Virus record (IMG/VR): IMGVR_UViG_3300045988_075599
Coordinates: 1 to 64,000 of that record
Length of the DNA stretch: 64,000 nt
DNA from: a virus
Direction: 5' to 3' (one strand)
Shown here piece after piece: positions 1-64,000 of the stretch. How positions within the stretch are numbered: position 1 is the stretch's first letter; each line of letters opens with the position of its first letter. Made by a program: the position numbers and the translations under genes. The notes beneath the pieces were generated by a model. That model was not told the origin of the DNA. It saw only the letters and a list, made by a program, of their open reading frames with translations, and made no database searches.

Positions 1-334
1 AGTCTACATCAAAAACTAGACTTGGTTCTTGGTCTTCGTATTCAGTTGTTAATACATCTTCTAAGTATTTCACATTGTGTGAATTGCACATAATATGCGT
101 TCTGTAATACCGTGGGCGGATCATATCCCAATCAATACTTAACAAATGTTTTGTGTTTGGAGTAACACCCACATATACAGCACCTAAGTCATAATTACCC
201 ACCTGAATAACGGTTACTCCTGTTGGAACGGTAAACACCCCATCACCATCTATTGATACAGTTCCCGTAGGTACATTAACTTGTGCCGCCGTTGCTGAAA
301 ACGATGTGTTATTTGTAAATGTTCCTGATTTCAT
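1..334 (-). CDS. hypothetical protein, N-terminal part only (gene runs off window start); distal tail-fibre module
   Basis: ATG at 334..332 preceded by a purine-rich SD-like run. My reverse-strand translation (MKSGTFTNNTSFSATAAQVNVPTG...) stays open to position 1. Absent from the ORF track because there is no stop inside the window. Confidence 0.4.
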   Translation of the reverse strand, partial: MKSGTFTNNTSFSATAAQVNVPTGTVSIDGDGVFTVPTGVTVIQVGNYDLGAVYVGVTPNTKHLLSIDWDMIRPRYYRTHIMCNSHNVKYLEDVLTTEYEDQEPSLVFDVD

Positions 335-355
335 TATTCTTTCCTTCCTTTACAA

Positions 356-778
356 CTATAATAATGTGTATGTAACTTTTATCTGCTCCTTGTCCTTAAT
401 GCCAATTGCTTCTGTGGACATCGCATATTCGTAAAGGCCATTAGAATTTTTATGTTTTATGAGATAGTCTTTTCCTTTAATGCGTAAGATACATTTACGA
501 TTTACTAGTACCATAAACCAATCATTATCTTCTTCCTCGCCATTTTCAAGATGGTATATACTCTCATGGTTGTCCAATAGTCTTAAAATTTGAAGTCCAT
601 CAATCTCCTGTGGCGTTATACTTCCAATATGGTTCTTATAGTTATCCGGCGTAATACCGAAACCATAAACATCGTAATGCATCTCGTTCATAGAGTCCAT
701 GTCACTGTTAGTATAGTGTTCCGCCGTTACGATAAAGGCTTTTTCTTTCTCGCTTGCTTCACTAGCACTAAATGTCAT
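356..778 (-). CDS. hypothetical protein (tail-fibre module)
   Basis: Track ORF 356..811 trimmed to the ATG at 778, which has GGGAGGA about 9 nt upstream. 140 aa, no recognisable motif. Confidence 0.5.
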   Translation of the reverse strand: MTFSASEASEKEKAFIVTAEHYTNSDMDSMNEMHYDVYGFGITPDNYKNHIGSITPQEIDGLQILRLLDNHESIYHLENGEEEDNDWFMVLVNRKCILRIKGKDYLIKHKNSNGLYEYAMSTEAIGIKDKEQIKVTYTLL

Positions 779-782
779 ATTT

Positions 783-1202
783 CTATTGATCCTCCCCCCC
801 CGCATTGACATTTAATGTCCCTGCGGTATAGCCATCAGCAGGGATAACTTCTGCTTCATAGGATGTACCCTTTGGGATAACGAATGAGGACGTGTGGTCT
901 GTACCCCCGCTCTTTTGCGGCGTGTATACGTGGATTGTCTGATTGGCACTTTGTGTAATTGTTACATTTACATAAGTTATGGCTTCTTTCCATGCCGCAT
1001 AAGTTGTGCCATTTTTCTCTACCCTTAAATGGGTCGCATTGGCATCAGTAATGCTTCCCAGTTTTACATACCCCTTTGTCCCGTCAACTTCGAGAGCAAG
1101 GTAAGGACTGCCGCCTACTTCTTCGGCTGTTGTATAAATATTACAAGTCTCTTCTGTACCACCTGACTTTAAGATATGCAGTTTTTTAGTAAGTGTACCC
1201 AT
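783..1202 (-). CDS. hypothetical beta-rich protein (tail-fibre module)
   Basis: ATG at 1202 with TAGGAGG SD. 139 aa. The last codons run through a G8 homopolymer. Confidence 0.5.
   Translation of the reverse strand: MGTLTKKLHILKSGGTEETCNIYTTAEEVGGSPYLALEVDGTKGYVKLGSITDANATHLRVEKNGTTYAAWKEAITYVNVTITQSANQTIHVYTPQKSGGTDHTSSFVIPKGTSYEAEVIPADGYTAGTLNVNAGGEDQ
794..801 (-). repeat. G8 homopolymer on the coding strand (C8 on +)
   Basis: Read directly: cct-cccccccc-gc. It lies in the last codons of 783..1202 and inside the open upstream extension of the 356..811 frame. Confidence 0.95.
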
Positions 1203-1211
1203 CAAGTCCTC

Positions 1212-1382
1212 CTATTCCACCCATATTTGTTTACCATCAATATCCAACACTGTATCATGGTCAAGTGTTTTCAGTTTATCTAACTCTACATACAGACGGT
1301 CGCGTTGGAGTTCAATGATGTAATACTCATCGGCGGTATATCCGCCTAGCCAATGTATAATGTAATTCTTTATTCGACCCAT
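1212..1382 (-). CDS. small hypothetical protein (56 aa)
   Basis: Below the track size cutoff. Its ATG overlaps the stop of 1370..2191 (ATGGGTCGAATAA), and its stop abuts the SD of the next gene. Translation: MGRIKNYIIHWLGGYTADEYYIIELQRDRLYVELDKL... Confidence 0.4.
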   Translation of the reverse strand: MGRIKNYIIHWLGGYTADEYYIIELQRDRLYVELDKLKTLDHDTVLDIDGKQIWVE

Positions 1383-2191
1383 AATTCGCTCCCGTTAATA
1401 CTGATATGACCGTTAGATAACGGAACATAATTTACTTTAACGTAATCTTCGGTGGCAATATTCTTAGTTGAAGTTATTGCATCATACACATTCGCCAACG
1501 AAATTTGCACAGTACCTGACCCATCTAACAAAGGTGCTATGTACATATATGTAGAATCTTTATTCTTAAATTTTATCCACTGTGTGGTTGCCATTATTTT
1601 TCCATCCGCATTAGATATAGACATGCCAGACGGACCTAAACCTACACCAGATCGTGAATCTTCTGTACTTATTATTTTCAAAGGATAATCCTGAGCAGTA
1701 TTTATTTCAAGTGTTTCGCTATCCATATCCCACTTATTGTCTAGGTTATATTTAATTACTTTATTCTGCACTGGATTAGTGCTGGTGTCAGACAGTTTAC
1801 TATCTACTGTGATATTGCTACCAGTTGGAATATCTGATTTTTTTGCGTAAGTATCTACAATCTTATTACCTTCAGAATCGCGGAGGGCATTACCAGAAAT
1901 ATTGATATCCCAAGTACCAGTAGCACCAGTACCATGAATTGTGGGAGTGAATAAATTATAATTACCTTCGTCAAGTATCGTAAGACCATCTTTCGCTATA
2001 GAGCCATTATCTTTATTTACCAGTGAAACATCACTTAGACCTGTAAGACATACCTCATGTGCGCTAATCTTTTTTCTAAAAATGGTGTCCCCAGTTACCG
2101 TACCGCCAGTGAGTTTTAAGTAGTTATTACCGATATAAGTTTTAAGATTATTGAGGAACTTTGTCAGGTTCCCCAGTGTAATATATGGCAT
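1370..2191 (-). CDS. tail fibre / receptor-binding-like protein
   Basis: 273 aa with a GGAGG SD. The N-terminal LKLTGGTVTGDTIF motif is typical of phage fibre proteins as I remember them. Sits in the fibre cluster. Confidence 0.6.
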   Translation of the reverse strand: MPYITLGNLTKFLNNLKTYIGNNYLKLTGGTVTGDTIFRKKISAHEVCLTGLSDVSLVNKDNGSIAKDGLTILDEGNYNLFTPTIHGTGATGTWDINISGNALRDSEGNKIVDTYAKKSDIPTGSNITVDSKLSDTSTNPVQNKVIKYNLDNKWDMDSETLEINTAQDYPLKIISTEDSRSGVGLGPSGMSISNADGKIMATTQWIKFKNKDSTYMYIAPLLDGSGTVQISLANVYDAITSTKNIATEDYVKVNYVPLSNGHISINGSELWVE

Positions 2192-2208
2192 AAGGTTCCT
2201 CCAATTTC

Positions 2209-3060
2209 TTAGAATAAACCGTCGATGTCTGTATCAGTTGCGGAATCAATAGCGAAAATGCCACCAAAATTATCCCATTCAGCACCATCCCACACGACAT
2301 TATCGCCAGCTTTAATGTTGTGAGTAGCATCAGCAGTTTTTACATTATACATATCACCGTTTTTCTGCCCAGCCAGTGGAAGGTCTGCATAAGTTTTTAC
2401 AGAACCACGATTAACAACAGCTGTAGACACGTCAGACTTGAGAGCGTATTTAGTCATTTCGGTATTAAAGGAAGCCTTAGACAGGTAGGTATTAGCAGCG
2501 TTTGCTTTAGTTTCAAACGGAGAGGTATCAATATTACCCTGTACAGCAGACAGGATACCGTCGGATGTAATACTCAGGTTGGCACCAATCTTGATACCAC
2601 CAAGAGTGGATGTGGTTGCCATTGGAAGAGTATAGCTGTTAGCACCATCCTCAACTCCCGCCAGTTTGTTCTTCTCTGCCGTAGTGTAGTCATTAGTAGA
2701 GAGAGTTTTACCAACTACTTTATCAACCTTACCAGCAAGGTCAGAGGTAGCAGAAGCCTTGGTGTAATACTTACTATCAGCGGCAGCAACCGTCTGATAA
2801 GACGAAAGGTCAACAGACATAACACCAGTGGAAGAAATAGTTACATTACCGCCACCTTTAACGCCACCAAGTGTGGTAACGCTAGCGGTTGGAAGTGCGT
2901 ATCTATTAGCGCCAGCTGCGATGCCAGCAAGTTTAGTCTTTTCTGCTGTAGTATAATCGTTAGTAGAAAGAGTTTTGCCAGCTTCTTTTGCCACAAAGAC
3001 TTCTTTAGTTTTATCGTAAAAGTGAGACAGTTGGGCAAGTTTAATAAATTTATCAGCCAT
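2209..3060 (-). CDS. tail fibre protein with internal duplication
   Basis: Track ORF trimmed to the ATG at 3060 (MADKFIKLAQLSHFYDK...). Contains two copies of GKTLSTNDYTTAEK.KLAG...LP.A...TLGG(V/I)K. Confidence 0.65.
   Translation of the reverse strand: MADKFIKLAQLSHFYDKTKEVFVAKEAGKTLSTNDYTTAEKTKLAGIAAGANRYALPTASVTTLGGVKGGGNVTISSTGVMSVDLSSYQTVAAADSKYYTKASATSDLAGKVDKVVGKTLSTNDYTTAEKNKLAGVEDGANSYTLPMATTSTLGGIKIGANLSITSDGILSAVQGNIDTSPFETKANAANTYLSKASFNTEMTKYALKSDVSTAVVNRGSVKTYADLPLAGQKNGDMYNVKTADATHNIKAGDNVVWDGAEWDNFGGIFAIDSATDTDIDGLF
2545..2979 (-). repeat. two ~56-aa direct repeat units inside the fibre gene
   Basis: Units at aa 35-90 and 124-179 of the track ORF are near-identical at the protein level and diverged at third codon positions. 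Confidence 0.8.
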
Positions 3061-3064
3061 TAAA

Positions 3065-4573
3065 TTAGTACCTTTCTGCAAAAATCAAATCAATATCATC
3101 ATTAGTTGCAATGTTACTTACAACGCCATCCACATATTTCATAATAGTAGCGTTGTTCTGACCAACCTTCGCGTCAGTATAGTCACTAGCTTTGGTGAAT
3201 CCTTCGATATCACCAGTCTCCCTATTCTGAACCTCGGTATCTAACCTATCAGACAACGCCATATCGGAAGCCTGTAACTTGTCAACTTGCGTTTTGATGT
3301 TGGCGTTAATCTCATCGTCAGACGCCTTACGAGTATTTGCTTCGCTAGCCAGACTATTGGAGAGTTCGCCAATCTTCTTGGTAACGTTAGCGGCTACGTT
3401 AGCATCATTTCCAAGGGCATCAGCCAATTCCTTCAGGGTATCGAGTGCTTCTGGGGCACCACCAATAAGAGCAGCAACCTTACTATCAGTATACAGTTTA
3501 GAGGTGCTTACACCTTCATTCACTTTAGCAGTAACCTGCTGAGAGGTATCAGCGCCCATTTGAGCAAGGGTAACATCTTTAGTCGTGTTATCAAAGTATA
3601 AGACATGAAGAGCACCCTTAGCTTCGCCAGTAATTTCTTTTACTGGGTTGTCAAGATTGTCTAACTGAGCCTGTAAATTATTGGCGATATTCTTTGCTTC
3701 CGTAATAGCTTTATTAACTTTGATGGCGTCAGACTTAGCAGCCTCCATGTAGTCGTTAGCATTAGTTTCAGATTTCTTTGCCTCTGTCATAGAACCGTGT
3801 GCCTGACTTGCAGAGTCAGCAGCATTAGCTTCTGCCAGTTTAGCTTTGTTGAGAAGAGCAGATGTATCCGCCTTCATCTGTTCCACTTCCTGCTTTGCTT
3901 TATTGATAGCAGTAAAAGTTCCCGCAGCTTCCTGCACTTTGTTTCTACCGTACAAAGCCCAAGAGCGAGAGGATTGTGTCAGTCCAGTAGGAGATTCAAA
4001 GTCTGGCTCTCTATCTGGAGTAGTTTCAGATACCGCCCATGCTTCAGCCTTATTGACACTACGTTCGATATCAACCATCGCATCGTCGTGTGCAGTCTTG
4101 ATTTGTTCAAGAGAGTAGGTACGCACTTTATGAATTTTATCTTCAGCGCCACGTTCCCACTGGTCGATATTGGCTTTAGCCTGTGTCAGCAAAGAATTGA
4201 ATGTACTGGTCATGTACGTCATCTTTTCAGAGACCAGCGTATTGATGGTGTTTACACCAGACGTACTAGCACTCTGTGTATCCTGTAGTGCTTGCTGTGC
4301 CTTCTCCGCGTTTGTCTTTGTGGAGGCTTCGAGTTTCGTTACGTTCGCTTCAGAGGCTTGAATCTTTTTATAGGTAGAATCAATGCCATCTTTAATGGAA
4401 GTAACGTCACCAAGTGCAGCACCAGCGTCCTGCGTCTTACCGTCATCATACGTGATGATGAGGTGGGCTTGGTCGTCTAGTGCTACACTGGAGATACCGA
4501 TACCACGTTCCCCTTTCTGCCCGTAACGCAATGTTACTTTGACAGGAGAACTGGATACAGTTACATGATTCAC
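3065..4573 (-). CDS. tail fibre protein (coiled-coil shaft)
   Basis: 502 aa. GTG start 6 nt after GGAGG, overlapping the upstream stop. Long A/K/E-rich heptad-like stretch. GGAPEALDTLKELADALGND resembles the phage tail-fibre repeat signature. Confidence 0.65.
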   Translation of the reverse strand: MNHVTVSSSPVKVTLRYGQKGERGIGISSVALDDQAHLIITYDDGKTQDAGAALGDVTSIKDGIDSTYKKIQASEANVTKLEASTKTNAEKAQQALQDTQSASTSGVNTINTLVSEKMTYMTSTFNSLLTQAKANIDQWERGAEDKIHKVRTYSLEQIKTAHDDAMVDIERSVNKAEAWAVSETTPDREPDFESPTGLTQSSRSWALYGRNKVQEAAGTFTAINKAKQEVEQMKADTSALLNKAKLAEANAADSASQAHGSMTEAKKSETNANDYMEAAKSDAIKVNKAITEAKNIANNLQAQLDNLDNPVKEITGEAKGALHVLYFDNTTKDVTLAQMGADTSQQVTAKVNEGVSTSKLYTDSKVAALIGGAPEALDTLKELADALGNDANVAANVTKKIGELSNSLASEANTRKASDDEINANIKTQVDKLQASDMALSDRLDTEVQNRETGDIEGFTKASDYTDAKVGQNNATIMKYVDGVVSNIATNDDIDLIFAERY

Positions 4574-4974
4574 ATGCTACCTCCTTGAGAAATACCTGGG
4601 GAAATAAATGCTTTACCGTTGCAGATTCGTTTAACGTCATGTCCGTCGAACATATTAACATCCCAATAAAGCTCTTCCCATTCTTTATAAGAATTACCAC
4701 CAGTATCAATGGAAGCAGTTTCTTCCGCAGTCAGTGATAAATTAACGATACCATTTTTAGGGTCTACGTCTACTTGATGCATCTTCGCGATAACCGTGGT
4801 ATCCTCGGCCGACGCCTTTATACTAGCGTAAAACTTGTAACCACTAATATCAATAGGTGTATCTTCTTCTCCCTCAAGGAGTTCAAACTGAATATCAAAG
4901 TCTGCCCCTTGAGCAATAACGATATCAACTACTGGTACTAGCGGTGTTGCATTATCGCAGTTATGTCTTAACAA
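4570..4974 (-). CDS. hypothetical structural protein
   Basis: 134 aa, TTG start 6 nt after GGAGG, beta-rich. Function unknown. Confidence 0.45.
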   Translation of the reverse strand: MLRHNCDNATPLVPVVDIVIAQGADFDIQFELLEGEEDTPIDISGYKFYASIKASAEDTTVIAKMHQVDVDPKNGIVNLSLTAEETASIDTGGNSYKEWEELYWDVNMFDGHDVKRICNGKAFISPGISQGGSM

Positions 4975-5011
4975 GTTACACCTCCATAACTAAGTCCATA
5001 ACGTAAAAGAG

Positions 5012-5350
5012 CTAAGGTGCACCAGAGCAACCGCCGCATGATGCCGTACAGCCAGTGCTACAAGCTCCACCACAATTATACGAACAGCTACTACATTCAC
5101 CTCCGCAGGAGCCTCCGCATCCACCTACACATGTACCGCCACAGCTGTTGCCACATGTGGAACTACAGTTAGCTGCACACGAGTTCATACAGTTTAGTAT
5201 TTCTTGTTGAGCGTCCTTCAGGTCGTCAATCTCAACCGACAGATACGAATCGTTCTCAAGGAGTTTGCACAGGTCTCCGTACAATGAGTTTGTGATTGGG
5301 TCTCCGTGCTTCTTACTAGAAGCAGACAGAGCTGTATGTTTTAATGGCAT
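5012..5350 (-). CDS. Cys-ladder protein B (RiPP-precursor-like; 112 aa)
   Basis: Track ORF trimmed to the ATG at 5350 (AAGGGG SD). The C-terminal 55 aa carry 15 Cys at CX3C/CX2C spacing and end in CGGCSGAP. The N-terminal region is homologous to 5514..5861. Confidence 0.6.
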   Translation of the reverse strand: MPLKHTALSASSKKHGDPITNSLYGDLCKLLENDSYLSVEIDDLKDAQQEILNCMNSCAANCSSTCGNSCGGTCVGGCGGSCGGECSSCSYNCGGACSTGCTASCGGCSGAP

Positions 5351-5354
5351 TTGT

Positions 5355-5501
5355 CTACCCCTTAATCTGGCTTTGCGCCTTGTGGGCAATCTGATTCATC
5401 GTGTCGATTTGAGATTGCTGTGACTTATCTTTATTTAACAGGTCATTAAGTCTGTCGTATAAACTCTTTTTTACCCTTTCTCCTTGCTTTACTTCATCCA
5501 T
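5355..5501 (-). CDS. small coiled-coil-like protein (48 aa), not in ORF track
   Basis: AAAGGAGGG SD followed by ATG at 5501. Translation: MDEVKQGERVKKSLYDRLNDLLNKDKSQQSQIDTMNQIAHKAQSQIKG. Its stop sits 4 nt before the next ATG. Confidence 0.45.
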   Translation of the reverse strand: MDEVKQGERVKKSLYDRLNDLLNKDKSQQSQIDTMNQIAHKAQSQIKG

Positions 5502-5513
5502 AATTCCCTCCTT

Positions 5514-5861
5514 TTAAGGTGCACCATCGCAACCGCCGCACCCATCGCAACCTCTACAACTATTTCCGCAGCCACCTTGACAACTACCAGTGCAGCTAAC
5601 ACAGCTAGACTTGCACCCACCAGTACAAGATGAACACCCATCGGAACAGGAGCTAGAGCAAGATACGGCACACGAGTTTGCGCAGTCAGATATTCTATCC
5701 GATACATATCTTCTGTTCGCTAACTCCGTGTCAAGTACGCTTTCGTTTGACAATAGGGATTGAAGGTCTGTAAAAATACTAGCTGTGATAAACCCACTAT
5801 CTTTTGTTTCTATTTTGTTTATTAACCCATCTATTTTTAGCTCCCTCCTTCCACAAATCAT
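5514..5861 (-). CDS. Cys-ladder protein A (RiPP-precursor-like; up to 115 aa)
   Basis: 15 Cys between aa 60 and 111 at CX3C/CX2C spacing, ending in CGGCDGAP. The start is uncertain: the ATG at 5861 has no SD, while an in-frame ATA at 5834 follows GGAAGGAGGGAG by 6 nt. Confidence 0.6.
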   Translation of the reverse strand: MICGRRELKIDGLINKIETKDSGFITASIFTDLQSLLSNESVLDTELANRRYVSDRISDCANSCAVSCSSSCSDGCSSCTGGCKSSCVSCTGSCQGGCGNSCRGCDGCGGCDGAP

Positions 5862-6747
5862 AATTAGCTTTTACATAAGAACACAAGGAATCTCCATAGA
5901 TAGCCTTACGAACTATACACTGTATACACACATCATTCATTTCACAGGTGCTGCATTTTTCTTTATCCATCTTTCTTCCTGCATCGAGGTCGGCAATACC
6001 AAAGTTTGCCTCGTGACAGCCATACAGTTTTCCAGTTGGGCTTATCCCTATCCAGCCACACTCACTCGGGGAGCCACAGAACCTTTGCATACAAGCATCG
6101 TTGTTTGTATCGCAAATAAGTTTCTTGTACTTCTCTATAGTATTGCTATCTGCAAGTTCGTCATATTTAAGGAAGTTCCAGTAGATAGATACAGGGAAAC
6201 CCTTGCTGTTTATAAAGTCTATATTCTGTTTTGCTCTGTCCAACAGAAGTTTGTTCTCTATCACGTAAACACAGAACACACTTCTAGCGCCACAGCTTTT
6301 CAGGAACTCGTAGGTATCGTCTGTTAAATATCTAGGGTTCTTCTGTGCATGGTCAAAACTTGCGGCTATAACAAAGTTACAACCGCGGTCTTTCATCCAG
6401 AGAATAAGTTCTCTGCCTTCTTCAGTATTCAGTTTGTGGCAGTTGGTGACGATGTTATATTCTATACTTATACCGTATTCTTCCATCTGGTCGCACAATA
6501 GAACTATCTTCTTTATTAAGTCTGGGTGTAAGAGTGGTTCTCCGCCCTCTATTTCCACAGACAAAGAGTCGTCAAGTATTTGCCTATTGTTTAGGATTGC
6601 ATAAAGGGATTGTAACTGAGAGCCACTTCCGTCCAATCTCTTTGAGATTTCACTATTTATTTGCGTACAATATCTGCAATGGCAGTCACAATCAAATCCA
6701 GTCGCTACCCGAAGACTCTTTATCTTTTTTATTTTATCCTCTTCCAT
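5797..6747 (-). CDS. radical SAM enzyme with SPASM-like C-terminal domain (rSAM-2)
   Basis: CDCHCRYC contains CX3CX2C at aa 20-27. The C-terminus has CGWIGISPTGKLYGC (GX4C) followed by CSTCEMNDVCIQC. Confidence 0.8.
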   Translation of the reverse strand: MEEDKIKKIKSLRVATGFDCDCHCRYCTQINSEISKRLDGSGSQLQSLYAILNNRQILDDSLSVEIEGGEPLLHPDLIKKIVLLCDQMEEYGISIEYNIVTNCHKLNTEEGRELILWMKDRGCNFVIAASFDHAQKNPRYLTDDTYEFLKSCGARSVFCVYVIENKLLLDRAKQNIDFINSKGFPVSIYWNFLKYDELADSNTIEKYKKLICDTNNDACMQRFCGSPSECGWIGISPTGKLYGCHEANFGIADLDAGRKMDKEKCSTCEMNDVCIQCIVRKAIYGDSLCSYVKANYDLWKEGAKNRWVNKQNRNKR

Positions 6748-6979
6748 GTTTTTCTACCGAAGACATTAGATAACATGCGATATTATCCATTGCCGTTTTA
6801 CAACTCTCCCGCGTGTACGGGTCTTTAATTTTATCCATGCTATAGTTTGCCAACTTCAGAAACAAGATTCCAACATTTTCCGTAAGGACTGCGAGGTCTT
6901 TTTCTGATTTGATATTTGCTACATCGTCTTTCTCTAGCACAATGTCATTCTTATCGGTTACACTAATCTTCATTTTCAA
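6734..6979 (-). CDS. hypothetical protein (81 aa)
   Basis: ORF track. Overlaps both neighbours, consistent with a coupled operon. No motif recognised. Confidence 0.45.
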   Translation of the reverse strand: MKMKISVTDKNDIVLEKDDVANIKSEKDLAVLTENVGILFLKLANYSMDKIKDPYTRESCKTAMDNIACYLMSSVEKHGRG

Positions 6980-7619
6980 TAGCCCTTACCCTTTCTTTGA
7001 CAGCTTCAACGGCAGCATTAACCTGTTCGGTTTGCGTTAAAAATTCTTCAATACTAGAACTATCTTCTTCTGAGATAGGTGGCTCAGCATCGTCTTCGTC
7101 CAGAGACATCGCAGCAGCCTGATTGTTTCTGTTAATATAATCATTGAGCAGAATGGATACAATCTTCCGAAGAGATAACAGCTCGTCTCTCACAGATACA
7201 GAACCTTCAATAGCGGCATTAGTCGCCCATGCAGCTCTCTTATCGAGAGACGGTTTGTCTTTGTATCTAAACTCAAAGTTCACCCAATCGGCAGTAAAGT
7301 CATTGAAGTTTTTCGCAATCCAAGGAATCGTGTACTCTGGAACCCCTTCTTTGTTAATCGGCATAAACCTAACGGGGAAGCAGTAGCCTTTTGGATATGG
7401 TTCTTTGCCCATCCTCTTCAGCCAAGCCTCGTAGTCCTCGTGTGTTTCAAAAAACTTACCCCCGTCATACGGGTAAAACACACTAGTGTTATATTTGTAT
7501 CTGTCAAAAACGTGTGGGTCAGAAGATTCAAAGAAGTAGTCTGTAAATAATCCAGGAATATCAGTGCCTCTGTTCATTTTATCTTCTTCGTTCTTGACGC
7601 TCGCAAATACGTAAATCAA
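6963..7619 (-). CDS. hypothetical protein with acidic C-terminus (218 aa)
   Basis: ORF track. TTG start overlaps the rSAM-1 stop; an alternative ATG lies at 7576. No motif recognised. Confidence 0.5.
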   Translation of the reverse strand: MIYVFASVKNEEDKMNRGTDIPGLFTDYFFESSDPHVFDRYKYNTSVFYPYDGGKFFETHEDYEAWLKRMGKEPYPKGYCFPVRFMPINKEGVPEYTIPWIAKNFNDFTADWVNFEFRYKDKPSLDKRAAWATNAAIEGSVSVRDELLSLRKIVSILLNDYINRNNQAAAMSLDEDDAEPPISEEDSSSIEEFLTQTEQVNAAVEAVKERVRAIENED

Positions 7620-8695
7620 AGTTTAACACCTCTCATTCTTTCGTTCCAGTAGTCATAAGCCTTGTATTCCTGCTCGGTCATAATTTCTTCATTACATCCG
7701 TAATCAAACGTACCATTGATGTCATAGTTAGCGGAGTAGCACAGTGGGAGTTTTGTATTACCCATCTGTTTGTTGATTCTAATCTGTCCTTCTCTAAATT
7801 TTCTAAACAATTCTTCATCTACGCCATGGTCAACATCTCCAATAGAGTATTTGTGGTTTGTACTTGTGGCGAACCTGTGGCAAGGATATAGCTTACCATC
7901 CATACCAAGCGTTACCATGAAAGCACCACTACCACAGTAACCGACTTCCATGTTTAGAGACTCTTCTTTGATTGGACGTGGGCGACCGATTGGTCTTACT
8001 TTTGTATATAACTTCCTATGGAAAACAAAGTCAATGACTTTTCTCAGCTGCCTGTAATATTCTTCTGCATCTTCTTTTGTCCAATGTTCTTCATAGATTG
8101 GATTTGCCCACGGCTGAAATCCTAATTGGATTTGGTTAATCAACATATCCCCAAGCATTGGCAACGTGTCTCTGTTCATCGTTCCTTTTACCAAGACCTG
8201 TGCATATCTATGCCTCCACCACTGTAGGTTCTTTAAGATTTCATCATAAGAGCCTTTGCCATCTGGGTGGACTCTATTCATGTCATGTGCTTTCTTACAT
8301 CCATCCAAAGACAATCCAACAGTAATACAAGGATAATCTTCAAGAAACTTCTTTACTTTCGGAATAGAGAATAATGTTCCGTTGGATGTTGTAAAGCACT
8401 GGAACCTGTGTTCTGTAATCCATGGATGTTTAAGTCTTGTCCCGACTTCAACAAACTTATTGATGGCGTGTGCCATCAAGTCCGTTTCCAGTAACGCTTC
8501 TCCACCAATAAAATCCAAGATAATGCTATCAAACTTAGAGTACCTTTTATCAGAATATAAGATATCAATGAACTTATCAATGTTGTCTACAGTATTCTTG
8601 TTGTACTGCTTGTTAGCCTCATAGCAATATTTGCACGCAAGGTTACATTTATCCGTAATAAAAATTGTTGCCGTTAAAGGAATACTTCTTTTCAC
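7616..8695 (-). CDS. radical SAM enzyme, anSME/SPASM-twitch-like peptide-modifying type (rSAM-1)
   Basis: ITDKCNLACKYCYE gives CX3CX2C at aa 17-24. GGEALL-type motif present. C-terminal CGSGAFMVTLGMDGKLYPC gives GX4C. Confidence 0.85.
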   Translation of the reverse strand: MKRSIPLTATIFITDKCNLACKYCYEANKQYNKNTVDNIDKFIDILYSDKRYSKFDSIILDFIGGEALLETDLMAHAINKFVEVGTRLKHPWITEHRFQCFTTSNGTLFSIPKVKKFLEDYPCITVGLSLDGCKKAHDMNRVHPDGKGSYDEILKNLQWWRHRYAQVLVKGTMNRDTLPMLGDMLINQIQLGFQPWANPIYEEHWTKEDAEEYYRQLRKVIDFVFHRKLYTKVRPIGRPRPIKEESLNMEVGYCGSGAFMVTLGMDGKLYPCHRFATSTNHKYSIGDVDHGVDEELFRKFREGQIRINKQMGNTKLPLCYSANYDINGTFDYGCNEEIMTEQEYKAYDYWNERMRGVKL

Positions 8696-10503
8696 TATCT
8701 CACCAGCACTTTCACAAACCCATTGTTCTTCTTTTCAATAACAATCCCGACAGCCTTGTCAGACCAATCTCTTACGGAAATGCCAACACCAGGTTTGCCA
8801 GACGGAACTATATATGAACCAAGGCAAGGGTCATCCAAAACTTTAACAGACACACGCCCAACAAGACATACTGGAATAAACCTCTTCATATTATGCTCTA
8901 CATAGTTTTTTGATGGTTCACCTCCGATTATATGTGCGTAATCACCAGAGACAATACCAGCGATTACTTTATCATCAAGCGTAGCTTTTCTGTACCTACC
9001 AGTGGTAAGGTCTAATGCAACAATATCGCCAACATCAGCGTCATCGCCTCGCTCAAACCACTCTGCGTAGTCGTTATATACAGCGTTAAACACCTTAGCT
9101 CCGACAACATTGCCACTAGCAGAAATACCACCAGTTACCTGAACATCATTCGCGGTAAACAAGTTTGAGTCCAGCGTGTTCGTCTCGAACGACCCTGTTG
9201 TGATGGAGATTGCATTAACTTCACTTGCTGTAATATTTGTTGCAGAGCACTCTGACGTATTTACGGAAGTGGAATCGAGCGTACTGGTAGAAACTTTTTC
9301 TGTGGAAATGTTACCGTCGATAGTAATCTCATGAGTGGTAATCTTTCTTGCAGAAAGATTTTGTGTTGACACATCGTTAGATGTAAGAGTTTTAGAGCAA
9401 ATATTGTTAGCGTGCAAGTCAATACAAGTAGATAGTCCAGAAAATCTATCATTTACAACAGAGATATTTACGGTATCAGACTGCTTAGATTCGCCAAGTA
9501 CATCAAAATACTTGAGGTAAACAGAGAGTGTACTATCCGTTGTATAGTATACGAACTTATCTACAGACGCTCCTACAGAAAACTTCTCTTTGTTGATATA
9601 AATATTTGTACCGTTACCGTACTTTGGAGACTTGAACGACAGTTCAACACAATACCTATCATCGTTTTCATTTTTTGTAACTGTGTAAGTTGGAGCTCCT
9701 GGTGTAGCTAGTTCTGGGAACGAATATGTAGACGAAGATTCAGAAGAGTATTTCTTACTAACACCATAGTTCGCCCCGTAAATAGTACCAGTTCTATTCT
9801 GTGGTACATACAGGTACGAATAGCCTCTGGACTTAACAATTAAGCCAGAGTCAGAACCAAAGTTATTGTCATCATCTCTGATTTCAGTATAGATGTAGTA
9901 TGGACTAGATTGCTGACCCCACTCGATTACAAGTCCATCGGCAGTGGCCGTTGTTGTCAAATACGCAAGTGGAGTTGTTGCTCTAACTTGAATTGGAATA
10001 TACATGACATCGAAAGGAGCTTTGCTTTCGTCAGACCTGTTACCATCATCGGTCACACCAATAACAGAAGCTCTATAAGAATAGCCACTAAGCACATTCT
10101 CGATGGTCAAACTAAAAGCGCCGTTGGCAGATTTGTAAATCTTAGAACCAATTTGGTTCCAGTCTACATTCTGAGAACCTCTAGTTACAGATTGCTGTAA
10201 AGTGACAATCGCGTAACTGTATATACGGGAGCCGTTAAACGTACCTTTATCCCATGTTAGCACAAGATTATACTGGTCGTTGTCTAGCTCATACCTCATA
10301 GAGAAGTTGCCCAACTGGTTACTAATAGTACCAGCAGTTCCTTGAGAGCCGTTACCACCACCACCGCTACCTGTGCCAGCGTATGTTGCGATATAGTCAA
10401 GGGTTTTTCTCACCGCATCGGAAAACTTACGTCCATCGCCCTGGCTATCTGTAGGGATAGATGCGACTAGCTGTGCGGCTTGTTTGTTAAAATCTGTAGC
10501 CAT
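8695..10503 (-). CDS. tail spike / fibre with putative C-terminal intramolecular-chaperone (autoproteolytic) domain
   Basis: 602 aa. Beta-rich, FN3-like N-terminal two thirds. The C-terminal NDYAEWFERGDD...GDIV... resembles the cleavage region of phi29-type appendage and endosialidase chaperone domains, from memory. Confidence 0.6.
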   Translation of the reverse strand: MATDFNKQAAQLVASIPTDSQGDGRKFSDAVRKTLDYIATYAGTGSGGGGNGSQGTAGTISNQLGNFSMRYELDNDQYNLVLTWDKGTFNGSRIYSYAIVTLQQSVTRGSQNVDWNQIGSKIYKSANGAFSLTIENVLSGYSYRASVIGVTDDGNRSDESKAPFDVMYIPIQVRATTPLAYLTTTATADGLVIEWGQQSSPYYIYTEIRDDDNNFGSDSGLIVKSRGYSYLYVPQNRTGTIYGANYGVSKKYSSESSSTYSFPELATPGAPTYTVTKNENDDRYCVELSFKSPKYGNGTNIYINKEKFSVGASVDKFVYYTTDSTLSVYLKYFDVLGESKQSDTVNISVVNDRFSGLSTCIDLHANNICSKTLTSNDVSTQNLSARKITTHEITIDGNISTEKVSTSTLDSTSVNTSECSATNITASEVNAISITTGSFETNTLDSNLFTANDVQVTGGISASGNVVGAKVFNAVYNDYAEWFERGDDADVGDIVALDLTTGRYRKATLDDKVIAGIVSGDYAHIIGGEPSKNYVEHNMKRFIPVCLVGRVSVKVLDDPCLGSYIVPSGKPGVGISVRDWSDKAVGIVIEKKNNGFVKVLVR

Positions 10504-10511
10504 TTCTCACC

Positions 10512-11018
10512 TCACGTAGGAAGCATCTTACCAATGCTAGTAGCGAAATCCATTTCAGAACCCATGTCGAACCCATGGTTTTGCATAGCCAAAGAAATAA
10601 CAATCTGGGCAAGCAGATTTACTAAGGCAGGTTTCATAAAATGAGAGCCTGGCAGTAATTCATCGGACAGCTCACCTACTCTTGGTGGCTGCTTCCAATA
10701 CCTAAAAGTGCATGGCAAATCCCCATAACACACAACCTTATCTCCATCCCTATATACTGGCGGTACACCTGTTGGAGTCCCATAATCTTTTGGAATGTAT
10801 TCCTCTTTGCTATCCATCGTAAGCCAGCCAGCGGCTTCGTCATAATCTTTTTGAATCATGACTTGCCATACCATATTGATTGCATCATTGATATAGGCAA
10901 TCAATTCTTGGTCTGTGTATGCAATTTCAGAGGCATCAGCAATTCTTTCTTTAATCGCGAATCTCTGAATAAACTTTTCGACGGTCATGTTCTGAAGATA
11001 GTCTGGTTTCTCAGCCAT
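10512..11018 (-). CDS. head-tail connector/adaptor-like protein (paralog 3)
   Basis: 168 aa. Carries the YTDQELIAYINDAINMV motif shared with the two upstream genes. Positioned between capsid and tail spike. Confidence 0.45.
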   Translation of the reverse strand: MAEKPDYLQNMTVEKFIQRFAIKERIADASEIAYTDQELIAYINDAINMVWQVMIQKDYDEAAGWLTMDSKEEYIPKDYGTPTGVPPVYRDGDKVVCYGDLPCTFRYWKQPPRVGELSDELLPGSHFMKPALVNLLAQIVISLAMQNHGFDMGSEMDFATSIGKMLPT

Positions 11019-11476
11019 TAGCTACCAGCCCCCTGTCCCTGTTGCACTTGCTGCCCTTGCATGGGGTCTGCCTCAAGGACAGTGGCATCAATAAGGCGTT
11101 TAAGCTGCCAATCTCTATAGAACTGAACTTTGTCTGTCAGAAGCTTAATCTTCGGACGCATAGCGAAATATCGAACAATCATAGGGCATGGATACTCTTG
11201 GTCTAACAATTCCATATTTACCGTCTCCCCTTCTTCAGTAAAGGCGATAGGGTACTGTCCTACAAACTCAATAAAATCACTTGGGCGCTCCATTGTCTGT
11301 CCAGCTTCAATCTGAAACTCTTTAACAAATTCTGGAGTTTTACTATCCGAACATTCAAGAGACACCGTATCAATGGCGTTGTTAAGGCAATAGATGAGTT
11401 CTTCGTCAGAGTATTTCAACTTAGACATATCGTTAAGTTTCTGACGTACCTTAATCAGTAGTTGGTTTACTGTCAT
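11018..11476 (-). CDS. head-tail connector/adaptor-like protein (paralog 2)
   Basis: 152 aa. Carries the YSDEELIYCLNNAIDTV motif. Confidence 0.45.
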   Translation of the reverse strand: MTVNQLLIKVRQKLNDMSKLKYSDEELIYCLNNAIDTVSLECSDSKTPEFVKEFQIEAGQTMERPSDFIEFVGQYPIAFTEEGETVNMELLDQEYPCPMIVRYFAMRPKIKLLTDKVQFYRDWQLKRLIDATVLEADPMQGQQVQQGQGAGS

Positions 11477-11488
11477 TCAATCACCCCT

Positions 11489-12022
11489 TTACAAATAGAA
11501 TGGAAGTTCTCTTGTGATTTCATAGTCATTGGCTTGGCTATTAGTCTCAGCGGCAACGGCATTAGCGATGTCATCGTCGGAGATAGAGCCATTGATATAG
11601 CCAATACATAATCTAACCAAGAGAAGATAAAAGAAATAAGGAAGTTCAATGATTTCATCCAAGTGATGAATCAATGGGACATGTCTAAAATAAATCATAG
11701 TGTCATCGGTGTCGGTATAAATCTTTGTACCACGGATGTGCCACTTAATCTTCTTACGTTCACCTTCCGACAGCTCTTCATCAGACAGCCACCCAGAGAA
11801 GTTGATATAATCGTCTGGTAACTCTACGCCATACTTACGTGCTTTAACGGTTACTTCCTTTTTAACATACGGAGAGTCAAGCCGAACAAGTTCAAGATTC
11901 ACATATGTTAGTACATGGTTAATAGCTGTCACAAGTTCTTCATCAGAGTGACTACGATTATACAATTCGTTGAGTCCCATCAGGATGTCATTGGACAACC
12001 TTCTTGCACGAATGTACTCCAT
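11489..12022 (-). CDS. head-tail connector/adaptor-like protein (paralog 1)
   Basis: 177 aa with an AAGGAGG SD. Carries the HSDEELVTAINHVLTYV motif. Confidence 0.45.
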   Translation of the reverse strand: MEYIRARRLSNDILMGLNELYNRSHSDEELVTAINHVLTYVNLELVRLDSPYVKKEVTVKARKYGVELPDDYINFSGWLSDEELSEGERKKIKWHIRGTKIYTDTDDTMIYFRHVPLIHHLDEIIELPYFFYLLLVRLCIGYINGSISDDDIANAVAAETNSQANDYEITRELPFYL

Positions 12023-12031
12023 AATTCCTCC

Positions 12032-12343
12032 TTACATGTGGTCAACTGTCATAAACTCTGGGTTGTCCTTCAGCCACTGTTTGATATATTTGTTGAAGCT
12101 CTCGTGGTCGCCACACGCCATAGCTTCTTTAGCACACTGGAGTGTAAGCTCCGTCGGGTCGTTCCAGCATTCATAAGGGATACGCCCCAGCCTTCGACCA
12201 CCTTTGTGCTTCCCGAGATACGGGTCTTTCTTTCTATCCTCGTAGCAGGAACGCATAATATCAGTTGCATCCCAAGTATTAGTCAGTGACCAGTTACCGT
12301 GTTTATCGACATCAACGTCTTGTCTTACAATGTTATTACTCAT
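12032..12343 (-). CDS. hypothetical protein downstream of capsid gene
   Basis: Track ORF trimmed to the ATG at 12343 (AAAGGAGA SD). 103 aa. Confidence 0.5.
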   Translation of the reverse strand: MSNNIVRQDVDVDKHGNWSLTNTWDATDIMRSCYEDRKKDPYLGKHKGGRRLGRIPYECWNDPTELTLQCAKEAMACGDHESFNKYIKQWLKDNPEFMTVDHM

Positions 12344-12412
12344 GTTATCTCCTTTTGATATAAGAAAAAAGGGGAGCCATAGGCTCCCCAATCTTCTACA
12401 CGAGAACCTCCG

Positions 12413-13374
12413 TTACGGTGCAACGGTTGGAGTAATAGTCTCCACAACAACTGGTTTCGGATTAACCTTACCAGTCAGGTTCTTAATACGAGCGTTAGCA
12501 TTCGGTGCGGTGCATTCGATAGATGCTACGCCAGTGATTACCTTTTCCTTGTAAGTACCGACTCTCGGCGGTTCTTCAGTATGGAACGGAATAAGGTAGC
12601 CAAGTTTCCAATACTGCGGGTCGAGCAGGTCAACCACATCGTCAGAGTACATACGATGGGCTTCCAGACGAAGAGAACCAAAGTCAGTCTCGATGATTTC
12701 GAGAGAGGTGGTAATACTCTTGTCACCTGCCTGACGAATCGGCAGTGCACCCTGAGTGAAATCAGCGCATCCGCGTTTGTTACGTGCGGACATAATAGCG
12801 ACGGTCGGGTCGCCACCACGCTGCCAAGTCAGCTGCATTGCATCGTTCAGAAGGTCGAACGTAAGGTTGCCCTTAGCGACATCCTTTGCTGCATCAATGC
12901 AGTTCTGGAAGGTGAGGGAAGTCATCGCACTCTCTTCAACCTTACCTTCACCAGAGGAGACACCATGACCATTCGCGTCATACTTGACGGAGTTCATAGC
13001 ACCTTCTGGACTATCGTACAGGTAGAACGTATTAGCGTCCTTAACTGCTACGTAGTAGGCAACGTTTTCTTTACATTCGGTACCACCACGAACAATGAGG
13101 GCATCGCCGTTTACAAAGCCGTGGTCGTTCAGAGTGAACACACCAGCAGCTACGGAAGCACCTTTCAGTTCATCTTCAAGGAAGTACGGGATACCACCGA
13201 AAGTACCAGCAACGTTTTCAGACATCGGGGTTGCAGTGGTGTTGTTGACGATAGCGTATTCAAGGTCTCCTGCGATTTCCTTACCAGCCTTAACGAACTG
13301 GTACGCTACTTCATCACGAACGCCGTACTTCTTGATAGCCTGAGTGATATCAGAGATGTTATCATTTGTGTTAG
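12413..13374 (-). CDS. major capsid protein (HK97-fold-like), exon 2
   Basis: The frame is open up to 13375, upstream of the track ATG, and encodes ...NTNDNISDITQAIKKYGVRDEVAYQFVKAGKEIAGDLEYAIV, which reads as capsid sequence. There is no SD before the ATG at 13225. The C-terminal part reads like an HK97-fold A/P-domain. Same reading phase as exon 1. Confidence 0.7.
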
Positions 13375-14130
13375 CTCATACTTTCATATGAGATCAGACT
13401 ATATTATACTTAATCGGTGTTATCGTATAGTCGTTGGGATTTCATACGCTTTTCACGGTAATTATTTAACCTTTTCTGTTTGCGAACAATATTAAACTTT
13501 AGACCAGATTCTATAAATGACTTTAGGTTCATAGTGAAACTCAGTTGTACTTTGTTTTTGGTTTGTATTTCTCTTGTCTTTCCACACGACACACCAAAGG
13601 ACTGTAGCATCCTTTTTATGTCATATGTCCAAGAGTATGTAGTTCCGTACCCCATCATCCAATTTGTATTACCATTTGGATTGGAACGTTGCGAGACCCA
13701 ACCATCAGAATCAAGTACGCCTTCTAAGAACTCTTTCTTTAACTCCTTGCTCCATTGATACACATAATCTGGGATGTATCTACATCCAGCAGTGTCGTCA
13801 ACGAATACCTTAAATTCTTTAGAACATACTTGAAGGTAGTATTTATTAGTCCCTGCTCTTTGGTGGACTCTCACATCTCTATTGATAAAACATGATAGGT
13901 AATCAGCAACTTTATCAATAAACTCTTTATCAATACATTCAAATGAGTATGCGTAGGTGCTTCCTCTTTTGAAAACACTAGCATCTCCAAAGTAACAACC
14001 AAGTAAATAAGCGTATGTCTTATCTGCGGGTTTCCTATTCATAATACATATCCTTTCTATTTTTACACTTTGGTAAGAAAGACTTTAAGGGTTTCCTGCA
14101 TATGGATAACTTTGAGACGGGCAAACATTT
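13375..14130 (-). mobile_element. putative group I intron carrying a LAGLIDADG homing endonuclease, inserted in the capsid gene
   Basis: Exon-1 end ACGGGU can pair with GCCCGU 8 nt downstream, giving a P1-like helix with a U.G wobble at the junction. A G at 13375 sits just before the point where joining restores the frame (..MHG-S-NTNDN..). Boundaries are a model only. Confidence 0.55.
13410..14042 (-). CDS. LAGLIDADG homing endonuclease (double-motif)
   Basis: 210 aa with motifs YLLGCYFGDASV and FLEGVLDSDGWV. Has its own SD and a different frame from the flanking capsid exons. Confidence 0.8.
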   Translation of the reverse strand: MNRKPADKTYAYLLGCYFGDASVFKRGSTYAYSFECIDKEFIDKVADYLSCFINRDVRVHQRAGTNKYYLQVCSKEFKVFVDDTAGCRYIPDYVYQWSKELKKEFLEGVLDSDGWVSQRSNPNGNTNWMMGYGTTYSWTYDIKRMLQSFGVSCGKTREIQTKNKVQLSFTMNLKSFIESGLKFNIVRKQKRLNNYREKRMKSQRLYDNTD

Positions 14131-14437
14131 ACCCGTGCATGAACTGCTGAACGGTATTGTACATCCAACGTCTCGGCACGGTTTCCGTGGTATCGAAGTT
14201 GATAACTTCAGGATGTTTGTTTACCATTGCCGGACGGAGGGAGTCTCTCAGCCATTCATGTTTGGTGGATACTACAGACGTTTTACCAAACATCTGAGTA
14301 AGTTTAGTTTTATCTGGGTCGAGGTTGGTAATGAAATCGGACATATCTCTAACAGTACCAACGACGTTATAAGAGCGAAGGGCAGAACCTTTATTATGCG
14401 GGGCTGCTGCACCTGTAGCTGGCATACCTACTGCCAT
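14131..14437 (-). CDS. major capsid protein, exon 1
   Basis: MAVGMPATGAAAPHNKG...LTQMFGKTSVVSTKHEWLRDSL.. is a typical capsid N-terminal region. GAGAGG SD. The ORF stop at 14129 is read as intron sequence in the splice model. Confidence 0.7.
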
Positions 14438-14460
14438 TGAGTTATTACCTCTCTTTCAAT

Positions 14461-15540
14461 TTATACGCCAAGCTCTTTCGCAAACCTAGATACGTATGCC
14501 GCCTGTTGGTCATTAGTCATCTGACCAAGCGCAGCGTAGTCCATTGTTTTCTGTGCCTGTGGCATTGCACCACGGTTATTTGTCGGTTCGACATACGGTG
14601 GACGTACCTGCGGCTGGACAGGCCGAGGCATAGGCTGCGGAGCTTGCTGTGGCTGGTTGCCACGATGATAATACATATTCGATACGGCCTGCATATAATT
14701 GTCAAGCACTTCCGCGTTACCAGTCTTGAGAGCGTCCTGTACTTCCACGTACATTTTGTACGGGAGATTCTGGAGGCTACTTAGAGCAAGCTGGTTAATT
14801 GTGTCGAAGTTGGGGTCTTGTCTATACTTAGCAGTAACCGATGCAATTCTCTGAGAAGCAGCTGCCTTTTCAGCTTCCTGCTGCTTCATCTCATTAACCC
14901 TCTGGAGGGTGGCTGCTTTGACATTACCAACTTCGTTGACATATGCTGCCATATGTTTACTGTTGTACTCGTCAAAATCTTCACCAAAGAGCTGTTTAAC
15001 TCGGTCTTTGCAATACGTATCAACCTGGTCGAGGTATGCTCTCTGGTCAGCCATAGCGCGCTGCTGTACTTCTTCTGGGGACATCTGCGGCTGCTGGGGC
15101 TGAACATTCTGGGGTTGAGGGTTGTTCGCAAACTGCTGCATCATCATCTGTCGCTGCTGTTCGAGAGCCTGACGCTGAGCTGCGAGTTCCTGTGTCTTCC
15201 TAGTATAATCAGCCTGTCGCATATAACCATTACGCATTTCATCCATAGAAACCTGTACGTCCTGTCCATCTACGCGGACAGTCTGCAGTTCTGGCTGTGG
15301 TACATTCTGCGGCGGTTCTGGGACGGGTTCTGGTTCATCATCATAATCGCCCATTGGCTCTCCAAAGAAAGCATCAGCGAAAGTGATGTCACCATTATCG
15401 TCAATACCAAATGCAGGTTCGTCAGCGTCATCGCCCTGTGGTGCAGTCTGCACGTCTGGATTATCTACTGGTGCAGGTGTTGCAGGAATAGGTTCCTGAG
15501 CTGGTTCTGGCATTGGTATTCCGTTCTGCATATCTTCCAT
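14461..15540 (-). CDS. scaffolding-like protein (Q/P/E-rich)
   Basis: Track ORF trimmed to the ATG at 15540 (AAAGGAGGA SD); the track extension overlaps the tRNA. Q/P-rich, coiled-coil-like, and sits immediately upstream of the capsid gene. Confidence 0.6.
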   Translation of the reverse strand: MEDMQNGIPMPEPAQEPIPATPAPVDNPDVQTAPQGDDADEPAFGIDDNGDITFADAFFGEPMGDYDDEPEPVPEPPQNVPQPELQTVRVDGQDVQVSMDEMRNGYMRQADYTRKTQELAAQRQALEQQRQMMMQQFANNPQPQNVQPQQPQMSPEEVQQRAMADQRAYLDQVDTYCKDRVKQLFGEDFDEYNSKHMAAYVNEVGNVKAATLQRVNEMKQQEAEKAAASQRIASVTAKYRQDPNFDTINQLALSSLQNLPYKMYVEVQDALKTGNAEVLDNYMQAVSNMYYHRGNQPQQAPQPMPRPVQPQVRPPYVEPTNNRGAMPQAQKTMDYAALGQMTNDQQAAYVSRFAKELGV

Positions 15541-15657
15541 AAAGTCCTCCTTTTGCACTCCGTAAAGGTTGGTGCAATAAAATATATATACGTCAATAGC
15601 CATGCAAAATTTGTTCGTTAAATAACGAGGTTTTGCACGGTTTTGACGAAAACTAAC

Positions 15658-15733
15658 TGGCACGGGTTGCTGGAATCGAACCAGCGTATTGTAGGGTCAA
15701 AGCCTACCGCCTTCACCGCTTGGCTAAACCCGT
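15658..15733 (-). tRNA. tRNA-Gln: tRNA-Gln (anticodon UUG), CCA encoded
   Basis: Hand fold: acceptor ACGGGUU/AACCCGU, D arm GCC-AAGCGGUGAA-GGC, anticodon arm GUAGG-CUUUGAC-CCUAC, T arm GCUGG-UUCGAUU-CCAGC, discriminator G, CCA. Confidence 0.85.
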
Positions 15734-15754
15734 ATCACTATTTGTATAAGAAAA

Positions 15755-16600
15755 CTAACGCCTACGCAAAGACTCCTCGTATGCACGCACACGGTCTCTC
15801 AAAGAGTTAATATAAGCAGTAGCTTCGTCACTAGCCTTTCCATAATATGGTTGCGGAGCGTCGTTATAACCCTGACTATCGAGCTGATAATAATCAGCAG
15901 CACTAGGCTGCGCAGAGGAATAGTCCATAGAGTAATAATCTGCAACGGATGGGCCAGTCATATCGAAGCCACCAGTAGAACCAGAGTCGTCAGGTACACC
16001 AAGTGCCGTAGCATCCTGAGCAGCTGCTTGACCATAGTTCTGTCGCATAGCCATTTCATACTCCATCTGCTTACGACGTTTTTCCCTTTCATACGCTTCA
16101 TACTCTGCCTGTGTATGGTCAATACCACCGTTGTCACTAAGGTATTTATGGAAACCCCAGTTCACTCCTGTATTATCGCGGTTAGCAATTTGTTCATCTG
16201 TCCACCCTGCATCTTTCATGAGCTGGATGCCTTTATCGTTGATAGTATCACCAGTGTTGGCATACGTCAGCGGTGCATTAGGAGTTTCAGACGGCAGAGT
16301 ACGTGTAGCAAATTCATAAGAACCTGCTGCTGGTGTCGGCTTCAGTTGCTGGCCAGAGTCGATAGCTGCCCTGCCACGGTTAGCAGACTGTACCCAAGCG
16401 TTGCTATCATCGTGAAGCGGAGCTGAGAACTTATTACGAAGCCGTTCTCGTTCCTTGTCATATTCAGACATAGGGGCATCCGACTGTGCGTCTGGCTGTC
16501 TGCCAGCTGCGATGTTATAAGAATTGGCGAGAGCTGTAGCCGCCTGATCTCTCTGGACGTTATCTTGTCGAGGAATACGCCTCGTGTAATTGATTGCCAT
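15755..16600 (-). CDS. hypothetical head-module protein
   Basis: 281 aa. GGAGG SD, with the ATG overlapping the portal stop. Low-complexity and acidic; no motif recognised. Confidence 0.55.
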   Translation of the reverse strand: MAINYTRRIPRQDNVQRDQAATALANSYNIAAGRQPDAQSDAPMSEYDKERERLRNKFSAPLHDDSNAWVQSANRGRAAIDSGQQLKPTPAAGSYEFATRTLPSETPNAPLTYANTGDTINDKGIQLMKDAGWTDEQIANRDNTGVNWGFHKYLSDNGGIDHTQAEYEAYEREKRRKQMEYEMAMRQNYGQAAAQDATALGVPDDSGSTGGFDMTGPSVADYYSMDYSSAQPSAADYYQLDSQGYNDAPQPYYGKASDEATAYINSLRDRVRAYEESLRRR

Positions 16601-18738
16601 TAGTAACCTCCTACTCCATTAGTCGGTTCAGCAGGAGCCCCGTTGGGAACCCTGTTATCCGCGGGCTGCTGACCAATTTGTTTATCTGGAGAGAGGGCAT
16701 CACTGCCTTGTCGCACAGTGGAAGTAACTGCCCCTCCTGCTCCTTGTGGTGCAGATGCGTTCTGCATAGGCACTGCACTCTGACCAGTGTTGTTAGTATT
16801 TGTCGGTAACGTGTGATTCAAGAATACTACCTGCACATAGGGGGGAAGTGAGTAGAGAATCTGAATCGGTAACGAGCCATACTGGAAGTAGTAAGCCACA
16901 ACATCAGGGGGGAGAGTCTGAAGTGTAGTCTGAATAACCTGCGCTTCGAGCATAGCACGCTGCTGTGTAACAACAGGGTCAGTAATGTAGTCACCTGTAT
17001 TTTTCATACCCATGTTTTCCATCCAACGCTTAACGATGTTGTAGATGTTATGGGGAGTTGCAACTGCAACACCTGCGGCGTTCACCTGCATAATGGCGGT
17101 CATGAGAGTCTGAAGCTGGGTATTCATAGCTTCCTTACTCTGAATGGAGAGACCAGCGTTTACAACCAAATCGAAAGAGCCAGACAAGTCATCTGGTTTG
17201 ATTTCCATTGGTTCCCCTGTTAATCGGATAACAGTATTTTGGTCAATAAACTTTTGGTTCAAAGATATAAGAAAACGATATAGTTCATATACACCCGTTT
17301 CAGCAAACATACGAGCAATAAGTTCCAGTCGCTGATTAGATGCGTTCATGATGGCGTTGATACCGCTTGCGGTTTTGTTCAAGCTGGAAGCATCAAGACC
17401 TTGGTTATATCGCGTGACGCCTGTACGCTGTTCCTTCTGCCCTTCAGTCCATTCAAGGAAGTTGAATGTGTAAGGGGCAATCTGGTTGACAGGCATAGAC
17501 ATCGCAACGTCATTCATCTGATATCCTGGTTTCTTACGAATGACGGCACGACCTTTGTTGAAGTCATCAACATTAATTGCGTCTGGTGCCAGAATCATCT
17601 TAGGGTCATTCGTCAGCGCTAGGTTGTGGATAATCTGACGAATCAGTGCCACCTTCAGATTCTGGATTTCGCCTACGAGTTCGGCATAAGAACGTTTAGA
17701 CCAAATACGGTGTGGGTCTTGTGTCGGGGAAATCGCGAAGAATGGATGTCTACCCATGTAGTTCGGTTCGCAACGCAGGATATGGTCTTGACACAGTGTG
17801 ATAATCATATCCTCAAGAATGCCATCACCGTTGATATCAATCTTCGTGTAGCACTCGTATAGAGTTACCTCTTCACGAGCTTCTTCGGCGGCGGAGTGGA
17901 AACCGTAATACTGGTCGCCAAGCACTTCTTCCATTTCAGTATCGGCTTCATCAAGTCCATACTTGGAGTGCCAATGCTCTGGCTTCACCTCTTCGACATT
18001 AGCATATACACCCTGTTGCTCCATCTTTCTGAGGTAAGACATAGTAACCCGTTTCTTGTGGGCAACAAAGTTTGCTTCGTCAAGAGTCTTTGCATCTGGC
18101 GAGTATAAGAAATCAGAAATAAGAATGTTCTCAATCTTTGGAGCATTCTTCAAATAAAAAGTGGAGTCGTAAACAACAGTATAATCGCCATACTTATCGG
18201 GGGCAGAGATAGATTCGACCTTTACACCAGTGTTAATCAGGGCTTGTAAGCTCTGAAAGTTGAGAACACACTGTACAGGTTCATAGCCCTCCTCTCTGTC
18301 CCAGTAACATTTAACAACACCAAGACCAGTGATAAGGGCATCTTTCATCCAGTTATACAGAATCGGGAAGAAATGATTCTGCCTCTGCAACTGGAAAGAA
18401 ATAAGGTCTTGCATAATCTCTGCGTTATGGTCATCTTGTGCATCTACGCCAGAGATACTGATTACATCATCGCCGCCAGTGAATACCTTCATGAGGGATG
18501 GCAGTGCCCATTCGATAGTATCTGTTACATCGGTAGATACTACGGAAGATGTTTTACTGAGCTTTGGGAACATTCTCTTGTAATATTCCTTATCGGCAAA
18601 GTAAATCTGGTATCGCTCCTTCATGGTAGGAATGATGACGGCATTCTGGTAATCTTCTGCTTCTTTGATATCAGATTTGACGATTTCAATAATGTTATCG
18701 TTCAGGTCAGTGATATCAGTAATCTGTTCAGGGTCTAT
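16600..18738 (-). CDS. portal protein
   Basis: Size and position directly after the large terminase. The first ATG is at 18624, but the frame is open from 18738, where an ATA follows AAAGGAGG by 8 nt, so the 5' end is uncertain. Confidence 0.7.
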   Translation of the reverse strand: MDPEQITDITDLNDNIIEIVKSDIKEAEDYQNAVIIPTMKERYQIYFADKEYYKRMFPKLSKTSSVVSTDVTDTIEWALPSLMKVFTGGDDVISISGVDAQDDHNAEIMQDLISFQLQRQNHFFPILYNWMKDALITGLGVVKCYWDREEGYEPVQCVLNFQSLQALINTGVKVESISAPDKYGDYTVVYDSTFYLKNAPKIENILISDFLYSPDAKTLDEANFVAHKKRVTMSYLRKMEQQGVYANVEEVKPEHWHSKYGLDEADTEMEEVLGDQYYGFHSAAEEAREEVTLYECYTKIDINGDGILEDMIITLCQDHILRCEPNYMGRHPFFAISPTQDPHRIWSKRSYAELVGEIQNLKVALIRQIIHNLALTNDPKMILAPDAINVDDFNKGRAVIRKKPGYQMNDVAMSMPVNQIAPYTFNFLEWTEGQKEQRTGVTRYNQGLDASSLNKTASGINAIMNASNQRLELIARMFAETGVYELYRFLISLNQKFIDQNTVIRLTGEPMEIKPDDLSGSFDLVVNAGLSIQSKEAMNTQLQTLMTAIMQVNAAGVAVATPHNIYNIVKRWMENMGMKNTGDYITDPVVTQQRAMLEAQVIQTTLQTLPPDVVAYYFQYGSLPIQILYSLPPYVQVVFLNHTLPTNTNNTGQSAVPMQNASAPQGAGGAVTSTVRQGSDALSPDKQIGQQPADNRVPNGAPAEPTNGVGGY

Positions 18739-18777
18739 TTATATTACCTCCTTTCGTGACTCCTAGACATATAAGAA

Positions 18778-20229
18778 TTACAAACCACCTGCAAGCTCGA
18801 TGTCGTCATCTGCTACATTCTCCCAAGCAGAGAGTGGAGCTGTTGCAATCTGGTCTACATATGCCAAGGCATCTGGGATATCATCGTGTAACCCTTTCGG
18901 GAATGTCAGAAGTTCTTCCTGCAACTTAGTAACCCAGTCCATACCAACAGGGAACCAGATAGAACCCTGTGAGAATCTTGGCTGTAGTGCAGACTGGATA
19001 CGAAGTTCCTTCTTTTCTTTCGCGGCAAGGTTCTCGATATAGAACCAGATATTACGTCTAGGCATTTCCTTCTCTACGAAGTGCTTCATCGCCGCCTGAA
19101 ATGCAACTTGTTCGATACCCACCGATACAGGGTGATACTTGGATACGTAATCAAACAGAACATTGATAGACTCAGAAGGATCCATGCGTTCAGCAGTACA
19201 ATCAATAAGGAACCACTGATTAGCAGAATTGACAGCAGTAACCAGTACAACAGTATCATCGGCAGTCTCCTTTTTACTAACAGCTAAGTCCATCGTGATG
19301 TAGATATTACAGTTATGCCAGTCAAACTTAGACAGGTCGAAGTAACGGAAGTATTTCTTTTTGAAGATAGCCATCTCTGGAGACAATGCAATACACATCT
19401 TCTCTCGTTCCCAGATGTCCAGCTTACCAAGTTTAGTAAAGTTATCACGCTCATTGGCGATATCGTTTACTGGAAACATCTCTGGCCAGTTACTTTCTCC
19501 TGCTTCATTAAGAATAGGCACACGCATAAACGTAAAGTTCAGTTCATCAGGCTGTAATGCTACACGTTCGATGATACATTTAGCACCAAGGTTATTGCCA
19601 ATCATAAAGATACGGCAATCTTTACCAAGGGAGAAGATATCAGACAGAAACCAATCCCAGTCTTTATCCTGTACGGTATCAGACATAGAGTCTTCCAAGT
19701 CCTGTGGGTCGTCGATAACTACAATAGAAGGTCGAAGGTCATGCCAGTTAAGACCACGGACAGAAGAACCTTTACCATATGCTTCCATATGGATAGTCAT
19801 TGTCTGTTTTACCCCGTCAATCTCTTCACCAGTGTAGACTTCTACTTCAAATACATCCTGACTTTGCTGATTAACCTTACGAAGGTTCAGATTCAGTAGG
19901 GAATTGTGCAGATATTCGTCTGCGATTTCTTTTAGTCGTGCGTTAGCACCCCTCTGTGTACTTTTAATAAGAACTACATACTGTCTTTTCTTGTTTGGGA
20001 ATACAAGACAGTAGAGTGGGAACGCTCTGAGTACGATAGAAGACTTTGCTGACTGTCGAAATCCTTCTACAGCGTAGTTGGAATCACCATCTAGCAGGAT
20101 TTCACTCCATTTATAGTGATACCAAGGGGATTTTACGTCATCATCCAGCGGTAGGAACAGTCTTCTGAAGGCAACTAGGTTATTTTTCGCTGCTTCGTAC
20201 GCTTTTTGCAGCTCTTCTAGCTGGCTCAT
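18778..20229 (-). CDS. terL: terminase large subunit
   Basis: 483 aa. Walker-A-like GFRQSAKSS, Walker-B-like SIVVIDDPQD, and a C-terminal nuclease-like ITMDLAVSKK..ADDTVVLV. Confidence 0.85.
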   Translation of the reverse strand: MSQLEELQKAYEAAKNNLVAFRRLFLPLDDDVKSPWYHYKWSEILLDGDSNYAVEGFRQSAKSSIVLRAFPLYCLVFPNKKRQYVVLIKSTQRGANARLKEIADEYLHNSLLNLNLRKVNQQSQDVFEVEVYTGEEIDGVKQTMTIHMEAYGKGSSVRGLNWHDLRPSIVVIDDPQDLEDSMSDTVQDKDWDWFLSDIFSLGKDCRIFMIGNNLGAKCIIERVALQPDELNFTFMRVPILNEAGESNWPEMFPVNDIANERDNFTKLGKLDIWEREKMCIALSPEMAIFKKKYFRYFDLSKFDWHNCNIYITMDLAVSKKETADDTVVLVTAVNSANQWFLIDCTAERMDPSESINVLFDYVSKYHPVSVGIEQVAFQAAMKHFVEKEMPRRNIWFYIENLAAKEKKELRIQSALQPRFSQGSIWFPVGMDWVTKLQEELLTFPKGLHDDIPDALAYVDQIATAPLSAWENVADDDIELAGGL

Positions 20230-20236
20230 GGTAGTT

Positions 20237-20488
20237 TTACACCCCTTTCTTTAAGGTTTCTAGGATAAAACGGGCGAATTGATCCATGCAACTTGTGTTT
20301 CTTGTCCCACATTTGTGCCCCAGAAACATAATTGCGGTAGTTTTGGCGTCTTTGCCGTCTAAAAGTTTAGCGATGGCAGACAAATTTCCCTGACAACCGC
20401 CGACAAAAGAGATATTTTTGAGTTTACCGCCCTCGATATCAAAGGAAATTTCTTTGCTACACACACTATTAGGTTTATAAGTATACAT
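20237..20488 (-). CDS. TSCPD-domain small protein (TIGR03905-like 4-Cys family)
   Basis: 83 aa. MYTYKPNSVCSKEISFDIEGGKLKNISFVGGCQGNL...GHKCGTRNTSCMDQ matches my memory of this family. Confidence 0.65.
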   Translation of the reverse strand: MYTYKPNSVCSKEISFDIEGGKLKNISFVGGCQGNLSAIAKLLDGKDAKTTAIMFLGHKCGTRNTSCMDQFARFILETLKKGV

Positions 20489-20696
20489 TTTGCACCTCCT
20501 AAGTGATATAAGAAGAGAGAGAAAGAGAGAGATATGGAGATTCCTTTAGTATGGTAAAGGAATATGTAGATAGGGGCTTATATTTTTCTTGAGACTTGCA
20601 TCTACGCGGTCGCGAGCGAGCGTGGGCATGCCAGACTGAAGCCCCACCCCCGTGGGGGGATGGGTATGGGGTGGCATGGAGGGCTGCACGCCCATG

Positions 20697-20752
20697 TTGT
20701 GCACTTGAATATATAAAATGATACAGAAGGAAGGAACAAATCAATCCCTTCC
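20697..20752 (+). promoter_or_regulatory. repeated promoter-like element R1 plus hairpin
   Basis: TTGTGCACTTGAATATATAAAATGATACAGAAGGAAGGA matches R2 at 36 of 39 positions and is followed by the GGAAGG..CCCTTCC hairpin. About 45 nt upstream of the CDS at 20797. Confidence 0.5.
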
Positions 20753-20796
20753 AAAAGTAGTCGTCACAAGAGTGACGGGAAAGAATAGGTGCTATT

Positions 20797-21231
20797 ATGG
20801 AAAAATCAACAGGATTCATGGGGAACATTGAGAGAGTCATCTCTCTCTCAAAATGGGCTGAAATCGCCCACCTTACGGCGGAAAAGCCGCACAAGGTAGC
20901 GGAACACGACGGCGCAACCTTGTTTACCGCTAAAGTAGGGATTTTTGTTGATACAAAATTTCCCACTAAGGCGGGGAATGTAACTACAACCGCCGTACTT
21001 GTTCCCCTTGACGGTGGCAAGGCGTTTGAGTGTGACGGTATCACACTCAAGTTTGACGGTATCCCGCCATTTATCTATGGCGGGCGCGGTGCAAGTCAGG
21101 TATTTACCGTTACGGATAGTAACGGCGATACCGTCAAAAGGACGGGCGGGCGTAAGTCCGCACAAGCGGAAATAGACGCCATGCGCAAACAACTTGACGC
21201 CATTATGGCGTTGTTGGCACAGAAACAGTAA
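20797..21231 (+). CDS. hypothetical protein in visibly GC-richer cassette
   Basis: 144-aa ORF bracketed by R1 and an intrinsic terminator. No motif recognised. Confidence 0.55.
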   Translation: MEKSTGFMGNIERVISLSKWAEIAHLTAEKPHKVAEHDGATLFTAKVGIFVDTKFPTKAGNVTTTAVLVPLDGGKAFECDGITLKFDGIPPFIYGGRGASQVFTVTDSNGDTVKRTGGRKSAQAEIDAMRKQLDAIMALLAQKQ

Positions 21232-21245
21232 AGCTAGCAAGAGAG

Positions 21246-21264
21246 AGGGGCGTAAGCCCCTTTT
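21246..21264 (+). terminator. intrinsic terminator
   Basis: AGGGGC-gtaa-GCCCCT hairpin followed by TTTT. Confidence 0.6.
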
Positions 21265-21282
21265 CTCTTTATCTATTCCCTT

Positions 21283-21334
21283 TTGTACACTTGAGTATAT
21301 AAAATAATACAGAAGGAAGGATGAAATACCTTCC
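21283..21334 (+). promoter_or_regulatory. repeated promoter-like element R2 plus hairpin
   Basis: TTGTACACTTGAGTATATAAAATAATACAGAAGGAAGGA followed by the GGAAGG..CCTTCC hairpin. Upstream of the small ORF at 21372. Confidence 0.5.
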
Positions 21335-21371
21335 AATGTGTTAGCCCGCAAGGGCGGAAAGGTAGGCTACT

Positions 21372-21503
21372 ATGAAGGTTATGGTAGAAGTGTACGAGCA
21401 GGTACATGGGCAAATCAACGTTGCCCGTACGCCAATGGAAATGCTGTTCATGGACGTTTCCATCGCCGTCAAGGCGTTCGATAGGGTATTCCCTACGGAA
21501 TGA
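21372..21503 (+). CDS. small hypothetical protein (43 aa), not in ORF track
   Basis: MKVMVEVYEQVHGQINVARTPMEMLFMDVSIAVKAFDRVFPTE. Sits between R2 and a strong terminator. The SD is weak. Confidence 0.35.
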   Translation: MKVMVEVYEQVHGQINVARTPMEMLFMDVSIAVKAFDRVFPTE

Positions 21504-21515
21504 CGGCAAGCAAGA

Positions 21516-21538
21516 GGGGGCGGAAACGCCCCTTTTTT
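21516..21538 (+). terminator. intrinsic terminator
   Basis: GGGGCG-gaaa-CGCCCC hairpin followed by TTTTTT. Confidence 0.75.
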
Positions 21539-21711
21539 CATGTCTATAAAAAATAAAATTTTTCTTCTGTGCTCAGCCATTCTTCTACCAATTTTTCCCG
21601 CTGACTATAACGCGCGACGCGCCTCGTGCGTAGGGCAAGCTCTTAGGCTAGGGATAGACATGAGGCAACCTACACCTGCCACGCAGGGTGAGGAAGGTAT
21701 ATAGGAGAAGA

Positions 21712-21770
21712 AGGGATAGGAATAGGATTTTCATAGGATTTTAGGGTATTTTATAGGTTTTTTGGATTCA
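21712..21770. repeat. phased TAGG(A/G)TTTT-type repeats (~10-11 bp period)
   Basis: Read directly: ATAGGAATAGGATTTTCATAGGATTTTAGGGTATTTTATAGGTTTTTTGGATT. Confidence 0.8.
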
Positions 21771-21880
21771 GAATCGGCAATCACATAATCGTAGAGGAAA
21801 ACCACAACATAATCATAATATAATAAATAATTGAATATGGCTAACTAATTACAATCACAACTTCCTACTCCTATACCGCT

Positions 21881-21900
21881 ATACTACTATATACTACTAC
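21881..21900. repeat. tandem 10-mer ATACTACTAT/ATACTACTAC
   Basis: Read directly. A related TATATACTAATACT follows. Confidence 0.8.
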
Positions 21901-22129
21901 TCCCTATATACTAATACTTAAAAGGTGGGCTAATAAATAATCTTTCGCCGTTTTACATTAGGATTTCTGCCAGCTTTCACTCACGAATTAAATTCGATTT
22001 CCCACGAAGAAACATGGACTTTTTGCCCTTATATCTAGCTTTCTATTCGAGCGGTTTATCCTCACTAGTGCATTAGTGCAGGTACGTGGAATGATAGGGA
22101 AAACTGGGAGGTTGACAATCCACCGATGG

Positions 22130-22500
22130 GGGCTTTTGTGCACTTAACCTGACATGATGATTTGCCAAGGTTGAAAGGCAGTCAACCAACGGCAGACAAC
22201 TGAATATCCCGAACTGTATAAGCCTTGAGAGCTGATATTATGTTCGGGTAAGAATTTGAGGTAGACCAGCACTTGGTGCATAAAAGCCTGGTAAACGCCA
22301 ACAGAATCAATTAGCAGTGCCCAAAAGGTAGAAGTGAAGCGTACTCTTCAAATCTACTTACGGATAAGCTGCTAATAATCCCTGGTTGCTCTGGGTGAGT
22401 GAGCAACAGTGAGTGTACACCTAAACCAATACTTGGTAGTGTATTCAGTTTTTCTAGTGGGTGTTTTCCTAATAAAAGCCCACTTCCATTTGTTTAATTT
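22130..22500 (+). ncRNA. candidate structured RNA (class unknown)
   Basis: No ORF of 60 aa or more on either strand. Nested hairpins at 22208..22248, 22310..22376 (containing 22328..22357), 22385..22407 and 22456..22484. Strand and ends are not established. Confidence 0.3.
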
Positions 22501-22528
22501 CAGTTGTTTTATTAAAGGGGGTCATCGT

Positions 22529-22723
22529 ATGACACTTAGAGAAATCGCAAGGGTATCTTGCACAAACCTGAAAGTTTATGTGGGGCACACATGTGTTTAT
22601 TCCCCATTCAAAGGTGAACTGAAACCTTTCATGGATAGAAAGGTAACTTGGCTCGATTCAGAGGACGACGTTCTCGCAGTAGGGGTTAGCGAAAAAGAAG
22701 GTGAACGCAATGAAGAAGAATAA
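22529..22723 (+). CDS. hypothetical protein (64 aa)
   Basis: Track ORF trimmed to the ATG at 22529 with an AAAGGGGG SD. Confidence 0.55.
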   Translation: MTLREIARVSCTNLKVYVGHTCVYSPFKGELKPFMDRKVTWLDSEDDVLAVGVSEKEGERNEEE

Positions 22724-22832
22724 AATCAGTCTCGAAGAGCATAACGATAATTTTATGCTCATGTTCGCTGGTATGCTTATGGGCGCGAGCATTTGTGCTA
22801 TTGCCCATCTGTTTGTTAGCCTGATTAAATAA
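22710..22832 (+). CDS. small membrane peptide (40 aa), not in ORF track
   Basis: MKKNKISLEEHNDNFMLMFAGMLMGASICAIAHLFVSLIK. One hydrophobic helix. Overlaps the upstream gene end. Confidence 0.4.
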   Translation: MKKNKISLEEHNDNFMLMFAGMLMGASICAIAHLFVSLIK

Positions 22833-22852
22833 GGCTGTGAAAGGAGAAAATC

Positions 22853-23335
22853 ATGCAAATCAAAAAGGCAAATTACAGTATCAACGGTTATCCAAATAGC
22901 CACTTTTTTATTAGCGAAACTGGTCTCACTACGACCACTCTTACTCAGATGAGTAAATTCACACAGGGCGAAGTAATCGAAATCAATGCCCCTGTATGGC
23001 AGCTTTGCGATTCTCGTCATGAGAACCCCATTGCTAATATGGGGGGCATTTTCCCTAAATGCCTTGCTAATCCACTGGATATGCGAGGTATGAAATCGGA
23101 CATTCTCGATAAAATCAGAGGGAAATATGGATTCGGTGACACGCTCTTTTGTGTAGTCACTGGTATGTCCTCAGCGTTGATTTCGTTAGTCAATGCTTGT
23201 TCAGCATTAGATGTAAGGCTGCGTCTATTGCACTATGATGTTGTCCATGATTGTTATAAGATGCAGCTCGTGGATAACTATTACCTCGAGGAGAAGATAA
23301 CGCTCATTAAAAAAGTAATGAGCCGAAAGGTATAG
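22853..23335 (+). CDS. hypothetical protein (160 aa)
   Basis: ORF track, AAAGGAGA SD. Confidence 0.6.
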   Translation: MQIKKANYSINGYPNSHFFISETGLTTTTLTQMSKFTQGEVIEINAPVWQLCDSRHENPIANMGGIFPKCLANPLDMRGMKSDILDKIRGKYGFGDTLFCVVTGMSSALISLVNACSALDVRLRLLHYDVVHDCYKMQLVDNYYLEEKITLIKKVMSRKV

Positions 23336-23439
23336 CAAAAAGGCTTCTAAAGGGTTGTGCCATAAACAGCCCTATTCCATGGGGAGCTTCCCCCAAAAAA
23401 AATATGTTTTGCCCATTGGGGCAGAAAGGAGCCATTATC

Positions 23440-23793
23440 ATGGCAAATGCAAAGATTGAAAAACGTGATGGAAAGTTGTTCCTCGTCGCAGAATTGACGA
23501 AAGAGACCAGACAGTACGCAAGAGACGGCAGAGGACACTCTGCTGGCGATACGTATGAAGCGTTCATCGCTCATACCAGCGGTCTTGAATATGAGGGAAA
23601 GGTCTACAGATTCGACCTCTCTATGCCGATGAAGGCATGGAAGTCCGCTGATGATGCAGCTAAGAAAAAGCTCCTCGCTACGCTGAAAAAGCTCAGCGCA
23701 GATAAAGCGGCTGAAATGAAAGACGCTTCCGTTGAGGAAATCACAGAAGCCATTAAAGAGCATGTGGTAAGCATGCTCGCTGGTATCCAGTAA
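23440..23793 (+). CDS. hypothetical protein (117 aa)
   Basis: Track ORF trimmed to the ATG at 23440 with a GAAAGGAG SD. Confidence 0.6.
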   Translation: MANAKIEKRDGKLFLVAELTKETRQYARDGRGHSAGDTYEAFIAHTSGLEYEGKVYRFDLSMPMKAWKSADDAAKKKLLATLKKLSADKAAEMKDASVEEITEAIKEHVVSMLAGIQ

Positions 23794-23809
23794 TAGAGGG
23801 GGTATTTCT

Positions 23810-24076
23810 ATGAAATACTCCAAAATGGCTTTCGTTAAGGCTATTCTGCACGGTTGTGCAGATAGCTACTTCATTGATAGCAAAGGTAAGGTTCGCACCA
23901 GAACCGCGACCGTTGCATACAACAGAGTAATTGTACGAGATGGCTTGTCTCGTACAAAATACTCTATTCCTGGCTTCATGTACATGTTAGCTAGGACTAT
24001 GGGCGTACCGCCCACTTATGATAGCGTAGTTCGTGGTCTTGGCACTTACGCTAATGTTTTGGCAGAAGGGAGATAA
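23810..24076 (+). CDS. hypothetical protein (88 aa)
   Basis: ORF track, AGAGGGGG SD. Confidence 0.6.
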   Translation: MKYSKMAFVKAILHGCADSYFIDSKGKVRTRTATVAYNRVIVRDGLSRTKYSIPGFMYMLARTMGVPPTYDSVVRGLGTYANVLAEGR

Positions 24077-24080
24077 AACC

Positions 24081-25010
24081 ATGCCAGCAACAACTGACCT
24101 TTTATTCGCTAATTTCTCCAATAAACTTGGGAGAATTATTACAGGGAGAAACTGCTCCCTTTTGGATGATGGTCGTCAGAGACGCCATTTCGGTGTCGAA
24201 ATTGAGGCGTGCGATTACGCCCGTGACTCCTACGTGGATGACGAGACTGCGAGCGATGCTACCTATGAGCTTTTCTCGCCATTTCCTGGTTGCGAAGAGT
24301 TGTCTGAAATCAAAGACGATTGTTCTTTGGTTGGAAATCATTTCGAGATGGTAACATCTCCAATGACAATTACCCTGCTTAGAAGCCTTAATTGGGAAGA
24401 CTTTTTCAGGGTACTTCGGAATGCCGATTATAAGCAGACTGACTTCAATGAGTACGATAAGGCTGGCATTCACGTACATGTGAATCGCAGGTCACTTCAT
24501 CATCCATTTGAGGCGGCTGTAAACGCACTGGCGTTTATCACAGAGAACGATGACACTATTCGTCGATTTGCACGTCGTTCTCAGAGCCAGTGGAATGATT
24601 GGTGTGGAACTCCATATCGGTTGTACAATGACATCGACGAATACCTTGACGAGATTAAAAACGGCGACTATGACGCCTTTGGATGGGAATATACATCCAA
24701 TATTCGGGTTGATGATACTAGATACCAGGCTGTCAATTTCTGCTCTTCAAGAACATGGGAATTGAGAATTTTCAATTCTACGCTGGAAGCTGAGGATATG
24801 CGTAATATTCTGGATTTTGCCGACGCCTTATGGACATTGGCTGATACAGACCATTACGATATGAGCCTCGAGTCTATGCATAATAAGCTGCTGGAGCTTG
24901 GTAATCCAATCGCAGCCAACCAGATGTATGAGCCGCCGAAAGATACTCATGCATCCGATAACTACGATTATCGCGATGACGATGAATATGATGAAGATGG
25001 CGATTGGTAA
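24081..25010 (+). CDS. amidoligase-like protein 1 (glutamine-synthetase/GCS-fold, Amidoligase_2-like)
   Basis: Track ORF trimmed to the ATG at 24081. Motifs HFGVEIEA, GIHVHVNRR and WELRIFNS are the same triad as in 26921..29410. Acidic D/E/Y tail. Confidence 0.6.
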   Translation: MPATTDLLFANFSNKLGRIITGRNCSLLDDGRQRRHFGVEIEACDYARDSYVDDETASDATYELFSPFPGCEELSEIKDDCSLVGNHFEMVTSPMTITLLRSLNWEDFFRVLRNADYKQTDFNEYDKAGIHVHVNRRSLHHPFEAAVNALAFITENDDTIRRFARRSQSQWNDWCGTPYRLYNDIDEYLDEIKNGDYDAFGWEYTSNIRVDDTRYQAVNFCSSRTWELRIFNSTLEAEDMRNILDFADALWTLADTDHYDMSLESMHNKLLELGNPIAANQMYEPPKDTHASDNYDYRDDDEYDEDGDW

Positions 25011-25128
25011 ATGATATACGCTAGGGATTTCCCTAGCAATCGAAACAAGGGGGTTATCCCCTTGTCTAGTGGAACCAGCCCACCACTACTGATGAGATAG
25101 GCTGTTGTTATGAAAGTAGGTGATTGGC

Positions 25129-25716
25129 ATGGAACAAATTAATAACCTCAGCGTAGGTGATTTGGTATACGTTCCAGAATATGGTATGGGTATTGTATGG
25201 CGACATCATGACCATTTGGAAGACATTTTCGACGTAGCCTTTAGTGGCGAATCAATCATGTACACCAAAACAGGCGACGAAGCAACATTCGACAAGGTGT
25301 CGCAAACATATACCTCAACATATGACGAGGAGTTATCTGTTAAGCGATTTGCTCCGATTGTAGGACGCAGATTGACTAAAGGGATGCAAGTTTATAATGT
25401 GGTCTATGGTATTGGTATTGTGATTATTGCGTCTCCCCCAGATGACGAACGGCTATACGGTAGAGCGGTCTCGTATTTCGCCAGCGGTGACATAAACAAA
25501 GAAACATGCTATAATGGGCAATTTTTGCATGATTACGGTGTCAATTTGTCTAATGACGTATTTCCTATGTATAACTTTAGACCGTTTGCTCACTCTAAGC
25601 AAGATATAGAACGAGCTGTATGTGAAGCGTCATTAAAAGATTTGTCAGAACGATATGTTGAACTCCTTGAACGCTATAAAAAACTTGGTGGAGACGATAG
25701 TGATTATAGGATATAG
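25129..25716 (+). CDS. hypothetical protein with two SH3/CarD-like GD.V....G.G.V repeats
   Basis: ATG at 25129 after AGGTGA. Repeats VGDLVYVPEYGMGIV and KGMQVYNVVYGIGIV. Confidence 0.55.
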   Translation: MEQINNLSVGDLVYVPEYGMGIVWRHHDHLEDIFDVAFSGESIMYTKTGDEATFDKVSQTYTSTYDEELSVKRFAPIVGRRLTKGMQVYNVVYGIGIVIIASPPDDERLYGRAVSYFASGDINKETCYNGQFLHDYGVNLSNDVFPMYNFRPFAHSKQDIERAVCEASLKDLSERYVELLERYKKLGGDDSDYRI

Positions 25717-25824
25717 TTAATGAGCCTATTGAGTGTGGATAAAGCAATTTATCCATACTAATAGCCCCATTAACTTAGTAGGGGTAGTATTTAGTGGCTA
25801 CAGAAGTAGCAGAAAGAGGTGCTT

Positions 25825-26901
25825 ATGTGCGTTATCGCTTTTTATCCGAAGGGCTTGCCGTTTAACAATGGCGAATTGAAAAACTGCTTCAAGAATAATC
25901 CCGATGGAGCAGGTGTAATGTGGCAGGATGGTGGTAAAGTCCATATCAAGAAGGGTTTCATGAAGCAGAAAGCCTTTTTTAAGTTCCTGAAAACTCTTCC
26001 TACAGACGTTGATAGAGTGCTTCATTTCAGAATCGCTACGTCTGGCAAGGTAAGCGGTGCATGCTGCCATCCATTCCCAGTCGCAAACGATTTCAAGACA
26101 ATGATGCAGACTGAGATTGAAGTTCCAGTCGCTTACGCCCATAACGGTGTGCTGACTGATTACACACCTAAAGAAGGGATGAAATCTCCGTTCTCTGATA
26201 CGATGGTCTTTGGTAAAGAAGTTCTCGACCATTTGGTTCGGAAACATGTTGACCTTTTCGACCCAGTTATCGACGTGATGATTGAATCGACTATTGATGG
26301 CGACAGAATGGCTATCATGAATGGCCATGAGGTCGTTACAATGGGGAAATTCATCACGAGTACAGTCAGTGGCGCTCAGTATTCTAACGGCTCTTACTCT
26401 TACGATAGAAGTCTGTGGAAATCGTATACCTACGGTGGTGGGTATTACGATACTTGCGGATACTATCACGTCTGCTCTAACGCGAATACAACCGCACCCA
26501 AGAGAGAATCGAGAAGGAAAGACACAAAAGATTCCAAAAGCACCACTATTGTGAAGGAAGCTGACTACGGATTCTCTTGTGTCAGTTTCATGGCAAAGAT
26601 TACGTTTAATCCATCAGACCATGGACTTGCTGGTTACACCCGTAACGACTATGAACAGTTTGTTTTGGACAATCTGGAAGCGTATAACGTCTATGGTCTC
26701 GACCTCAATATCTCGGCTATAGGAGAACACTCTATGACATTCACAGTCGAATGTATGATGTATGCAGATGACGCTCTCGCACAGTTCTACAATGTCTACG
26801 AAGGGAAAACCTTCAGTGACGTATGGGAAAGCAACGATTCGTTACATAGTGTCAGTGTAGACATCGCAATATCGGATGTTAATTTTGACACCATTGCGTA
26901 A
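25825..26901 (+). CDS. class-II (Ntn) glutamine amidotransferase-like protein with C-terminal extension
   Basis: ATG at 25825 gives an MCVIAF.. N-terminus, with Cys2 as the nucleophile position. NPDGAGVMW motif present. Confidence 0.65.
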   Translation: MCVIAFYPKGLPFNNGELKNCFKNNPDGAGVMWQDGGKVHIKKGFMKQKAFFKFLKTLPTDVDRVLHFRIATSGKVSGACCHPFPVANDFKTMMQTEIEVPVAYAHNGVLTDYTPKEGMKSPFSDTMVFGKEVLDHLVRKHVDLFDPVIDVMIESTIDGDRMAIMNGHEVVTMGKFITSTVSGAQYSNGSYSYDRSLWKSYTYGGGYYDTCGYYHVCSNANTTAPKRESRRKDTKDSKSTTIVKEADYGFSCVSFMAKITFNPSDHGLAGYTRNDYEQFVLDNLEAYNVYGLDLNISAIGEHSMTFTVECMMYADDALAQFYNVYEGKTFSDVWESNDSLHSVSVDIAISDVNFDTIA

Positions 26902-26920
26902 TTAGAAAGGAGACTAATAC

Positions 26921-29410
26921 ATGCCTAGATATTGTCAATTCACAGAGAATGTCCGATTCCATCGCTCCTTGGCTAGTATGCCACACGAACATGGGATTGT
27001 AGGAGTCGGACTTGTTAGTTCTCGTAGTCGTTCATTGAGCCATAACGTCAGAACTGTTTTGCGTGATGTACAGGATTGTGTTGACCAGCACCAGTTCCTG
27101 CCAGATAACTTTATTTGGTGTACTCACGAAGAATATGAACATAACTGGCCGTATTTGGCGAACGAGTTACTGAGAACACGCCCGACTACGACGGATACTA
27201 GCCCGATTGTCCCTGCATTAGATATGCCAAAGTTTTCGATAGGTATTACGAAGAATTTGGATATTATTACAAGAGACTCGAATGGTCGTTGGATTTATCT
27301 TGAGAAAACTGGTAACACTGTTGAGGTAGTTCTCTCTGATGTTGCACCTGATTGTCTCGTTGTTTATCGCACTGGGAATAGCGATGCATCAAGACACCTC
27401 TCGGAGAACAGGTATTGGGTAACTGTTCGTGGCGGTAATTATGTAATCGTAAGACCGCCAATTAACTGTCCAAATGATATCCATGTCCCATACGGTTCAT
27501 TTTTGAACTCGCGATTCGTATTCCATGGTGACAATAGCTACGTCATGGAGTCGGTGCTTTCAATCCACGTGTTCCTTGTTGGAAACGAAGAAATCACGAC
27601 GTTTTCGTATCCACGGAGCGGGGTGTACGGACAGCTTGTCCTTCATGAGAATGGCACCAAAGTATACATGACACTTACGCCAGTTTACCCAGATATTTTC
27701 GGTTGCAAACTTACACGTAAGTACAAAGTCCCTATTATGTCTGCCTTTGATGTGTCACCCTCTGCGCTTTGTGGCAGATTGTCTGATACATACAACATCA
27801 ATACGGTTGATGATGAGTACGTAGACTGCTTGAACGGTGACACTCTCACGTATGGCTCGCACCCTACACTGTGCCACGGAATACCGACAAGAGAGGCAGC
27901 ATTCAGAAACAATTTTGTGACTGAAGATGGCGTTCATCGTTCTGTGTGGCTTCGTTCAATGTCTGTTGACGAAGATGGCAATAAGGTGTACAGGAACTTC
28001 GATGACGGATTCATGATGAACATGCTGAGAAACGTTCCGTTTAACGCAATACGAAATTGTCTTATGGAGTACGAAGGGGAAAGCTATCGGTGGGACGGCA
28101 GAAACTCCGCGTGGATTCGTGCGGATGATGCCGTATATATTCCACCAAGAGCTTCACGAAGCGCACTCGATATCTTTACACATAGTCGGTTCGTCCGGTG
28201 CGTAGAATGCCCGTTGTGTCATTCAAAGACTATGGTAGGCGGTAGGTATACGTTCTCCTATTTCATTGATGGGAAGAAGTATTCTAAACCGATGTGCGAC
28301 CGCTGCGTTTCTATCCTTTTCGATGGTAATCCGCTGGATATTCCGATTGAAGATGGCAGTGTATTGCACGTAAATAGCTGTGACGTATGCGGCTACAATG
28401 GAGAATATACGTTGTCAAAGTGGTGGGTACGTGTATCTGGTGAAGAAGAAGGTTTCATCGACGAGTATGCAGTATGGAATCACGATACACAGCAGTGGAA
28501 ACTGGTAGATGATGAAGATGGTACGCTGTATCTTGCTTTCACATCCAGAGGATATATTCTCACCGAAAGATACTGCACTCACATCAACGGGTATTTCTAC
28601 AAGCCAGAACCTATATTCTTCAAGGGTAATAACGAGAACACGCACAAGTTCTTCGGTATTGAACTTGAAGTTATGGATGGCGGTGAAAGTTCTGACAATG
28701 CAAAAGAAGTATGCAGTAACCATGAGGAACTGTATGCAAAACATGATGGTTCGTTGACGAACGGTATGGAATTGGTATCACATCCATGTACTGTTAGTTG
28801 GCACTTAACTCACCTGTGGACTGATGTTTTAACAAGGCTCCGCACGTTGCGTTATCATGCTCGTAACGGCAGTGGTATTCATGTACATGTATCGAGAAAG
28901 TATTGGGAAAACAATGGTGGAGCTTGTCACATTGCAAACTTGATTACGTTTTGCGATACGAACAGGGAAGCACTGAGGCTTTATGCGAATAGAGAGAAAG
29001 AAACGTTCGACCACTGGACACATAGCTACATGTCTCCATCTGCTACAAAGAAAACCGTCTCTACAACGTTAGGAACGTTAGGTGATACCGAAGAAGCAAT
29101 GCAGGATATGTACGAAAGATACAGTGGAACTACAGACCATTATTCTGTAGTCAATCTGAGCAATGCTTCAACGGTAGAGATTCGAGCATTTGCAAGTACG
29201 CTGAGTATAACTCGTATGCATAGTATCATCCAGTTCGTTGACGTATTGACGGAGCTGTCTACCGAAGCAACGTTAGGCAATCCGATTACGTTCGGACTTA
29301 TCCAGACAAGAGCACAGGATAAAGGATATACCGCCCTGTTACAAGACCCGAAGTTCGCCGAAGCTATCGAGGAAACTAACCGTCATGTAGATACTCGTAT
29401 TTGCTCCTAG
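26921..29410 (+). CDS. large amidoligase-like protein 2 (about 560-aa Cys-rich N-terminal region plus C-terminal amidoligase domain)
   Basis: 829 aa. C-terminal motifs FFGIELEV, GSGIHVHVSRK and VEIRAFAST. N-terminal CxxC pairs (CVECPLCH, CDRC, CDVCGY). Confidence 0.6.
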   Translation: MPRYCQFTENVRFHRSLASMPHEHGIVGVGLVSSRSRSLSHNVRTVLRDVQDCVDQHQFLPDNFIWCTHEEYEHNWPYLANELLRTRPTTTDTSPIVPALDMPKFSIGITKNLDIITRDSNGRWIYLEKTGNTVEVVLSDVAPDCLVVYRTGNSDASRHLSENRYWVTVRGGNYVIVRPPINCPNDIHVPYGSFLNSRFVFHGDNSYVMESVLSIHVFLVGNEEITTFSYPRSGVYGQLVLHENGTKVYMTLTPVYPDIFGCKLTRKYKVPIMSAFDVSPSALCGRLSDTYNINTVDDEYVDCLNGDTLTYGSHPTLCHGIPTREAAFRNNFVTEDGVHRSVWLRSMSVDEDGNKVYRNFDDGFMMNMLRNVPFNAIRNCLMEYEGESYRWDGRNSAWIRADDAVYIPPRASRSALDIFTHSRFVRCVECPLCHSKTMVGGRYTFSYFIDGKKYSKPMCDRCVSILFDGNPLDIPIEDGSVLHVNSCDVCGYNGEYTLSKWWVRVSGEEEGFIDEYAVWNHDTQQWKLVDDEDGTLYLAFTSRGYILTERYCTHINGYFYKPEPIFFKGNNENTHKFFGIELEVMDGGESSDNAKEVCSNHEELYAKHDGSLTNGMELVSHPCTVSWHLTHLWTDVLTRLRTLRYHARNGSGIHVHVSRKYWENNGGACHIANLITFCDTNREALRLYANREKETFDHWTHSYMSPSATKKTVSTTLGTLGDTEEAMQDMYERYSGTTDHYSVVNLSNASTVEIRAFASTLSITRMHSIIQFVDVLTELSTEATLGNPITFGLIQTRAQDKGYTALLQDPKFAEAIEETNRHVDTRICS

Positions 29411-31011
29411 AGAAATACCAATTAGATGGCGTTAGTCTTATGAAAAGAAAGGACACATTCATACAAGCTGACAGTATGGGTATGGGAAAGACTGCACAAG
29501 CAATCGAGTACATGAAACAAACTACCGACTGTCACTTTATTGTAGTGTGTCCTTCTTCTCTTAAATCTAACTGGTGTCGCGAACTCAATGACTGGTTAGG
29601 CATAACAGTTAAACCCGACATCTACACGGGGGATATTATTGTGACTAACTACGAGAAAGTAGGACGCATGATAGATATGATTGGTGATTATGTGTATAAT
29701 TTTAAGGGGGTAATATTTGACGAAGCACACATGATTAAAAATGTATACGCTGGTAGAACGTATGAAGCCAAACGCCTTGTCGATAAGGTTGGTAATCCAA
29801 TGATGTTGACAGGCACACCAATACTGAATAGGCCTAACGATTTGTTAGGCCTATTGTACGTTGGTGGCAAGCTATCAGAGTTCGGTGGCATTGATGCATA
29901 CACACGGCGATACATCCCCAATGTAGAAAAAGATAATGCCATTTTCTATTGTAACTTTGCACATCTCGATGAGCTACACGAAAAGATAGAACCTTTTGTT
30001 TGTCGCCGTCGATGGTGTGATATTCGCCGCCCAACCTTCCCGATTAAGAAAACGGAAGTGACGCTAGGTAACTTTGCTAACGCTCCATTGTCATCAGTCA
30101 ACATCACTAACATACAGAAGGTAGAGACTGAGGTAATGAAACGTAAGCTACCTCTAGTTGTACGCTGGATTCAAAGGGATTACGATACGCATCATGAGCC
30201 GTTGGTTGTGTTTGCTAATCATCGGCAAATGATAGACGTATTAAGTGCGGTGTTTCCTAATAGCACTGTAGTGTATGGTGGTATGACGTACAAAGAAAAG
30301 GAACAGAATGTACAGAAGTTCCTGAATGGTGACGCCGATATTATTCTATGCTCGTTAGCTTGTGCTGCTTGCGGACTTAATTTAGTTCGCTCTCATAGAG
30401 TTGTGTTCGCAGAGTTCCCTTGGACTAAAGGGATATACGAACAGGCTATTGCTAGGTGTGCAAGACGAGGGCAAACTAAGACTACAGAAGTGTTCGCATT
30501 GATTATGGAGAACAGTTACGATAGGTATCGACTAGAACAAATGAGATGGAAGTCTGCAATAGCCGATGATATTATTGACGGAAAGGATAAGAAAGATGGA
30601 AGATATTATCTTGGTAATTTACCTCATAGTGTCCTTGCTTGTCTTGAAGATGGTAGTATAGATACATCACCATACTTCGGCATGGATATTTACTCCGATG
30701 AATTTACCATAGCTATCGGAGAGATGTCACGCGATTGGTTGCTTGCCAATACGCAAGTGAAAGGTGATGAGGATATATACTGGGAGTGTGTGTTCTGCTG
30801 TTTCACGCAATATGTATTCGGCATGGCTATTAGTATGTTGTCGCAAGGTTTGTCATATGATACGTCTAACCTAAGCAACATGAATTTACTAGCGGACATG
30901 TCTGGCTATGGTTTGAAAACATTGCAAGCTAGATACACATGGTTCCTTAATCGGTGTAAGCAGTTAGGATTTGACCAGTCGTGGATATTCCTAGTTCGAT
31001 TCAATTCGTAA
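29401..31011 (+). CDS. SNF2-family ATPase/helicase
   Basis: YQLDGV, ADSMGMGKT (motif I), FDEAHMIKN (motif II), and a helicase C region (..QAIARCARRGQ). TTG start overlaps the upstream stop; there is no ATG before the Q-motif. Confidence 0.8.
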   Translation: MLLEKYQLDGVSLMKRKDTFIQADSMGMGKTAQAIEYMKQTTDCHFIVVCPSSLKSNWCRELNDWLGITVKPDIYTGDIIVTNYEKVGRMIDMIGDYVYNFKGVIFDEAHMIKNVYAGRTYEAKRLVDKVGNPMMLTGTPILNRPNDLLGLLYVGGKLSEFGGIDAYTRRYIPNVEKDNAIFYCNFAHLDELHEKIEPFVCRRRWCDIRRPTFPIKKTEVTLGNFANAPLSSVNITNIQKVETEVMKRKLPLVVRWIQRDYDTHHEPLVVFANHRQMIDVLSAVFPNSTVVYGGMTYKEKEQNVQKFLNGDADIILCSLACAACGLNLVRSHRVVFAEFPWTKGIYEQAIARCARRGQTKTTEVFALIMENSYDRYRLEQMRWKSAIADDIIDGKDKKDGRYYLGNLPHSVLACLEDGSIDTSPYFGMDIYSDEFTIAIGEMSRDWLLANTQVKGDEDIYWECVFCCFTQYVFGMAISMLSQGLSYDTSNLSNMNLLADMSGYGLKTLQARYTWFLNRCKQLGFDQSWIFLVRFNS

Positions 31012-31027
31012 ACACGACATACTAAAA

Positions 31028-31060
31028 GGGCGTAACTCGTATGGGTTACGCCCTTTTTTT
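31028..31060. terminator. bidirectional intrinsic terminator between convergent operons
   Basis: GGGCGTAAC-8 nt-GTTACGCCC hairpin followed by T7. A 4-A run on the other side. Confidence 0.75.
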
Positions 31061-31553
31061 ATTTGTTTTCTATCGTCGTGATACTAGGGTTGTTGCTATC
31101 GCCCTCAAGTTCCAGCGTCTTAAAGCGTTGTAACAAGTCGTAAGTAATCTTACTATCGGTGGAAATAAATTTATTCTCCGTAACTTCTCTCTTATCAGGT
31201 GCTGCAAGTCCAGCTCTATCTAAGATGTCTTTGCTTGCGTTAAACCTAACAAGTTCAGAACGTGCGTTAAAGGCTAGGTCTTTTAAGTTCTCATAAATCA
31301 ATGCGCTATCATCAAGGAACTGTTGTCGCATTGCCTCTTGCTTATCCGCGATAAGTTCTTTCTGTACTTGAGTTAAGCCGCCTGTCTTTCCTATCGAACC
31401 TCTTGCCGTCTTAATTGGTACGCCAGCCGATACCTGTTCGACTACCTGAATGTCATCGTCAGTGACGTAGCGTTGATAGCTTCGTCCTTTTCTACCAGCT
31501 TTCCCATCCTTACGATTGAAATGTTTATCTCCGTACTCTTTTAGTGCCGACAA
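31059..31553 (-). CDS. hypothetical protein (164 aa)
   Basis: ORF track. Basic N-terminus. The ..ASKDILDRAGL.. segment faintly recalls small-terminase-like proteins, but I cannot support that call. Confidence 0.5.
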   Translation of the reverse strand: MSALKEYGDKHFNRKDGKAGRKGRSYQRYVTDDDIQVVEQVSAGVPIKTARGSIGKTGGLTQVQKELIADKQEAMRQQFLDDSALIYENLKDLAFNARSELVRFNASKDILDRAGLAAPDKREVTENKFISTDSKITYDLLQRFKTLELEGDSNNPSITTIENK

Positions 31554-31565
31554 TAAATCACCTCC

Positions 31566-32369
31566 CTATATAGTCATGCCAGCATCCATCGCTAACTTTA
31601 ACTGTTCATTCCACATAGGATTTAAGAATCTATTCTTAGTGTCACCACTCATCTGACAGATAAAATATCCCATAGGTAACGGGCGACCGCCGCCCTTCTT
31701 AATGTAGTCTGGGTACGCCTGAAAGGATGGTTGCTTAATCTCCCATACTGTTCTAGCTACTGGGCATTTAGCAAATACATTATGCTGAATACTAATCTTT
31801 GGTGTAGCTGATGGTGCATGCCTATGTTCTTTCCATACACAATCAGCATTGAAGTAATCATATGCATCCTGTCTTACTACATGCTTATGAATAATGTAAT
31901 GCACGTAGCAATTCTTGTTGACATTAAAGTACACAATACCCTGACTACCCTTGTACAGATTCCTATCACCTAAGAGCGAGGCTACTACACCTTCAACGCT
32001 GATATAGGTGTCGCTGTATACTCTGTCTGGATGGTTGCCAGATATAATGCCTAAGAGTTTGCCACTATCATACAAAGGTTTGATGTCATCAACGAGTGCA
32101 TAGATTTGTTTATCCCCACTCAGAGTTTCCTCAATGATACTACCCTTGCTGGTTCTTGTCACCGTGTTAGTTGCATCACCGCCGATTACAACCTTCACGT
32201 TATCGGGCAAGCTATTCAAGAACTCAATCTCATTCTTGAAATAGTCTCTATCATTTAACCCCTCGTGAATGTCAGATAACACAGCGAGATAACCGAAGTC
32301 ACCTTCAACTCTGCACTGCATTACGTGTTGCTTTAATGTTTCTTGGATAACTTTTTCTTGTGTAGCCAT
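31566..32369 (-). CDS. calcineurin-like metallophosphoesterase
   Basis: Motifs LSDIHEG, GGDATN and GNHPDR in the canonical order. Confidence 0.75.
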   Translation of the reverse strand: MATQEKVIQETLKQHVMQCRVEGDFGYLAVLSDIHEGLNDRDYFKNEIEFLNSLPDNVKVVIGGDATNTVTRTSKGSIIEETLSGDKQIYALVDDIKPLYDSGKLLGIISGNHPDRVYSDTYISVEGVVASLLGDRNLYKGSQGIVYFNVNKNCYVHYIIHKHVVRQDAYDYFNADCVWKEHRHAPSATPKISIQHNVFAKCPVARTVWEIKQPSFQAYPDYIKKGGGRPLPMGYFICQMSGDTKNRFLNPMWNEQLKLAMDAGMTI

Positions 32370-32782
32370 ACGTCCTCCAAATACTGTCTCATTTCTTTAC
32401 CATACTTACCATTAAGTAAGTCACACCTAATATCTTTAATCCACTTATCGTACTCTTCGGTACATGGTTTACTTAATCGCTCTTGCCAGTCTGGATACCT
32501 GTCTTTAATCGTAGAAAGGAACAGGTCTAACATACCCTGCTCCTCCTGTTCGACTAAAGTTTCTTCTATGCTAGGGGCACAGGGTTCCTTGCACATGTAG
32601 TTCATTGGCATCTTGTTGAACATCTTGAGAGCGATGCGTGTTTCACAATACGCACACTGCCGTTCGTTAAGTCTAGTGATTCTCCTGATAGAGGAGCATA
32701 CCTGCTTGTCGTTTAACTTACCAGCTCGGTACTCGTCTATCATACGGTTCATAAACTTAACTGTGTTAGGCCCTTTCGCCAC
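32333..32782 (-). CDS. hypothetical protein (149 aa)
   Basis: ORF track only. Confidence 0.5.
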   Translation of the reverse strand: MAKGPNTVKFMNRMIDEYRAGKLNDKQVCSSIRRITRLNERQCAYCETRIALKMFNKMPMNYMCKEPCAPSIEETLVEQEEQGMLDLFLSTIKDRYPDWQERLSKPCTEEYDKWIKDIRCDLLNGKYGKEMRQYLEDVWLHKKKLSKKH

Positions 32783-32794
32783 TCATATCACCTC

Positions 32795-35700
32795 TTACAC
32801 CGCGCACCCCGACGCACCACAGGAATCACACTGCCAGCAATGACCCGATAACTTTACGTTCTTGCTATGACATTCTGGGCATTCCATTTCTCTTGGTCTA
32901 TCCTCGACTTCTACTTCCTGAATAATTGGCTCATGCGAATCAAGAGTATACGCATCGTTCAATGTCATACCTACTGCAAACCCTACGCTATCTGCGTTCA
33001 GCTTGAATAACTGTTTAATGATAGCATCAATGCTTACACCACACCGCATCGAGAGTGAGATAAGTCTAGTGATACCATCGACTTCATCCTTGTGGCGTTC
33101 ACTGTTTACGAAAATCTCAAACAGTTTATCGTCCTTCCAGTTGACTGTGATATACAATTTAGTACCGTCGCCCATCACCTGTGTATAGGTTTTACCAACG
33201 AGTGTACCAATATCACCACGGCGTTCTGGTTTAAGACTGTCATGAAGGATGGTAGGTTTCTCTTCCTTCTTACTCAGCCCAAGGATATTACCTCTCGCGC
33301 AGTTGTCTCTGAATACAGTGATACCTTTACACCCTACCTGCCATGCCGCATCATAGATAGCGAAGATGTCATCAGGTGTAGCAGACTCTGGCAGATTAAC
33401 CGTAGAACTGATGGAGTTATCTACGTACTTCTGCATAGTTGCCTGTGTCAGTATACGTCGAATCGGTTCAACATCATGAGACTCGATAACGTATGGGAAC
33501 ATCTTCTTAATATCTTCTGCACTCGTATCCATTGGCAGCTCGTTTCGTGCAAGCAAGTCCTCGATAGAATGTGAGAATACTCTGAACGTCTTACCCTGTT
33601 CTTCAAGTTTGTGCGTAGTTCTTTCGTAGTACAGTTTATAGATTGGTTCACAACCACCAGTATATCTACCAGCCAGCAAACTAATACTACCAGTTGGAGC
33701 AATGCTAATAAGCTGTCCGTTAAGCAAGCCGTGTTCCTTCACACATTTCTTCGTGTCATCATCAAGGGACTGGAAGAATTTAGAATCAGCCGTCTTGTCG
33801 TAGTCATATTCGCCGAACGTATTGAAATAATCCTGACACAGTAAAGCCGACGCCTTCACTGCTTCATTCGTAAGACAGTGAAACAACTTACGAGTAAACT
33901 CCAATGCCTTATCGCTCCCGTATTCCAGTCCAAGTTCCACAAGCATGTCAGCATAACCGAACACGCCTAACCCAATCGGTCTCCAGTCGCGGATATACTT
34001 ACGGTTCTCTTCATATGGCTGCTTATCATACGAGTAATCAAGTGCATCGTTAAGTGCTCGAACTGCAACATGTACTGTATCAATGAACGAATCCCAGCAG
34101 AACTTACCAGTGCGCATGTGTACGAACTTAGCTAAGTTGATACTACCTAAGTTGCATGAACCCCACGCACCCAGCGGAAGTTCGGCGCAGTTGCCAGTCA
34201 GCATACCATTAGCAATGAACGTATGGTTCTTAGGTTCATTCATGCAATATACTTTATCAGCCATCGGAGCTTCCGAGATAGACACTACGGTAATAAACCT
34301 AGATGCATCTCTGTTCGGGTAACATTCGGTGTCAACCCTATGAGTATGAAGTCCGAGTTTATTCAGCTTGTTCATATACCATGATGCGATGGTCAGTCGG
34401 TAACAGTCCTGGCAATGATACTTCTTGTACCCGCCTTTACCATCTGGCATAAGTCTATCTGCCGCCGCCCTTACACGAGATACTGTCGAATGAATACCAA
34501 GCGTAGTGAGCATGAGTCTCAGTCTATCCATAAACGGCTTATTGATGGACGTAATACTTACGCTACCATCCTCGGAGTTACGGCTCCCGTCAGTGTCAAT
34601 CAGTCCAGCTAAGAAATTCAGTCTATCGCTAATGCTAGTATCAGACATTGGGATATAAAACTTTTCTTTCAGTACACCCTTCGGCACAAGTACCACATCT
34701 CTTCTGTCTTCGTGCTTCACATCTTCACTATCGATATAGTTAATCAGATGTTTCTTGCCATCATACAATGCGATGCTACGTCTGCCAGTAGTACCATCAC
34801 CAGCATACACACCCTGTGTATACATCTGGCTACCAGTGCTATCGATACTTGCGTTATCCTTACCTACTACAGGGAGATGGCACTTAGCTAACTTTGTACC
34901 AACCGTCAAGTCTTCTGCTTTAATACGTTCACCATTAGCCAGTACCCATTTGTGATAATAGGTACAGTCAACAGATGAACCATCTGAAAATTTAACAGTA
35001 AGCATAGGCATGTCAGTGCCAGTCAGCTTAGGTGTAGTCAAACTCCACTCCTCACCATTCCATACTTCTACTTCTTTATCCGCTAATGTTTCAATAGGCA
35101 TGTAGCCATACTTGGTAAGGATTAAAGTGTCACCTCTTACACATGGGTTTGTCGTAAGGATATGGAAGTTATCATATCCAGACAACAGGTTGTAGTCATT
35201 GAACTCGTCAATGAATAATGCACCTGGGTCTCCCCAATTCCACTGACATTCGCAGAACTTCTTAAAGAACTCACGAGCCTTAATTGTTTTCTCGATATGT
35301 TCGCCTGTAGACTCCACATCAAACTTCAGTGTGTATGGTTTGTCACAATCTACCGCAGTCATAAACTCATCGGTGAATTTAATAGACACGTTCATAGACT
35401 GGAGCCTGTCACCTTTCATCTTGGTATCAAGCAACTCTTCGATATCAGGATGAGAACAATCAATAGATACCATGGTTGCTCCGCGTCTACCATGCTGACT
35501 GATAACGTTACCAGTCTCGTTGAACAAATCAAGGAACGATACAGCACCAGTAGAACTCTTAGCTGCGTTGTTTACTTTAGCATTACGTGGACGGAGAATG
35601 GAAATGTCAGTGCCAACTCCACCACCCTTACTAAAGATACGAGCCATGTGTTTGTTCGCTTCGTAGATTGCTTCGATAGTATCATCTTCGATAGGAACTA

Positions 35701-35950
35701 CATAGCAGTTACTACCTGCCGCATTGATTTCATTCTTGCGTCCTGCAAGGTACATTGTTCTTCCGCCGAAGAAGAAAGTACCACTAGCTAACAGGCACTC
35801 AACCTTATCCCTAATGCTTTCGTCACAGATACTAGCTACCCTCTGACAAAATACAGCAGGGGATTCCATGTCATCCTTCGCATACTTAGCACGGAATACG
35901 TTGTATGCTACTTCATCTTTTGCCCAAAGCACTTCTTCATTGCACATCAT
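32795..35950 (-). CDS. nrdJ: ribonucleotide reductase, class II-like (B12-dependent), interrupted by an intein
   Basis: GGGVG motif. Extein junction TTNP|C..N|CAELPL recreates the NPC.E active-site motif. C-terminal CPECHSKN..CWQCDSCGASGC Zn-ribbon-like tail. Confidence 0.75.
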   Translation of the reverse strand: MMCNEEVLWAKDEVAYNVFRAKYAKDDMESPAVFCQRVASICDESIRDKVECLLASGTFFFGGRTMYLAGRKNEINAAGSNCYVVPIEDDTIEAIYEANKHMARIFSKGGGVGTDISILRPRNAKVNNAAKSSTGAVSFLDLFNETGNVISQHGRRGATMVSIDCSHPDIEELLDTKMKGDRLQSMNVSIKFTDEFMTAVDCDKPYTLKFDVESTGEHIEKTIKAREFFKKFCECQWNWGDPGALFIDEFNDYNLLSGYDNFHILTTNPCVRGDTLILTKYGYMPIETLADKEVEVWNGEEWSLTTPKLTGTDMPMLTVKFSDGSSVDCTYYHKWVLANGERIKAEDLTVGTKLAKCHLPVVGKDNASIDSTGSQMYTQGVYAGDGTTGRRSIALYDGKKHLINYIDSEDVKHEDRRDVVLVPKGVLKEKFYIPMSDTSISDRLNFLAGLIDTDGSRNSEDGSVSITSINKPFMDRLRLMLTTLGIHSTVSRVRAAADRLMPDGKGGYKKYHCQDCYRLTIASWYMNKLNKLGLHTHRVDTECYPNRDASRFITVVSISEAPMADKVYCMNEPKNHTFIANGMLTGNCAELPLGAWGSCNLGSINLAKFVHMRTGKFCWDSFIDTVHVAVRALNDALDYSYDKQPYEENRKYIRDWRPIGLGVFGYADMLVELGLEYGSDKALEFTRKLFHCLTNEAVKASALLCQDYFNTFGEYDYDKTADSKFFQSLDDDTKKCVKEHGLLNGQLISIAPTGSISLLAGRYTGGCEPIYKLYYERTTHKLEEQGKTFRVFSHSIEDLLARNELPMDTSAEDIKKMFPYVIESHDVEPIRRILTQATMQKYVDNSISSTVNLPESATPDDIFAIYDAAWQVGCKGITVFRDNCARGNILGLSKKEEKPTILHDSLKPERRGDIGTLVGKTYTQVMGDGTKLYITVNWKDDKLFEIFVNSERHKDEVDGITRLISLSMRCGVSIDAIIKQLFKLNADSVGFAVGMTLNDAYTLDSHEPIIQEVEVEDRPREMECPECHSKNVKLSGHCWQCDSCGASGCAV
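34190..35143 (-). mobile_element. intein (318 aa) with LAGLIDADG endonuclease domain
   Basis: Starts CVRGDTLIL (Cys at 35143..35141) and ends FIANGMLTGN (Asn at 34192..34190), with +1 Cys. Internal motifs YTQGVYAGDGT and NFLAGLIDTDGS. Codon positions verified by hand. Confidence 0.85.
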
Positions 35951-36156
35951 AATCTATCGCTAATCCCTTTCTTGTACTTAATTACTTTAATAGAATCGTC
36001 TGTCTTTGGCAGCGGGTACACATGTACTCGCAGGTCTTTGTTTGTCACGTTATCATCTACCAGTTTTTTTACTTCATCCTGGTCGCCAGCTAATCCCACG
36101 CATCTGGGCATGCCTCTGGAATCAAAGACAACAACCGCGTATCCGGTAAGTCGCAT
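35947..36156 (-). CDS. hypothetical protein (69 aa)
   Basis: GGAGG SD. Overlaps the upstream ORF end by 67 nt. Confidence 0.5.
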   Translation of the reverse strand: MRLTGYAVVVFDSRGMPRCVGLAGDQDEVKKLVDDNVTNKDLRVHVYPLPKTDDSIKVIKYKKGISDRL

Positions 36157-36755
36157 CCTCTAGCCTCCACTAATTCCTTAAAATATGGTAATCGTTTATA
36201 CATCCACGCACAGAAGTATCTCCATTCATCTAACTGATGATTGATTCTCTGCGTGTACATCGTCATAAGCTGTAAGTAATTCGTTGTTACTCTTGCTTCT
36301 TCCAACATACCGACTGGCACAGAATAGATTAACTCTTTCTTAATCTTAGGTGGCAGTGGTACTCCCTTGTACTTATCAAGCAGGTCTTCCCTGTACTTAA
36401 TAAAGGCATCAATCACTGGGCTCGTTGTACCAAGTGCGCCAACCTCACTCTGTGCAAAGTCGTATGGTGTCAAGACAAACTTTGGATTGGCGATGTTGTG
36501 CATGATGGACTGGCTCATGACAATCTGGAACCAGTGGTATCTCTGTGCCTGTTGCCACCACTTGACACTAGCAATAATAGAGAACTGAACATTCACACCC
36601 GTAAGCATATTAGCTTCACCGCTATTCAGTGGTTTAGATACAAGGCTCTTCATTACTGTCATGCCGCGGTCAGCACTCAGTTGTGAACCATACGACAACC
36701 CAATAGCCTTCGCCGATTCTTTCAGTCCTGTTACTTTCTCGTCCAGAATAATCAT
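36090..36755 (-). CDS. ThyX-like protein with degenerate active-site motif
   Basis: By eye, ..VQFSIIASVKWWQQAQRYHWFQIVMSQSIMH.. aligns to ThyX ..[30 protein letters not shown].. A later NYLQLMTMYTQR aligns to NARSLMNFLNLR. The RHR and S.RY arginines are replaced. Confidence 0.5.
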   Translation of the reverse strand: MIILDEKVTGLKESAKAIGLSYGSQLSADRGMTVMKSLVSKPLNSGEANMLTGVNVQFSIIASVKWWQQAQRYHWFQIVMSQSIMHNIANPKFVLTPYDFAQSEVGALGTTSPVIDAFIKYREDLLDKYKGVPLPPKIKKELIYSVPVGMLEEARVTTNYLQLMTMYTQRINHQLDEWRYFCAWMYKRLPYFKELVEARGCDLPDTRLLSLIPEACPDAWD

Positions 36756-36991
36756 TCTGTACCTACCTTCTTTCCTGCTCTATCAACTCTACCCTTATGT
36801 CTAGGGTTACGTCCAAATCTGAATGCGTGTAGTGGACAGTTGACATTACCACACTGAGCCACTTCATTCCTGTCATAGCATACACAATCAAGGCAGTGTA
36901 GCTTAATGGCTTTGAGTGGCGTTAGCTTACCGCTCGCAATCTCCTGTAACATCTTTGCTCTTCCTGCTTCTTCCTTACTAATCCTAGCCAT
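36752..36991 (-). CDS. small Zn-ribbon-like protein
   Basis: 79 aa with CLDCVCYD...CGNVNCPLH. Confidence 0.55.
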   Translation of the reverse strand: MARISKEEAGRAKMLQEIASGKLTPLKAIKLHCLDCVCYDRNEVAQCGNVNCPLHAFRFGRNPRHKGRVDRAGKKVGTE

Positions 36992-37000
36992 TCAAATCAC

Positions 37001-37411
37001 CTATTCCTTTTCTGTTTCGTATCTCGGTACGCCACGATTAAACGCTACGTTATTCTTCATATCAAAGTACACTCTGTTCAGGAACTTAATAGCTGCTTCA
37101 AGCAATCGAATCGCGTACTGTACTTCAGCTACCTTTTCCCAAGCACCCTGACATTCTTCATCCGTAAGGGTATGCCTATCACCTACTGCTACTTTGCTAC
37201 TATATTCCGATGACTTCTCGGCAGTCAGTGCCTTTGCTTTCTGTTCTGTGAGTGCAAGTTCTTTGTACATCCAAGCCACTCGACTATCGAAAGTTTCCAT
37301 CAGCGTAGACGCAGTAACCATCAGGCGATACGCACTAGCTGGGTCGTTGTCCTGTACAGTAGGGTACTTTTCCTTCACAGCGTTATACTGTTTCAGAAGT
37401 TCATCTTCCAT
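37001..37411 (-). CDS. hypothetical protein (136 aa)
   Basis: ORF track; helical. Confidence 0.5.
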   Translation of the reverse strand: MEDELLKQYNAVKEKYPTVQDNDPASAYRLMVTASTLMETFDSRVAWMYKELALTEQKAKALTAEKSSEYSSKVAVGDRHTLTDEECQGAWEKVAEVQYAIRLLEAAIKFLNRVYFDMKNNVAFNRGVPRYETEKE

Positions 37412-37420
37412 ATTGTCACC

Positions 37421-37699
37421 TCAATTATTCCACATGTCAGTGTAGATACTGTCATCAATCTCAGCCATCTTTTCAGTAGCCAACTCACCGTCACGAACCT
37501 TATCTTTCAGGTAGGATACGAACGCATCCTTTGCTTTGAGAAGATTCCGCCAACCCTCAAAGTCCTTCGGGTCACATGACAGGATGTTGGAAATAATAGC
37601 CTTGGTATACTGCTCATCGAAGTCGCCCAGTAATTCAAGCATCTTCTGAGCGTCATGCCCGAGCTGTTCGTTCAAGGCTAACTGCTGTTCCTCAGACAT
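37421..37699 (-). CDS. hypothetical protein (92 aa)
   Basis: ORF track. Confidence 0.5.
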   Translation of the reverse strand: MSEEQQLALNEQLGHDAQKMLELLGDFDEQYTKAIISNILSCDPKDFEGWRNLLKAKDAFVSYLKDKVRDGELATEKMAEIDDSIYTDMWNN

Positions 37700-37928
37700 C
37701 GAGCTTGTTAATTTCTACGGCATTCACTTTGGCGGCAAGTTTCATAAGCAGCTTCTGTGCATCTTCATACGTGTTGACGATAGCCAGAATCTGTCCACGA
37801 TTGGAACTATCTGGAATACCCATCAGCATATACCCAGTAACCTCATTGTTTTCCTTGTCTTTCATTGCCTTAATGTACAGGTCTACAACTCTCATCATTT
37901 TGTTTTCTTTGTCGGATACTACAAACAT
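37692..37928 (-). CDS. hypothetical protein (78 aa)
   Basis: Track ORF trimmed to the ATG at 37928 with an AAAGGG SD. Confidence 0.5.
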   Translation of the reverse strand: MFVVSDKENKMMRVVDLYIKAMKDKENNEVTGYMLMGIPDSSNRGQILAIVNTYEDAQKLLMKLAAKVNAVEINKLDV

Positions 37929-37929
37929 A

Positions 37930-38421
37930 TTAAACACCCTTTGCCTTTCTGCAATCATAGAAGATATCATACACATCTTCTCTCACACAATAAATGTTAT
38001 CCCTATAGTTATAACCTAAGACAACTATGTGGCTGTTGTCTTGGTTGAAAAAATTATGTAACCACTTGTTGCGCTTGTCCTCTTTCTCTACGATGTTTAT
38101 CTTACCGCCACACAAGTAAGATAAGAAAGCCTCGTCGCTCATCATGTAACAGAAACCTTTATAGTGGTAGCAGTCTACGTCGGGTAACTCATTAAAGAGT
38201 TTCTCATGCGTAGACATATGCTTACATTCGATAAGGTACTTCTCGTCCTTAATCTCTACCTGTAAGTCAGCCGCCAAGCTACTACGTAGGCAAGGGATTA
38301 AACCGCTGGACTTGAGTGCGCCACTCATCGGTGTCTTGTAGACAGGCAAACCCATGGCAATCATTCGAGCCAGTACCCTACGTTCAAACGTCCTACCACT
38401 ACGTCGGTTTCGTTTACCCAT
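37930..38421 (-). CDS. Holliday-junction-resolvase-like PD-(D/E)XK nuclease (Hjc-like)
   Basis: Trimmed to the ATG at 38421, which overlaps the upstream stop (AATGGGTAA). Motif series GRTFERRV...SG...ADLQV..IECKH. Confidence 0.5.
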   Translation of the reverse strand: MGKRNRRSGRTFERRVLARMIAMGLPVYKTPMSGALKSSGLIPCLRSSLAADLQVEIKDEKYLIECKHMSTHEKLFNELPDVDCYHYKGFCYMMSDEAFLSYLCGGKINIVEKEDKRNKWLHNFFNQDNSHIVVLGYNYRDNIYCVREDVYDIFYDCRKAKGV

Positions 38422-38914
38422 TGCGACTCTTAGTGGGTCTTTTCGGCGTGTCACATGTACACTCCTCTCCATAATAACTATACACTTCTTTATCCTTGAG
38501 CGCATAGAGTGCCATCAAATCGTACACGATGCAGTCGATAAGTTTACCTTCTACATCGTAACAGCTAATGCCATTACGGAGAAGAACAAGGTCATTCTTG
38601 TCTTTCATAATTAAGATGGTACGCAGTACGTCATCCCTCGTTGGCATTCCTCCGACACGTCTAGCAGCTGCCTTGTATACGGCGTCGAGGATGTTGCCGT
38701 TACCAACATGCTCTTCTGCCTCCATTACAATTCTGTCGAGGATATCATCATACAGGTCTGCTACGAAATCGTAGTACGCATACAGGTCATTCGGTACTGA
38801 CTTATCCTCATCAACTACACCATCGTTCTGCTCGTCCTTAGTCGCGTAAAGATTTGCAAGAGCAGGTGCTACAATAGCCATGAGCTTCAGATAGTCAGGC
38901 TTATCAATTCGCAT
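38414..38914 (-). CDS. hypothetical protein (166 aa)
   Basis: ORF track. Confidence 0.5.
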   Translation of the reverse strand: MRIDKPDYLKLMAIVAPALANLYATKDEQNDGVVDEDKSVPNDLYAYYDFVADLYDDILDRIVMEAEEHVGNGNILDAVYKAAARRVGGMPTRDDVLRTILIMKDKNDLVLLRNGISCYDVEGKLIDCIVYDLMALYALKDKEVYSYYGEECTCDTPKRPTKSRNG

Positions 38915-39131
38915 TCTCTTTTACCTTTCCTTTCCCAGTGTACTTGTTAAGCACTCTTACGACATCAGCTACCTGTTCGTGTTCTTCAATGCCAAGGATT
39001 GTCAGAAGTCCACCAAGCAGTACCTTTGCCGCACCATTACCATCCATGTTAGTGTCAAACACGATGTCAGCACTGCCGTCTTCTACGTCTTTCCACGTTA
39101 CTGTTACTGTCTTAGTTGATGTGTCCTGCAT
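38904..39131 (-). CDS. hypothetical protein (75 aa), paralog of next gene
   Basis: ORF track. Shares a D..(F/V)D(T/S)...A..LLG.L pattern with 39112..39372. Confidence 0.5.
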   Translation of the reverse strand: MQDTSTKTVTVTWKDVEDGSADIVFDTNMDGNGAAKVLLGGLLTILGIEEHEQVADVVRVLNKYTGKGKVKENAN

Positions 39132-39372
39132 GTTTGTATTTCCTTTCGCTCTTAAAATCTTCTACCATATCCGCCATCGTTTCAAAGATTTTGGTAGCTT
39201 CATCTTCTGTCATTTCGTATGTAGCCATCAGTCCAAGGAACAATGCGGTAGCAGTCATCGGCGTTTCTACATCAGAGTCTACTTTAATATCTACGCCCTG
39301 ACTAGAAAGTGTAGCTTTTACTGCAACGTTCATTTCCTTTTTGTCGTTAAGTTTGTATGTTACGTTATTCAT
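39112..39372 (-). CDS. hypothetical protein (86 aa)
   Basis: ORF track. Confidence 0.5.
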   Translation of the reverse strand: MNNVTYKLNDKKEMNVAVKATLSSQGVDIKVDSDVETPMTATALFLGLMATYEMTEDEATKIFETMADMVEDFKSERKYKHAGHIN

Positions 39373-39373
39373 T

Positions 39374-40285
39374 TTATGTCTCCTTCATGTTTGCATATGG
39401 GCATCTATCTTTTACGTTACAGAACCTCTCACATTTCATACCTCCCCAACGCTCTCTGTAACTACACTGCTTTGGAAGTAACCCTGTCTCCATCGCGTGT
39501 ACTAAGTTATCTGCTTTCGCTTTCATGTATTTGCTAACCCAGTGGTCGCTAATCTTGTTTACTTCTACCAGATAGGCTGGCTGCATAACGCCACGGGATT
39601 CAGCCATATAAGTATTACCATCGCGAACAATCATCTCGCATATCATCTTCTTCGCCGTCTTACCCAGACACTTCTGTAGCTTCATGCGATAATCATTCAG
39701 CTGGATTGCGAGGTCAAGTCTACCGCTACCATGTACTCCATCATACGTGAAGTACGTTCTGTACTTTGGCTTACCGTTCTTGTATAAACCAACCTGTTCC
39801 TTATGCTTTACAGCACCAAGAACCTTAGCCGCTTTATAACTCCCGTAGGTTTTGTCATCGTACAGGTAGCCAGTGTTCTCCTCATCAGTTGCTTCTTCAT
39901 CGAAATAATCAAACGCACCAGTAGAAACTCCATCGTCTAACCGTTTCTCCGTCATTGCATTTCCTTCTGTGTTATCTTCCAGTGCTTCGTGTACTGTAGT
40001 ACCATACAATGCGAACACCGACTGCATCGGGTCAATCGTGTATGGCTCTGTCAGTTTCAAGTATTCTTCCAGCGTACCGTTCAGTAGCTGTGTTGTACTA
40101 GGTCTGCCAGTCCATCTACGTTCAGCGGCGATAGCTAACAGTGCTCGCCTAGATAAGCATCGACCGCATGGTACGTATGGCATACCAGTTGTAGGGTTCA
40201 GCTTACCCTCTAATCGGCAGTGCTTCAAGCATTCATTCACTGGACATTCTCTTCCATCTGGGCATCTGTAATGTGTAAGTGGCAT
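39374..40285 (-). CDS. Cas4/RecB-like PD-(D/E)XK exonuclease with Cys cluster
   Basis: N-terminal Cys residues, a QLNDYRMKL (Q..Y) motif, and C-terminal CSYRERWGGMKCERFCNVKDRC. Confidence 0.6.
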   Translation of the reverse strand: MPLTHYRCPDGRECPVNECLKHCRLEGKLNPTTGMPYVPCGRCLSRRALLAIAAERRWTGRPSTTQLLNGTLEEYLKLTEPYTIDPMQSVFALYGTTVHEALEDNTEGNAMTEKRLDDGVSTGAFDYFDEEATDEENTGYLYDDKTYGSYKAAKVLGAVKHKEQVGLYKNGKPKYRTYFTYDGVHGSGRLDLAIQLNDYRMKLQKCLGKTAKKMICEMIVRDGNTYMAESRGVMQPAYLVEVNKISDHWVSKYMKAKADNLVHAMETGLLPKQCSYRERWGGMKCERFCNVKDRCPYANMKET

Positions 40286-42270
40286 TAGTCTTCATCCTCG
40301 CAATCTTCCAACATACTCTTGTCTCTGTCCCACTTCATCATGAATCTAGTAGAACCTAACTGATAACCTCTGACTTTCGCTAGATTAAATCGTGTAACGC
40401 CGTGCCATTTCTGCTCTGCTTCAAGCCCAATGCCTGGTCTCAGGTCTGGTCTCCACATGAGTAAGCAGATGTCAGCACTCGCCTCGATATCACCAGCTCC
40501 TTTCAGTAGGTTCATAGTTGGTTCTTCGTACTGATTACTCTGACGATTAAGCTGGCTCAACATTACGAAGATTAAGTCTTTGTCTTTCGCGATTCTCTTC
40601 ATCGCCTTTGCCTGTTGAGCAGCCCCGTCATACTCCTCAGTACCTTTCAGGTATTGGAAATAGTCACAGACAACCATGTCTACTGGTCTATCGAACAACC
40701 CTTTGGCGTTGATAGCTGAGATAGTTCTATCAATCTCATCCATGGTTACTCCGTTCTTATCTATAATTATAAGCCTATTTCCAATTTTGTCAAGTTGTTT
40801 TTTTATTTCTTCGGAGTTAGCAAAGTGTTCTCGTACCTGATAGAACGGACAGCCAATCAACTTAGCAAGAATCCATTCAAGTACATTACCCTTACTCATC
40901 TCCTGCGAAAAGAATACAACTCGCATGTCATTGTGTAAGATACTCTTTAAGATATAGTCGATAGCGAAAGAAGTTTTACCGCTTCCGCTATACGCTCCCA
41001 CGACAACCACCTGTCCTTTCATAATACCGCCAACACAGTTATCAATACCAGCGATGCCAGTCTTGAATATACCTTTCTCGTACAGTTTGCCAAGGTCTCC
41101 TAAGCAATCGTACAAGGTAGCCGCACTGTCGGTTAAAGAATCTACTTCATCGCCGTCAAGGTCGAACGCATCTTTCAAATCGGTTGCGTCTTTACCCCAA
41201 CGCTTTGCTAGAATATCAACCAAGTCCGCCTTTACCATCTGGTTCTTTACAGTTTTCATAAACTCTATAGCGTATGAATACTGGTCTTCGATGGAATTAC
41301 ATTCGTCCAACTTACGGACAAGAACAAACTGGTCGATGTATACTGTCGGTAATCCCTTAACGTCTACGCCATTGACTAGCGCATCGTTCATGTCCTTACA
41401 CCCATCGGGCAACGGGCAAACCCTGACGTTAAAGTTTGTTATACTATTGAACCTTTCACGAACTCTGTCGATATGTTTCAATCCAGCTTCGTCCATGTCT
41501 GGCACCAGTATAATCTGCGTGTTGGGTGGTACGGTCTTATTCAATAACTGAATCTGTTCCTTACCAATTTCCGCTCCACAATATCCAGCGGTGGGTAATC
41601 CCATTTCAGTACCAGACATTACGTCGAAGTACCCTTCCACCAGATAAAGAATACCACCACCAATCTTGCGAGATACGTTCAAGCCATATAGTGTTTCACT
41701 CTTGTCAAACACCTCACTGTTCTTTGAGTTCTTGTACTTGTATTTCGCATTGAAGTATCGCTTAGCGATAGCGACTGGCTGGTCGTTGACATTATAAATC
41801 GGAATAACCAAACTACCAGATGCTTGCTTATCTGCACCGAGATGGAATAGCCTAGCTACCTCTTCTCCGATTCCTCTCTTGCTCAGATAACTCTGAAGCT
41901 CTTCGTTCGATTCAAGATTGCGGCTGGCTGTCACCACTCTATGTCTATAGTCCTGAATCAAATCTCTCTGTCTTACGTATTCCGCATTAGTTGACACATC
42001 AATGTTCAACATGTCAGCTAGCTTTTCAGTAGCGGCTTCGTATGTTATGTGCTCGTATTCGGCAACAAAGTTAATTACATTACCGCAAGCTCCGCACGAG
42101 AAACAGTAGAATGTTCCGTGCGGAAACACGGTAAATGCAGAAGCATTCTCTCCGCCATGGATGGGGCAAGCCCCTCTCCAAGTGTTGCCTGTTCTCTTGA
42201 GTGTTGTGTACTGACTAACATAATCTGCCAAATCTACTTTCGCTCTGATAACACTTTCGAGATTACTCAC
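40285..42270 (-). CDS. bifunctional DnaG-type primase / DnaB-like helicase
   Basis: CHC2 zinc finger CPIHGGENASAF..FYCFSCGACGN, a TOPRIM-like centre, and C-terminal Walker A GAYSGSGKTSFA. Confidence 0.85.
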   Translation of the reverse strand: MSNLESVIRAKVDLADYVSQYTTLKRTGNTWRGACPIHGGENASAFTVFPHGTFYCFSCGACGNVINFVAEYEHITYEAATEKLADMLNIDVSTNAEYVRQRDLIQDYRHRVVTASRNLESNEELQSYLSKRGIGEEVARLFHLGADKQASGSLVIPIYNVNDQPVAIAKRYFNAKYKYKNSKNSEVFDKSETLYGLNVSRKIGGGILYLVEGYFDVMSGTEMGLPTAGYCGAEIGKEQIQLLNKTVPPNTQIILVPDMDEAGLKHIDRVRERFNSITNFNVRVCPLPDGCKDMNDALVNGVDVKGLPTVYIDQFVLVRKLDECNSIEDQYSYAIEFMKTVKNQMVKADLVDILAKRWGKDATDLKDAFDLDGDEVDSLTDSAATLYDCLGDLGKLYEKGIFKTGIAGIDNCVGGIMKGQVVVVGAYSGSGKTSFAIDYILKSILHNDMRVVFFSQEMSKGNVLEWILAKLIGCPFYQVREHFANSEEIKKQLDKIGNRLIIIDKNGVTMDEIDRTISAINAKGLFDRPVDMVVCDYFQYLKGTEEYDGAAQQAKAMKRIAKDKDLIFVMLSQLNRQSNQYEEPTMNLLKGAGDIEASADICLLMWRPDLRPGIGLEAEQKWHGVTRFNLAKVRGYQLGSTRFMMKWDRDKSMLEDCEDED

Positions 42271-42281
42271 AACATCACTCC

Positions 42282-43058
42282 TTATCCCTGAACCATTACC
42301 TGCATCGCTTCTCTAAGTTTCGGGTCTAACCTATTCATGTTACTCAGACACCACTGCATATATTCTTTCGGTACTTCACTAAGGTGTTTGCCTTTATGTT
42401 TACCGAACGGGAATACCATGTCGCCTACTGTGGAAGCTCCGTTGTCTTCTGTAAATGGGTTCTCTTCATCAAGCGATGTAACAAAGTCATCGAATGAATT
42501 TGTAACCATCGCGTCATCCATAGGTGCATTACTTGTCTCTGGCTCCTGTTGTACATATCCTTCTGGCAATGCCCACAGAGGGAGATTCGGTTTACGAATT
42601 ACATTACCCCAGTTATCAATCGGTGCCCATGTTGTAGGCAGGTCATACAGGTATCTGCCAATACCCCACGCTGATGCAGCTCGCTTAAATGCACCAGACA
42701 GACCGCCCTTAAATGCTTCAAAGTCTGTGAGGTTTGCACCATCTTCTCTGGTGTACTTCTCTCCACCACTATAGAGTGTGATTGCACAGATAAAACCCTT
42801 GATAGGTTCTTCGGTATCGAACCCACGACGCTGGCGTTTGACTGTACCCATGTCGATTGGTCTATAGTCTACGCTCCACCCATCAATCATATTACGGTCT
42901 ACTACTTCGTCAAGTCTATTAGCAATAGCTCGTGCGTCAATGTACGCCATAGCCATGCCTTTAGTACCGTCCTTACTCTTCTTCTGAATACGCCATTCAA
43001 CATCCTTTGGGTCAAAAGGTTTCTTTAATTCTTTGAGTACGTCTGCAAATAATGCCAT
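42282..43058 (-). CDS. Rad52/Sak-like single-strand annealing protein with DUF3820-like C-terminus
   Basis: AMAYIDARAIANRLDEV...DGWSV motif. C-terminal FPFGKHKGKHLSEVPKEYMQWCL. Confidence 0.65.
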   Translation of the reverse strand: MALFADVLKELKKPFDPKDVEWRIQKKSKDGTKGMAMAYIDARAIANRLDEVVDRNMIDGWSVDYRPIDMGTVKRQRRGFDTEEPIKGFICAITLYSGGEKYTREDGANLTDFEAFKGGLSGAFKRAASAWGIGRYLYDLPTTWAPIDNWGNVIRKPNLPLWALPEGYVQQEPETSNAPMDDAMVTNSFDDFVTSLDEENPFTEDNGASTVGDMVFPFGKHKGKHLSEVPKEYMQWCLSNMNRLDPKLREAMQVMVQG

Positions 43059-43060
43059 GT

Positions 43061-43147
43061 TTATTCTCCTTTGTCATGTAAAAATGTATGAGAAATCATA
43101 ATACCAATAATAGCTCCGAGCAGTGAGCCGATAAATGTTCCAATCAT
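43061..43147 (-). CDS. micro-ORF, hydrophobic peptide (28 aa), not in ORF track
   Basis: GAAGGGGG SD. Translation MIGTFIGSLLGAIIGIMISHTFLHDKGE. Its stop lies 2 nt before the Rad52-like ATG. Confidence 0.4.
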   Translation of the reverse strand: MIGTFIGSLLGAIIGIMISHTFLHDKGE

Positions 43148-43222
43148 CTTGTCACCCCCTTCACTGTAAACAGTATACCACACTTCAACCAAGTTGTCAA
43201 GCAGTTTATTTCTAAACTTTTC

Positions 43223-46123
43223 CTAAACTTTCTTGATGGCTGGAGTGAAATCAACAATCATTGTTCCTCTAAGTTTCATAAGATAAGTCCTATCAACTTC
43301 CAGTGTGCTGCCTTTGTTATCAAAGATAACTAATTCCTTGACAGTACCGTCAACAACGCCAGTAACAAAGTGCATAGGCTTGCCCTGTTTAGTCTTGTGT
43401 GCTTTACGTTTAGTTACTGTTACAAGAAAAATACTCTTCCCGTCACACAAATCAGAAACGTAATCATCAACAGTAGAAAAAGAGTATCCGATAGAGGCAA
43501 GCTCCATCTCTCCATTAGACTGGACATCACTCTGATGCATGAACTGGAAAGGCGGTTTACTCTTTCGAGAATCTTTAACCCAATCAATGTACTGTAACAA
43601 CTCCTCTCTGTTGCCTTCAACTGCACCAGCTTTAACTATAGACTCAAGTACCCTGCGATTAGCACTCTTGTTGTCCTCTATCCACTGCTTACCATCATGA
43701 TTGAATGTCAAAGTATCAAATGCATTTCCTACGTATTTCAACATGTCGAATCCTAAGACTATGTGATTACTCCTAGGCACATAGGTATGCTTAAAAACGT
43801 CGTTATTCAACGGTGTTTCTGAGCATTTTAACGATTTTATACTCGGCGGTTCAACCTTAACTTGCAGTAGTAGAGAGTGCGAAATGTACTTGGCTACCTT
43901 AGCTCTATCATTTTTGTTGTACTCAAGCAGTGAAGCCATGTAGTACGCTGGATAATTAGCTTTAAGATAAGCTGTTCTCCATGATGTTAAGCCGTATGCA
44001 ACTGCGTGTGACTTATTGAACAGGTAGTTAGCCGACTTACTTATACTATCGGACAGGTAGTCGATGACATCCTTTGGAACGCCATGTTTAAGTCCTTCTT
44101 CTTTGAACTTCTCCATAGCTGGTTCCATTTCGGAAACAACTTTACGTCCGATAATCTTACGCAGGATATCCGCTTCACCAAGTGAATATCCACACAGAGC
44201 CTGTGCTATCTGCATTACCTGCTCTTGATATAAGATTACACCATATGTATCTTTGGTAATCTCATCGTACGCTGGGTACAAACTCTTGACTGGCTTGCGT
44301 CCAGTTCTTCTATCAACGTAGTCCTTAGCCATACCACTATCAAGTGGGCCTGGTCTACACAGTGCCATTACAGGTACTAAGTCTGCCGCACCATGGATAG
44401 TAATGGAACGAATGAAACCTTTCATCGCAGCTGACTCAATCTGGAAACAACCTTCTGTCATACCACTATTCAACAATGCACATGTTGTGTCATCTTTCTC
44501 TGGTATGTTATTCCAAAGTTTCTGTACGTCCGTACCCATCATGTCAGCCATTCTATGTACGATGGATAACTGCATAAGTCCAAGCATGTCCAGCTTCAAA
44601 CACCCCTGTGCTTCAAGGTCATGATAGTCGGTGGCACAAACAAAGTCATCTCCCTGTTTCTCTATCGAGCACCACTCAGAAGGGTCTCGAGGGAATACCA
44701 TAACGGCACTGGCGTGCATGCCATAAGACTGTAAACGTCCAAAGAAATGCCGAGCCAAAGTTCTGAGTCTCTCATCTTTTACTCCTTCCCATGTTTGAAA
44801 ATTGGTACTAATCTTGTTCACGTAACTTGACGGTAATCCAAGAGCTTGCCCAGCCCTTTTGATAGCCGCCTTCTCCTGCATGTAATTCATGGTACGCACA
44901 TGGTAAACATCACCGTATTTCTGTCGAACATACTCTATAACATCGTCTCTCTTATCGCTCTCAAAATCAACGTCTATATCGCAAGGAGTTACGCGCTGTT
45001 CGTTACAAAAACGTTCAAAGACGTTATGCCATCTTACAGAATCTACTTGAGTAATACCCGCGAGATAAGCTGTGCAGCATCCACCAACAGAGCCGCGACC
45101 CAGCCCAGTAAGAATACCATGCCCATTACAGTAACCCATAATATCTTTGATAATGCACAGATAATTGAGATAATCGCATCGCCGAAGCACAGGTAACTCG
45201 CGTTCAACTCGTACCACATAATCATTCTTATTCGGTCTGGTTCCCATGTGCAGTTTCTTCCACCCTTCGTTGCACCAATCGCGAACTTGTCTTTCAGGGT
45301 TTTCAGTATTGTATTTAGGATAATTGTCACCTCCTTCTGGAATTTCAACGTTACACTTGTGAACAATGTTGCTGGCTTCTTGAATCATGGCGCTAACCTG
45401 TTCTTCACTGAACCCATCTCCCATCATTCTCTGTGTAACTTCTTCACCGTCCATCATGTAAAAATCGTTACTGCTATAGGCATCACCAGTTCCCCTGATG
45501 CTTACCCACCTAGCGTGATAAGTAACATCAGCAGGACTGGAATAATGACTATCGTTAGTAACAAGCACGTTATAACCGTGAGCCACAGCATAATCGTAAA
45601 CTCGCTTGTTGTATTCTTTCTGCTCCCCAAACTCATGCGGCTGTACCTCCATGTAGAAATCATCACCGAACAACTTAGCAACATCATCGACAACATCGGG
45701 ATAACGATTAAAGAACCCAGCTATACATGCGGTAGTACAAATCAATCCTTCATGATACATCTCTAAATCTTTGATGCCTATTCTAGGCTTGCGATAGAAC
45801 TGATGTGCCGCCGCAGTAGACAGTCTATATAAGTTCCTAAGTCCATCAATGTCCTTAGCTAACAGTATGATGTGAGCATTCTCTCCGCTCTTCATCTCTG
45901 GTTCTGGACAAAAGTAACCTTCCATACCGAGGATAGGTTTGATACCAGACTGTTTGCATTTATGATAAAACGCATACAGCCCAGTCGTTGTACCATGGTC
46001 TGTCAACGCTACTGCTTCATACCCAAGCTCTTTACCTCTCTGGATAATCTCGTCGATAGTACAGTACCCATCTCCTATGGAATAGTCGGAGTGTTGATGT
46101 AAGTTTGTAAATGTACTACTCAT
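43223..46123 (-). CDS. dnaE: DNA polymerase III alpha subunit-like replicase (PHP + polymerase core)
   Basis: 966 aa. N-terminal PHP motif NLHQHSDYSIGDG..TDHG, and a long Pol IIIa-like core. Confidence 0.85.
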   Translation of the reverse strand: MSSTFTNLHQHSDYSIGDGYCTIDEIIQRGKELGYEAVALTDHGTTTGLYAFYHKCKQSGIKPILGMEGYFCPEPEMKSGENAHIILLAKDIDGLRNLYRLSTAAAHQFYRKPRIGIKDLEMYHEGLICTTACIAGFFNRYPDVVDDVAKLFGDDFYMEVQPHEFGEQKEYNKRVYDYAVAHGYNVLVTNDSHYSSPADVTYHARWVSIRGTGDAYSSNDFYMMDGEEVTQRMMGDGFSEEQVSAMIQEASNIVHKCNVEIPEGGDNYPKYNTENPERQVRDWCNEGWKKLHMGTRPNKNDYVVRVERELPVLRRCDYLNYLCIIKDIMGYCNGHGILTGLGRGSVGGCCTAYLAGITQVDSVRWHNVFERFCNEQRVTPCDIDVDFESDKRDDVIEYVRQKYGDVYHVRTMNYMQEKAAIKRAGQALGLPSSYVNKISTNFQTWEGVKDERLRTLARHFFGRLQSYGMHASAVMVFPRDPSEWCSIEKQGDDFVCATDYHDLEAQGCLKLDMLGLMQLSIVHRMADMMGTDVQKLWNNIPEKDDTTCALLNSGMTEGCFQIESAAMKGFIRSITIHGAADLVPVMALCRPGPLDSGMAKDYVDRRTGRKPVKSLYPAYDEITKDTYGVILYQEQVMQIAQALCGYSLGEADILRKIIGRKVVSEMEPAMEKFKEEGLKHGVPKDVIDYLSDSISKSANYLFNKSHAVAYGLTSWRTAYLKANYPAYYMASLLEYNKNDRAKVAKYISHSLLLQVKVEPPSIKSLKCSETPLNNDVFKHTYVPRSNHIVLGFDMLKYVGNAFDTLTFNHDGKQWIEDNKSANRRVLESIVKAGAVEGNREELLQYIDWVKDSRKSKPPFQFMHQSDVQSNGEMELASIGYSFSTVDDYVSDLCDGKSIFLVTVTKRKAHKTKQGKPMHFVTGVVDGTVKELVIFDNKGSTLEVDRTYLMKLRGTMIVDFTPAIKKV

Positions 46124-46556
46124 CTGACGCTTCCTTTCTTTGTTTCTCTAGTGTCATCTTCTCCCACTCCTTACGTGCTGACTCTTTTGCTTCTTCCATC
46201 TTCTTGAGATACAGACCGTAGTACGTATCACTCTTCTGTTGCATGTAGTTAGACACGTAATCTTCTGAGTCAAGACTCTCACGTATTCTGTCATTCTCTT
46301 CCGTGTGTTCACCAGTGTACTCTTCAACGAGTACCTCTACTGGATATGCACACAAATAGATATGGAATGGGGTTTCTACATAGGACAAACACTCACGACC
46401 ATTAAGGTTGTTCAATACTTGGTTAGGCATAGGTGCATTTGTTTTACTTGTCATACGTCTCATTGTATGTTTCTTTCCTGCACCATATAAACCAAGTACG
46501 TCTGCCTTATGTATATATACACCAAAACCAAGATTCATTAACTCTTTATCCTTCAT
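46116..46556 (-). CDS. hypothetical protein (146 aa)
   Basis: Track ORF 46116..46823 trimmed to the ATG at 46556 (AAAGGGGG SD). The upstream extension is occupied by promoters. Confidence 0.55.
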   Translation of the reverse strand: MKDKELMNLGFGVYIHKADVLGLYGAGKKHTMRRMTSKTNAPMPNQVLNNLNGRECLSYVETPFHIYLCAYPVEVLVEEYTGEHTEENDRIRESLDSEDYVSNYMQQKSDTYYGLYLKKMEEAKESARKEWEKMTLEKQRKEASDE

Positions 46557-46586
46557 CTGGCTCACCCCCTTTCCGACTTCATTTGA

Positions 46587-46615
46587 ATTGTACCATGGTT
46601 CCAAAAATTTGTCAA
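46587..46615 (-). promoter_or_regulatory. consensus sigma-A/sigma-70-type promoter for the replication operon
   Basis: On the - strand: TTGACA-17 nt-TACAAT with TGG before the -10 box. About 30 nt upstream of the ATG at 46556. Confidence 0.7.
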
Positions 46616-46649
46616 GTGATTTTTTGAAAAAATTTTTCGGAAAAAGTTG

Positions 46650-46678
46650 TTGACAAAAATCGGTGGCTATGGTATTAT
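46650..46678 (+). promoter_or_regulatory. consensus promoter P1 (+ strand)
   Basis: TTGACA (46650-55), 17-nt spacer, TATTAT (46673-78), with TGG before the -10 box. Confidence 0.65.
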
Positions 46679-46718
46679 ATTGTTGCCAGAAATTTTCCAA
46701 GAATTTCAAAAGAAAGGC

Positions 46719-46747
46719 TTGACAAAGTTTCTGTTTTGTAGTACAAT
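46719..46747 (+). promoter_or_regulatory. consensus promoter P2 (+ strand)
   Basis: TTGACA (46719-24), 17-nt spacer, TACAAT (46742-47). Confidence 0.65.
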
Positions 46748-46759
46748 ATTGTTGTAGAA

Positions 46760-47275
46760 AAAGTGGACAATTAAATATATTAGTAACCGTTGTATTGCGA
46801 ATACATCTCAGACAATATAACACGGTGTTGTAGATACTATTGTTGACCGAAACTCAAACACGTAGAAAGATATGGTTACAGGAAATCAGGGTACTTTATG
46901 TATTAGTATCTCAGTGAAGACCAGAAGTTATCCACACTTCATGGGGGTCAGGCACAAGTAATATCCGTCATAGGGAGAATTTTTATGGTGGGTTAAAATC
47001 CACCCCCACAACATTTAGGCAGGAGGCTCAAGTCGAAAGACGGCGTTGGACAACCACTTACCAAGGGTTGAGTGAGGTTTAAGTTCTTCGAGAACTAGGT
47101 GTGTTGTCACCTTAAACGACCGAGGCGATGGGGTTCATTCCATTATCTCTGTTAAGACGCTACGTACTGACCGTGAAGTATGCAACCTTTACGGTTTTGT
47201 ATGCGGCGTCTACCTCTTCACTCCCTCAGCTCCGAGGTTCATCCCCTCCGCAAGGGGTGAAGCTCGGAGTTGCTG
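46760..47275 (+). ncRNA. candidate structured non-coding RNA or long structured leader
   Basis: Downstream of P1/P2. No ORF of 60 aa or more on either strand. Hairpins at 46987..47004, about 47076..47118 and about 47155..47212, plus a long, nearly continuous (about 19 bp) hairpin at 47227..47272. Confidence 0.35.
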
Positions 47276-47317
47276 GGGACTATCCAACAAATTCTAAATA
47301 AAATTTACTTTTACCTC

Positions 47318-47346
47318 TTGACAAACCTTATTTCCTATGGTATACT
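47318..47346 (+). promoter_or_regulatory. consensus promoter P3 (+ strand)
   Basis: TTGACA, 17-nt spacer, TATACT, with TGG before the -10 box. About 44 nt upstream of the ATG at 47390. Confidence 0.7.
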
Positions 47347-47389
47347 ATACATAGATTAAGGATGAAGTAAATAGAAAGGAGAAAAGGAA

Positions 47390-48025
47390 ATGAAAGAGTC
47401 TATTGGATTCAAATTAGGAGATAGGGTATACGCTCCGTATCACGGATACGGTACTGTGACGGCAATCCTTTCTAACACTGTATACCCGATTGAGGTAACG
47501 TGGGACGTTGGTTGGGGCTTAGGTGCATATACTAGCATGTTTACTTCAGATGGTCATTTATCAAGGTTCATTGATAAAGATGATACCACTATAAGCGTAG
47601 TAAAAGATGGGAAAGGAGTAGAGAATAATATGGAAGAAGAACTTAAAGTTGGCGACTGGGTATGGTTGGGCCCTAACGAGAAAGGTATTATTACATTCAT
47701 TTATCCCGATAAAGATAAATGCATTGTCGATTCTGAATTGGACGGGGAGGTTGAAGTAGTGATGGCTGGTCTTACGAAGGTCGAGTATTCCCCGATTAAC
47801 CCGTCTCATTATCAGGTGATAGGTATTCCAGAAGCTATTGATATCATGAAACATCTCATGACTCAGGAACAGTTTAAGGGATTCCTTTGGGGTAACATCA
47901 TTAAGTATGCATATCGGTATGGACGTAAGGGAGACGAACACGATACAGCAGGAAAGATTGAGTGGTATGCGAATAGACTTAAAGAAGTGTGTGCAGAAGA
48001 GAAGAAGGAGCAGGAACGAGAATGA
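47390..48025 (+). CDS. protein with two SH3-like GD.V..G.G.V repeats and a C-terminal DUF3310-like domain
   Basis: Repeats LGDRVYAPYHGYGTV and VGDWVWLGPNEKGII. C-terminal PSHYQ..EAIDIM...GNIIKYAYRYGRKG....KIEWYANRL. Confidence 0.6.
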   Translation: MKESIGFKLGDRVYAPYHGYGTVTAILSNTVYPIEVTWDVGWGLGAYTSMFTSDGHLSRFIDKDDTTISVVKDGKGVENNMEEELKVGDWVWLGPNEKGIITFIYPDKDKCIVDSELDGEVEVVMAGLTKVEYSPINPSHYQVIGIPEAIDIMKHLMTQEQFKGFLWGNIIKYAYRYGRKGDEHDTAGKIEWYANRLKEVCAEEKKEQERE

Positions 48026-48309
48026 AACTTAAAAAGTTACTTAAATTGATTCCAGATGAATATAAGATTGGCATTACAGATTATGCAGAAGAGGTTATGT
48101 TCGTCTCATACGGGACGAAAGAAGAGGCTGTTACGAACTTCGCCCAAAAGACAACGCTCACAAAAGAAGCGATTGAAGATATGAGGGTAGCTACCGTTAG
48201 TCCTTGCGCTAGGGTTTACTGTGTAGACCAACATGTATTTTGCGATACAGAGCCTCCGCTTAATATTGAGCCGCAGCTCTATATCGAAGTCCATATGACG
48301 AAGGAGTGA
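48022..48309 (+). CDS. hypothetical protein (95 aa)
   Basis: Track ORF trimmed to the ATG at 48022, which overlaps the upstream stop (ATGA). Confidence 0.5.
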   Translation: MKLKKLLKLIPDEYKIGITDYAEEVMFVSYGTKEEAVTNFAQKTTLTKEAIEDMRVATVSPCARVYCVDQHVFCDTEPPLNIEPQLYIEVHMTKE

Positions 48310-48315
48310 TGTACA

Positions 48316-48597
48316 ATGAAACTAGCAGAATTGTTACCACTTATTACCGAGCAGACTATGATTGAGTTGTCATATCTAAGTGGCTCTGATACTAGGGTGG
48401 CGTGCCGCTGCTGTGACACACACTCCGTTATTGATTATATCCGAGAAGAAGGGCAGAATATAGCGGAGCTAATTGTTGTTTCCGTAGACCCTGATGTCTA
48501 TTACTTCGATGATTACGATTGGTACGCTTACGACCCACCAAAGCCAGAGTTACTTATTACCGTAGATGGATGGGAGGAAACAGTAGCTCATTGGTGA
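48316..48597 (+). CDS. hypothetical protein (93 aa)
   Basis: ORF track, GAAGGAG SD. Confidence 0.55.
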   Translation: MKLAELLPLITEQTMIELSYLSGSDTRVACRCCDTHSVIDYIREEGQNIAELIVVSVDPDVYYFDDYDWYAYDPPKPELLITVDGWEETVAHW

Positions 48598-48611
48598 ACT
48601 GGAGGTACAAT

Positions 48612-48698
48612 ATGGATTACTTTGGAGTGTTTATTCTAGCCCTGTATTTTCTTGTATATATATGGGCAATTGTTATGACTGTATATTACGGCTGGTAG
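48612..48698 (+). CDS. micro-ORF, hydrophobic peptide (28 aa), not in ORF track
   Basis: GGAGG SD. Translation MDYFGVFILALYFLVYIWAIVMTVYYGW. Confidence 0.4.
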   Translation: MDYFGVFILALYFLVYIWAIVMTVYYGW

Positions 48699-48713
48699 AT
48701 TGGAGGTTATATT

Positions 48714-48926
48714 ATGTTTGATTGGAAAGGTTATATTGCTAACGTAGCGCGTAATGTTGTATCTGTATCCTCGTTCATTGGTGCGGTGGCTGCACTTCTG
48801 GACGGTTGTGTGATAGCTGGTGTAGCATTTATTCTCATCTATGCGATTGTCGCTACTGATGAGGATTGGTATTGTGCTCTTGATGATGACAACGATAGTG
48901 ATAACGACACAGAAAAGAAGGAGTAG
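48714..48926 (+). CDS. small membrane protein (70 aa) with acidic tail
   Basis: ORF track, GGAGG SD. Hydrophobic segment SFIGAVAALLDGCVIAGVAFILIYAIV. Confidence 0.55.
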   Translation: MFDWKGYIANVARNVVSVSSFIGAVAALLDGCVIAGVAFILIYAIVATDEDWYCALDDDNDSDNDTEKKE

Positions 48927-48931
48927 TTTCT

Positions 48932-49252
48932 ATGAAACTAAAAGAATACTTGTATTACTTAATTGCTAGTGAACCTGTGACCATCGCAGATGCGGAAGTA
49001 GTTGAACAGCTTAATCGACGTTGGTTCGATGGGGTCACTACATTTGCGGATAAGACGCTAATCCCTAAAGAGGTTCTGGATTTAGAAGTGCGGAAGTTTG
49101 GCGGTGACACTTACTTTCCTGGCAACTTCTGTTCAGAAGAAGAGGAATGGTTGTATGATAGTTATGAGGATTGGTATGGATGCGTTGAATTTTACGTTGA
49201 GGGTTATCAGAAAGTAAAAGAAAGACTAAAACTTAAAGAGATTGTTAAGTAA
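48932..49252 (+). CDS. hypothetical protein (106 aa)
   Basis: ORF track, GAAGGAG SD. Confidence 0.55.
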   Translation: MKLKEYLYYLIASEPVTIADAEVVEQLNRRWFDGVTTFADKTLIPKEVLDLEVRKFGGDTYFPGNFCSEEEEWLYDSYEDWYGCVEFYVEGYQKVKERLKLKEIVK

Positions 49253-49255
49253 ATT

Positions 49256-49286
49256 AAAAAGGGAGGCTTTCGCCTCCCTATTTTTA
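49256..49286. terminator. bidirectional intrinsic terminator between convergent genes
   Basis: AAAAA-GGGAGGC-tttc-GCCTCCC-TATTTTTAT. Confidence 0.75.
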
Positions 49287-49290
49287 TTGC

Positions 49291-52200
49291 TTAACTCAGC
49301 AAGTTACCAAGTGCTCTTACGTCAGAACGTACAATCTCAGCTTCTTCACTCTTCGATTTAGTTACCATCTTCTCTGCCTGTTCAGCTGTAATCTTTGGCT
49401 TGATGTATTTGTCTACTGTCTTGTGTGCCTGTTCTGGTGTCTTGCCATAGTCTTGCAGTTTCTTGAGATTAGCTTCCGTCGGGTTATTGACGTAAGCAAT
49501 CATAGCATCCTTAGCCTTGTTAGAGTATTCCTGATTCTCATCGGTGATAAATCTATTGATATCTGTGTCGAGTTTATTCTCGATTGGGTTAAAGCCCATG
49601 AAGTTCTTAGCCCTGTCTGCGTTACTCATAGACTGGTATTCCGTCTTAGGCATTAACTTACTGTAAGAATAATACTGACCTCTAGCCGCCTGTAACCATC
49701 TCGATGCCGCTGGTACTGCTTTCAACCAAGCGAACATTAACTGGTCTGTCGTGTACTTGTCGTACAGGATAGCGTCATAGCTTGCACCGACCGCAGAACT
49801 GAAATCAATAGCTGTCCCTAACGACGGGCCACCAAGGTTACGTAAGTCTGTCGGGTCTTTCATGATATCGGAAAGACCTACCTTCTTACTGATATCTACA
49901 CCTAGCACTGGAGCTGCGATACCATAACACAGTGCTTCGCCGATAGCCTGTGGTACTGGGCCTCTTTTACCTACTGCTTTCAGGATAAAAGATTTTATCC
50001 AGTCCTCTGGGTTCGTACCAGTGATTGCCTGAGACATGCCAGAAATCATAGTCATCATCGGGATACCAGAGATAACACCAGAGAACAACATCATTGTTCC
50101 AAGGAATCTCTTGAGCTCTGTACTCTTCTTATTCTTGAGCATCCAACTCATAAAGTCGAAAGTCTGGAACCCGTAAGATGCAAACTGGAACACACACTTA
50201 GCAAGCTGTCCGCCTTTAGCCAAAAGCAGTGGGTCTGTTGCTCTGTTGAAGTTGAAGTTTGTGCGATATACGAAGTCTCTAATCATAAGCATACGCTGCA
50301 TGTTGTACTCTTCTTCACCAAGCTCCGATTTGCTTTCACGGAACTTCTTGTACTTAGGGCTGGTGTCAAGCAGGTGCTGTGCTACCAGTGCCGCAAACAA
50401 TCTACACGAGAGGTCTGCACCTCTGAATCCACCCATGCCTAAGTTAAGAATATTCTTACCAGTCTTTGGCAAGAGGTCGATAACACTATCCCCCTCGTAC
50501 GCGCTACCAGCGTTACCTAACTGAGCAGCCATATCATTGATTGCTATCTCACTGTCTTTACCTGTTAATGTTCCGTACATCTCATCGAATGCTTGTAATT
50601 CAATAGCAGATTTATCTCCTCGTTTCAGCGCCTCTTGGAATGCGTTCTCCCCTTCCTGCTCGAACAGACTCTTACCTTGTTTGGTAAGATACAGGTCAGC
50701 CATTACCTGCTGAATCTCTTTACCGTATGCGCTTACATCAAACTCGTTTTTCAAGATGTCAGACGGCTTATGCGCCTTAGCTAAGATACCTGGCATTTTC
50801 TTCATCGCATAAGCAAACGCGCTTTCTCCCCCTAGTGCATACACGTTAGCTAACTGTGCATACTGTGCGAGTGCTGTACTTACATTGAACATACCGAGTT
50901 TCAGATAGACGTTGACTGCGATACTGTTGTGAAGCAATGCAGGAAGCCACATGTCTGGCAGGTATACACCACATGCGTTCAGGATATTGCGCATACCAGG
51001 AACTGCATAGATAGCGTCAACCACCATGACACTGAGTCTTCTCATGAATCCGTCTACTGGCTTATCTCTACCGTTCATATTATCTACAAGTTCGCACATA
51101 ATATTGTATGGCGAGTAATAAGAATCTCTCTTAGTTCTATCGTAGTTTCTTCCTGTGTACTTGTAGATAGTTTGTGTCATATCTCTATAGAACGGAGTCA
51201 GTGCCTCAACACTATTTACGGTATGTAAGTAATGCTTCAACGAACCGATAACGTCATGGGAATACAGTCCATTATCAGATGTACGTTCACGTGAATAGTT
51301 GGCTGCTAAATACTGTGCACCACTTGCTTTTAAGGCATCGCTAACTTGCCTAAATGTTTGAACTTTGTTTTTGCTTACGCGAATCATCTTAGCTGTGCGA
51401 ATCAAACGTGGCTTATATTTACCGAACTCTTCTTCGTCTTGCTCGTCCATATTACGAAGAGCGTCAATAATTTTCTCAATACTATCTTCGCCTTCCCATT
51501 TCTCACTGGCATTGAATTTCTTACGAATGAACTGCGCCAGTCTATCTGGGATGTCATCAGTAGCGCGATTTTTCCCTTTCTCAATATCTTCATCTGTGAG
51601 TGCCCCTATTGATGGGTCAACGTTGCCAACAATATCTGTACGACCACCGCCCTGTTCTTGCAACCATTCGTCACGTGTCTTTTCTACATACCGTTCGTTT
51701 TTCCCGATAGGATGTTCATTTCTGTATTTAGCTCTATCACGTTTACTTTCAAAAGAACCAATACTGTACGTAATAACCTGATAATACTTACCATCTTTCT
51801 GGATGATGAAACCTGCCTTGACAGATTTTGGATTAACCTGCTCTTCATCAATTTCGTTCCATACTTCTTTCTGAAGGATGTATCTGGAATAATATCTCGG
51901 TGCATATGCATGTAAGAACCCAGTCTCGGTACGATTGATGATGTCGTCGTTCTGCATAGCTCTCTTCTGTTCTCTTGAGTAGGCATTCATCAGTAATGCA
52001 CGGTACAATGCTTGGCTTGCGATAAATCTATCAATGATAGGCTGAGCATAACCAGCGTCCTTCATGGCTTTGCGTCTGAAGCGTTCGCACTCTTTCAATA
52101 CCTGCTTCTGTAATCTAACTTTCATATTGGCTCGACCCTTCACCCCAGTGCCATCTTCGTTAGATGGGTGTGCAATGAACAGGTTTTTGAACTTACCATC

Positions 52201-55200
52201 CTTCATACGTGTATCTGGACATGCATAGAATACTAGCGTACCAGTATCTTCTCTGTACCAGAAGGCTTGGTTCTTGTAGAAATTCCTGCCTTTCTTTTTG
52301 TAGTATGCTTTCATCTTGTCAATCTTGTCACTCATTGTAGCCATTGCCGTAGCTTTATCTGGCTGACTATGGAGAACAAAGAATACGTCATCGGCGTATA
52401 CTTTAAGCATAGCGTTCTTACCAGAAGCAGAACGATTCTTACATCTTTCATCTTTCCCAGCCTCATACGGAAGGTCAAACAGTTCAACAAGGTCTCTACC
52501 TCTATCACTGTTGACATTGATTTCAGTATCAAAATACTGTCTCAGCGCTTTAGTCTGAAGTTTGTCTCCATCAATCGTAAGAAGCTGCTTCAACTGTTTA
52601 ATGTAAGCGTCACTCTTCGCGTTGAGTTCCTGCTGCCAAGCAATAGCCCTCTGTGATTCATCAAAGAGACGGTCAGCGTCTGGCTTTTTGATAAGGTCTT
52701 CTAACCATCGCATGCCTGGTTTCCATGCGAGCTTGATATCCTTAGCGTGGTTAAGTTTACTTGGCGATGTCTGAGTAAACGTTTTGTTGCGTTTGTTCGC
52801 GATAGTATACAGTAACTGCATAAACCAACCCTGTGGAGAGCCAGCATCCTGAGACACATCACGTACAGTGGTGATAGCCCCTTTGCCAGTGCCAACGCTT
52901 GTTTTCTTTGCGCTTTTCTTCTTCTGTTCAACTGTAGCGTGTTGGTTCTTCTGTGTCTCGAAGTGGTGAGTAATGGTTGTATTATCCATAGCAGTAAGCT
53001 CTTGAATAGAATCACGTGCCGCATTGAACAGTTCGTTTCTCATTCTAGCTTTGTCTTTGTTTCTAATCTTGAACGCTGGGTCTCTACTCTGTAATGCGTG
53101 GAGAAGGTTAGTAGATTCATACAACCAAGAAGCCATGAAATTAGATGTCTCACTCTCCGCGATATTACCGCCGTTAGTTAGCTCTTCTGGCACGGTATCC
53201 AGATGGCTGTACGTTTCCGTGACGAGCTGTTTAATCTGAAAGAGTAACGGAAGCTTATGGTCGATAACCTTAGCACCAAAGATAATGCTAGGAAGCATCA
53301 TGTTCATGACCAATGCTTCGTAGTCTCCCTTATCGGAGCTATCGTAGAACAGACCAAGGGACTTAGCACCAAGTTTGAGGGTGTATCTATCTCTACCTGT
53401 CTTCGTTTCATCATAGCCTACCAAGTTTGATTGCGCCCAAATCTTTGCTGTGGTCGGGATGAGCTTGGATACATCTACGAGGTCTGTTATTGCCAGTATC
53501 TGTCTTGCTAACAGACTATCACTCTTGTTCAAAGTTTCAAAAGCAGAAGTAAGTTCATTGCTAATTGCATCACGAATAACTTTCTCAGCAACGCCACGTT
53601 CTTTGCGAGGGACATCTGGAACATCTTCACTTACACGGAGACCGCCGAAACTATCGTAATCTCTATAGGTATCAGACTTCGTTGCCAGTTTATACCTACC
53701 TTCTGCTACATCCACTGCTACCGCTTGGTCGGTGAATGCGTGCATCAGTTCGTGGTACACAGTAGAGCGCTGGGCAAGAGACATCAATCTACCAGTGGAG
53801 TCGGTGTACCCACTGTTATCAGATAACTTATTGCTAATGTATGGGATTACACCAAGTACCTTACTTGCAACATTGACAAACAGCTGATGAGCAAACACGT
53901 TGTCTGGTTCACCTTTCAGCGGTGTTGCAAACTCAGTACCTAAGAACGCTTTGTTCTCTTTGCTAATCTTAAACTCGATTCCTGGTGATATCTCCAGATT
54001 CTGAGACTGTACGTTTGCGAGTTCTTCTATGCTACGTGGCTGTAACTTGTGCAGCTGTGTTCCGACATAGTTCTGAGAATGATAGCGCATTCTAAATGCT
54101 ACTCTCTTGTTAGTCTGAACAGACTCGAATACTTCTGGTGCCGTATGTACACCATGGAGTGCACGATTTAACTGGTCAGCGAAAGTACGAATCTTGTCGA
54201 ACCCATTCAGCCTCTGTGATGCAATGGTTATCAACGAGCACAGGTTAGCAATATCGTTATACGTCAGCGTGTCTTTCTGTGCAAGTCTATAGCTAAACGT
54301 GTGTAACGAGGTAATTAAACCACCACTACCCATTAACTTATCGTTATGTGCCATCATCAAGTAGTTGTAGTGTGGGTCTTCCATGAGGTCGTCAATAGTA
54401 AACGAAATGTCCTTACCGTACTCTTCTTTCAAATCTTTCTTATCGATAGAACCTAAGAACCGTAGCAGGTTAGCGATAGGATTCTCTGTGATATTCACTT
54501 CGTCTTTCGTTGTCCACTTCGTAGAACCAGTGTTGTGAATATCGATGCTGTCAGCTTTGACCTTCTTAATCGGAGAGTTATCTGTAATCGTCAGAGGTTT
54601 TACTCTGTATCCATCTTCTTGGAAATCCATCAGGCCGATGGCACCAAATACTGCTTTTCTGAGGTCGTTATATACCCAAGAGTTTATATATTTGCTCTCT
54701 TCAATCTGCTTATCGCCGTAATTTAATTTCGGAGCGCTACGTACATATACAAACTTGCCCTTTTGGTTTTTAACGCCTAACGAAATCTTGTTGATGGTAT
54801 CACGTAAAGCACTCGGGCCTTCCTTTAAGCCTTTGTTTTTCAGTTTCTTCTGAACTTCGTTTCTGCTCTGCGCCGCAATCTCCAACTGTTCCTGCGTCAT
54901 GAACTTATTAACAGCAGCTTCAATCTTATCCATTATCTGTTTACGGATAATTGCCTGTTTCTTCTTCCTCTTTTTGGCTACCTGCTTGATGTATTCCTCG
55001 ATACCATTGTTCATGATAGCTTCTTTCGGAAGCCCAGTATCAAGAACCATCAGTGCTTTTACGATAACGTTATTAGGGATACCAGAGGCATCCTTTTTGA
55101 AGTAGTCATCAGCCAGCGTATCAATAGCACCAACTACGGTACCAGAAGAAACCAAGTAAGTTACACCATTCTTACCTGTGTTAGTGGAGTATGTTGGATT

Positions 55201-58200
55201 GTTGACATCAGAACCCTGCTTGATAGCATATGGGTCTGTACGCCTAGAGTTCATAACGTTCGGGTCTGCCAGTGCGTCAACTGTCGTTGCTTCACGTGGA
55301 GCAATAGATACCATGTTCTCTGGCTGACAGAACTGGTCAAGCTTATCAGCATCTTCCTTGAACTGTTTATATTGCTCTGGTGTGAGTACATATCGACGGC
55401 CATCGTAGGACACAACACGTTCATCTTTGAGTTCAGCTGCAATCTTGCCTCTCTTCTCCCCGTTGATGTACTTGTAGATTAACGGGTTGATTCTCGTAGA
55501 CCTATGCTCCTGTACAGCTCTTTCCGTATACACGTTATGCTCCGTTGCCATCTTGTTAGCGATGGACTTAATCTTAGCTTCGAGTGCTTTAGAGAACAGT
55601 ACCGCGTCAACCTTAGTAACCTTACGGTCAAGAGCGAAGCCAAGTCTAAGTGCGGCATCACTATCAGTCGGATAGGAGTGACCAGTACCTGCCATAGCCG
55701 CAGCCAGCACATTGCGTCTAGCTTTGTTAATGGCGTTACCCCATCTGTTAGTGAACTCGTACTTCGCGGTATCATACTTCTCTTGAGTTACTTCACCTCT
55801 CTTGAGTTTTGCCAGAAGTTTTTCACTGCATTTTTCCCAAAGGTTGTTAATCCATTTATCCGTGAACTGATTCAATCCTTCTGCTACGTGTTCATCGTAA
55901 CCTAATGCTTTCATGTTGTGAGCGAAGGTCTCTGTGCTTACCTGTTTACGTTTATTATCTCTGCTTACGATAGGCAACATATCACTAATGCTAATCTCAT
56001 CAAAGTTAAACTTGTTGTCGTTAATAAACTGAGCAACAAATTTACTCTTGTCAAAGATTTCTGCTGGCATCATCTCGGTAGTAGTCTTAGTGTTGAGCCA
56101 TGGGAATTTAGAAGTACGTCTAGTAACGAGCTTATTAACTTCCTGACCTTCCACACGCATCTTACTGATAATATTCTTACTATAGCTTAACCCGAAGAGT
56201 TTCTTACCGATAGGATTGCTCTGAACTTCCTGACAAATCTTATCAAGGCTAGCGTTAAAGTTTTTCATATTAACGTCCCAGAACTCCTGCCCTGCTAATT
56301 TTGTCTTCGCTGTCGGGAAGATACGGTTAATCTTCTGAATCAGAGATTGAGCATATGCACGAACTTCATCAGCGTCAGAATCTTTCTTATGCTGAGCAAA
56401 TTCAGATTCTGCTACATCACCATAGTTATCCAGTACGGTCTTAGTGATGAATGCAATCATAAGGTTTGCTTTCTCTGTAGAGGAGATGAACGCTCCATCC
56501 TGATTCTTCTGCTTTAACATCCGCTTATCGTAACTGTTGTTTAATTCGTTACACAGCTGAAGCTCAAACGAAATGATAGACAGATAACGAGCGGCTACTG
56601 CTGCTTGGAAGTAGTCAACACTTCTTTCGTTCTGAAGGTTAATGTTGTTGCCGAAGTCGTAGTTAATCGATGCGGCAGTCTTACGCTGCTCAGTAAGTCC
56701 ACCACCAGTCATATCACGGCTATGGTCGCCAAAGTCGTTCTCGTCATCACCTTCGAGCACATCTTTCTTAGCTTTCTGCTCCTGTCTATACTTGAGTTTT
56801 GCGGCACGTTCTTTCTCCGCTTTTTCTTTCTCTGCGTCTGTTGTCGGTTTAATGTGCTTATCCTTGGCGACTTCTGCCAACTCAAGAGCCTGAAGTAAGA
56901 TATTAGCTTTAGAAATTGCAACTGCTTTACCCTCTTTGGTCAAGGAGGTATTATTGCGAATCATATCCTCGAGTTTATTCATCGTGGCTTTAATGTATTC
57001 ATCAACCTCAATATCTCTTAATCGAATAGTATGACCAGTGATATCTTTCTGGGATTCAAACGCCATCTTCGTAATGAAGGTCTTACCATATTCGTTTGCT
57101 TTCTCTTTAATCTCTGGAGATACTTTGCTTACTGCATCAAGGATAATCTTCTGTTCTGCACTATCAAGATGTTGCATGGTCTGGTAAGTATCAAGCGCCG
57201 CTCTACCTTCCGGTGTATTGACAACAGAGAGGAACGCAGTCTTAAATGCTTCCATAAATGTACGGCCATACTCACCAATGTAGTCACCAGTTTTTTCAGC
57301 CTCTGGTAACAACTCTCTAAGTTTATCTGCGTATGGCCCGCGAACCATTGCATTATTGATAGCAAGTACAAGTTCCATACGACCAGTAGTCTTTATGCCA
57401 AGCTGCGGTGCACGATTGTCTGGTAACAGCCAAGATAGTACGTCATCAAGTGTATTGATACCATATTCACGAAGTTCCTTTGGTGTATGGAGCAACCCCA
57501 TCCACTGAATAGCATCCAATGCCGCGCGTCTTTCTTCTCTTGTCTTTGCATTAGCACCAGGGAGTAAGTCACCAACTACAGAATACAGCTGCTTAGAATC
57601 AAACTTTGGTAGGATAAGACCGCTATCGGCACGGTGTCTAATGTACTGCTGGTAGTTGTGTTCAAGAACATAGTAGAACCAAGTGTTGAGGCTGGCAACG
57701 CTTTGCGCTTTACCATTCTTAGCGCTGTTTTCCATACTCTTACGAACACCGTCATATGTGGCAATGGCTGTATGGATAGCACCAGGGATGATATCAAGCA
57801 AATCGGCATAACCCTGTGCAAACGATTCTTGATTATCGAAGTCAACAATACCATTACGATTAGCGCCAGTAGCTACAGACATACGGTTACGCAGTACGTT
57901 AATACCAAAGGACGCAAGGGAACCGAAGAGTGCAGTGTAATGCATCTTAGCACGGAACTCTTCTTTTTTTTTTTTAATGATACGGCGACCACCGAGATAG
58001 CTAATGTACGTTCTTGCGTCTGGTAACATGCTAATAAGGTTAGCAAAAGACATCTTGTTCATGGTGGCGTAATACTTACTTACGAAGCTCTGCATATCGC
58101 GTTTAAGTTTACCATTGCGGTATGTGTTGAACTTCTTGTTAGCCTTTTCGTCCTTAGATTCCTGACTAATGAAGTGGTGCGTGAGGGTTCCATTGTCATT

Positions 58201-61200
58201 GTTATCTGTCTCTACTGCCTGTGTTTCTGCCTTGTTATGATTCCGAAGCATTTTAGAAAGAGCAGCCATAGATGTATGTAACTCTTCAAGACCAGACTCA
58301 ATATCATTATCGTAATTAACAATCTCGTTCTGCGTATCCTCATCCTCGTTACCACCATCATCTTTGTACAGCGGGCTTTCCTCTTCTTCTTTTGTTTTCT
58401 TTTCTTTCGACTGAAGCTTACGAGGTTTAGCTTCTTCTTTATTATCTTTCCTCTTCTCCTCCTGCTTTACTTCCTTCGAGACAGTTTGTTCTGCACGGGC
58501 TTCGGAACCTTCTGCTTCGCTGCTCGTCCCATTGTCGTTGAGCCGCCCCTGCTGATGTGTGTTCCCCCCAGTTTCTGTCCTGGTTTCTGTCTGGTTGTCT
58601 GTACTACCTTCGGTGTTTTCGGATGTTTGAGTGTCTTCATTTTTTCCTCCTGTTGAAATATTCGTAACTGGTGTATTTACCTTATCCTTTTGCGTGATAG
58701 TAACTGCACCTTTATTATCAGCAACGCTAATAGTATCCTTAGTGCCGTCTTCTTTGTCAATGTCAACAACTCTATTGTAATCGTCATCAGAGACCTTCTT
58801 CAAAATGCTCACAGCCATGGACTTTGCGGTGTCTTCATTTGCTCTCTTAAAAAGTTCCCAAGCATTTTTTGACAGATTTACGTAGCCAGCTTTATTGAGC
58901 TGACCGATAATCTCACGAGCGTGACTTAATCCATTTGGCTTGTTAATATTCGCGATAACATTAGCTTTAGAATTTTCGTTAGTATCTACACTCTCTGTTG
59001 CTGGCTGGGTAGTTTTACCTACTCCCTGAGACACCTTCATTTCTGCTGTTGAATAACTTTGATTTGCAGCATTTTGAGTATTCTGTGCTGCTTGCGTCGG
59101 AGTTACCTGCGCTTCCTGTGGTCTTGCCATACCACTAAGAGGAGATGCATTATTTCCTTCTGTCGGTGCAGGTGTCTGTGGCTGTTCTGCTTCTTTCTGT
59201 GGAACGGCTTCCTGTTTTACCTCAACAGGTTTCTGTACTTTCTGCTGAGCTTCCTCTACGACTGGCTGTTCTACTGGTACATCAGCAACATCCTCAACAG
59301 GCTTCTGTTCCTGTTTATTCTTAGCCACCATATATGCGTTCGGGTCAACGGCTCTAAGCACATCTCGAATAGCTTTAGTGTCGCCATTGTTTGCTCTATC
59401 AAGAAGCGGTTGATTAACTTTCAGGAATCTGCTCTTGGTTTTATCTGCCAGCTCTTCAGCCTTACCGTTCGGAGCCAGAGAATGAATAATGTCCTGTGCT
59501 TTCTGGACAGCTTCTGTGTCAGCATCTTCCTTACCAACACCCTTAATGACATTTTTAATATCATCTTTTGTTGCATCTAATTCCTGCTTTGCCTGTTTAG
59601 CCTGAGCTTTTCTTTCGTTATTACGTTCCCTGATAGCCTGTACTACGTTCTTTCTATCAAGGTTGGACAGAATATAATAAGCAGCGTTGGTGTCACCCTG
59701 CACCGCTTTATTTAACAGTTCGGGAGAGAGCTTTGTATCTCCCTCTGGAATATTCTTATTGATTGCATCAATGTCAGCATTGTTGTACGCTCTAGTGAGG
59801 ATATCTGGCAAATCTGCCATCTTAGCTCTAGTAGAGTCAACAACCGCAGACATCGGGTCTTCCAGTGGAGCTGTCCGCGTATCTATATTCATGTCCCTAT
59901 TCTTATCTATATTCGGTGCGGGGGATATAACTTTAAGCTGCTGTGGTGGTTCAAGTGCTTCAGGTTCTTTTGGTAAGAACGGAATAGCATCTTCAACCTG
60001 TTGTTCAGAACCACTTGTATACTCTGGATTAACAAGATAGCCCGCAAGAGACATAGAATTGTCTGTAACTGGCTCCTGCACAGGAGGCAGTGCTTCTGGT
60101 GTAATGTAATGTCCAATATAGTCAGACAGGTCTGTGCTATCTGCAAGAGCGTTAGCAATACCCGTTGTCTGCATCAGGTCATTGTAGTCGCGTTTAGCTT
60201 CTACCGTCGGGCCAAGAGAATCAATGTTGTTATACAGATAACGCCCTACATTACGTGCACCAGCTACACCAACACCAGATACAAGGGTCGGTAAGAATGC
60301 AGAGTTGAACGAATTGATTTCGTCGTCAGTGAAGTTATTCCAATCACCATTTGAGATATCGCGGAAGAAACTACCAGCGTCAGCACGGTCGTCATCAAAC
60401 TTATTAGCCATGGCATCCTGTACACGCTGCTGCCATGCTTCCTGAAAGCCTTCACCAAATGCGTTTGCAACTCTATTACCAATGAAGTCGATAGGTTTAC
60501 TAGCCGTAGACAGGCCATATGCAGCTCGTCCAAGTAAGGTGTCTGCACGCGCAGTATCACCCAGTACCGCACCAGCTACCTTACCACCATTAGATGCAAG
60601 AGCGTCAGCAATACCAGCTTTTGCAAGACCTTTGCCAGCAAGGGAGAACAGACCACCAGTAGCACCAGTAGCTACATCAAGAGCAGTGTCCATAAAGGAA
60701 GAACCAATAAGTTCTGCGTTCTTGTATGGGTCGCCAGTAAAGCTATCCCATGCTGCTTGGTCAATATCTCCGTCGTATACAGTACCAGTCGGTCTCTGCC
60801 CTGCTTTAATCTGTGCTTCGATATTGTCTCTCTTCGCGTCCATGTAACTCTGTCCGAAGTTAGCACCAACTTCAAGACCAGCACTACCTAAGACGGCAAG
60901 AGCAGGAAGAACCGCACCACCGCCAGCGGCTAATGCGGCACCTGCCAACATACCAGGAGCAGACGAACCAAGCATAGTGCCAGCGTCACTGTAAAGACCG
61001 TGTGGGTCAAGGAAGTATCCAAGAGACCAACGAGACTTATCTGGGTTGTTGTCATAGTCGTTAGCCCAGTCAGAGTATCTTGCCGCCTGTCTTGTCAGGT
61101 CGCCACCGACTCCCGCTAACCACGGACTATCCGATACTACTCCAACAGCAGTTAAAGCCCCACCGAGTGTAGACTCGGCAGAGCTTGTAAGACTGTCCCA

Positions 61201-61344
61201 AAAACTACCAAAGATATTCTGGTCTGGGTCACGTTCAGACGGAACCCAACCAAGAGCCAGCTTATCTTGGTATTGTCTGTCTGCCTGGTCTAACGCAGCA
61301 GCGAGCTGTGCCCCTGGCTGATAATTATTAAACCTTACTGCCAT
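49291..61344 (-). CDS. giant virion-associated or ejected multidomain protein (4017 aa) with HExxH metallopeptidase-like motif
   Basis: Single uninterrupted ORF with a GAAGGAGG SD. Gly/Ala-rich hydrophobic N-terminus, a K/E/Q/P low-complexity linker, VYHELMHAF at 53740..53754, and several hydrophobic helices near the C-terminus. Confidence 0.7.
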   Translation of the reverse strand: MAVRFNNYQPGAQLAAALDQADRQYQDKLALGWVPSERDPDQNIFGSFWDSLTSSAESTLGGALTAVGVVSDSPWLAGVGGDLTRQAARYSDWANDYDNNPDKSRWSLGYFLDPHGLYSDAGTMLGSSAPGMLAGAALAAGGGAVLPALAVLGSAGLEVGANFGQSYMDAKRDNIEAQIKAGQRPTGTVYDGDIDQAAWDSFTGDPYKNAELIGSSFMDTALDVATGATGGLFSLAGKGLAKAGIADALASNGGKVAGAVLGDTARADTLLGRAAYGLSTASKPIDFIGNRVANAFGEGFQEAWQQRVQDAMANKFDDDRADAGSFFRDISNGDWNNFTDDEINSFNSAFLPTLVSGVGVAGARNVGRYLYNNIDSLGPTVEAKRDYNDLMQTTGIANALADSTDLSDYIGHYITPEALPPVQEPVTDNSMSLAGYLVNPEYTSGSEQQVEDAIPFLPKEPEALEPPQQLKVISPAPNIDKNRDMNIDTRTAPLEDPMSAVVDSTRAKMADLPDILTRAYNNADIDAINKNIPEGDTKLSPELLNKAVQGDTNAAYYILSNLDRKNVVQAIRERNNERKAQAKQAKQELDATKDDIKNVIKGVGKEDADTEAVQKAQDIIHSLAPNGKAEELADKTKSRFLKVNQPLLDRANNGDTKAIRDVLRAVDPNAYMVAKNKQEQKPVEDVADVPVEQPVVEEAQQKVQKPVEVKQEAVPQKEAEQPQTPAPTEGNNASPLSGMARPQEAQVTPTQAAQNTQNAANQSYSTAEMKVSQGVGKTTQPATESVDTNENSKANVIANINKPNGLSHAREIIGQLNKAGYVNLSKNAWELFKRANEDTAKSMAVSILKKVSDDDYNRVVDIDKEDGTKDTISVADNKGAVTITQKDKVNTPVTNISTGGKNEDTQTSENTEGSTDNQTETRTETGGNTHQQGRLNDNGTSSEAEGSEARAEQTVSKEVKQEEKRKDNKEEAKPRKLQSKEKKTKEEEESPLYKDDGGNEDEDTQNEIVNYDNDIESGLEELHTSMAALSKMLRNHNKAETQAVETDNNDNGTLTHHFISQESKDEKANKKFNTYRNGKLKRDMQSFVSKYYATMNKMSFANLISMLPDARTYISYLGGRRIIKKKKEEFRAKMHYTALFGSLASFGINVLRNRMSVATGANRNGIVDFDNQESFAQGYADLLDIIPGAIHTAIATYDGVRKSMENSAKNGKAQSVASLNTWFYYVLEHNYQQYIRHRADSGLILPKFDSKQLYSVVGDLLPGANAKTREERRAALDAIQWMGLLHTPKELREYGINTLDDVLSWLLPDNRAPQLGIKTTGRMELVLAINNAMVRGPYADKLRELLPEAEKTGDYIGEYGRTFMEAFKTAFLSVVNTPEGRAALDTYQTMQHLDSAEQKIILDAVSKVSPEIKEKANEYGKTFITKMAFESQKDITGHTIRLRDIEVDEYIKATMNKLEDMIRNNTSLTKEGKAVAISKANILLQALELAEVAKDKHIKPTTDAEKEKAEKERAAKLKYRQEQKAKKDVLEGDDENDFGDHSRDMTGGGLTEQRKTAASINYDFGNNINLQNERSVDYFQAAVAARYLSIISFELQLCNELNNSYDKRMLKQKNQDGAFISSTEKANLMIAFITKTVLDNYGDVAESEFAQHKKDSDADEVRAYAQSLIQKINRIFPTAKTKLAGQEFWDVNMKNFNASLDKICQEVQSNPIGKKLFGLSYSKNIISKMRVEGQEVNKLVTRRTSKFPWLNTKTTTEMMPAEIFDKSKFVAQFINDNKFNFDEISISDMLPIVSRDNKRKQVSTETFAHNMKALGYDEHVAEGLNQFTDKWINNLWEKCSEKLLAKLKRGEVTQEKYDTAKYEFTNRWGNAINKARRNVLAAAMAGTGHSYPTDSDAALRLGFALDRKVTKVDAVLFSKALEAKIKSIANKMATEHNVYTERAVQEHRSTRINPLIYKYINGEKRGKIAAELKDERVVSYDGRRYVLTPEQYKQFKEDADKLDQFCQPENMVSIAPREATTVDALADPNVMNSRRTDPYAIKQGSDVNNPTYSTNTGKNGVTYLVSSGTVVGAIDTLADDYFKKDASGIPNNVIVKALMVLDTGLPKEAIMNNGIEEYIKQVAKKRKKKQAIIRKQIMDKIEAAVNKFMTQEQLEIAAQSRNEVQKKLKNKGLKEGPSALRDTINKISLGVKNQKGKFVYVRSAPKLNYGDKQIEESKYINSWVYNDLRKAVFGAIGLMDFQEDGYRVKPLTITDNSPIKKVKADSIDIHNTGSTKWTTKDEVNITENPIANLLRFLGSIDKKDLKEEYGKDISFTIDDLMEDPHYNYLMMAHNDKLMGSGGLITSLHTFSYRLAQKDTLTYNDIANLCSLITIASQRLNGFDKIRTFADQLNRALHGVHTAPEVFESVQTNKRVAFRMRYHSQNYVGTQLHKLQPRSIEELANVQSQNLEISPGIEFKISKENKAFLGTEFATPLKGEPDNVFAHQLFVNVASKVLGVIPYISNKLSDNSGYTDSTGRLMSLAQRSTVYHELMHAFTDQAVAVDVAEGRYKLATKSDTYRDYDSFGGLRVSEDVPDVPRKERGVAEKVIRDAISNELTSAFETLNKSDSLLARQILAITDLVDVSKLIPTTAKIWAQSNLVGYDETKTGRDRYTLKLGAKSLGLFYDSSDKGDYEALVMNMMLPSIIFGAKVIDHKLPLLFQIKQLVTETYSHLDTVPEELTNGGNIAESETSNFMASWLYESTNLLHALQSRDPAFKIRNKDKARMRNELFNAARDSIQELTAMDNTTITHHFETQKNQHATVEQKKKSAKKTSVGTGKGAITTVRDVSQDAGSPQGWFMQLLYTIANKRNKTFTQTSPSKLNHAKDIKLAWKPGMRWLEDLIKKPDADRLFDESQRAIAWQQELNAKSDAYIKQLKQLLTIDGDKLQTKALRQYFDTEINVNSDRGRDLVELFDLPYEAGKDERCKNRSASGKNAMLKVYADDVFFVLHSQPDKATAMATMSDKIDKMKAYYKKKGRNFYKNQAFWYREDTGTLVFYACPDTRMKDGKFKNLFIAHPSNEDGTGVKGRANMKVRLQKQVLKECERFRRKAMKDAGYAQPIIDRFIASQALYRALLMNAYSREQKRAMQNDDIINRTETGFLHAYAPRYYSRYILQKEVWNEIDEEQVNPKSVKAGFIIQKDGKYYQVITYSIGSFESKRDRAKYRNEHPIGKNERYVEKTRDEWLQEQGGGRTDIVGNVDPSIGALTDEDIEKGKNRATDDIPDRLAQFIRKKFNASEKWEGEDSIEKIIDALRNMDEQDEEEFGKYKPRLIRTAKMIRVSKNKVQTFRQVSDALKASGAQYLAANYSRERTSDNGLYSHDVIGSLKHYLHTVNSVEALTPFYRDMTQTIYKYTGRNYDRTKRDSYYSPYNIMCELVDNMNGRDKPVDGFMRRLSVMVVDAIYAVPGMRNILNACGVYLPDMWLPALLHNSIAVNVYLKLGMFNVSTALAQYAQLANVYALGGESAFAYAMKKMPGILAKAHKPSDILKNEFDVSAYGKEIQQVMADLYLTKQGKSLFEQEGENAFQEALKRGDKSAIELQAFDEMYGTLTGKDSEIAINDMAAQLGNAGSAYEGDSVIDLLPKTGKNILNLGMGGFRGADLSCRLFAALVAQHLLDTSPKYKKFRESKSELGEEEYNMQRMLMIRDFVYRTNFNFNRATDPLLLAKGGQLAKCVFQFASYGFQTFDFMSWMLKNKKSTELKRFLGTMMLFSGVISGIPMMTMISGMSQAITGTNPEDWIKSFILKAVGKRGPVPQAIGEALCYGIAAPVLGVDISKKVGLSDIMKDPTDLRNLGGPSLGTAIDFSSAVGASYDAILYDKYTTDQLMFAWLKAVPAASRWLQAARGQYYSYSKLMPKTEYQSMSNADRAKNFMGFNPIENKLDTDINRFITDENQEYSNKAKDAMIAYVNNPTEANLKKLQDYGKTPEQAHKTVDKYIKPKITAEQAEKMVTKSKSEEAEIVRSDVRALGNLLS

Positions 61345-61361
61345 GTAACCTCCTTCATATA

Positions 61362-62837
61362 TTAAAAGAATCTATTTACAATTTGTCCTTGTGATACCAT
61401 GTTTTCTGTTGCGTTCATGGAATTTTGTACATCTCCTAATGTCACGGGTTTTCCATCCGCAGTAGTACCAACGATTGTGTTAGTGAATGTATCAAGCAAC
61501 CCTTGATTTACATTGTTCTGTGCGTCTTGGTCTGCTGGGTTTGTGCCAGCTGGATGTGACATCTCCTGAGACTGAGAAATAATCGACGCGGCAATGTTGT
61601 CGATCAGTTCATTAGCTGTACCTCTTCTACCAGTCTGCTCCATCATCATACCGTAGTCCGCTATCTTCTTTAATGCGGACTGTGTGGCAAGGTTACGAGC
61701 CTCAGTAGTAGAGCTTGGGTCCCAGATAATATTCTGAGCTTGTTTGAACTCTGGGCTATTGATTAACTTATCAACATTGTTTTTAATACTATCCTCATCT
61801 TCCACTACATATCCAAGAGGAGAACCGCTACTACCAGCAGAAGAAGCAGTACCACCTTTTCCTTTACTATAAGAACCGCCATTGATAATAGCTGCGACTC
61901 TTGCTTTTTGCAATTCAAATTCTCTATCCTTATTTGCTTGTTCCTGTGCTGCTTTATACGCATTATTATTAAGTGTCATCTGTTGTCCAATCATTGCACC
62001 AAGGTCTGCCAGCTTCTTACTATTCGGGTCAAACTGTACACCAGTAAGAGCTGCACCAAGTTTGGCAAGAATGGCAATATTAGCGGTGTTATTACTCTTT
62101 GCAATTTGGTCAGCGAACTGCGCGGCCATTGTTTTCTGCATGTTCTTGTTGTCGATGGTGGCACCAGTGTGAGTAGCATCGGCAGACATCTTGTTAATCA
62201 AATCGAAGAAACGCTGGTTGCGATTGTGAGCGCCCATAGCTGCCGCTGTAATTTCTGGGGCTTGTCTCTGTAAATAGTCATTGAGGATTCTACGTTCTGG
62301 ATTGATAGTCGGCTGGTTCACCATCTTGTTGATGAAATCCATTGGCAGTTGTTCATTCGGGTCGTTGAACTTACCGCCAGATTTGATGTAAGCGCCAATC
62401 AGATTTGTCTGATAAGGTGAGCCATTACTAGAAATAGAGTTTGGATTTGCACCAAGCATACCCATTACGTCCGATGTGTATTTGTCAATAGATGTCCCAT
62501 TGCCATCAGTAAAGTCTCCATTACCAATGTTGCCTTCACCGCCAAGCCATGCTTGTACAGCACCCTTGACGCCATGTTTGTCAATCAAATCTGCCATGTA
62601 TGCATGTGCTACTGCCTCTTGATTTGATGGCGACCAGTCCGTGCCATCAAGACCGTGTTGTTCCGCGGCTCCTTCAAACGTTGAAGGCATAAACTGGTAC
62701 TTACCACGAGCACCAGAGTCAGCAATAACGTTATATGGGTCTTCCTCGCCACCAGATTCTCTCTGGGCAATAGCTTGAAGTACCGAGTCAACAACGTTGT
62801 ACTGCTGTCCTTCATTAAAGAAATCTGTAGCTGCCAT
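61362..62837 (-). CDS. lytic transglycosylase (SLT-domain) virion protein
   Basis: N-terminal AIAQRESGGEEDPYNV...GKYQFMPSTF is the SLT catalytic Glu-Ser signature. 491 aa. Confidence 0.75.
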   Translation of the reverse strand: MAATDFFNEGQQYNVVDSVLQAIAQRESGGEEDPYNVIADSGARGKYQFMPSTFEGAAEQHGLDGTDWSPSNQEAVAHAYMADLIDKHGVKGAVQAWLGGEGNIGNGDFTDGNGTSIDKYTSDVMGMLGANPNSISSNGSPYQTNLIGAYIKSGGKFNDPNEQLPMDFINKMVNQPTINPERRILNDYLQRQAPEITAAAMGAHNRNQRFFDLINKMSADATHTGATIDNKNMQKTMAAQFADQIAKSNNTANIAILAKLGAALTGVQFDPNSKKLADLGAMIGQQMTLNNNAYKAAQEQANKDREFELQKARVAAIINGGSYSKGKGGTASSAGSSGSPLGYVVEDEDSIKNNVDKLINSPEFKQAQNIIWDPSSTTEARNLATQSALKKIADYGMMMEQTGRRGTANELIDNIAASIISQSQEMSHPAGTNPADQDAQNNVNQGLLDTFTNTIVGTTADGKPVTLGDVQNSMNATENMVSQGQIVNRFF

Positions 62838-63952
62838 TAGAACAATCCTCCATACCCATTATTACGAGCGAAAGACCTAGTGTAATCACCGACACGATAT
62901 CCCATAGGCTGTGTCAAAGAATAGTTCTGCCAATTATCCATCGGGTTCTGTACCATAGTCTGTGTACCTTGTGCATCAGCCGCACCGTTTCCTTTCGTTG
63001 CGTCATGGATACCCTGATACGCACCGTACAGTTGTCCCAGTCCACCGAGCTGACCAAGACCATAGTTCTTAGCACCATTCAAAGCACCAGCCCAACCAGA
63101 ACCACCAGTAGCAAGACCCACGACAGCACCTTTAAGCATAGAGCCAAGGAGTCCTGGGCCTTTGTTAGCAGCTTCCATCCCTTTATTTACGGCATCCTGC
63201 GTAGCTTTCTGTCCTTCCTCCTGAGACGCTTTGCTCAGTGTGCTATCTCTAGTCGGAAGGTTGGTCTGGTCTACCTGTGTAGCACTCTGCATCAGTTGAC
63301 CTGCATCTGGTGTTGCGACATTGTTAGTGAGTGGCTGACCAGTAAACGGATTAGTCATGGAGTAATCGCCCACAGTAGGGAACAATCCTGGAGCAGGGTC
63401 GCCAATAGTCGGCGTAGACAGTGTACTCTGGTTTGGATTAGGGTAAAATTTATTTGGGTTATAACCCTCATATGGGTTTTGATTATATTCCTTCAGTGTA
63501 TGCTGCTGTGCATAGCCCATGTTAGCATGTTCTCCGAATCTATCTTTCCAAGAGTTCGAGTTAGTCATGATGTATGCGAGTCTATCATTGTCAACGTTTG
63601 TAATACCGTAGTCGGCAAGCAGTCCCATAACATGTGGGTCAGCTTTCAATTTATCAACATCATACGTACCATCGTCGTTACGGTACTGTCCAACACCATT
63701 GATGATGTCGTTTGCCTGTTTAAGTCCAGCAGTAACATTGGTATCGTAGCGAATCTTAGCGTCATCGCGGTTGTGTCTTCCCTGTGCGAACAGGCCAATC
63801 AGCCCACTCTTTCCGTCGCCACCATTGGCTGCGTTAAGAGCGTTAGCGACCTGCGTGAGGAAACCGTCTCCACTACCAGAAAGCAACCCACCAAGTCCAC
63901 CCAGCGGCCCGTGAGATACTTCCCAGTTGTGAGTAACAGGAGCAACAATCAT
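62837..63952 (-). CDS. Gly-rich hypothetical virion/internal protein
   Basis: 371 aa. Gly-rich at both ends (GGLGGLLSGSGDG; GGLGQLYGAYQG). Its stop overlaps the SLT gene start. Confidence 0.55.
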   Translation of the reverse strand: MIVAPVTHNWEVSHGPLGGLGGLLSGSGDGFLTQVANALNAANGGDGKSGLIGLFAQGRHNRDDAKIRYDTNVTAGLKQANDIINGVGQYRNDDGTYDVDKLKADPHVMGLLADYGITNVDNDRLAYIMTNSNSWKDRFGEHANMGYAQQHTLKEYNQNPYEGYNPNKFYPNPNQSTLSTPTIGDPAPGLFPTVGDYSMTNPFTGQPLTNNVATPDAGQLMQSATQVDQTNLPTRDSTLSKASQEEGQKATQDAVNKGMEAANKGPGLLGSMLKGAVVGLATGGSGWAGALNGAKNYGLGQLGGLGQLYGAYQGIHDATKGNGAADAQGTQTMVQNPMDNWQNYSLTQPMGYRVGDYTRSFARNNGYGGLF

Positions 63953-64000
63953 TTATATATCACCTCTCTTAGAATAATCCAGTCTTAGACCGAGTGTTTG

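What the first reader, a model, noticed from the sequence alone, without database searches (positions are those of the whole stretch)
5012..8695. Two radical-SAM/SPASM-like enzymes plus two Cys-ladder precursor-like proteins inside the tail-fibre operon
These genes are same-strand and tightly packed or overlapping. They sit between the tail spike (8695..10503) and the distal fibre genes (4974 and below).
- rSAM-1 (7616..8695): CNLACKYC gives CX3CX2C, and the C-terminus has the GKLYPC auxiliary-cluster motif.
- Two unknown proteins of 218 aa and 81 aa.
- rSAM-2 (5797..6747): CDCHCRYC, then GKLYGC, then CSTCEMNDVCIQC.
- Two ~112-aa paralogs whose C-terminal ~55 aa hold 15 Cys each.

One maturase-like enzyme per substrate-like gene is the layout of rSAM-dependent RiPP clusters of the sactipeptide/ranthipeptide thioether type. 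Here there is no leader peptidase, exporter or immunity gene, and the surroundings are purely virion-structural. Two readings fit. The first is a post-translationally cross-linked (thioether or metal-cluster) tail-tip component. The second is a modified peptide made during infection. I do not know of a described phage tail module with this composition.
Basis: partly seen in the sequence, partly recalled or inferred. Interest (0 to 1): 0.9.

Follow-up and report, generated by a model that had tools for sequence, protein, structure and literature searches.

The report
Radical-SAM-matured Cys-ladder phage tail proteins
A phage carries, inside its tail-fibre genes, two radical-SAM enzymes plus small proteins with a cysteine at every fourth residue; the same pairing turns up in many unrelated phages, sometimes fused to true tail-fibre proteins, which suggests an undescribed enzymatic modification of phage tail fibres.

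Summary
Window 5012-8695 (minus strand) holds seven tightly packed genes, not six: rSAM-1, p218, p81, rSAM-2, CRP1, a missed 48-aa gene (p48, 5355-5501), and CRP2.

Each CRP has a conserved helical N-terminal ~55 aa, then 15 Cys in strict CxxxC/CxxC register. p48 is a Cys-less paralog of that N-terminal domain.

rSAM-1 is closest to NCBIfam TIGR04115 (radical SAM maturase, CXXX-repeat target family), then to PapB and CteB, both thioether-forming. It scores below all three cut-offs and has lost the second auxiliary-cluster motif. rSAM-2 keeps a full SPASM-type Cys motif.

This is a phage version of the computationally defined CXXX-repeat/rSAM system. It lacks the bacterial partner proteins and export signals.

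- 28 of 32 viral rSAM clusters have a CXXX protein next door.
- Neighbours are baseplate, fibre or spike genes.
- In other phages the CXXX domain is fused to a true tail fibre, a GDSL esterase or glycine-rich domains.
- The cultured jumbo phages SPN3US and Huxley carry the module, with the Cys-rich genes unannotated or misframed.

Best reading: rSAM-modified, probably thioether-cross-linked, tail-fibre subunits. The chemistry and virion location are inferred, not shown. I found no paper describing this.

The parts
8695..10503 (-). 602-aa spike/fibre-like protein with a C-terminal intramolecular-chaperone (Peptidase_G2-type) domain. It is the upstream neighbour of the module.
   Evidence: PF11962, 24.0 bits against a cut-off of 25. 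Homologs of its C-terminal domain lie directly upstream of the rSAM or CXXX genes in relatives and in unrelated viral loci L058, L076, L084, L096, L097 and L104.
7616..8695 (-). rSAM-1: radical SAM enzyme with CX3CX2C (C17, C21, C24) and a half-SPASM/twitch-like C-terminus (C254, C272, C319). Nearest families are the CXXX-repeat-target maturase family and PapB.
   Evidence: PF04055, 40.6 bits (cut-off 29.5). TIGR04115, 200 bits (cut-off 350). PapB NF047865, 161 bits (cut-off 340). CteB 5WGG, E 4e-20. Alignment A1 shows the loss of CX2CX5CX3C.
6963..7619 (-). p218: conserved lineage-specific protein of unknown fold. Presumed maturation or assembly accessory.
   Evidence: No Pfam, NCBIfam, PHROG or PDB hit. 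Only 6 representatives among 1.84 billion proteins. 47 invariant columns across 10 orthologs. pN/pS 0.34. AF2 pLDDT 52.
6734..6979 (-). p81: small conserved protein of unknown function. Possibly a substrate-binding accessory.
   Evidence: Conserved in 21 related loci at 33-44% identity. pN/pS 0.37. No family or PDB profile hit.
5797..6747 (-). rSAM-2: divergent radical SAM enzyme with CX3CX2C (CDCHCRYC), a GGEP motif and a complete 7-Cys SPASM-type motif.
   Evidence: The sequence shows the motifs directly. phrog_1802, E 1e-16. HxsB 46 bits and PapB 36 bits. CteB, E 2e-5. Pfam Radical_SAM gives only 18 bits, below the cut-off.
5514..5861 (-). CRP1: N-terminal helical domain plus 15 Cys in CxxxC/CxxC register. 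The likely true start is ATA 5834.
   Evidence: phrog_6085, E 6e-5.
5355..5501 (-). p48: Cys-less paralog of the CRP N-terminal domain.
   Evidence: Conserved as a 48-54 aa ORF in relatives. hhalign against the CRP N-termini: probability 92.7%, E 4e-7.
5012..5350 (-). CRP2 (112 aa from ATG 5350): N-terminal helical domain plus 15 Cys in CxxxC/CxxC register, ending CGGCSGAP.
   Evidence: phrog_6085, E 5e-5. AF2 predicts a helix at residues 18-62, at low confidence.
4570..4974 (-). LtfC-like beta-sandwich protein (tail-fibre attachment or assembly). It is the downstream neighbour of the module.
   Evidence: PF23926, 31.3 bits (cut-off 27). phrog_1084, E 2e-23. phrog_3304 'L-shaped tail fiber protein assembly', E 1e-9.
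3065..4573 (-). 502-aa tail-fibre protein.
   Evidence: 19 PHROG tail or tail-fibre families, the best being phrog_1197 at E 8e-14.

Best explanation
The module is a phage-borne variant of the CXXX-repeat/radical-SAM protein-maturation system, and its products are tail-fibre-associated structural subunits rather than a diffusible peptide.

Proposed sequence of events:
1. Late in infection CRP1, p48 and CRP2 are made from the structural operon.
2. Their conserved ~45-residue N-terminal helices serve as the recognition handle for the enzymes. They also serve as the oligomerisation or attachment domain, possibly as a CRP1:p48:CRP2 heterotrimer.
3. rSAM-1 (PapB/CteB-like, one auxiliary cluster) and rSAM-2 (full SPASM motif) each use S-adenosylmethionine to generate a 5'-deoxyadenosyl radical. 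They modify the Cys-every-fourth-residue tails covalently, most likely with sulfur-to-carbon thioether bridges. The result would be a protease-resistant, rigid multi-ring ladder.
4. p218 and p81 are non-catalytic accessories.
5. The matured proteins join the spike/fibre apparatus encoded on either side. Their variable C-terminal ends face outward.

Shown here: gene content, family affinities, synteny, co-occurrence, and fusions in other phages. Inferred: the chemistry (by homology only), virion incorporation, the trimer model, and the accessory roles.
For: Enzyme affinity:
- rSAM-1's top hits are TIGR04115 (E 6.6e-59) and PapB (E 4.5e-47) over the full length.
- Its nearest solved structure is the thioether-forming SCIFF maturase CteB.
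- Outside its phage clade, its nearest homologs are bacterial proteins named 'radical SAM peptide maturase, CXXX-repeat target family'.

Substrate pairing:
- 28 of 32 viral rSAM clusters (at 60% identity) have a same-strand Cys-run ORF within 5 kb. The same holds for 73 of 80 bacterial genome loci.
- The window has no other such ORF.

Conservation:
- The whole seven-gene module is syntenic in relatives with 65-69% identical rSAM-1.
- All genes are under purifying selection, with pN/pS 0.15-0.39.

Structural role:
- The module lies between a spike-like protein and LtfC/fibre genes, with no strong internal terminator.
- In L042 the CXXX genes follow the baseplate wedge genes. In L076 they follow a 1126-aa tail fibre.
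- In L110 a Collar-domain protein and a tail assembly chaperone are adjacent.
- L061 encodes a 451-aa protein that is a tail fibre (phrog_2631, E 3e-32) ending in a CXXX domain (phrog_6085, E 3e-7). It sits beside a fused double-rSAM protein.
- L082 fuses a GDSL esterase to a CXXX tail, and L064 fuses CXXX repeats to two glycine-rich domains.
- In SPN3US the module follows gp167-gp171, and gp168 and gp171 are tail-associated (PMC5105663).

Other points:
- Three tandem paralogs recur: in the window, in L008, in Huxley and in SPN3US.
- The N-terminus is near-invariant, while the C-terminal end varies even among contigs whose rSAM genes are identical.
Against: - No experiment or proteome shows these proteins in a virion.
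- A conserved N-terminus with a hypervariable Cys-rich C-terminus is also the classic leader/core pattern of RiPP precursors.
- rSAM-1 scores below the curated cut-offs of TIGR04115 and PapB. It lacks the second auxiliary cluster.
- PapB needs a carboxylate acceptor after the Cys (PMC12373016). The CXXX repeats do not supply one systematically: Asp is 3-7% at the X positions.
- To my knowledge the chemistry of the CXXX-repeat family has not been determined in any organism.
- The Cys/Ser/Gly/Thr/Asn composition is metallothionein-like, so metal binding could be the final state.
- AF2 gave no confident fold for CRP2 or p218.
- The variation hot-spot contains more synonymous than amino-acid changes (6 against 3 in CRP1). 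It could therefore reflect recombination rather than selection.
Confidence: 0.55

Rival explanations
1. A classical RiPP made during infection. The N-terminal ~55 aa is a leader and the Cys-rich tail is the core. The modified peptide is released at lysis, or trimmed by a host protease, and acts as a bacteriocin, signal or anti-competitor agent. Its position among tail genes would be incidental, as for a moron.
For: - Leader-like conserved N-terminus and hypervariable core.
- The enzymes belong to RiPP maturase clades.
- Clostridial genomes pair the same rSAM family with 45-100 aa peptides that look like true RiPPs, and NCBIfam names TIGR04118 an rSAM-modified Cys-rich RiPP.
Against: - No peptidase, exporter or immunity gene.
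- The genes are translationally coupled inside the structural operon, not at a moron-type boundary.
- The position beside tail genes recurs in many unrelated phage lineages.
- CXXX domains are fused to 400-830 aa tail-fibre, esterase and glycine-rich proteins, which cannot be diffusible peptides.
- A Cys-less 'leader-only' paralog (p48) has no role in a RiPP pathway.
Confidence: 0.2
2. The Cys-rich tails are metal-thiolate (metallothionein-like or Fe-S) modules on the tail. The rSAM enzymes perform a different or minor modification, or help load a cluster. The functional state would be a metal-stiffened or redox-active fibre tip.
For: - About 27% Cys with S/G/T/N/A/D between them, and almost no bulky residues.
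- Bacteroidales homologs carry twin-arginine signals, the export route typical of proteins that fold or take up cofactors in the cytoplasm.
- From my own knowledge, metal ions are known at the tips of some phage fibres and spikes.
Against: - Metal binding needs no rSAM enzyme, yet the pairing with a thioether-clade rSAM is nearly obligate.
- A strict period of four is not a known cluster-binding spacing (my own knowledge).
- No ferredoxin or metallothionein family hit.
Confidence: 0.12
3. The rSAM enzymes act on something else (a fibre protein, nucleic acid or small molecule). The Cys-rich proteins would be unrelated disulfide-rich decoration or adaptor proteins.
For: - rSAM-2 is very divergent, with weak hits to many rSAM families including MoaA, QueE and NrdG.
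- Campylobacter phages carry rSAM genes without CXXX neighbours.
Against: - Same-strand adjacency of this rSAM clade with CXXX ORFs holds across 28 of 32 viral clusters and 73 of 80 genome loci.
- Curated NCBIfam models already define the CXXX repeat as this clade's target.
- The Campylobacter enzymes match only the N-terminal core, 43% of the query.
Confidence: 0.08

Closest known systems
CXXX-repeat peptide / radical SAM maturase system of anaerobic bacteria (NCBIfam TIGR04115 rSAM, TIGR04114/04117/04118 targets, TIGR04119 CXXX_matur, TIGR04116 CXXX_rpt_assoc; Pfam PF27846)
   Same: rSAM-1's best family match is TIGR04115. The target has Cys at every fourth residue with small polar residues between, and it is encoded next to the enzyme on the same strand.
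   Different: - rSAM-1 scores 200 bits against the cut-off of 350 and has lost the CX2CX5CX3C auxiliary motif.
- The partners TIGR04119 and TIGR04116 are absent. A second complete rSAM (rSAM-2) plus the orphan proteins p218 and p81 stand in their place.
- The targets have no TAT or lipoprotein signal and no short leader. They carry a helical N-terminal domain shared with a Cys-less paralog instead.
- The context is a phage tail module.
PapB/freyrasin and other ranthipeptide or sactipeptide maturases (CteB/SCIFF, CcpM)
   Same: Closest biochemically characterised relatives: PapB at 161 bits over the full length, and CteB as the nearest solved structure. Like PapB, rSAM-1 has no N-terminal RRE-sized extension, since CX3CX2C begins at residue 17. 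These enzymes form Cys-S-to-carbon thioethers in Cys-rich peptides (PMC12373016).
   Different: - Below the PapB cut-off of 340 bits.
- PapB requires a carboxylate acceptor C-terminal to the Cys (CSAND-type motifs; PMC12373016). Here position i+4 is another Cys, and Asp or Glu are rare.
- The substrates are 106-117 aa proteins, or domains of proteins up to about 830 aa, not short leader/core peptides.
Unrecognised rSAM/Cys-rich modules of cultured jumbo phages (Salmonella SPN3US gp163-gp166 region; Erwinia Huxley gp172-gp177 region)
   Same: Two adjacent rSAM genes, three tandem Cys-ladder paralogs (two long and one short), an unknown ~290-aa protein, and a position next to tail and DUF4376 genes.
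   Different: - Only 25-27% identity in rSAM-1.
- Gene order is reversed, with targets before enzymes.
- The jumbo-phage rSAM keeps the full SPASM motif.
- The N-terminal domains are unrelated in sequence.
- The Cys-rich ORFs are unannotated or annotated in the wrong frame or strand in the public records.
Tail-fibre maturation aids such as intramolecular chaperone domains and tail-fibre assembly proteins (Peptidase_G2/S74 IMC, DUF4376, LtfC)
   Same: Non-virion or self-cleaved helpers encoded next to the fibre gene that they mature. Such genes flank this module and its analogues.
   Different: These aids work by folding or autoproteolysis. None is a radical enzyme, and no covalent rSAM modification of a virion protein is described in the papers I could search.

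Membership tests
Radical SAM superfamily (PF04055) | CX3CX2C cluster motif near the N-terminus, and a Pfam score above the gathering cut-off (29.5 bits) | tested here: met
   rSAM-1 has CNLACKYC and scores 40.6 bits. rSAM-2 has the motif (CDCHCRYC) and GGEP but only 18.0 bits, so it passes on motif and phrog_1802 (E 1e-16) and fails the Pfam threshold.
SPASM subfamily (PF13186 / TIGR04085) | Seven-Cys motif CX9-15GX4C ... CX2CX5CX3C ... C, binding two auxiliary [4Fe-4S] clusters | tested here: not met
   rSAM-1 keeps CGSG...GKLYPC and one later Cys (C319), but the CX2CX5CX3C block is deleted in its whole clade. Pfam SPASM scores 16.1 bits against 21.5. It is therefore twitch-like at best. rSAM-2 has C...GKLYGC...CSTCEMNDVCIQC...C by eye but gives no HMM hit, which I count as inconclusive.
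TIGR04115 rSAM_Cxxx_rpt (equivalog domain) | Score at or above the curated cut-off (350 bits) | tested here: not met
   200.2 bits, E 6.6e-59. It is the best-scoring family, covering profile positions 4-302 of 359.
TIGR04115 system | Adjacent CXXX-repeat target protein | tested here: met
   CRP1 and CRP2 each have 15 Cys at spacing 3-4. They match phrog_6085. There is no NCBIfam hit for the window CRPs themselves, although the L008 ortholog reaches TIGR04114 at 21.8 bits against a cut-off of 20.
TIGR04115 system | Partner proteins TIGR04119 (CXXX_matur) and TIGR04116 (CXXX_rpt_assoc) | tested here: not met
   The bacterial reference locus L006 has both, at 247 and 99.6 bits. None of the window's p218, p81 or rSAM-2 hits them. 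rSAM-2 against the L006 TIGR04119 protein shares only the GKxY-C hairpin.
PapB-type ranthipeptide maturase (NF047865) | Score at or above 340 bits, and a substrate with a Cys-X3-Asp/Glu acceptor motif | tested here: not met
   160.9 bits. Position i+4 is Cys, and Asp is 3-7% at the X1-X3 positions. The carboxylate requirement is taken from PMC12373016.
Classical RiPP biosynthetic cluster | Leader/core precursor plus leader peptidase and/or exporter and/or RRE domain | tested here: inconclusive
   The precursor-like architecture is present. No peptidase, ABC transporter or PqqD/RRE family was detected in any module protein. p218 and p81 remain of unknown fold.
Phage tail-fibre component | Presence in the purified virion, or attachment to the tail | not testable with these tools
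   Only indirect evidence is available: the position between spike and fibre genes, and CXXX domains fused to tail-fibre, esterase or glycine-rich proteins in other phages.
Thioether (sacti-/ranthi-) cross-linked product | A -2 Da loss per link, loss of free thiols, and S-C connectivity by MS/MS or NMR | not testable with these tools
   Inferred only from homology to PapB and CteB.

The most novel reading that the evidence does not exclude
Many tailed phages, from ~64-kb gut phages to 240-kb jumbo phages of Salmonella and Erwinia, build part of their tail fibres from Cys-every-fourth-residue domains. Phage-encoded radical SAM enzymes modify these domains covalently before assembly. That would be a previously unrecognised class of enzymatically cross-linked, hypervariable virion structure, and the first radical-SAM post-translational modification of a virus particle.
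Probability: 0.45. Interest if true: 0.9.

Novelty: new variant of a known kind. Interest (0 to 1): 0.8.

Why it matters
If the reading holds, several consequences follow.

- Phage receptor-binding machinery would include a chemically cross-linked module installed by radical enzymes. As far as I could find, that has not been described for any virus.
- It would assign a function to the 'radical SAM superfamily protein 1/2' genes that have been annotated for years in SPN3US-like jumbo phages.
- It would expose a set of unannotated or misframed structural genes in reference genomes.
- It would give the uncharacterised CXXX-repeat rSAM family (TIGR04115) a tractable experimental model, because SPN3US has amber-mutant genetics and virion proteomics.
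- Poly-macrocyclic fibre tips would be of interest for protease-stable binders, for host-range engineering, and for understanding how gut phages survive proteolysis.
- Even under the rival RiPP reading, it would be a widespread phage-encoded modified peptide.

Tried and rejected
- **Nucleotide search of 4500-10600 against 50,697 phage records:** no match. No close cultured relative exists.
- **tblastn of CRP1 against phages:** nothing, because of low-complexity masking. I switched to a Cys-run detector in Python.
- **AlphaFold2 of CRP2 (7-sequence alignment):** pLDDT 43, showing one long helix then disorder.
- **AlphaFold2 of p218 (6 sequences):** pLDDT 52. Both models are too poor for fold search, so none was run.
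- **p218:** no PDB relative, only three word-index hits, and six representatives in an exhaustive HMMER scan of 1.84 billion proteins. One of the six is a spurious repeat protein. It remains an orphan. I found no detectable similarity to the equivalent-position proteins of L008 or Huxley.
- **p81 profile against PDB:** nothing. An RRE/PqqD identity could not be established.
- **Is rSAM-2 the counterpart of bacterial TIGR04119?** Only the GKxY-C hairpin aligns, so this is neither supported nor excluded.
- **Family-wide dN/dS:** synonymous sites are saturated (pS 0.4-0.7). It shows only that all the genes are under purifying selection.
- **Campylobacter phage rSAM genes (CP220):** not the same module. 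No CXXX ORF is nearby, and only the N-terminal core matches.
- **Close prophage relatives in 185,579 species genomes:** none, so no host could be assigned.
- **Literature:** seven full-text searches found no paper on a phage CXXX/rSAM tail module. I believe the Haft & Basu 2011 paper defined the bacterial system (from memory), but the PMC id I tried for it is not held.
- **Promoter scan:** at chance level, so not used.

Full report
**1. What is in the sequence**

On the minus strand, window 5012-8695 holds seven genes in a head-to-tail run:

| Gene | Coordinates | Size |
|---|---|---|
| rSAM-1 | 7616-8695 | 359 aa |
| p218 | 6963-7619 | 218 aa |
| p81 | 6734-6979 | 81 aa |
| rSAM-2 | 5797-6747 | 316 aa |
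| CRP1 | 5514-5861 | 115 aa |
| p48 | 5355-5501 | 48 aa |
| CRP2 | 5012-5350 | 112 aa |

Neighbouring genes overlap by 1-65 nt or are separated by at most 37 nt. Each CRP ends in a run of 15 Cys spaced 4 residues apart, sometimes 3. No other ORF in the 64-kb window has such a run.

I made three corrections to gene boundaries and content:
- CRP2 starts at ATG 5350, behind an AAGGGG site. This matches the 112-aa length of all database homologs.
- CRP1 probably starts at ATA 5834, just after a GGAAGGAGG site. This gives the same N-terminal length as its orthologs.

The surrounding genes are virion genes:
- portal, scaffold and an SU10-type major capsid protein;
- a 602-aa spike-like protein with a Peptidase_G2-type intramolecular-chaperone domain;
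- an LtfC-like protein and several tail-fibre proteins.

The only strong terminator-like site in 1-13500 follows the capsid gene (12389-12371). None lies inside the module.

**2. The enzymes**

rSAM-1 passes Pfam Radical_SAM (40.6 bits). Its best curated family is TIGR04115, 'radical SAM peptide maturase, CXXX-repeat target family' (200 bits, E 6.6e-59). Next come the PapB ranthipeptide maturase (161 bits), CcpM, and the SCIFF maturase. All of these scores are below the curated cut-offs.

The nearest solved structure is CteB, the thioether-forming SCIFF maturase (E 4e-20). Well-characterised non-peptide enzymes such as QueE, NrdG and MoaA are absent or far down the list for rSAM-1.

An alignment with phage and bacterial homologs (A1) shows which Cys residues survive. 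The window clade keeps CX3CX2C, the CGSG...GKLYPC hairpin and one later Cys. It has lost the CX2CX5CX3C block that bacterial TIGR04115 proteins and more distant phage homologs retain. rSAM-1 thus has at most one auxiliary cluster and is twitch-like.

rSAM-2 is much more divergent: Pfam 18 bits, HxsB 46 bits, phrog_1802 E 1e-16, and CteB E 2e-5. It nevertheless shows CX3CX2C, GGEP and a complete seven-Cys SPASM-type pattern.

p218 and p81 have no family, PDB or confident AF2 assignment. Both are conserved and under purifying selection.

**3. The Cys-rich proteins**

Alignments of 19 CRP1 and 15 CRP2 orthologs show three features:
- a nearly invariant N-terminal ~55 aa, with motifs IFTDLQxLLxN and SIYDDLxKLLAND;
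- a conserved CMNSC entry point;
- an invariant Cys register in which the residues between the Cys vary freely.

AF2 predicts a single long helix for residues 18-62 and no structure for the tail, at low confidence.

p48 is a Cys-less paralog of the N-terminal domain (hhalign probability 92.7%, E 4e-7). It is conserved in relatives.

Across 109 distinct CXXX proteins collected here, 2750 Cys-Cys spacings are CxxxC and 534 are CxxC. Almost nothing else occurs. The X residues are S, T, G, N, A or D.

In seven near-identical viral contigs, rSAM-1, rSAM-2 and p76 have no variable codon out of 740. CRP1 has nine (six synonymous, three amino-acid-changing, the latter at residues 99, 100 and 111). The p48 ortholog has seven. 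That is a local hot-spot at the C-terminal end, though partly synonymous.

**4. Relatives and distribution**

The seven-gene module is syntenic in a family of ~64-70 kb phage contigs from ENA, Logan and IMG/VR. rSAM-1 identity is 65-69%, or 83-98% for the closest. It always lies after a protein carrying the same chaperone-type C-terminal domain as the window's spike.

A more distant phage contig (L008, rSAM-1 50% identical) has this order: DUF4376 protein, rSAM, three CRPs, a second rSAM.

Beyond that clade, identity drops to 30-35% with bacterial proteins that NCBI names 'CXXX-repeat target family' maturases.

A profile scan of IMG/VR returned 80 loci.
- After clustering the rSAMs at 60% identity, 28 of 32 clusters have a same-strand Cys-run ORF within 5 kb.
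- Many of these ORFs are large, from 170 to 830 aa, with up to 92 Cys in register.

The contexts are tail modules:
- baseplate wedge and baseplate proteins directly upstream in L042;
- a 1126-aa tail fibre directly upstream in L076;
- homologs of the window spike's C-terminal domain directly upstream in six further loci;
- a Collar-domain protein and a tail assembly chaperone in L110.

**5. Rosetta-stone fusions**

- L061 encodes a 451-aa protein that matches a dozen tail-fibre PHROGs over its N-terminal and central parts (phrog_2631, E 3e-32). It ends in a CXXX domain (phrog_6085, E 3e-7).
- The next gene in L061 is a 686-aa fusion of two radical SAM domains. Its second half aligns with rSAM-1.
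- L082 fuses a GDSL esterase (92.5 bits) to a CXXX tail. From my own knowledge, this enzyme type is common in tail spikes.
- L064-type proteins fuse ~230 aa of CXXX repeats to two ALK/LTK-type glycine-rich domains (326 bits).
- L040 follows the repeats with a Hint domain.

These fusions are hard to reconcile with a small diffusible peptide. They argue that the CXXX array is a structural module of tail fibres, and that the two rSAM activities work together.

**6. Cultured phages**

Erwinia phage Huxley and Salmonella phage SPN3US carry two adjacent rSAM genes. Those of SPN3US are annotated 'radical SAM superfamily protein 1/2'. Both genomes also have three tandem Cys-ladder ORFs: two of ~130 aa and one of 68-69 aa.

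- In SPN3US these ORFs are unannotated. RefSeq gp100 (GenBank SPN3US_0166) is called in a different frame across one of them.
- In Huxley, RefSeq annotates opposite-strand ORFs (notes gp176 and gp177) across the two long Cys-ladder ORFs, which are themselves unannotated.
- tblastn with the N-terminal domain finds the same situation in 48 records from Salmonella, Erwinia, Escherichia and Proteus phages.
- In SPN3US the module lies immediately downstream of gp171-gp167. gp168 and gp171 were assigned to the tail by mutant proteomics (PMC5105663). A DUF4376 protein follows.

The recurring set of three paralogs appears in the window (two long plus Cys-less p48), in L008 (three long), and in the jumbo phages (two long plus one short). 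This suggests a hetero-trimeric assembly. That idea is an inference only.

**7. Bacterial counterparts**

In 185,579 species genomes, 73 of 80 loci with an rSAM-1-like gene have a CXXX ORF. Three kinds of target appear:
- Bacteroidales targets with a twin-arginine signal (ELQSRREFFKKAAK...ALPILG), often followed by a lipobox-like Cys;
- Clostridial peptides of 45-100 aa with short leaders;
- prophage-like proteins whose N-termini match those of the viral contigs.

The reference Bacteroidaceae locus L006 also carries TIGR04119 (247 bits) and TIGR04116 (99.6 bits). The window lacks both.

**8. Interpretation**

The finding is best described as a phage variant of the CXXX-repeat/rSAM maturation system, embedded in and probably serving the tail-fibre apparatus.

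The modification is most likely thioether cross-linking, by homology to PapB and CteB. This is not shown, and there are reasons for caution:
- PapB's requirement for a carboxylate acceptor (PMC12373016) is not met by these repeats.
- To my knowledge the chemistry of TIGR04115-type enzymes is itself uncharacterised.
- A metal-thiolate end state cannot be excluded.

The RiPP reading is weakened by the fusions, the recurrent tail context, the Cys-less paralog, and the lack of peptidase or exporter genes. It is not excluded either.

**9. Novelty**

The building blocks are known: rSAM/SPASM maturases, and the CXXX target repeat as a computational family with PHROG entries of unknown function. The following appear not to be described in the literature I could search:
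- the placement in phage tails;
- the fusions to fibre proteins;
- the two-rSAM architecture with orphan accessories;
- the presence of unannotated Cys-ladder genes in model jumbo phages.

I rate it a new variant of a known kind. It has high interest because it is widespread and directly testable in SPN3US.

Noticed in passing
window 5355-5501 (-): A 48-aa ORF lies between the two Cys-rich genes. It is conserved as 48-54 aa in relatives and is a Cys-less paralog of the CRP N-terminal domain (hhalign 92.7%). With it, the window has three paralogs in tandem, as do L008, Huxley and SPN3US.
   Followed up: yes
window 5832-5861 (-): The ATG of CRP1 at 5861 has no ribosome-binding site and overlaps rSAM-2 by 65 nt. 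A strong GGAAGGAGG site sits inside codons 4-7, followed by an in-frame ATA (5834) and by an out-of-frame mini-ORF ATG-GGT-TAA. Starting at ATA would give exactly the N-terminal length of the orthologs.
   Followed up: partly
window 12413-14437 (-): The SU10-type major capsid gene appears split. The N-terminal part is at 14129-14437 and the C-terminal part at 12413-13225 (PF17236, profile positions 152-292). A LAGLIDADG homing-endonuclease ORF (13410-14042, PF14528, 44.6 bits) lies between them. This is probably a group I intron, or another mobile insertion, in the capsid gene.
   Followed up: partly
window 49291-61344 (-) and 61362-62837 (-): A giant 4017-aa ORF has no Pfam hit in the local scan. 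The giant 4100-5560-aa proteins at the equivalent position in related contigs carry Phage_lysozyme2, helicase and ddrB-ParB domains. It is preceded by a 491-aa SLT transglycosylase. It is probably a huge ejected or internal virion protein.
   Followed up: no
L105 (NC_027402 SPN3US) 7001-8030; L009 (NC_031127 Huxley) 4140-5162: Reference jumbo-phage genomes miss or misframe the Cys-ladder genes. SPN3US gp100 (ACQ60_gp100, SPN3US_0166) is annotated in a different frame over a 134-aa CXXX ORF, and the 130-aa and 68-aa paralogs are unannotated. In Huxley, opposite-strand ORFs (notes gp176 and gp177) are annotated across the two long ones.
   Followed up: yes
L012-L017, L025 (IMG/VR 3300045988 contigs), about 11080-11380: In seven otherwise near-identical phage contigs, both rSAM genes and p76 have no variable codon out of 740. 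Variation is concentrated in CRP1 (nine variable codons, the three amino-acid changes at its C-terminal end) and the p48 ortholog (seven). This is a local hot-spot of recombination or mutation.
   Followed up: partly
L061 7218-9278; L058 4825-7212: L061 encodes a 686-aa fusion of two radical SAM domains next to a tail fibre with a CXXX end. L058's 795-aa rSAM is interrupted by an intein (Intein_splicing, Hint_2 and a homing-endonuclease domain).
   Followed up: partly
L040 4405-5520: A 371-aa protein with three copies of an N-terminal repeat motif, a CXXX array, and then a Hint autoprocessing domain (PF05203, 38.9 bits). This suggests self-cleavage directly after the Cys ladder in some lineages.
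   Followed up: no
L111-L190 (GTDB genomes): Bacteroidales CXXX targets almost all begin with a twin-arginine signal (ELQSRREFFKKAAK..ALPILG), often with several paralogs per locus. Margulisbacteria and Termititenax carry 495-667-aa CXXX proteins. The 'RiPP' label for this family may not fit most of its members.
   Followed up: partly
L107 (Phage Phass-1, OQ749652) 7168-7692: An unannotated 174-aa ORF with a short CXXX tail lies directly after the rSAM gene. It is readable only if TAG is read through, as in genetic code 15.
   Followed up: no

Follow-up and report, generated by a model that had tools for sequence, protein, structure and literature searches.

Organization of the cassette and its tail-fibre setting

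Two small, free-standing proteins with a long run of closely spaced cysteines are encoded in the 64-kb stretch of viral DNA analysed here (the window), where they form a cassette with two radical-SAM (rSAM) enzymes in the order tail-fibre gene, rSAM-2, p218, p81, rSAM-1, ladder, 48-aa ladder-less paralogue, ladder (Table 1). The two ladder proteins, Up and Down (A and B in the original prediction), were read from the translated frames 5514..5861(-) and 5012..5389(-). In Down, a helical N-domain (about residues 1-53) is followed by a 15-Cys CX3C/CX2C ladder (Cys 54-108, spacings 4,4,4,4,4,4,4,4,3,4,4,4,4,3), and Up is likewise built from an N-domain and a 15-Cys ladder (Cys 60-111, spacings 4,4,4,4,3,4,4,3,4,4,4,3,3,3).

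Table 1. Positions of the cassette genes and neighbouring fibre genes in the window.
Feature	Coordinates	Strand	Description
Tail-fibre protein, 502 aa	3065..4573	-	many tail-fibre PHROG matches; motif APEALDTLKELADALGND
LtfC-like beta-sandwich protein	4570..4974	-	directly downstream of ladder genes; annotated L-shaped tail-fibre assembly
Ladder protein Down	5012..5350	-	112 aa, ATG 5350, ends CSGAP
Ladder-less N-domain paralogue, 48 aa	5355..5501	-	between both ladder genes; AAGGAGG 5' of ATG
Ladder protein Up	5514..5861	-	115 aa, ATG 5861, ends CDGAP
rSAM-1, 316 aa	5797..6747	-	divergent radical-SAM; CX3CX2C and complete 7-Cys SPASM-type motif
p81, small accessory protein	6734..6979	-	conserved across related loci
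p218, conserved accessory protein	6963..7619	-	TTG start 'MIYV...'; compact N-domain, long acidic helical tail
rSAM-2, 359 aa	7616..8695	-	thioether-maturase-like radical-SAM; truncated SPASM; no N-terminal RRE
Tail-fibre-like protein, 602 aa	8695..10503	-	C-terminal ~150 aa Peptidase_G2/IMC-like, Pfam PF11962 E 3e-5

The cysteine counts and spacings had been given in the original prediction, along with a shared C-terminus CGGC(S/D)GAP and an N-terminal motif S(L/I)(Y/F)xDLxxLLxN(D/E)SxLxxE(I/L); every figure was reproduced on translation, and terminus and motif are carried by both proteins. Its description of the residues between the Cys as G, S, T, A or N holds for most of them, the exceptions being M, V, E and Y in one protein and V, D, K, Q and R in the other. 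Across all six frames of the window, just these two ORFs contain more than five Cys in a ladder of 3-5-residue steps, with 15 each. Because all other ORFs reach at most five ladder Cys, against a background of 2.2% Cys in the long ORFs of the window, the ladder is not a product of chance, and an origin of the periodicity in a DNA tandem repeat was ruled out with Tandem Repeats Finder, which returned no 12-nt array and only a weak 9-nt x3.3 repeat. Both ladder proteins match phrog_6085 (E about 5e-5), and the match of Up (E 6e-5) spans the ladder.

Strong Shine-Dalgarno sites are present at two of the three ladder and paralogue genes, namely Down, with AAGGGG 8 nt 5' of the ATG, and the 48-aa paralogue. 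The ATG of Up at 5861 has none, and the ORF that it opens shares 65 nt with rSAM-1. Within the Up ORF lies a strong GGAAGGAGG, and the orthologue of Up in locus L109 has a GTG start that aligns to codon 7; the true start of Up can be placed only to within about 9 codons. A promoter scan around the cassette gave nothing better than shuffled sequence, and a terminator scan gave nothing specific near it.

The stop codon of the 602-aa tail-fibre-like gene overlaps the start of rSAM-2, and the cassette is translationally coupled to this Peptidase_G2/IMC-type fibre gene. The same type of C-terminal domain is encoded directly upstream of the cassette in loci L001-L016, and just upstream of a ladder or rSAM gene in 13 otherwise unrelated loci. 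Together with the LtfC-like gene (Pfam PF23926, E 3e-7; phrog_1084, 2e-23; phrog_3304, 1e-9) and the 502-aa tail-fibre gene, it flanks the cassette, which is co-oriented with the fibre genes. The motif APEALDTLKELADALGND of the 502-aa fibre recurs in the fibre-ladder fusion of locus L137, described below. As a point against a role in the fibre, tail-fibre blocks are frequent insertion places for accessory 'moron' genes.

Radical-SAM enzymes and accessory proteins

The best NCBIfam match of rSAM-2 is TIGR04115 (200.2 bits, E 6.6e-59), although the curated cut-off of 350 is not reached; the PapB model NF047865 comes next (161 bits), and TIGR03906 is also among the matches. In the PDB, rSAM-2 is best matched by CteB (5WGG, E 4e-20), in an alignment that begins at CteB residue 94 and therefore leaves no room for a fused RRE. 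The CX3CX2C cysteines C17, C21 and C24 are invariant in nine homologues and across alignment A8. The SPASM region is incomplete, in that the first hairpin (C254...C272) is kept and C319 alone is left after it, a 10-residue deletion having led to the loss of CX2CX5C with three SPASM Cys; the full motif (CX9-15GX4C ... CX2CX5CX2-3C ... C) is kept in loci L024 and L025 and in phages Huxley and SPN3US. Given the score below cut-off and the lost SPASM Cys, rSAM-2 may catalyse a different chemistry from its relatives. The enzyme is strongly conserved (omega 0.04), and both 15-Cys ladders follow it in the same operon, at 1.8-3.3 kb downstream, an arrangement that is kept in 16 loci.

The second enzyme, rSAM-1, has weak rSAM matches in NCBIfam, Pfam and PHROG and aligns with CteB (5WGG) at E 2e-5. 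Its conserved Cys are found at positions 20, 22, 24, 27, 85, 230, 244, 265, 268, 274, 277 and 289, and its omega is 0.09. Both rSAMs match phrog_1802 (E 1e-36 and 1e-16). An assignment of rSAM-1 to TIGR04119 was rejected, as hhalign to a TIGR04119-type profile gave a probability of 23% covering the SPASM hairpin only.

Neither accessory protein could be linked to a described family. For p81, no match was found in Pfam, NCBIfam, PHROG or the PDB, and a TIGR04116-type identity was rejected at an hhalign probability of 0.3%; the protein is RRE-sized, without a sequence match to an RRE. For p218, 15 homologues were found, all within this phage group, and its omega is 0.12. Its AlphaFold2 model has a pLDDT of 67 overall and of about 85 at residues 25-125. 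Searches with p218 gave no Pfam, NCBIfam or PHROG match and nothing better than E=1 in a PDB profile search, and its model gave nothing below E=1 with Foldseek against the PDB and BFVD. The accessory proteins of the window showed no BLAST homology to those of Huxley and SPN3US, or to those of other viral ladder loci except L109.

The N-domain and predicted structure

The N-domain, of about 55 aa with the motif DLxxLLxN(D/E), is present in both ladder proteins and in the stand-alone paralogue, which was recognized by the N-domain profile with a probability of 96.7% (hhalign, E 3e-10). An ORF of 51-54 aa is conserved at the equivalent position in 15 related loci. The N-domain profile found noise only in the PDB; the full-length profile weakly matched the coiled coil of influenza HA2 (E 0.004), a result that was read as coiled-coil composition and not as homology.

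AlphaFold2 modelled the N-terminal helix of a ladder protein (pLDDT 47 overall) and left the ladder unstructured, with pLDDT below 40, so that the model says little about the ladder itself. The earlier proposal that the regular spacing would line the thiols up along a single helix face is not supported, and the Gly/Ser-rich composition also speaks against a helix. The suggestion that the N-terminal part serves as a docking domain for the tail fared better, being favoured by the tail-fibre context seen in several unrelated lineages; on the other hand, the N-domain motif occurs in no other protein of the window, so no docking partner can be named. Since the ladder proteins are also free-standing, we infer their attachment to the tail fibre from gene context only.

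Conservation and selection along the ladder

Relatives of the ladder proteins were collected by an exhaustive phmmer search, a word-indexed homology search with the 115-aa Up having given no match. Public data contain a protein 96% identical to Down, along with about 20 relatives; orthologues of Down occur at 15 loci. The homologue alignment that had been suggested as a check was carried out, and in place of the register loss expected of low-complexity drift, the Cys register is strictly kept: in 27 distinct relatives, 354 spacings are of 4, 45 are of 3 and none is of any other length. At Cys codons, pN is 0-0.009 against a pS of 0.93-1.3, with synonymous sites saturated (in Down, pN 0.0 and pS above 0.9). 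The N-domain has an omega of 0.11, and its D26, L27, L30 and N33 are invariant. The X positions of the ladder evolve faster, with an omega of 0.27-0.44 that rises to 0.49-0.70 in the distal half, compared with 0.04-0.12 in neighbouring genes, and the few SNPs between near-identical phages are clustered in that distal half. Within the tail of these proteins, selection thus acts on the Cys and their 4-/3-residue spacing only. From the fast evolution of its X positions, the distal half looks exposed, although relaxed constraint instead of diversifying selection may account for the pattern, omega being below 1.

These data also bear on whether the ladders are genes at all. They could in principle be untranslated low-complexity frames, or shadows of true genes on the opposite strand, which is also open across the ladder; the GenBank/RefSeq annotation of Huxley calls the ladder on that opposite strand, and in L109 and L110 the first ladder gene is missed by gene callers. 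This explanation is scarcely credible in view of Cys codons that show no non-synonymous change at saturated synonymous sites, an N-domain under purifying selection, the strand and tight spacing that the ladders share with the operon, the strong Shine-Dalgarno sites at two of the three genes, and a conservation of paralogues and orthologues that reaches as far as jumbo phages.

Related loci in phages and bacteria

A CX3C-ladder gene adjoins a relative of rSAM-2 in 70 of 76 further viral loci. Among bacterial relatives, obtained by a profile scan of GTDB genomes after a single-protein scan had found nothing, 52 of 80 are accompanied by a CX3C ladder, including essentially all of the loci at 27% identity or more. 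Megablast of the cassette and tblastn of the ladder against INPHARED phages gave no match. The gene order is kept in 16 viral loci and in L109/L110. The jumbo phages SPN3US and Huxley carry two ladders, a stub paralogue and two rSAMs beside virion structural genes. Their ladder genes are unannotated or mis-annotated, and published virion proteomes could therefore not have scored them. Corrected ladder ORFs were placed at 4091-4489 and 4503-4904 in locus L026 and at 5140-5529 and 5539-5931 in locus L023. A link to the hairs of 'hairy Myoviridae' was dropped, as the paper concerned just lists an rSAM gene for phages AD1 and Y3 (PMC6143709).

The tail-fibre setting is shared widely. From 47 non-redundant viral loci, 129 flanking proteins were compared with PHROG; the named families among the 25 most-matched were tail fibre, tail, baseplate, collagen-like minor tail and virion structural proteins, plus a second rSAM, and prophage versions come after baseplate-wedge and tail-fibre genes. 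In some relatives the ladder is part of the structural protein itself. Locus L137 encodes a 437-aa tail fibre (E 1e-31) with a terminal ladder (phrog_6085), and in L130 and L174 the ladder is fused to ALK_LTK-type glycine-rich domains (two Pfam PF12810). In relatives the ladder is borne by proteins of 160-1800 aa, among them tail-fibre and Hint-domain fusions, and the larger viral ladder proteins match phrog_6085 down to E 1e-23.

A second explanation is already implied by the original description of the proteins as leader-plus-core RiPP precursors. In it, the N-domain is a leader and the cross-linked core is cleaved off and freed at lysis as a bioactive (antimicrobial, signalling or anti-competitor) peptide, its position in the tail module being incidental. 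The conserved N-terminal region and the Cys-periodic, variable core are indeed traits of a RiPP precursor; the rSAM falls in the CteB/PapB/SCIFF superfamily of RiPP maturases, the core is disordered in AlphaFold2 as a RiPP core would be, and the clostridial relatives are peptides only 55-100 aa long, of which about 20-30 aa are leader. Yet no protease, exporter or RRE was detected in the cassette (NCBIfam, Pfam, PHROG, PDB, Foldseek), nor was a double-glycine (GG/GA-type) or other obvious cleavage motif seen before the ladder, although a host protease may remove the leader. A free peptide also fits poorly with a conserved 'leader-only' paralogue, with relatives in which the module is fused to tail fibres, to ALK_LTK-type glycine-rich domains, to Hint domains and to proteins of 1800 aa, and with a tail-fibre neighbourhood common to unrelated phages. 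This explanation is accordingly regarded as unlikely. The cassette turns up next to tail-fibre genes in many phages that are unrelated to one another, and for this reason a chemically cross-linked part for host attachment is likelier than a secreted antibiotic peptide.

Relatives in Bacteroidales bear a Tat signal and come with a TatA and a TatC of their own. The Tat pathway exports folded proteins, and this points to their export in a folded state, in keeping with a product that stays a protein and is not cut to a peptide. Such a signal would also suit export of a cofactor-loaded protein, and would thus agree with a metal-binding role, in which the ladder would chelate Zn, Cu or Fe-S in the manner of a metallothionein or copper-storage protein and serve to store metal, to buffer redox changes or to build a fibre stabilised by metal, while the rSAMs would act elsewhere or just help to load metal. 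The extreme density of Cys and the conservation of Cys alone are in keeping with this. It is nevertheless improbable: the near-universal pairing with a thioether-type rSAM maturase would be left unexplained, the cassette showed no genes for the handling of metals (NCBIfam, Pfam), and, to our knowledge, uniform CX3C with Gly/Ser fillers corresponds to no cluster-binding or metallothionein motif.

Comparison with known systems

The closest described counterpart is the CXXX-repeat system, which is defined by bioinformatics only and comprises the TIGR04115 maturase, the Cys-rich targets TIGR04114, TIGR04117 and TIGR04118, the second maturase TIGR04119, the small protein TIGR04116 and Pfam PF27846 (tSAM_targ_Cxxx_rpt). 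As in that system, a target with a Cys at every fourth residue lies beside an rSAM of the same branch, with TIGR04115 at the top of the rSAM-2 matches, and there are two enzymes, one of which has the SPASM motif. Relatives at other loci score far higher against TIGR04115 than rSAM-2 does (L024, 630 bits; L029, 458; L035, 440; L046, 383), all of them above the cut-off, the prophage relatives L035 and L046 included. Unlike the CXXX-repeat maturases, rSAM-2 of the window falls below the 350-bit cut-off and is without the CX2CX5C of SPASM, and the cassette contains no homologues of TIGR04116 or TIGR04119. When compared with TIGR04114, TIGR04117 and TIGR04118 (cut-offs 20, 50 and 35 bits), Down had no match at E<=10 and Up reached 7.2 bits on TIGR04114, although both show the CX3 repeat with small residues that marks such targets. 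An RRxFF motif of a Tat signal, present in L024 and in many Bacteroidales loci, is absent from the window ladder proteins. The window targets differ further in their new N-domain, in the ladder-less paralogue and in their placement in a phage tail-fibre block. The cassette is thus best read as a phage variant of a family known from bioinformatics only; no experimental work on the CXXX-repeat rSAM family or on rSAM-modified phage fibre proteins was found in the searchable literature. The families phrog_6085 and phrog_1802 (radical SAM domain protein) have no functional annotation, and no link has been drawn between them.

PapA, the precursor of the ranthipeptide freyrasin, carries repeated CX3-type motifs, and PapB requires Asp or Glu at position i+4. 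With PapB and CteB, rSAM-2 shares the rSAM core and the first SPASM hairpin, over which it aligns, and differs from both in having no RRE domain. The substrates here are 110-aa proteins with 15 Cys, as opposed to peptides of about 45 aa with six Cys, and the residue at i+4 is itself a Cys. Asp and Glu are absent from 352 of 399 repeats (88%), and 17 repeats are all-Gly. A uniform Cys-to-Asp/Glu rule of the PapB kind is therefore excluded, and the enzymes would instead have to form a C-alpha (sactionine-type) bond or carry out some other Cys-directed chemistry. Thioethers run from the Cys sulfur to C-alpha in sactipeptides and to C-beta or C-gamma in ranthipeptides.

A parallel for a structural product is given by the rSAM-SPASM enzyme QhpD, which introduces several Cys thioethers into QhpC, the small gamma subunit of quinohemoprotein amine dehydrogenase (PMC10114670). 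As is proposed here for the phage ladders, QhpC stays a structural subunit of a larger assembly and is not released as a free peptide, although QhpC has three thioethers, all to Asp/Glu, and a quinone cofactor, and has neither a periodic ladder nor a viral context.

Among fibre proteins, the glycine-rich receptor-binding tips of the gp38 type (polyglycine-II sandwich, ALK/LTK-related) resemble the ladders, by analogy only, in combining a scaffold of small residues with variable residues at the distal end. No polyglycine-II motif was found in the window proteins, and the ladders are distinguished by a period of 4, obligatory Cys and a predicted dependence on rSAM. Fibres with a C-terminal IMC offer a second parallel, as the fibre gene adjacent to the cassette ends in an IMC-like domain.

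The minicollagen cysteine-rich domains (CRDs) of cnidarian nematocysts (CX3CX3CX3CX3CC, six Cys) form disulfides, without the involvement of an rSAM, in a very tough extracellular structure of a eukaryote. They share the CX3C spacing with the ladders, which in turn have 15 Cys, are phage-encoded and are paired with rSAMs. This likeness, together with the structural-gene context, suggests another explanation, that the ladder toughens the virion through intra- or intermolecular disulfides formed after release, with a side role for the rSAMs. Two dedicated rSAMs at omega 0.04-0.09 would then be unexplained. The faecal or rumen-type samples and the clostridial or Bacteroidales relatives indicate that this clade probably infects gut anaerobes, a setting in which disulfides are disfavoured. 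This account, too, is improbable.

Proposed function and implications

Judging from sequence and gene neighbourhood, the two ladder proteins are very probably substrates of both adjacent rSAM enzymes. The original suggestion that the paralogues are fed to a cross-linking enzyme has gained support from the adjacent rSAMs, from the existence of a 'CXXX-repeat target' family, and from the co-occurrence of ladder and enzyme at the viral and bacterial loci counted above (70/76 and 52/80). We put the probability at about 0.55 for the explanation as a whole, in which the ladder ORFs encode substrates of a phage-borne CXXX-repeat rSAM maturation cassette in a tail-fibre module and the product stays a protein. 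The ladder proteins are probably rSAM-matured, thioether-stapled and tail-fibre-associated, with both the chemistry and the virion location being predictions.

In the mechanism that we propose for this cassette, rSAM-2 (of the CteB/PapB/TIGR04115 type) would act jointly with p218, p81 and rSAM-1, whose SPASM motif is complete where that of rSAM-2 is truncated. The disordered, Gly/Ser-rich ladder would be converted into a chain of small covalent rings, each closed by a bond between the sulfur of a Cys and a carbon in a residue close by, and the product would be neither leader-cleaved nor exported and would remain a protein. The N-domain would probably adopt a coiled-coil form, in which the three paralogues may combine as a heterotrimer, and this coiled coil would assemble with the tail-fibre apparatus or onto it. 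A ladder stapled in this way may be a rigid rod or tip, resistant to proteases and to redox changes, on which the fast-evolving inter-Cys residues of the distal half would face outside. The complete picture of an rSAM-stapled polycyclic rod or tip in the fibre apparatus, held by a three-paralogue coiled-coil anchor and touching the host through its inter-Cys residues, is tentative and has a less than even chance of being correct.

Genome annotators have catalogued the CXXX-repeat rSAM family, and a large share of it resides in phages, in association with tail-fibre genes. Should the structural reading be right, the cassette would bring a new kind of covalent cross-link to virion biology, a class of enzyme-cross-linked virion proteins, and a hyper-stable scaffold that could be used as a module in display or engineering. 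If the ladders are stapled fibre parts, the whole CXXX-repeat family, its Tat-exported bacterial members included, would consist of structural or surface proteins and not of antibiotics. The ladder cassette is also present in cultured phages that are genetically tractable, namely Salmonella SPN3US and the Erwinia Machinavirus group, so that rSAM chemistry on ladders of 15 to 150 Cys becomes directly testable, as does the question of whether radical chemistry hardens or diversifies the host-recognition organelles of phages. The comparison has in addition corrected gene calls in reference phage genomes.

Cassette and ladder proteins

The two ladder proteins, 'Up' (115 aa) and 'Down' (112 aa), each combine a helical N-terminal part of about 55 aa (the N-domain) with a ladder, a run of 15 Cys in CX3C or CX2C spacing, and are encoded in a cassette of minus-strand genes whose stops and starts overlap or almost abut. 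In this cassette, a 602-aa fibre-like gene is followed by the radical-SAM gene rSAM-2, the accessory genes p218 and p81, and a second radical-SAM gene, rSAM-1, and then by 'Up', a 48-aa ORF, 'Down', an LtfC-like gene and a 502-aa fibre. The order from the fibre C-terminus to the ladders is kept in 16 of 16 relatives and in two closer Logan assemblies (L109 and L110), where SU10-type capsid genes are also present. Our overall reading, that these are rSAM-matured ladder proteins associated with the tail fibre, is given a probability of about 55%, and it is highly probable that 'Up' and 'Down' are at least rSAM substrates.

Features of the cassette and of the remaining window
Feature	Position	Strand	Remarks
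Tail-fibre-like gene	8695..10503	-	602 aa; C-terminus matches Peptidase_G2 IMC autoproteolytic domain
rSAM-2	7616..8695	-	
p218	6963..7619	-	
p81	6734..6979	-	
rSAM-1	5797..6747	-	
Ladder 'Up'	5514..5861	-	115 aa; 15 Cys, positions 60-111
48-aa ORF between ladders	5355..5501	-	ladder-less N-domain paralogue
Ladder 'Down'	5012..5350	-	112 aa from ATG at 5350; 15 Cys, positions 54-108
LtfC-like protein	4570..4974	-	after 'Down'
Tail fibre	3065..4573	-	502 aa; last in listed order
Capsid, first piece	14129..14437	-	102 aa
LAGLIDADG-type homing-endonuclease ORF	13410..14042		within ~900 nt between capsid pieces
Capsid, second piece	12413..13225	-	270 aa
tRNA-Gln (anticodon TTG), single	15658-15733	-	between scaffold-like 400-aa gene and upstream genes
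4017-aa ORF, single	49291-61344	-	

Translation reproduced the Cys spacings (4,4,4,4,4,4,4,4,3,4,4,4,4,3 in 'Down'; 4,4,4,4,3,4,4,3,4,4,4,3,3,3 in 'Up'), the CGGC(S/D)GAP ends and the common N-terminal motif that had been read from the sequence in the original prediction. In six frames across the whole window, no other ORF places more than 5 Cys in such a ladder, and Cys makes up 2.2% of residues in the window's long ORFs. A nucleotide repeat as the source of the periodicity was ruled out. Good Shine-Dalgarno sites are found for 'Down' and for the small gene between the ladder genes, and the start of 'Up' is uncertain by a few codons. Counterparts of the 48-aa ORF (51-54 aa) are conserved in 15 loci, and hhalign relates this family to the N-domain with a probability of 96.7% (E 3e-10). 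It had also been proposed that the regular spacing would set all thiols on one face of a helix, which the AlphaFold2 model does not support: it has a long helix at residues 21-61 and leaves the ladder itself without predicted structure, which fits a tail gaining order only upon modification or assembly.

Conservation and selection on the ladder

When IMG/VR was scanned with the 359-aa rSAM-2 as query, 16 loci of 65-69% identity were recovered, and the same pair of ladder proteins is present in each locus that reaches far enough. Low-complexity drift, in which no Cys register would be shared among homologues, is not what these sequences display: neighbouring Cys in the 27 distinct ladders are 4 residues apart in 354 cases and 3 apart in 45, and no other distance occurs. 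The Cys count per ladder varies from 11 to 19 and the C-terminus is mostly xGAP (also SGH, SGP, RGP and others), the invariant alignment columns being the Cys and residues D26, L27, L30 and N33 of the N-domain.

Pooled Nei-Gojobori estimates gave an omega of 0.04 for rSAM-2, 0.09 for rSAM-1, 0.12 for p218 and 0.11 for the ladder N-domains; for the X positions, the residues between the Cys, omega was 0.09-0.20 in the proximal half of the ladder and 0.49-0.70 in the distal half, while the Cys codons had a pN of 0-0.009 against a pS of 0.93-1.3. These omega and Cys-codon values argue that the ladder proteins are translated in the frame read, and the alternative of an artefact, in which they would not be, is very remote. 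The same estimates point to a tail constrained only in its Cys and their spacing, with a distal half that evolves almost freely. Phages L003-L008 and L016 are almost identical (0-7 differences in 4 kb when recombinant blocks are left aside), and their few SNPs cluster in the last repeats of the 'Up' gene, at positions 9144-9181 of these loci.

Radical-SAM enzymes and the proposed chemistry

Among NCBIfam families, rSAM-2 scores highest on TIGR04115 ('radical SAM peptide maturase, CXXX-repeat target family'), with 200 bits against a cut-off of 350; lower down are PapB (161 bits) and further thioether maturases. Of the solved structures, the SCIFF maturase CteB is the closest match (E 4e-20). 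Since that alignment starts only at CteB residue 94, rSAM-2 would have no fused RRE. It retains CX3CX2C and the first SPASM hairpin, while in the window's clade a 10-residue deletion at residues ~300-320 leaves the SPASM motif CX2CX5CX2C with only one of its four Cys; the missing CX2CX5C of this second auxiliary-cluster motif is kept by more distant relatives. In the very divergent rSAM-1, CX3CX2C and the full seven-Cys SPASM pattern are intact, and this difference may reflect a division of labour between both enzymes. For p218 and p81, no family, PDB-sequence or fold match was found; the N-domain of p218 is confidently predicted (pLDDT ~85), with nothing similar in PDB or BFVD.

The build of the proteins, their selection pattern, the family of the enzymes and the associations in the genomes are established. 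In the proposed mechanism, the rSAM pair would modify the Cys ladder, and the analogy with CteB, PapB and QhpD makes thioether formation the most likely reaction, with every Cys sulfur bonded to carbon in a neighbouring residue; a thioether has about an even chance of being the product. PapB follows a Cys-X3-Asp/Glu rule, which cannot hold here because 352 of 399 ladder repeats have neither Asp nor Glu and 17 are all-Gly, and therefore the bond would have to go to C-alpha, unless the enzymes carry out some other reaction on Cys (e.g. an anSME-like oxidation). Alternatively, the thiols of the ladder could serve to bind metal, which is improbable, or be joined into a disulfide polymer, which is slightly more so.

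Pairing of ladders and radical-SAM enzymes in bacteria and viruses

The pairing of target and maturase is already catalogued (TIGR04114-04119, PF27846, phrog_6085 and phrog_1802), and a full-text literature search found no experimental characterisation of the CXXX pairing. The window's system differs from the catalogued one in that its enzyme and target both miss the curated family thresholds, the canonical partner proteins are absent (no relationship was detectable between p81 and TIGR04116 or between rSAM-1 and TIGR04119), and a new N-domain and a ladder-less paralogue are added.

A profile of rSAM-2 relatives recovered 80 loci from one genome per GTDB species, 52 of them with a CX3C-ladder ORF within 6 kb; such an ORF accompanies essentially all loci of at least 27% identity (L029-L082) and is missing from those at greater distance. 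The bacterial ladders comprise short clostridial peptides (55-100 aa), Bacteroidales proteins (83-272 aa) that carry a Tat signal (SRREFFKKAAK) and whose genes immediately precede the rSAM gene, and proteins of the prophage type (160-670 aa). The canonical operon is seen in full, with a Tat-signal target, TIGR04115 (630 bits), TIGR04119 (235 bits), TIGR04116 (105 bits), TatA and TatC, on a 6.8-kb scaffold deposited as 'Bacteriophage sp.' (L024, MT837480); no phage genes are visible on it, and it resembles a CXXX operon from a Bacteroidales chromosome.

The same profile gave 76 new loci in IMG/VR, and ladder proteins (7-92 Cys, ~40-813 aa) are present in 70 of these. An exhaustive protein search added 1800-aa proteins with a ladder of ~600 residues and 157 Cys; these (P0011, L021 809-6220, and P0016) have Listeria-Bacteroides (Flg_new) repeats as well as the ladder, which is an uninterrupted CX3C one, and no rSAM gene is present on the 9.5-kb L021 contig. 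On four phage contigs of 58-164 kb (L017-L020, ~7062-8168), three rSAM genes adjoin the gene of a protein of 361-369 aa whose 77-80 Cys follow another register, CxCxCxxx (e.g. CTCNCNYS); this protein is a putative second kind of phage Cys-periodic rSAM target.

An equivalent set in cultured jumbo phages lies beside virion structural genes and comprises two rSAMs with accessory genes, two ~130-aa ladder proteins and a short stub of a paralogue. For Erwinia phage Huxley (NC_031127, L023 5140-5931), RefSeq gp177 and gp176 sit opposite the ladder-ORF strand, while the annotation of Salmonella phage SPN3US (JN641803, L026 4091-4904) lacks one of the ladder ORFs and begins gp166 at an internal position; Huxley and SPN3US share conserved ORFs on the ladder strand. 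Automatic calls likewise leave a gap of ~490 nt in place of the first ladder gene and the small paralogue of the N-domain in L109 (9772-10265) and L110, and Cys/Gly-rich ladder ORFs seem to be skipped systematically by gene finders. SPN3US-type and Erwinia phages are good experimental handles on the ladder system.

Genomic association with tail fibres

In the window's family, the cassette is coupled to a fibre gene bearing an IMC-type C-terminus, and this domain (residues ~456-601) recurs in 13 other, otherwise unrelated ladder loci at the 3' end of a gene upstream of the ladder or rSAM gene, mostly directly adjacent. In two prophages (L046, L048), baseplate-wedge and tail-fibre genes are followed by the cassette. 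When the two nearest same-strand genes on each side were surveyed at 47 non-redundant viral loci (129 proteins), the named families among the 25 most-matched PHROGs were tail fibre, tail, baseplate, collagen-like minor tail and virion structural, the sole other one being a second rSAM.

Fusions are also found. A 437-aa protein of a 284-kb viral contig (L137) matches tail-fibre PHROGs at residues 10-300 (E 1e-31) and the ladder family phrog_6085 at 342-430, and shares the motif APxxLDTLxELAxALGND with the window's 502-aa fibre. Elsewhere, ladders of 41-46 Cys are fused to two ALK_LTK-type glycine-rich domains (PF12810, E 1e-97; L130 2734-5151, L174 1568-4006). Two other proteins join a ladder to a C-terminal Hint autoprocessing domain (L120 2702-3760; P0009, L022 682-1545), which suggests a way to release the ladder C-terminus or to activate it as a thioester.

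The conserved N-terminal part beside a repetitive core had been likened to the leader and core of RiPP precursors, with docking to the tail as the other option. A classical RiPP is unlikely. A virion- or fibre-associated protein is favoured over a secreted peptide cut from its leader by the existence of a paralogue that lacks the ladder, by a cassette with neither protease nor exporter, by the large structural fusions and by the tail-fibre context. QhpC offers a precedent, as a protein stapled by an rSAM enzyme that is kept as one subunit in a bigger assembly (PMC10114670). The window's system is part of a large, previously unremarked population of phage tail modules.

Other features of the window

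The SU10-type major capsid gene (12413-14437) is split, and the same split is seen in L109, where the gap is 370 nt long and lacks the endonuclease; no Rfam intron model matched at the capsid split at gathering score. The 4017-aa ORF is unusually large given the apparent size of the phage.

Follow-up and report, generated by a model that had tools for sequence, protein, structure and literature searches.

An amidoligase, glutaminase and SNF2 ATPase gene module conserved in a family of gut phages

Related ligase and glutaminase partnerships

Cassettes that combine an amidoligase with an Ntn glutaminase (GATase) are annotated in LUZ24-like phages, cluster S mycobacteriophages, OM43 phages and Heliusvirales, and we know of no member with a known substrate. 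In LUZ24-like, PaP3, tf and UFV-P2 phages, the early-region cassette comprises COOH-NH2_lig (PF14395), Amidoligase_2, Gn_AT_II, ATP-grasp and AIG2/GGCT proteins. Phage peptide-ligase neighbourhoods of this LUZ24-like type, with their amidoligase and Ntn GATase, were reportedly predicted computationally by Iyer et al. in 2009, as cited elsewhere, which together with the LUZ24-like genome annotations bears out the statement in a preliminary description of the present locus that such neighbourhoods had been noted before. That description also knew of no experimental function for these cassettes, and none was found in the literature searched, nor did the literature searched on PF12224 report a characterised member.

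Among cellular systems, PuuA/PuuD and EgtA/EgtC are homologous to the module described here at the superfamily level only. Both couple, as appears to hold here, a GS/GCS-fold ATP-dependent ligase to an enzyme that has a Cys nucleophile and binds a γ-glutamyl amide, EgtC being a class-II Ntn enzyme; they process polyamine or thiol-histidine intermediates in cellular pathways and include neither accessory domains nor a DNA motor. In pupylation (PafA/Dop), a GS-fold carboxylate-amine ligase acts on protein, and glutamine is deamidated before ligation. Dop, however, is GS-fold and not Ntn, the module has no detectable sequence relationship to this system beyond the superfamily, and the operon was not found to encode a small Pup-like protein. 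SNF2 proteins, in turn, are encoded with covalent-modification enzymes in the case of JBP2, DpdE (Dpd 7-deazaguanine) and phage or plasmid methylase-SNF2 fusions, and the SNF2 ATPase of the module likewise lies with enzymes that could modify their targets covalently.

The locus lies in a window of 64,000 nucleotides (positions 1 to 64,000 of IMG/VR record IMGVR_UViG_3300045988_075599) from the ~70-kb genome of an uncultured gut phage, for which no near-identical cultured phage was found in INPHARED. It resembles the LUZ24-like cassettes in placing an Amidoligase_2 protein and a class-II Ntn GATase in one non-structural podophage operon, but differs in that no ATP-grasp, GGCT or PF14395 match is present in the operon or its neighbours, that the GATase belongs to another subfamily, one that Pfam does not recognise and that has a C-terminal domain of its own, and that the main ligase is extended by 300-555 aa in this phage family and the SNF2 gene is constantly linked. 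Gp105 and gp106 of the cluster S mycobacteriophage Marvin and the amidoligase-GATase pairs of Heliusvirales (Christensenellales) phages are also homologous (ligase domain, E 4e-24; Ntn GATase, E 1e-10; phrog_22302 and phrog_25883). In both, amidoligase and GATase are likewise encoded adjacently on the same strand, but with no adjoining SNF2 gene, a single ligase and another genome position. The phage family described here offers a minimal, strictly conserved form of the cassette, in which a single ligase is accompanied by one glutaminase and an SNF2 ATPase.

Gene content and layout of the module

All four proteins are encoded where the preliminary description had placed them, on the + strand and in one operon, within a block that adjoins replication genes and lies far away from the structural genes. 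The co-oriented gene cluster thereby stands as described, while its designation as an "early" operon reflects position only. A 4017-aa ORF, which would favour that designation if it were a virion RNA polymerase, matched no Pfam, PHROG or NCBIfam family and was set aside as a candidate. Near the module, the phage also encodes exonucleases, RusA and a Rad52-like protein. An intrinsic-type terminator-like hairpin (31024..31057, + strand; 15-bp stem followed by a T-run) sits directly 3' of the SNF2 gene, between convergent genes, and closes the + strand unit. On its 5' side, a promoter-like 50-nt direct repeat (20692..20741, + strand) with an 86% identical second copy (21278-21327) may serve as promoter for the unit, and a further terminator-like hairpin (21239-21269) lies between the two copies.

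The small amidoligase (309 aa; 24081..25010, + strand) consists of a single Amidoligase_2 domain (PF12224; E 5.7e-12, 46.5 bits against a gathering cutoff of 22), matches phrog_16683 (E 1e-13), phrog_22302 and phrog_2443, and ends in an acidic tail (…DDDEYDEDGDW). The 829-aa protein had been described as an amidoligase as a whole, which is correct for its C-terminal 275 aa (28586..29410, + strand) and incorrect for the first 555 aa (26921..28585, + strand), a mostly beta, lineage-specific region. Within this protein, PF12224 matches residues 598-774 only, at 23.5 bits (cutoff 22), and the match to phrog_16683 has an E value of 1.1e-31. The GS-type catalytic motifs are retained in both proteins, as FGVEIE, DCSL..FE, GIHVHV and WELRIF in the small one and as FGIELE, DGSL..ME, GIHVHV and VEIRAF in the large one. 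Pairwise alignment of the two domains yields 26% identity (E 4e-16), and G-x-E-x-E, DGS..E, G-x-H-x-H and T-x-E-x-R-x-F (plus an R) are kept in 17 diverse domains, namely these two and 15 others. By this alignment the two domains are paralogues, and the motif triad that the preliminary description had noticed in both proteins reflects homology; its assignment of both to the GS/GCS-fold amidoligase family was upheld by a Pfam check, in which each exceeded the PF12224 gathering score.

The N-terminal region of the large amidoligase carries an invariant 4-Cys cluster (C430, C433, C459 and C462), and HMMER found only six clusters matching its type among 1.84 billion representative proteins, all with the same architecture. 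Its AlphaFold (AF2) model has a pLDDT mostly of 70-90 and no fold match in PDB or BFVD; for residues 550-829 the pLDDT is mostly below 50, and fold searches gave no significant match.

The class-II Ntn GATase-like protein (358 aa; 25825..26901, + strand) comprises a glutaminase domain (residues 1-~197), a disordered linker (~198-247) and a small alpha/beta domain (~250-358). Cys2, Arg69 (HFRIATSG), Asn107 (HNG, with G108) and Asp125 (SD) are invariant across 37 homologues with identities down to 28%, and in a profile match the R69, N107-G108 and D125 motifs line up with those of 1te5. Gene calls agree on the MC start for this protein and for 36 of 36 aligned homologues; an in-frame GTG lies two codons 5' of it. 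The AF2 model (pLDDT 84, and above 90 over most of residues 1-190) finds its best PDB matches by Foldseek in GlmS (3ooj, 1jxa) and PurF (1gph, 1ao0), with E values of 2e-5 to 8e-4 and a probability of 1.0. Invariant residues and the GlmS/PurF fold of the model thus confirm the earlier identification of a class-II Ntn glutaminase whose Cys directly follows the initiator Met. In the C-terminal part no fused synthase domain was found, and Foldseek returned weak NikR/ACT-like matches only; among more than 1,100 homologues, the shared region is the N-terminal domain alone. The protein scores 17.5 bits against GATase_4, below the Pfam gathering cutoff of 23, has no NCBIfam match, and falls into phrog_25883, which is annotated "unknown function". 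On profile comparison it is a member of a divergent class-II subfamily that does not reach the Pfam gathering cutoff, and confident annotation of these more than 1,100 proteins, missed by Pfam at that cutoff and by NCBIfam, is now feasible.

The SNF2-family ATPase (536 aa; 29401..31011, + strand) combines a motor (residues ~1-400; SNF2-rel_dom, 1.3e-21 and 77.5 bits; Helicase_C, 1.9e-13 and 51.1 bits; both above cutoff) with a ~135-aa C-terminal extension. MGMGKT (Walker A), DEAH and QAIARCARRGQ (motif VI) are present and invariant columns hold across 10 family members, so that the ATPase is intact as judged from its motifs. Its best PDB sequence match is Rad54, alongside DDM1 and ISWI, and a distant homologue in Cellulophaga phage phiST lies within a recombination module. 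The protein also matches DpdE, ZorD and DrmD models and PHROGs of SNF2-methyltransferase fusions; these matches are, however, generic, confined to the motor and far below family cut-offs, and membership of the DpdE, ZorD or DrmD defence families was rejected.

The SNF2 reading frame opens on a TTG that overlaps the stop of the large amidoligase by 10 nt, as the preliminary description had proposed. This start at 29401 is supported by a conserved N-terminal L-x-x-YQ-x-x-GV motif 5' of the next ATG (29440), and by four diverged relatives in which a TTG at the same place either abuts the upstream stop or overlaps it. A programmed frameshift joining the amidoligase to the SNF2 protein was considered and rejected, since the relatives encode the two separately, with the TTG start at the stop, and no fusion is needed.

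Between the small amidoligase and GATase genes lies a 198-aa ORF (25120..25716, + strand; gene callers place the start at 25129, giving 195 aa), which the preliminary description had left out although it falls inside the interval covered. The ORF is kept in L002-L005 and L017 and missing from L013-L016 and L018, where a gap of ~110 nt separates small amidoligase and GATase; it is a dispensable accessory insert outside the module core. It contains two G-x-x-V-Y-x-x-x-Y-G-x-G-I-V repeats and has no Pfam, PHROG, PADLOC or NCBIfam match. A CarD/TRCF-like RNAP-binding protein was discarded as an identity, given a non-significant PDB profile search (top resemblance YuiC 3D-domain, E 0.7) and the missing ORF in close relatives.

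The triad across related phages

All ~85 related loci from metagenomic phages whose flanking sequence suffices contain the triad of N-extended amidoligase, then GATase, then SNF2 ATPase, with GATase identities that span 36-95%. The genes often abut or overlap (in L023, 8271-10001, 10001-11131 and 11135-12325), and the SNF2 gene is coupled to the preceding module gene, which is the GATase in most lineages and the big ligase in this phage. Gene order is rearranged in places but the module stays together: L006 has a second ligase 3' of SNF2, and some lineages carry inserts of 0.3-3.3 kb. Among the related loci, the small amidoligase is confined to the sub-lineage of this phage.

Catalytic domains are conserved across lineages, with intact catalytic residues in all three enzyme types. 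In turn, at least three mutually unrelated N-terminal ligase extensions occur among the lineages, the type found here being unrelated in sequence to the others, and the GATase C-terminal domains are of several unrelated types. Accessory domains that differ by lineage point to a host-specific target. The relatives derive from human faecal viromes, and this source, the minimal conserved triad and its lineage-variable domains together make the family a good experimental entry point.

The link of SNF2 to ligase and GATase is constant, but inside one phage family only. Overall synteny in this family is conserved in any case. Elsewhere, Marvin, Heliusvirales, Xanthomonas phage DES1 and LUZ24-like phages have the amidoligase-GATase pair without SNF2, and the next-closest SNF2 homologues have neither ligase nor GATase in 69 of 71 new loci. 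These distributions speak against the earlier suggestion insofar as it made the four proteins one obligate machine.

Candidate functions

The reading tentatively preferred here is a glutamine or γ-glutamyl amide-ligation system whose substrate would be a host-specific macromolecule, probably a protein associated with DNA. With free glutamine or a γ-glutamyl-X compound as substrate, the N-terminal Cys of the Ntn enzyme would attack the γ-amide, and the Arg and Asp kept in the GATase pocket would hold the α-carboxylate and α-amino groups; the enzyme would then free ammonia for its partner, or remove or transfer the γ-glutamyl group. As expected for their family, the amidoligases, of predicted GS/GCS fold, would spend ATP on converting a carboxylate into an acyl-phosphate, which would then be linked to that ammonia or a different amine. 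Throughout the phage family, these genes share their transcription unit with a minimal SNF2 DNA translocase, to which they are often translationally coupled. This suggests that the target is most likely a DNA-bound protein, such as a nucleoid, transcription, defence or phage replisome protein, and not the DNA bases themselves. Such a system would serve to take over the host or to counter its defences. Unrelated, lineage-specific accessory domains on both ligase and GATase suggest a host-specific macromolecule as opposed to a common metabolite.

Intact catalytic residues, the GATase fold, the family-wide triad, a unit that ends at a strong terminator-like hairpin after SNF2, and genes that stay together through rearrangement while their accessory domains change type all argue for amide ligation on a macromolecule. 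PafA and Dop illustrate that GS-fold ligases are able to act on proteins. Peptide tagging by the Amidoligase-type family is also said to have been predicted by Iyer et al. in 2009, and protein or peptide tagging may be a role of the module. Against this reading stand the origin of the SNF2 link in gene order within one generally syntenic phage family, the pairs that occur without SNF2 and the SNF2 loci that occur without the pair, the recombination setting in phiST, the Rad52-like protein, RusA and exonucleases near the module, and the low confidence with which the ligase catalytic domain is modelled. Moreover, most characterised pairs of a GS-fold ligase and a GATase-like hydrolase (PuuA/PuuD, EgtA/EgtC) use small molecules.

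Only slightly less likely, though likewise tentative, is a role in small-molecule γ-glutamyl or peptide metabolism, in which a γ-glutamyl-amine or short peptide, such as a polyamine or thiol conjugate, would be built or recycled by the ligases and the Ntn hydrolase, and SNF2 would be an unrelated, co-transcribed Rad54-like motor for recombination or replication. The GATase retains its binding residues for free Gln or γ-Glu, and the DES1 and LUZ24-like homologues adjoin ATP-grasp and γ-glutamylcyclotransferase genes, in a setting that resembles a γ-glutamyl cycle and lacks SNF2. The metabolite-directed pairs PuuA/PuuD and EgtA/EgtC, the SNF2 relatives without the pair, phiST, and the Rad54 match with a Rad52-like gene in the same phage fit this role as well. 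Big, lineage-variable accessory domains on both ligase and GATase, however, are not what is usually seen on enzymes that handle a common metabolite, and the triad is strictly kept, with stop and start often common to adjacent genes, despite local rearrangements. If SNF2 does not cooperate with the ligases, the module would be an ordinary phage cassette beside a recombination helicase; if it does, covalent modification would be coupled to DNA in a novel way. In its strongest and rather unlikely form, such cooperation would turn the triad into a single DNA-tracking machine that adds amino acids or amides to DNA-bound host proteins or specific DNA sites, with the lineage-specific accessory domains choosing the target, and would represent an unprecedented ATP-driven, glutamine-dependent "chromatin" modification that serves a virus in takeover or counter-defence. 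It is very unlikely that the module amidates or cross-links the phage's own replisome or virion proteins, or acts on the cell envelope, where it would amidate peptidoglycan precursors in a MurT/GatD-like manner, with SNF2 as a bystander. MurT/GatD is a ligase-glutaminase pair that amidates the peptide stem (PMC3267633), and the acidic tail of the small amidoligase, which is SSB-like, could dock on replisome proteins; yet the module proteins are unrelated to the Mur ligase fold or class-I GatD, the operon has no signal peptides or envelope genes, and the module lies beside replication genes at a distance from structural ones.

An amide-type hypermodification of DNA bases, as raised in the preliminary description, appears equally improbable. 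SNF2 would expose bases, a ligase would decorate them with an amino acid or amide, the GATase would provide ammonia, and the product would shield phage DNA from nucleases. SNF2 motors do accompany base-modifying systems such as JBP2 and DpdE, and the protein here matches DpdE models, if generically. In viral contigs, amidoligase and GATase Pfam hits are co-located with thymidine hypermodification genes (Lee et al. 2021, PMC8989533), and in an ATP-dependent ligation CmoY forms an amide on a DNA base; its fold is AsnB-like (PMC12783734), and it was rejected as a precedent for PF12224 ligases. In contrast to DNA-modifying SNF2 systems, no base-modifying enzyme was recognised here. Specifically, the module ORFs and every ORF of ≥100 aa across the replication and early-region modules (20.2-49.3 kb) were scanned against Pfam, PHROG and NCBIfam, and for the ~6 kb of genome beyond the window precomputed Pfam hits were used; none of these recognised a handle-making enzyme (hydroxymethylase, 5-HMUDK, aGPT-Pplase, TET/JBP, CmoA/X, DpdA or methyltransferase), although a small unannotated ORF could encode one. 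Canonical DNA offers the ligase no carboxylate. The only odd nucleotide enzyme recognised was a ThyX-like protein without the RHR motif. As an indirect test, type II restriction palindromes proved extremely depleted, which implies that the phage DNA is open to attack by type II enzymes, whereas global hypermodification would make such avoidance needless; a base hypermodification role thus looks unlikely. GATC occurs 8 times against 250 expected (z −19.7) and CCGG 5 times against 81 expected, and the most depleted words, namely the top 7 tetramers and the top 10 hexamers, are all palindromes.

Architecture of the operon and its enzymes

The operon at 24081-31011 encodes, all on the + strand, a small amidoligase (24081-25010, 309 aa), a 198-aa ORF (25120-25716), a GATase-like protein (25825-26901, 358 aa), a large amidoligase (26921-29410, 829 aa) and an SNF2 protein (29401-31011, 536 aa), and a + strand terminator with a 15-bp stem (31024-31057) follows directly after the SNF2 gene. 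Three small abutting genes (22853-24076) precede the first ligase. Further upstream lie two 50-nt promoter-like direct repeats (20692-20741 and 21278-21327, +, 86% identical) flanking a terminator-like hairpin (21239-21269); beyond the second repeat, a stretch of about 1.1 kb (21330-22400) contains no long ORF, has no called gene in relatives and gave no Rfam match.

The preliminary description had proposed two amidoligases with shared motifs, an Ntn class-II glutaminase with Cys directly after the initiator Met, and an SNF2 ATPase. The analysis bears out this domain observation and puts the family assignments on firmer ground. Specifically, Pfam Amidoligase_2 matches the 309-aa protein with 46.5 bits and residues 598-774 of the 829-aa protein with 23.5 bits (cutoff 22), PHROGs agrees with Pfam on the amidoligases and SNF2, and 'putative amidoligase enzyme' is the name of the 829-aa protein in one public record. 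The ligase domains of the two proteins are paralogous (26% identity, E 4e-16), and both carry every element conserved when 17 diverse domains are aligned, namely G-x-E-x-E, D-G-S…E, G-x-H-x-H, an Arg and T-x-E-x-R-x-F. The AlphaFold model is poor over the ligase domain of the large protein, so that its GS-like fold stays a prediction. An invariant four-Cys cluster lies within the 555-aa extension of the large ligase. In a set of 1.84 billion representative proteins just six clusters match this extension, and PDB and BFVD yielded no structural analogue of it. At its C-terminus the small amidoligase has an acidic tail (24950-25010; DNYDYRDDDEYDEDGDW) of conserved acidic character and varying length, with a terminal Trp in three of five relatives, which we take to be akin to SSB-type C-terminal docking tails.

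The GATase scores 17.5 in Pfam, below the cutoff of 23. Its Cys2, HFRIATSG (Arg69), HNG (Asn107) and SD (Asp125) are kept in 37 homologues at identities down to 28%, a profile built from these homologues aligns with the YafJ-like structure 1te5 over precisely this set of motifs, and the best PDB matches of its AlphaFold model (pLDDT 84) are the GlmS and PurF glutaminase domains, with probability 1.0. In GlmS and PurF, conserved Arg and Asp residues bind the α-carboxylate and α-amino groups, and their conservation in the GATase points to a predicted substrate that is either free glutamine or a γ-glutamyl compound. A small alpha/beta domain, separate from the glutaminase part, spans residues ~250-358 and gave only weak ACT/NikR-like matches.

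In the SNF2 protein, Pfam identifies SNF2-rel_dom and Helicase_C. On one contig, gene callers placed its start at ATG 29440. The family's N-terminal motif L-x-x-[YH]-Q-x-x-G-V is encoded upstream of this ATG, and four diverged relatives keep a TTG that overlaps or abuts the ligase stop; the TTG start proposed earlier is therefore right, and SNF2 translation is probably coupled to the ligase.

A conserved triad with variable accessory parts

The five-gene order is identical in relatives whose large ligase is only 47% identical. Local searches with the window proteins extended the comparison to distant GATase homologues (36-50% identity) from 80 IMG/VR loci plus assemblies. In every locus with enough flank, three genes follow one another on the same strand: that of a 435-620-aa protein whose C-terminal part is an amidoligase domain, that of the GATase and that of an SNF2 protein of ~395 aa, often with common stop/start codons, as in the related locus L023 (8271-10001, 10001-11131 and 11135-12325). 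Since no sufficiently flanked locus departs from it, this triad constitutes the core, and the window lineage is a derived version, distinguished by the second, small ligase upstream, the position of the large ligase between GATase and SNF2, and a longer SNF2.

Across loci, the catalytic domains are conserved and the accessory parts are not. At the N-terminus of the ligases there are at least three types of extension that cannot be aligned with one another; one type is rich in Cys, with numerous CxxC pairs and matches of the LIM or zinc-ribbon-like kind. The GATase C-terminal domains are of several unrelated types. The 198-aa ORF is an insert of ~700 nt, present in some close relatives and missing from others (loci L013-L016 and L018), in which the neighbouring GATase is 89-95% identical; its two G-x-x-V-Y…Y-G-x-G-I-V repeats bear a weak likeness to the YuiC 3D domain (E 0.7).

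Candidate functions of the module

The functional reading put forward in the preliminary description, a peptide or amide tag on proteins or an amide-type hypermodification of DNA bases, is partly supported, and it is the DNA-base proposal that fares badly. Two published results bear on it: amidoligase and GATase matches adjoin thymidine hypermodification genes on some viral contigs (Lee et al. 2021, PMC8989533), and CmoY ligates glycine to 5-carboxymethylcytosine but is AsnB-like (PMC12783734). Against it, no enzyme that would make a handle for modification was recognised, either within the window or across the ~6 kb of genome beyond it, the sole unusual nucleotide enzyme being a ThyX-like protein that lacks the RHR motif. 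Moreover, all 7 of the most depleted tetramers and all 10 of the most depleted hexamers in the window are palindromes: GATC occurs 8 times versus 250 expected (z −19.7), CCGG 5 versus 81 and GGCC 28 versus 109, while TTTAAA, AGTACT, TTCGAA, GTTAAC and CTTAAG do not occur at all. With such extreme avoidance, the phage DNA evidently encounters type II restriction enzymes; globally modified phage DNA is not known to display it. Global hypermodification thus runs counter to the palindrome counts, an indirect test that is compatible with rare or site-specific marks, and DNA-base hypermodification by the module is improbable.

We tentatively favour, at less than even confidence, a glutamine/γ-glutamyl amide-ligation system whose target would be a macromolecule specific to the host, probably a protein associated with DNA. 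Iyer et al. 2009 is cited in later work of the same authors' group for COOH-NH2 ligases that act as peptide ligases and, as a prediction, for their attaching amino acids to chromatin proteins. Ranked close behind, as only slightly less probable, is a small-molecule pathway with SNF2 as an unrelated recombination helicase. Against a functional link to SNF2, the ligase/GATase pair occurs without SNF2 in mycobacteriophage Marvin (gp105/gp106), a Heliusvirales phage, LUZ24-like phages and Xanthomonas phage DES1, in the last beside ATP-grasp and γ-glutamylcyclotransferase genes. Conversely, ligase and GATase are absent from the fetched flanks (up to 10 kb per side) of 69 of 71 new IMG/VR loci with the next-closest SNF2 homologues, which are longer forms of ~30-35% identity, and a distant SNF2 of Cellulophaga phage phiST lies among recombination genes. 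As such, the link is limited to one phage family with a conserved general gene order. In favour of a functional link, the three genes remain together despite rearrangements and insertions, and SNF2 is coupled to whatever module gene lies before it.

As the preliminary description had supposed, full-text literature searches turned up no experimentally established function, either of PF12224 proteins or of phage amidoligase/GATase pairs. The module is a version of a phage cassette type that is already known and still uncharacterised; it is of moderate interest, and its chief value is as a clean experimental entry point.

Two side observations concern the proteins just mentioned. In the DES1 locus (6374-12821), the GATase homologue sits amid a γ-glutamylcyclotransferase, a 308-aa hypothetical protein, an ATP-grasp protein and a second annotated glutamine amidotransferase, a set that resembles that of a γ-glutamyl cycle. 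The ThyX-like protein (36090-36755, -) scores 25.4 bits, just at the Pfam cutoff, and strongly matches phrog_6721 ('unknown function'); in place of the canonical RHR…S motif it reads QRYHWFQIVMSQS, and the protein is perhaps not an ordinary thymidylate synthase.

Genomic setting

The window represents most of a ~70-kb uncultured tailed phage with no near relative among GenBank phages, and the 829-aa protein is also encoded on contigs of 68-71 kb. The window encodes an SU10-type portal, a large terminase, a DnaE-type polymerase, a DnaG-DnaB primase-helicase and a Rad52-like protein. The + strand block that holds the module diverges from the terminase and converges with the replication genes. 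The replicative polymerase (43223-46123, -) is of the bacterial DnaE type (PHP and pol III alpha), which is probably unusual for a podophage-like genome; near its gene is that of a DUF3310 'nucleotide kinase'-like protein (47390-48025, +).

A ribonucleotide reductase of 1051 aa (32795-35950, -) contains a LAGLIDADG intein and a C-terminal TSCPD domain; its counterpart in the related locus L005 has 733 aa and no intein. A separate 83-aa TSCPD protein (20237-20488) adjoins the terminase. The single 4017-aa ORF (49291-61344, -) gave no significant match in Pfam, PHROG or NCBIfam, by which no polymerase domain was detected either; its product may be an internal virion protein that is ejected, or else a virion polymerase. 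Immediately upstream of it lies an SLT-transglycosylase protein (61362-62837, -). The sole tRNA in the window, tRNA-Gln(TTG) (15658-15733, -), sits among structural genes.
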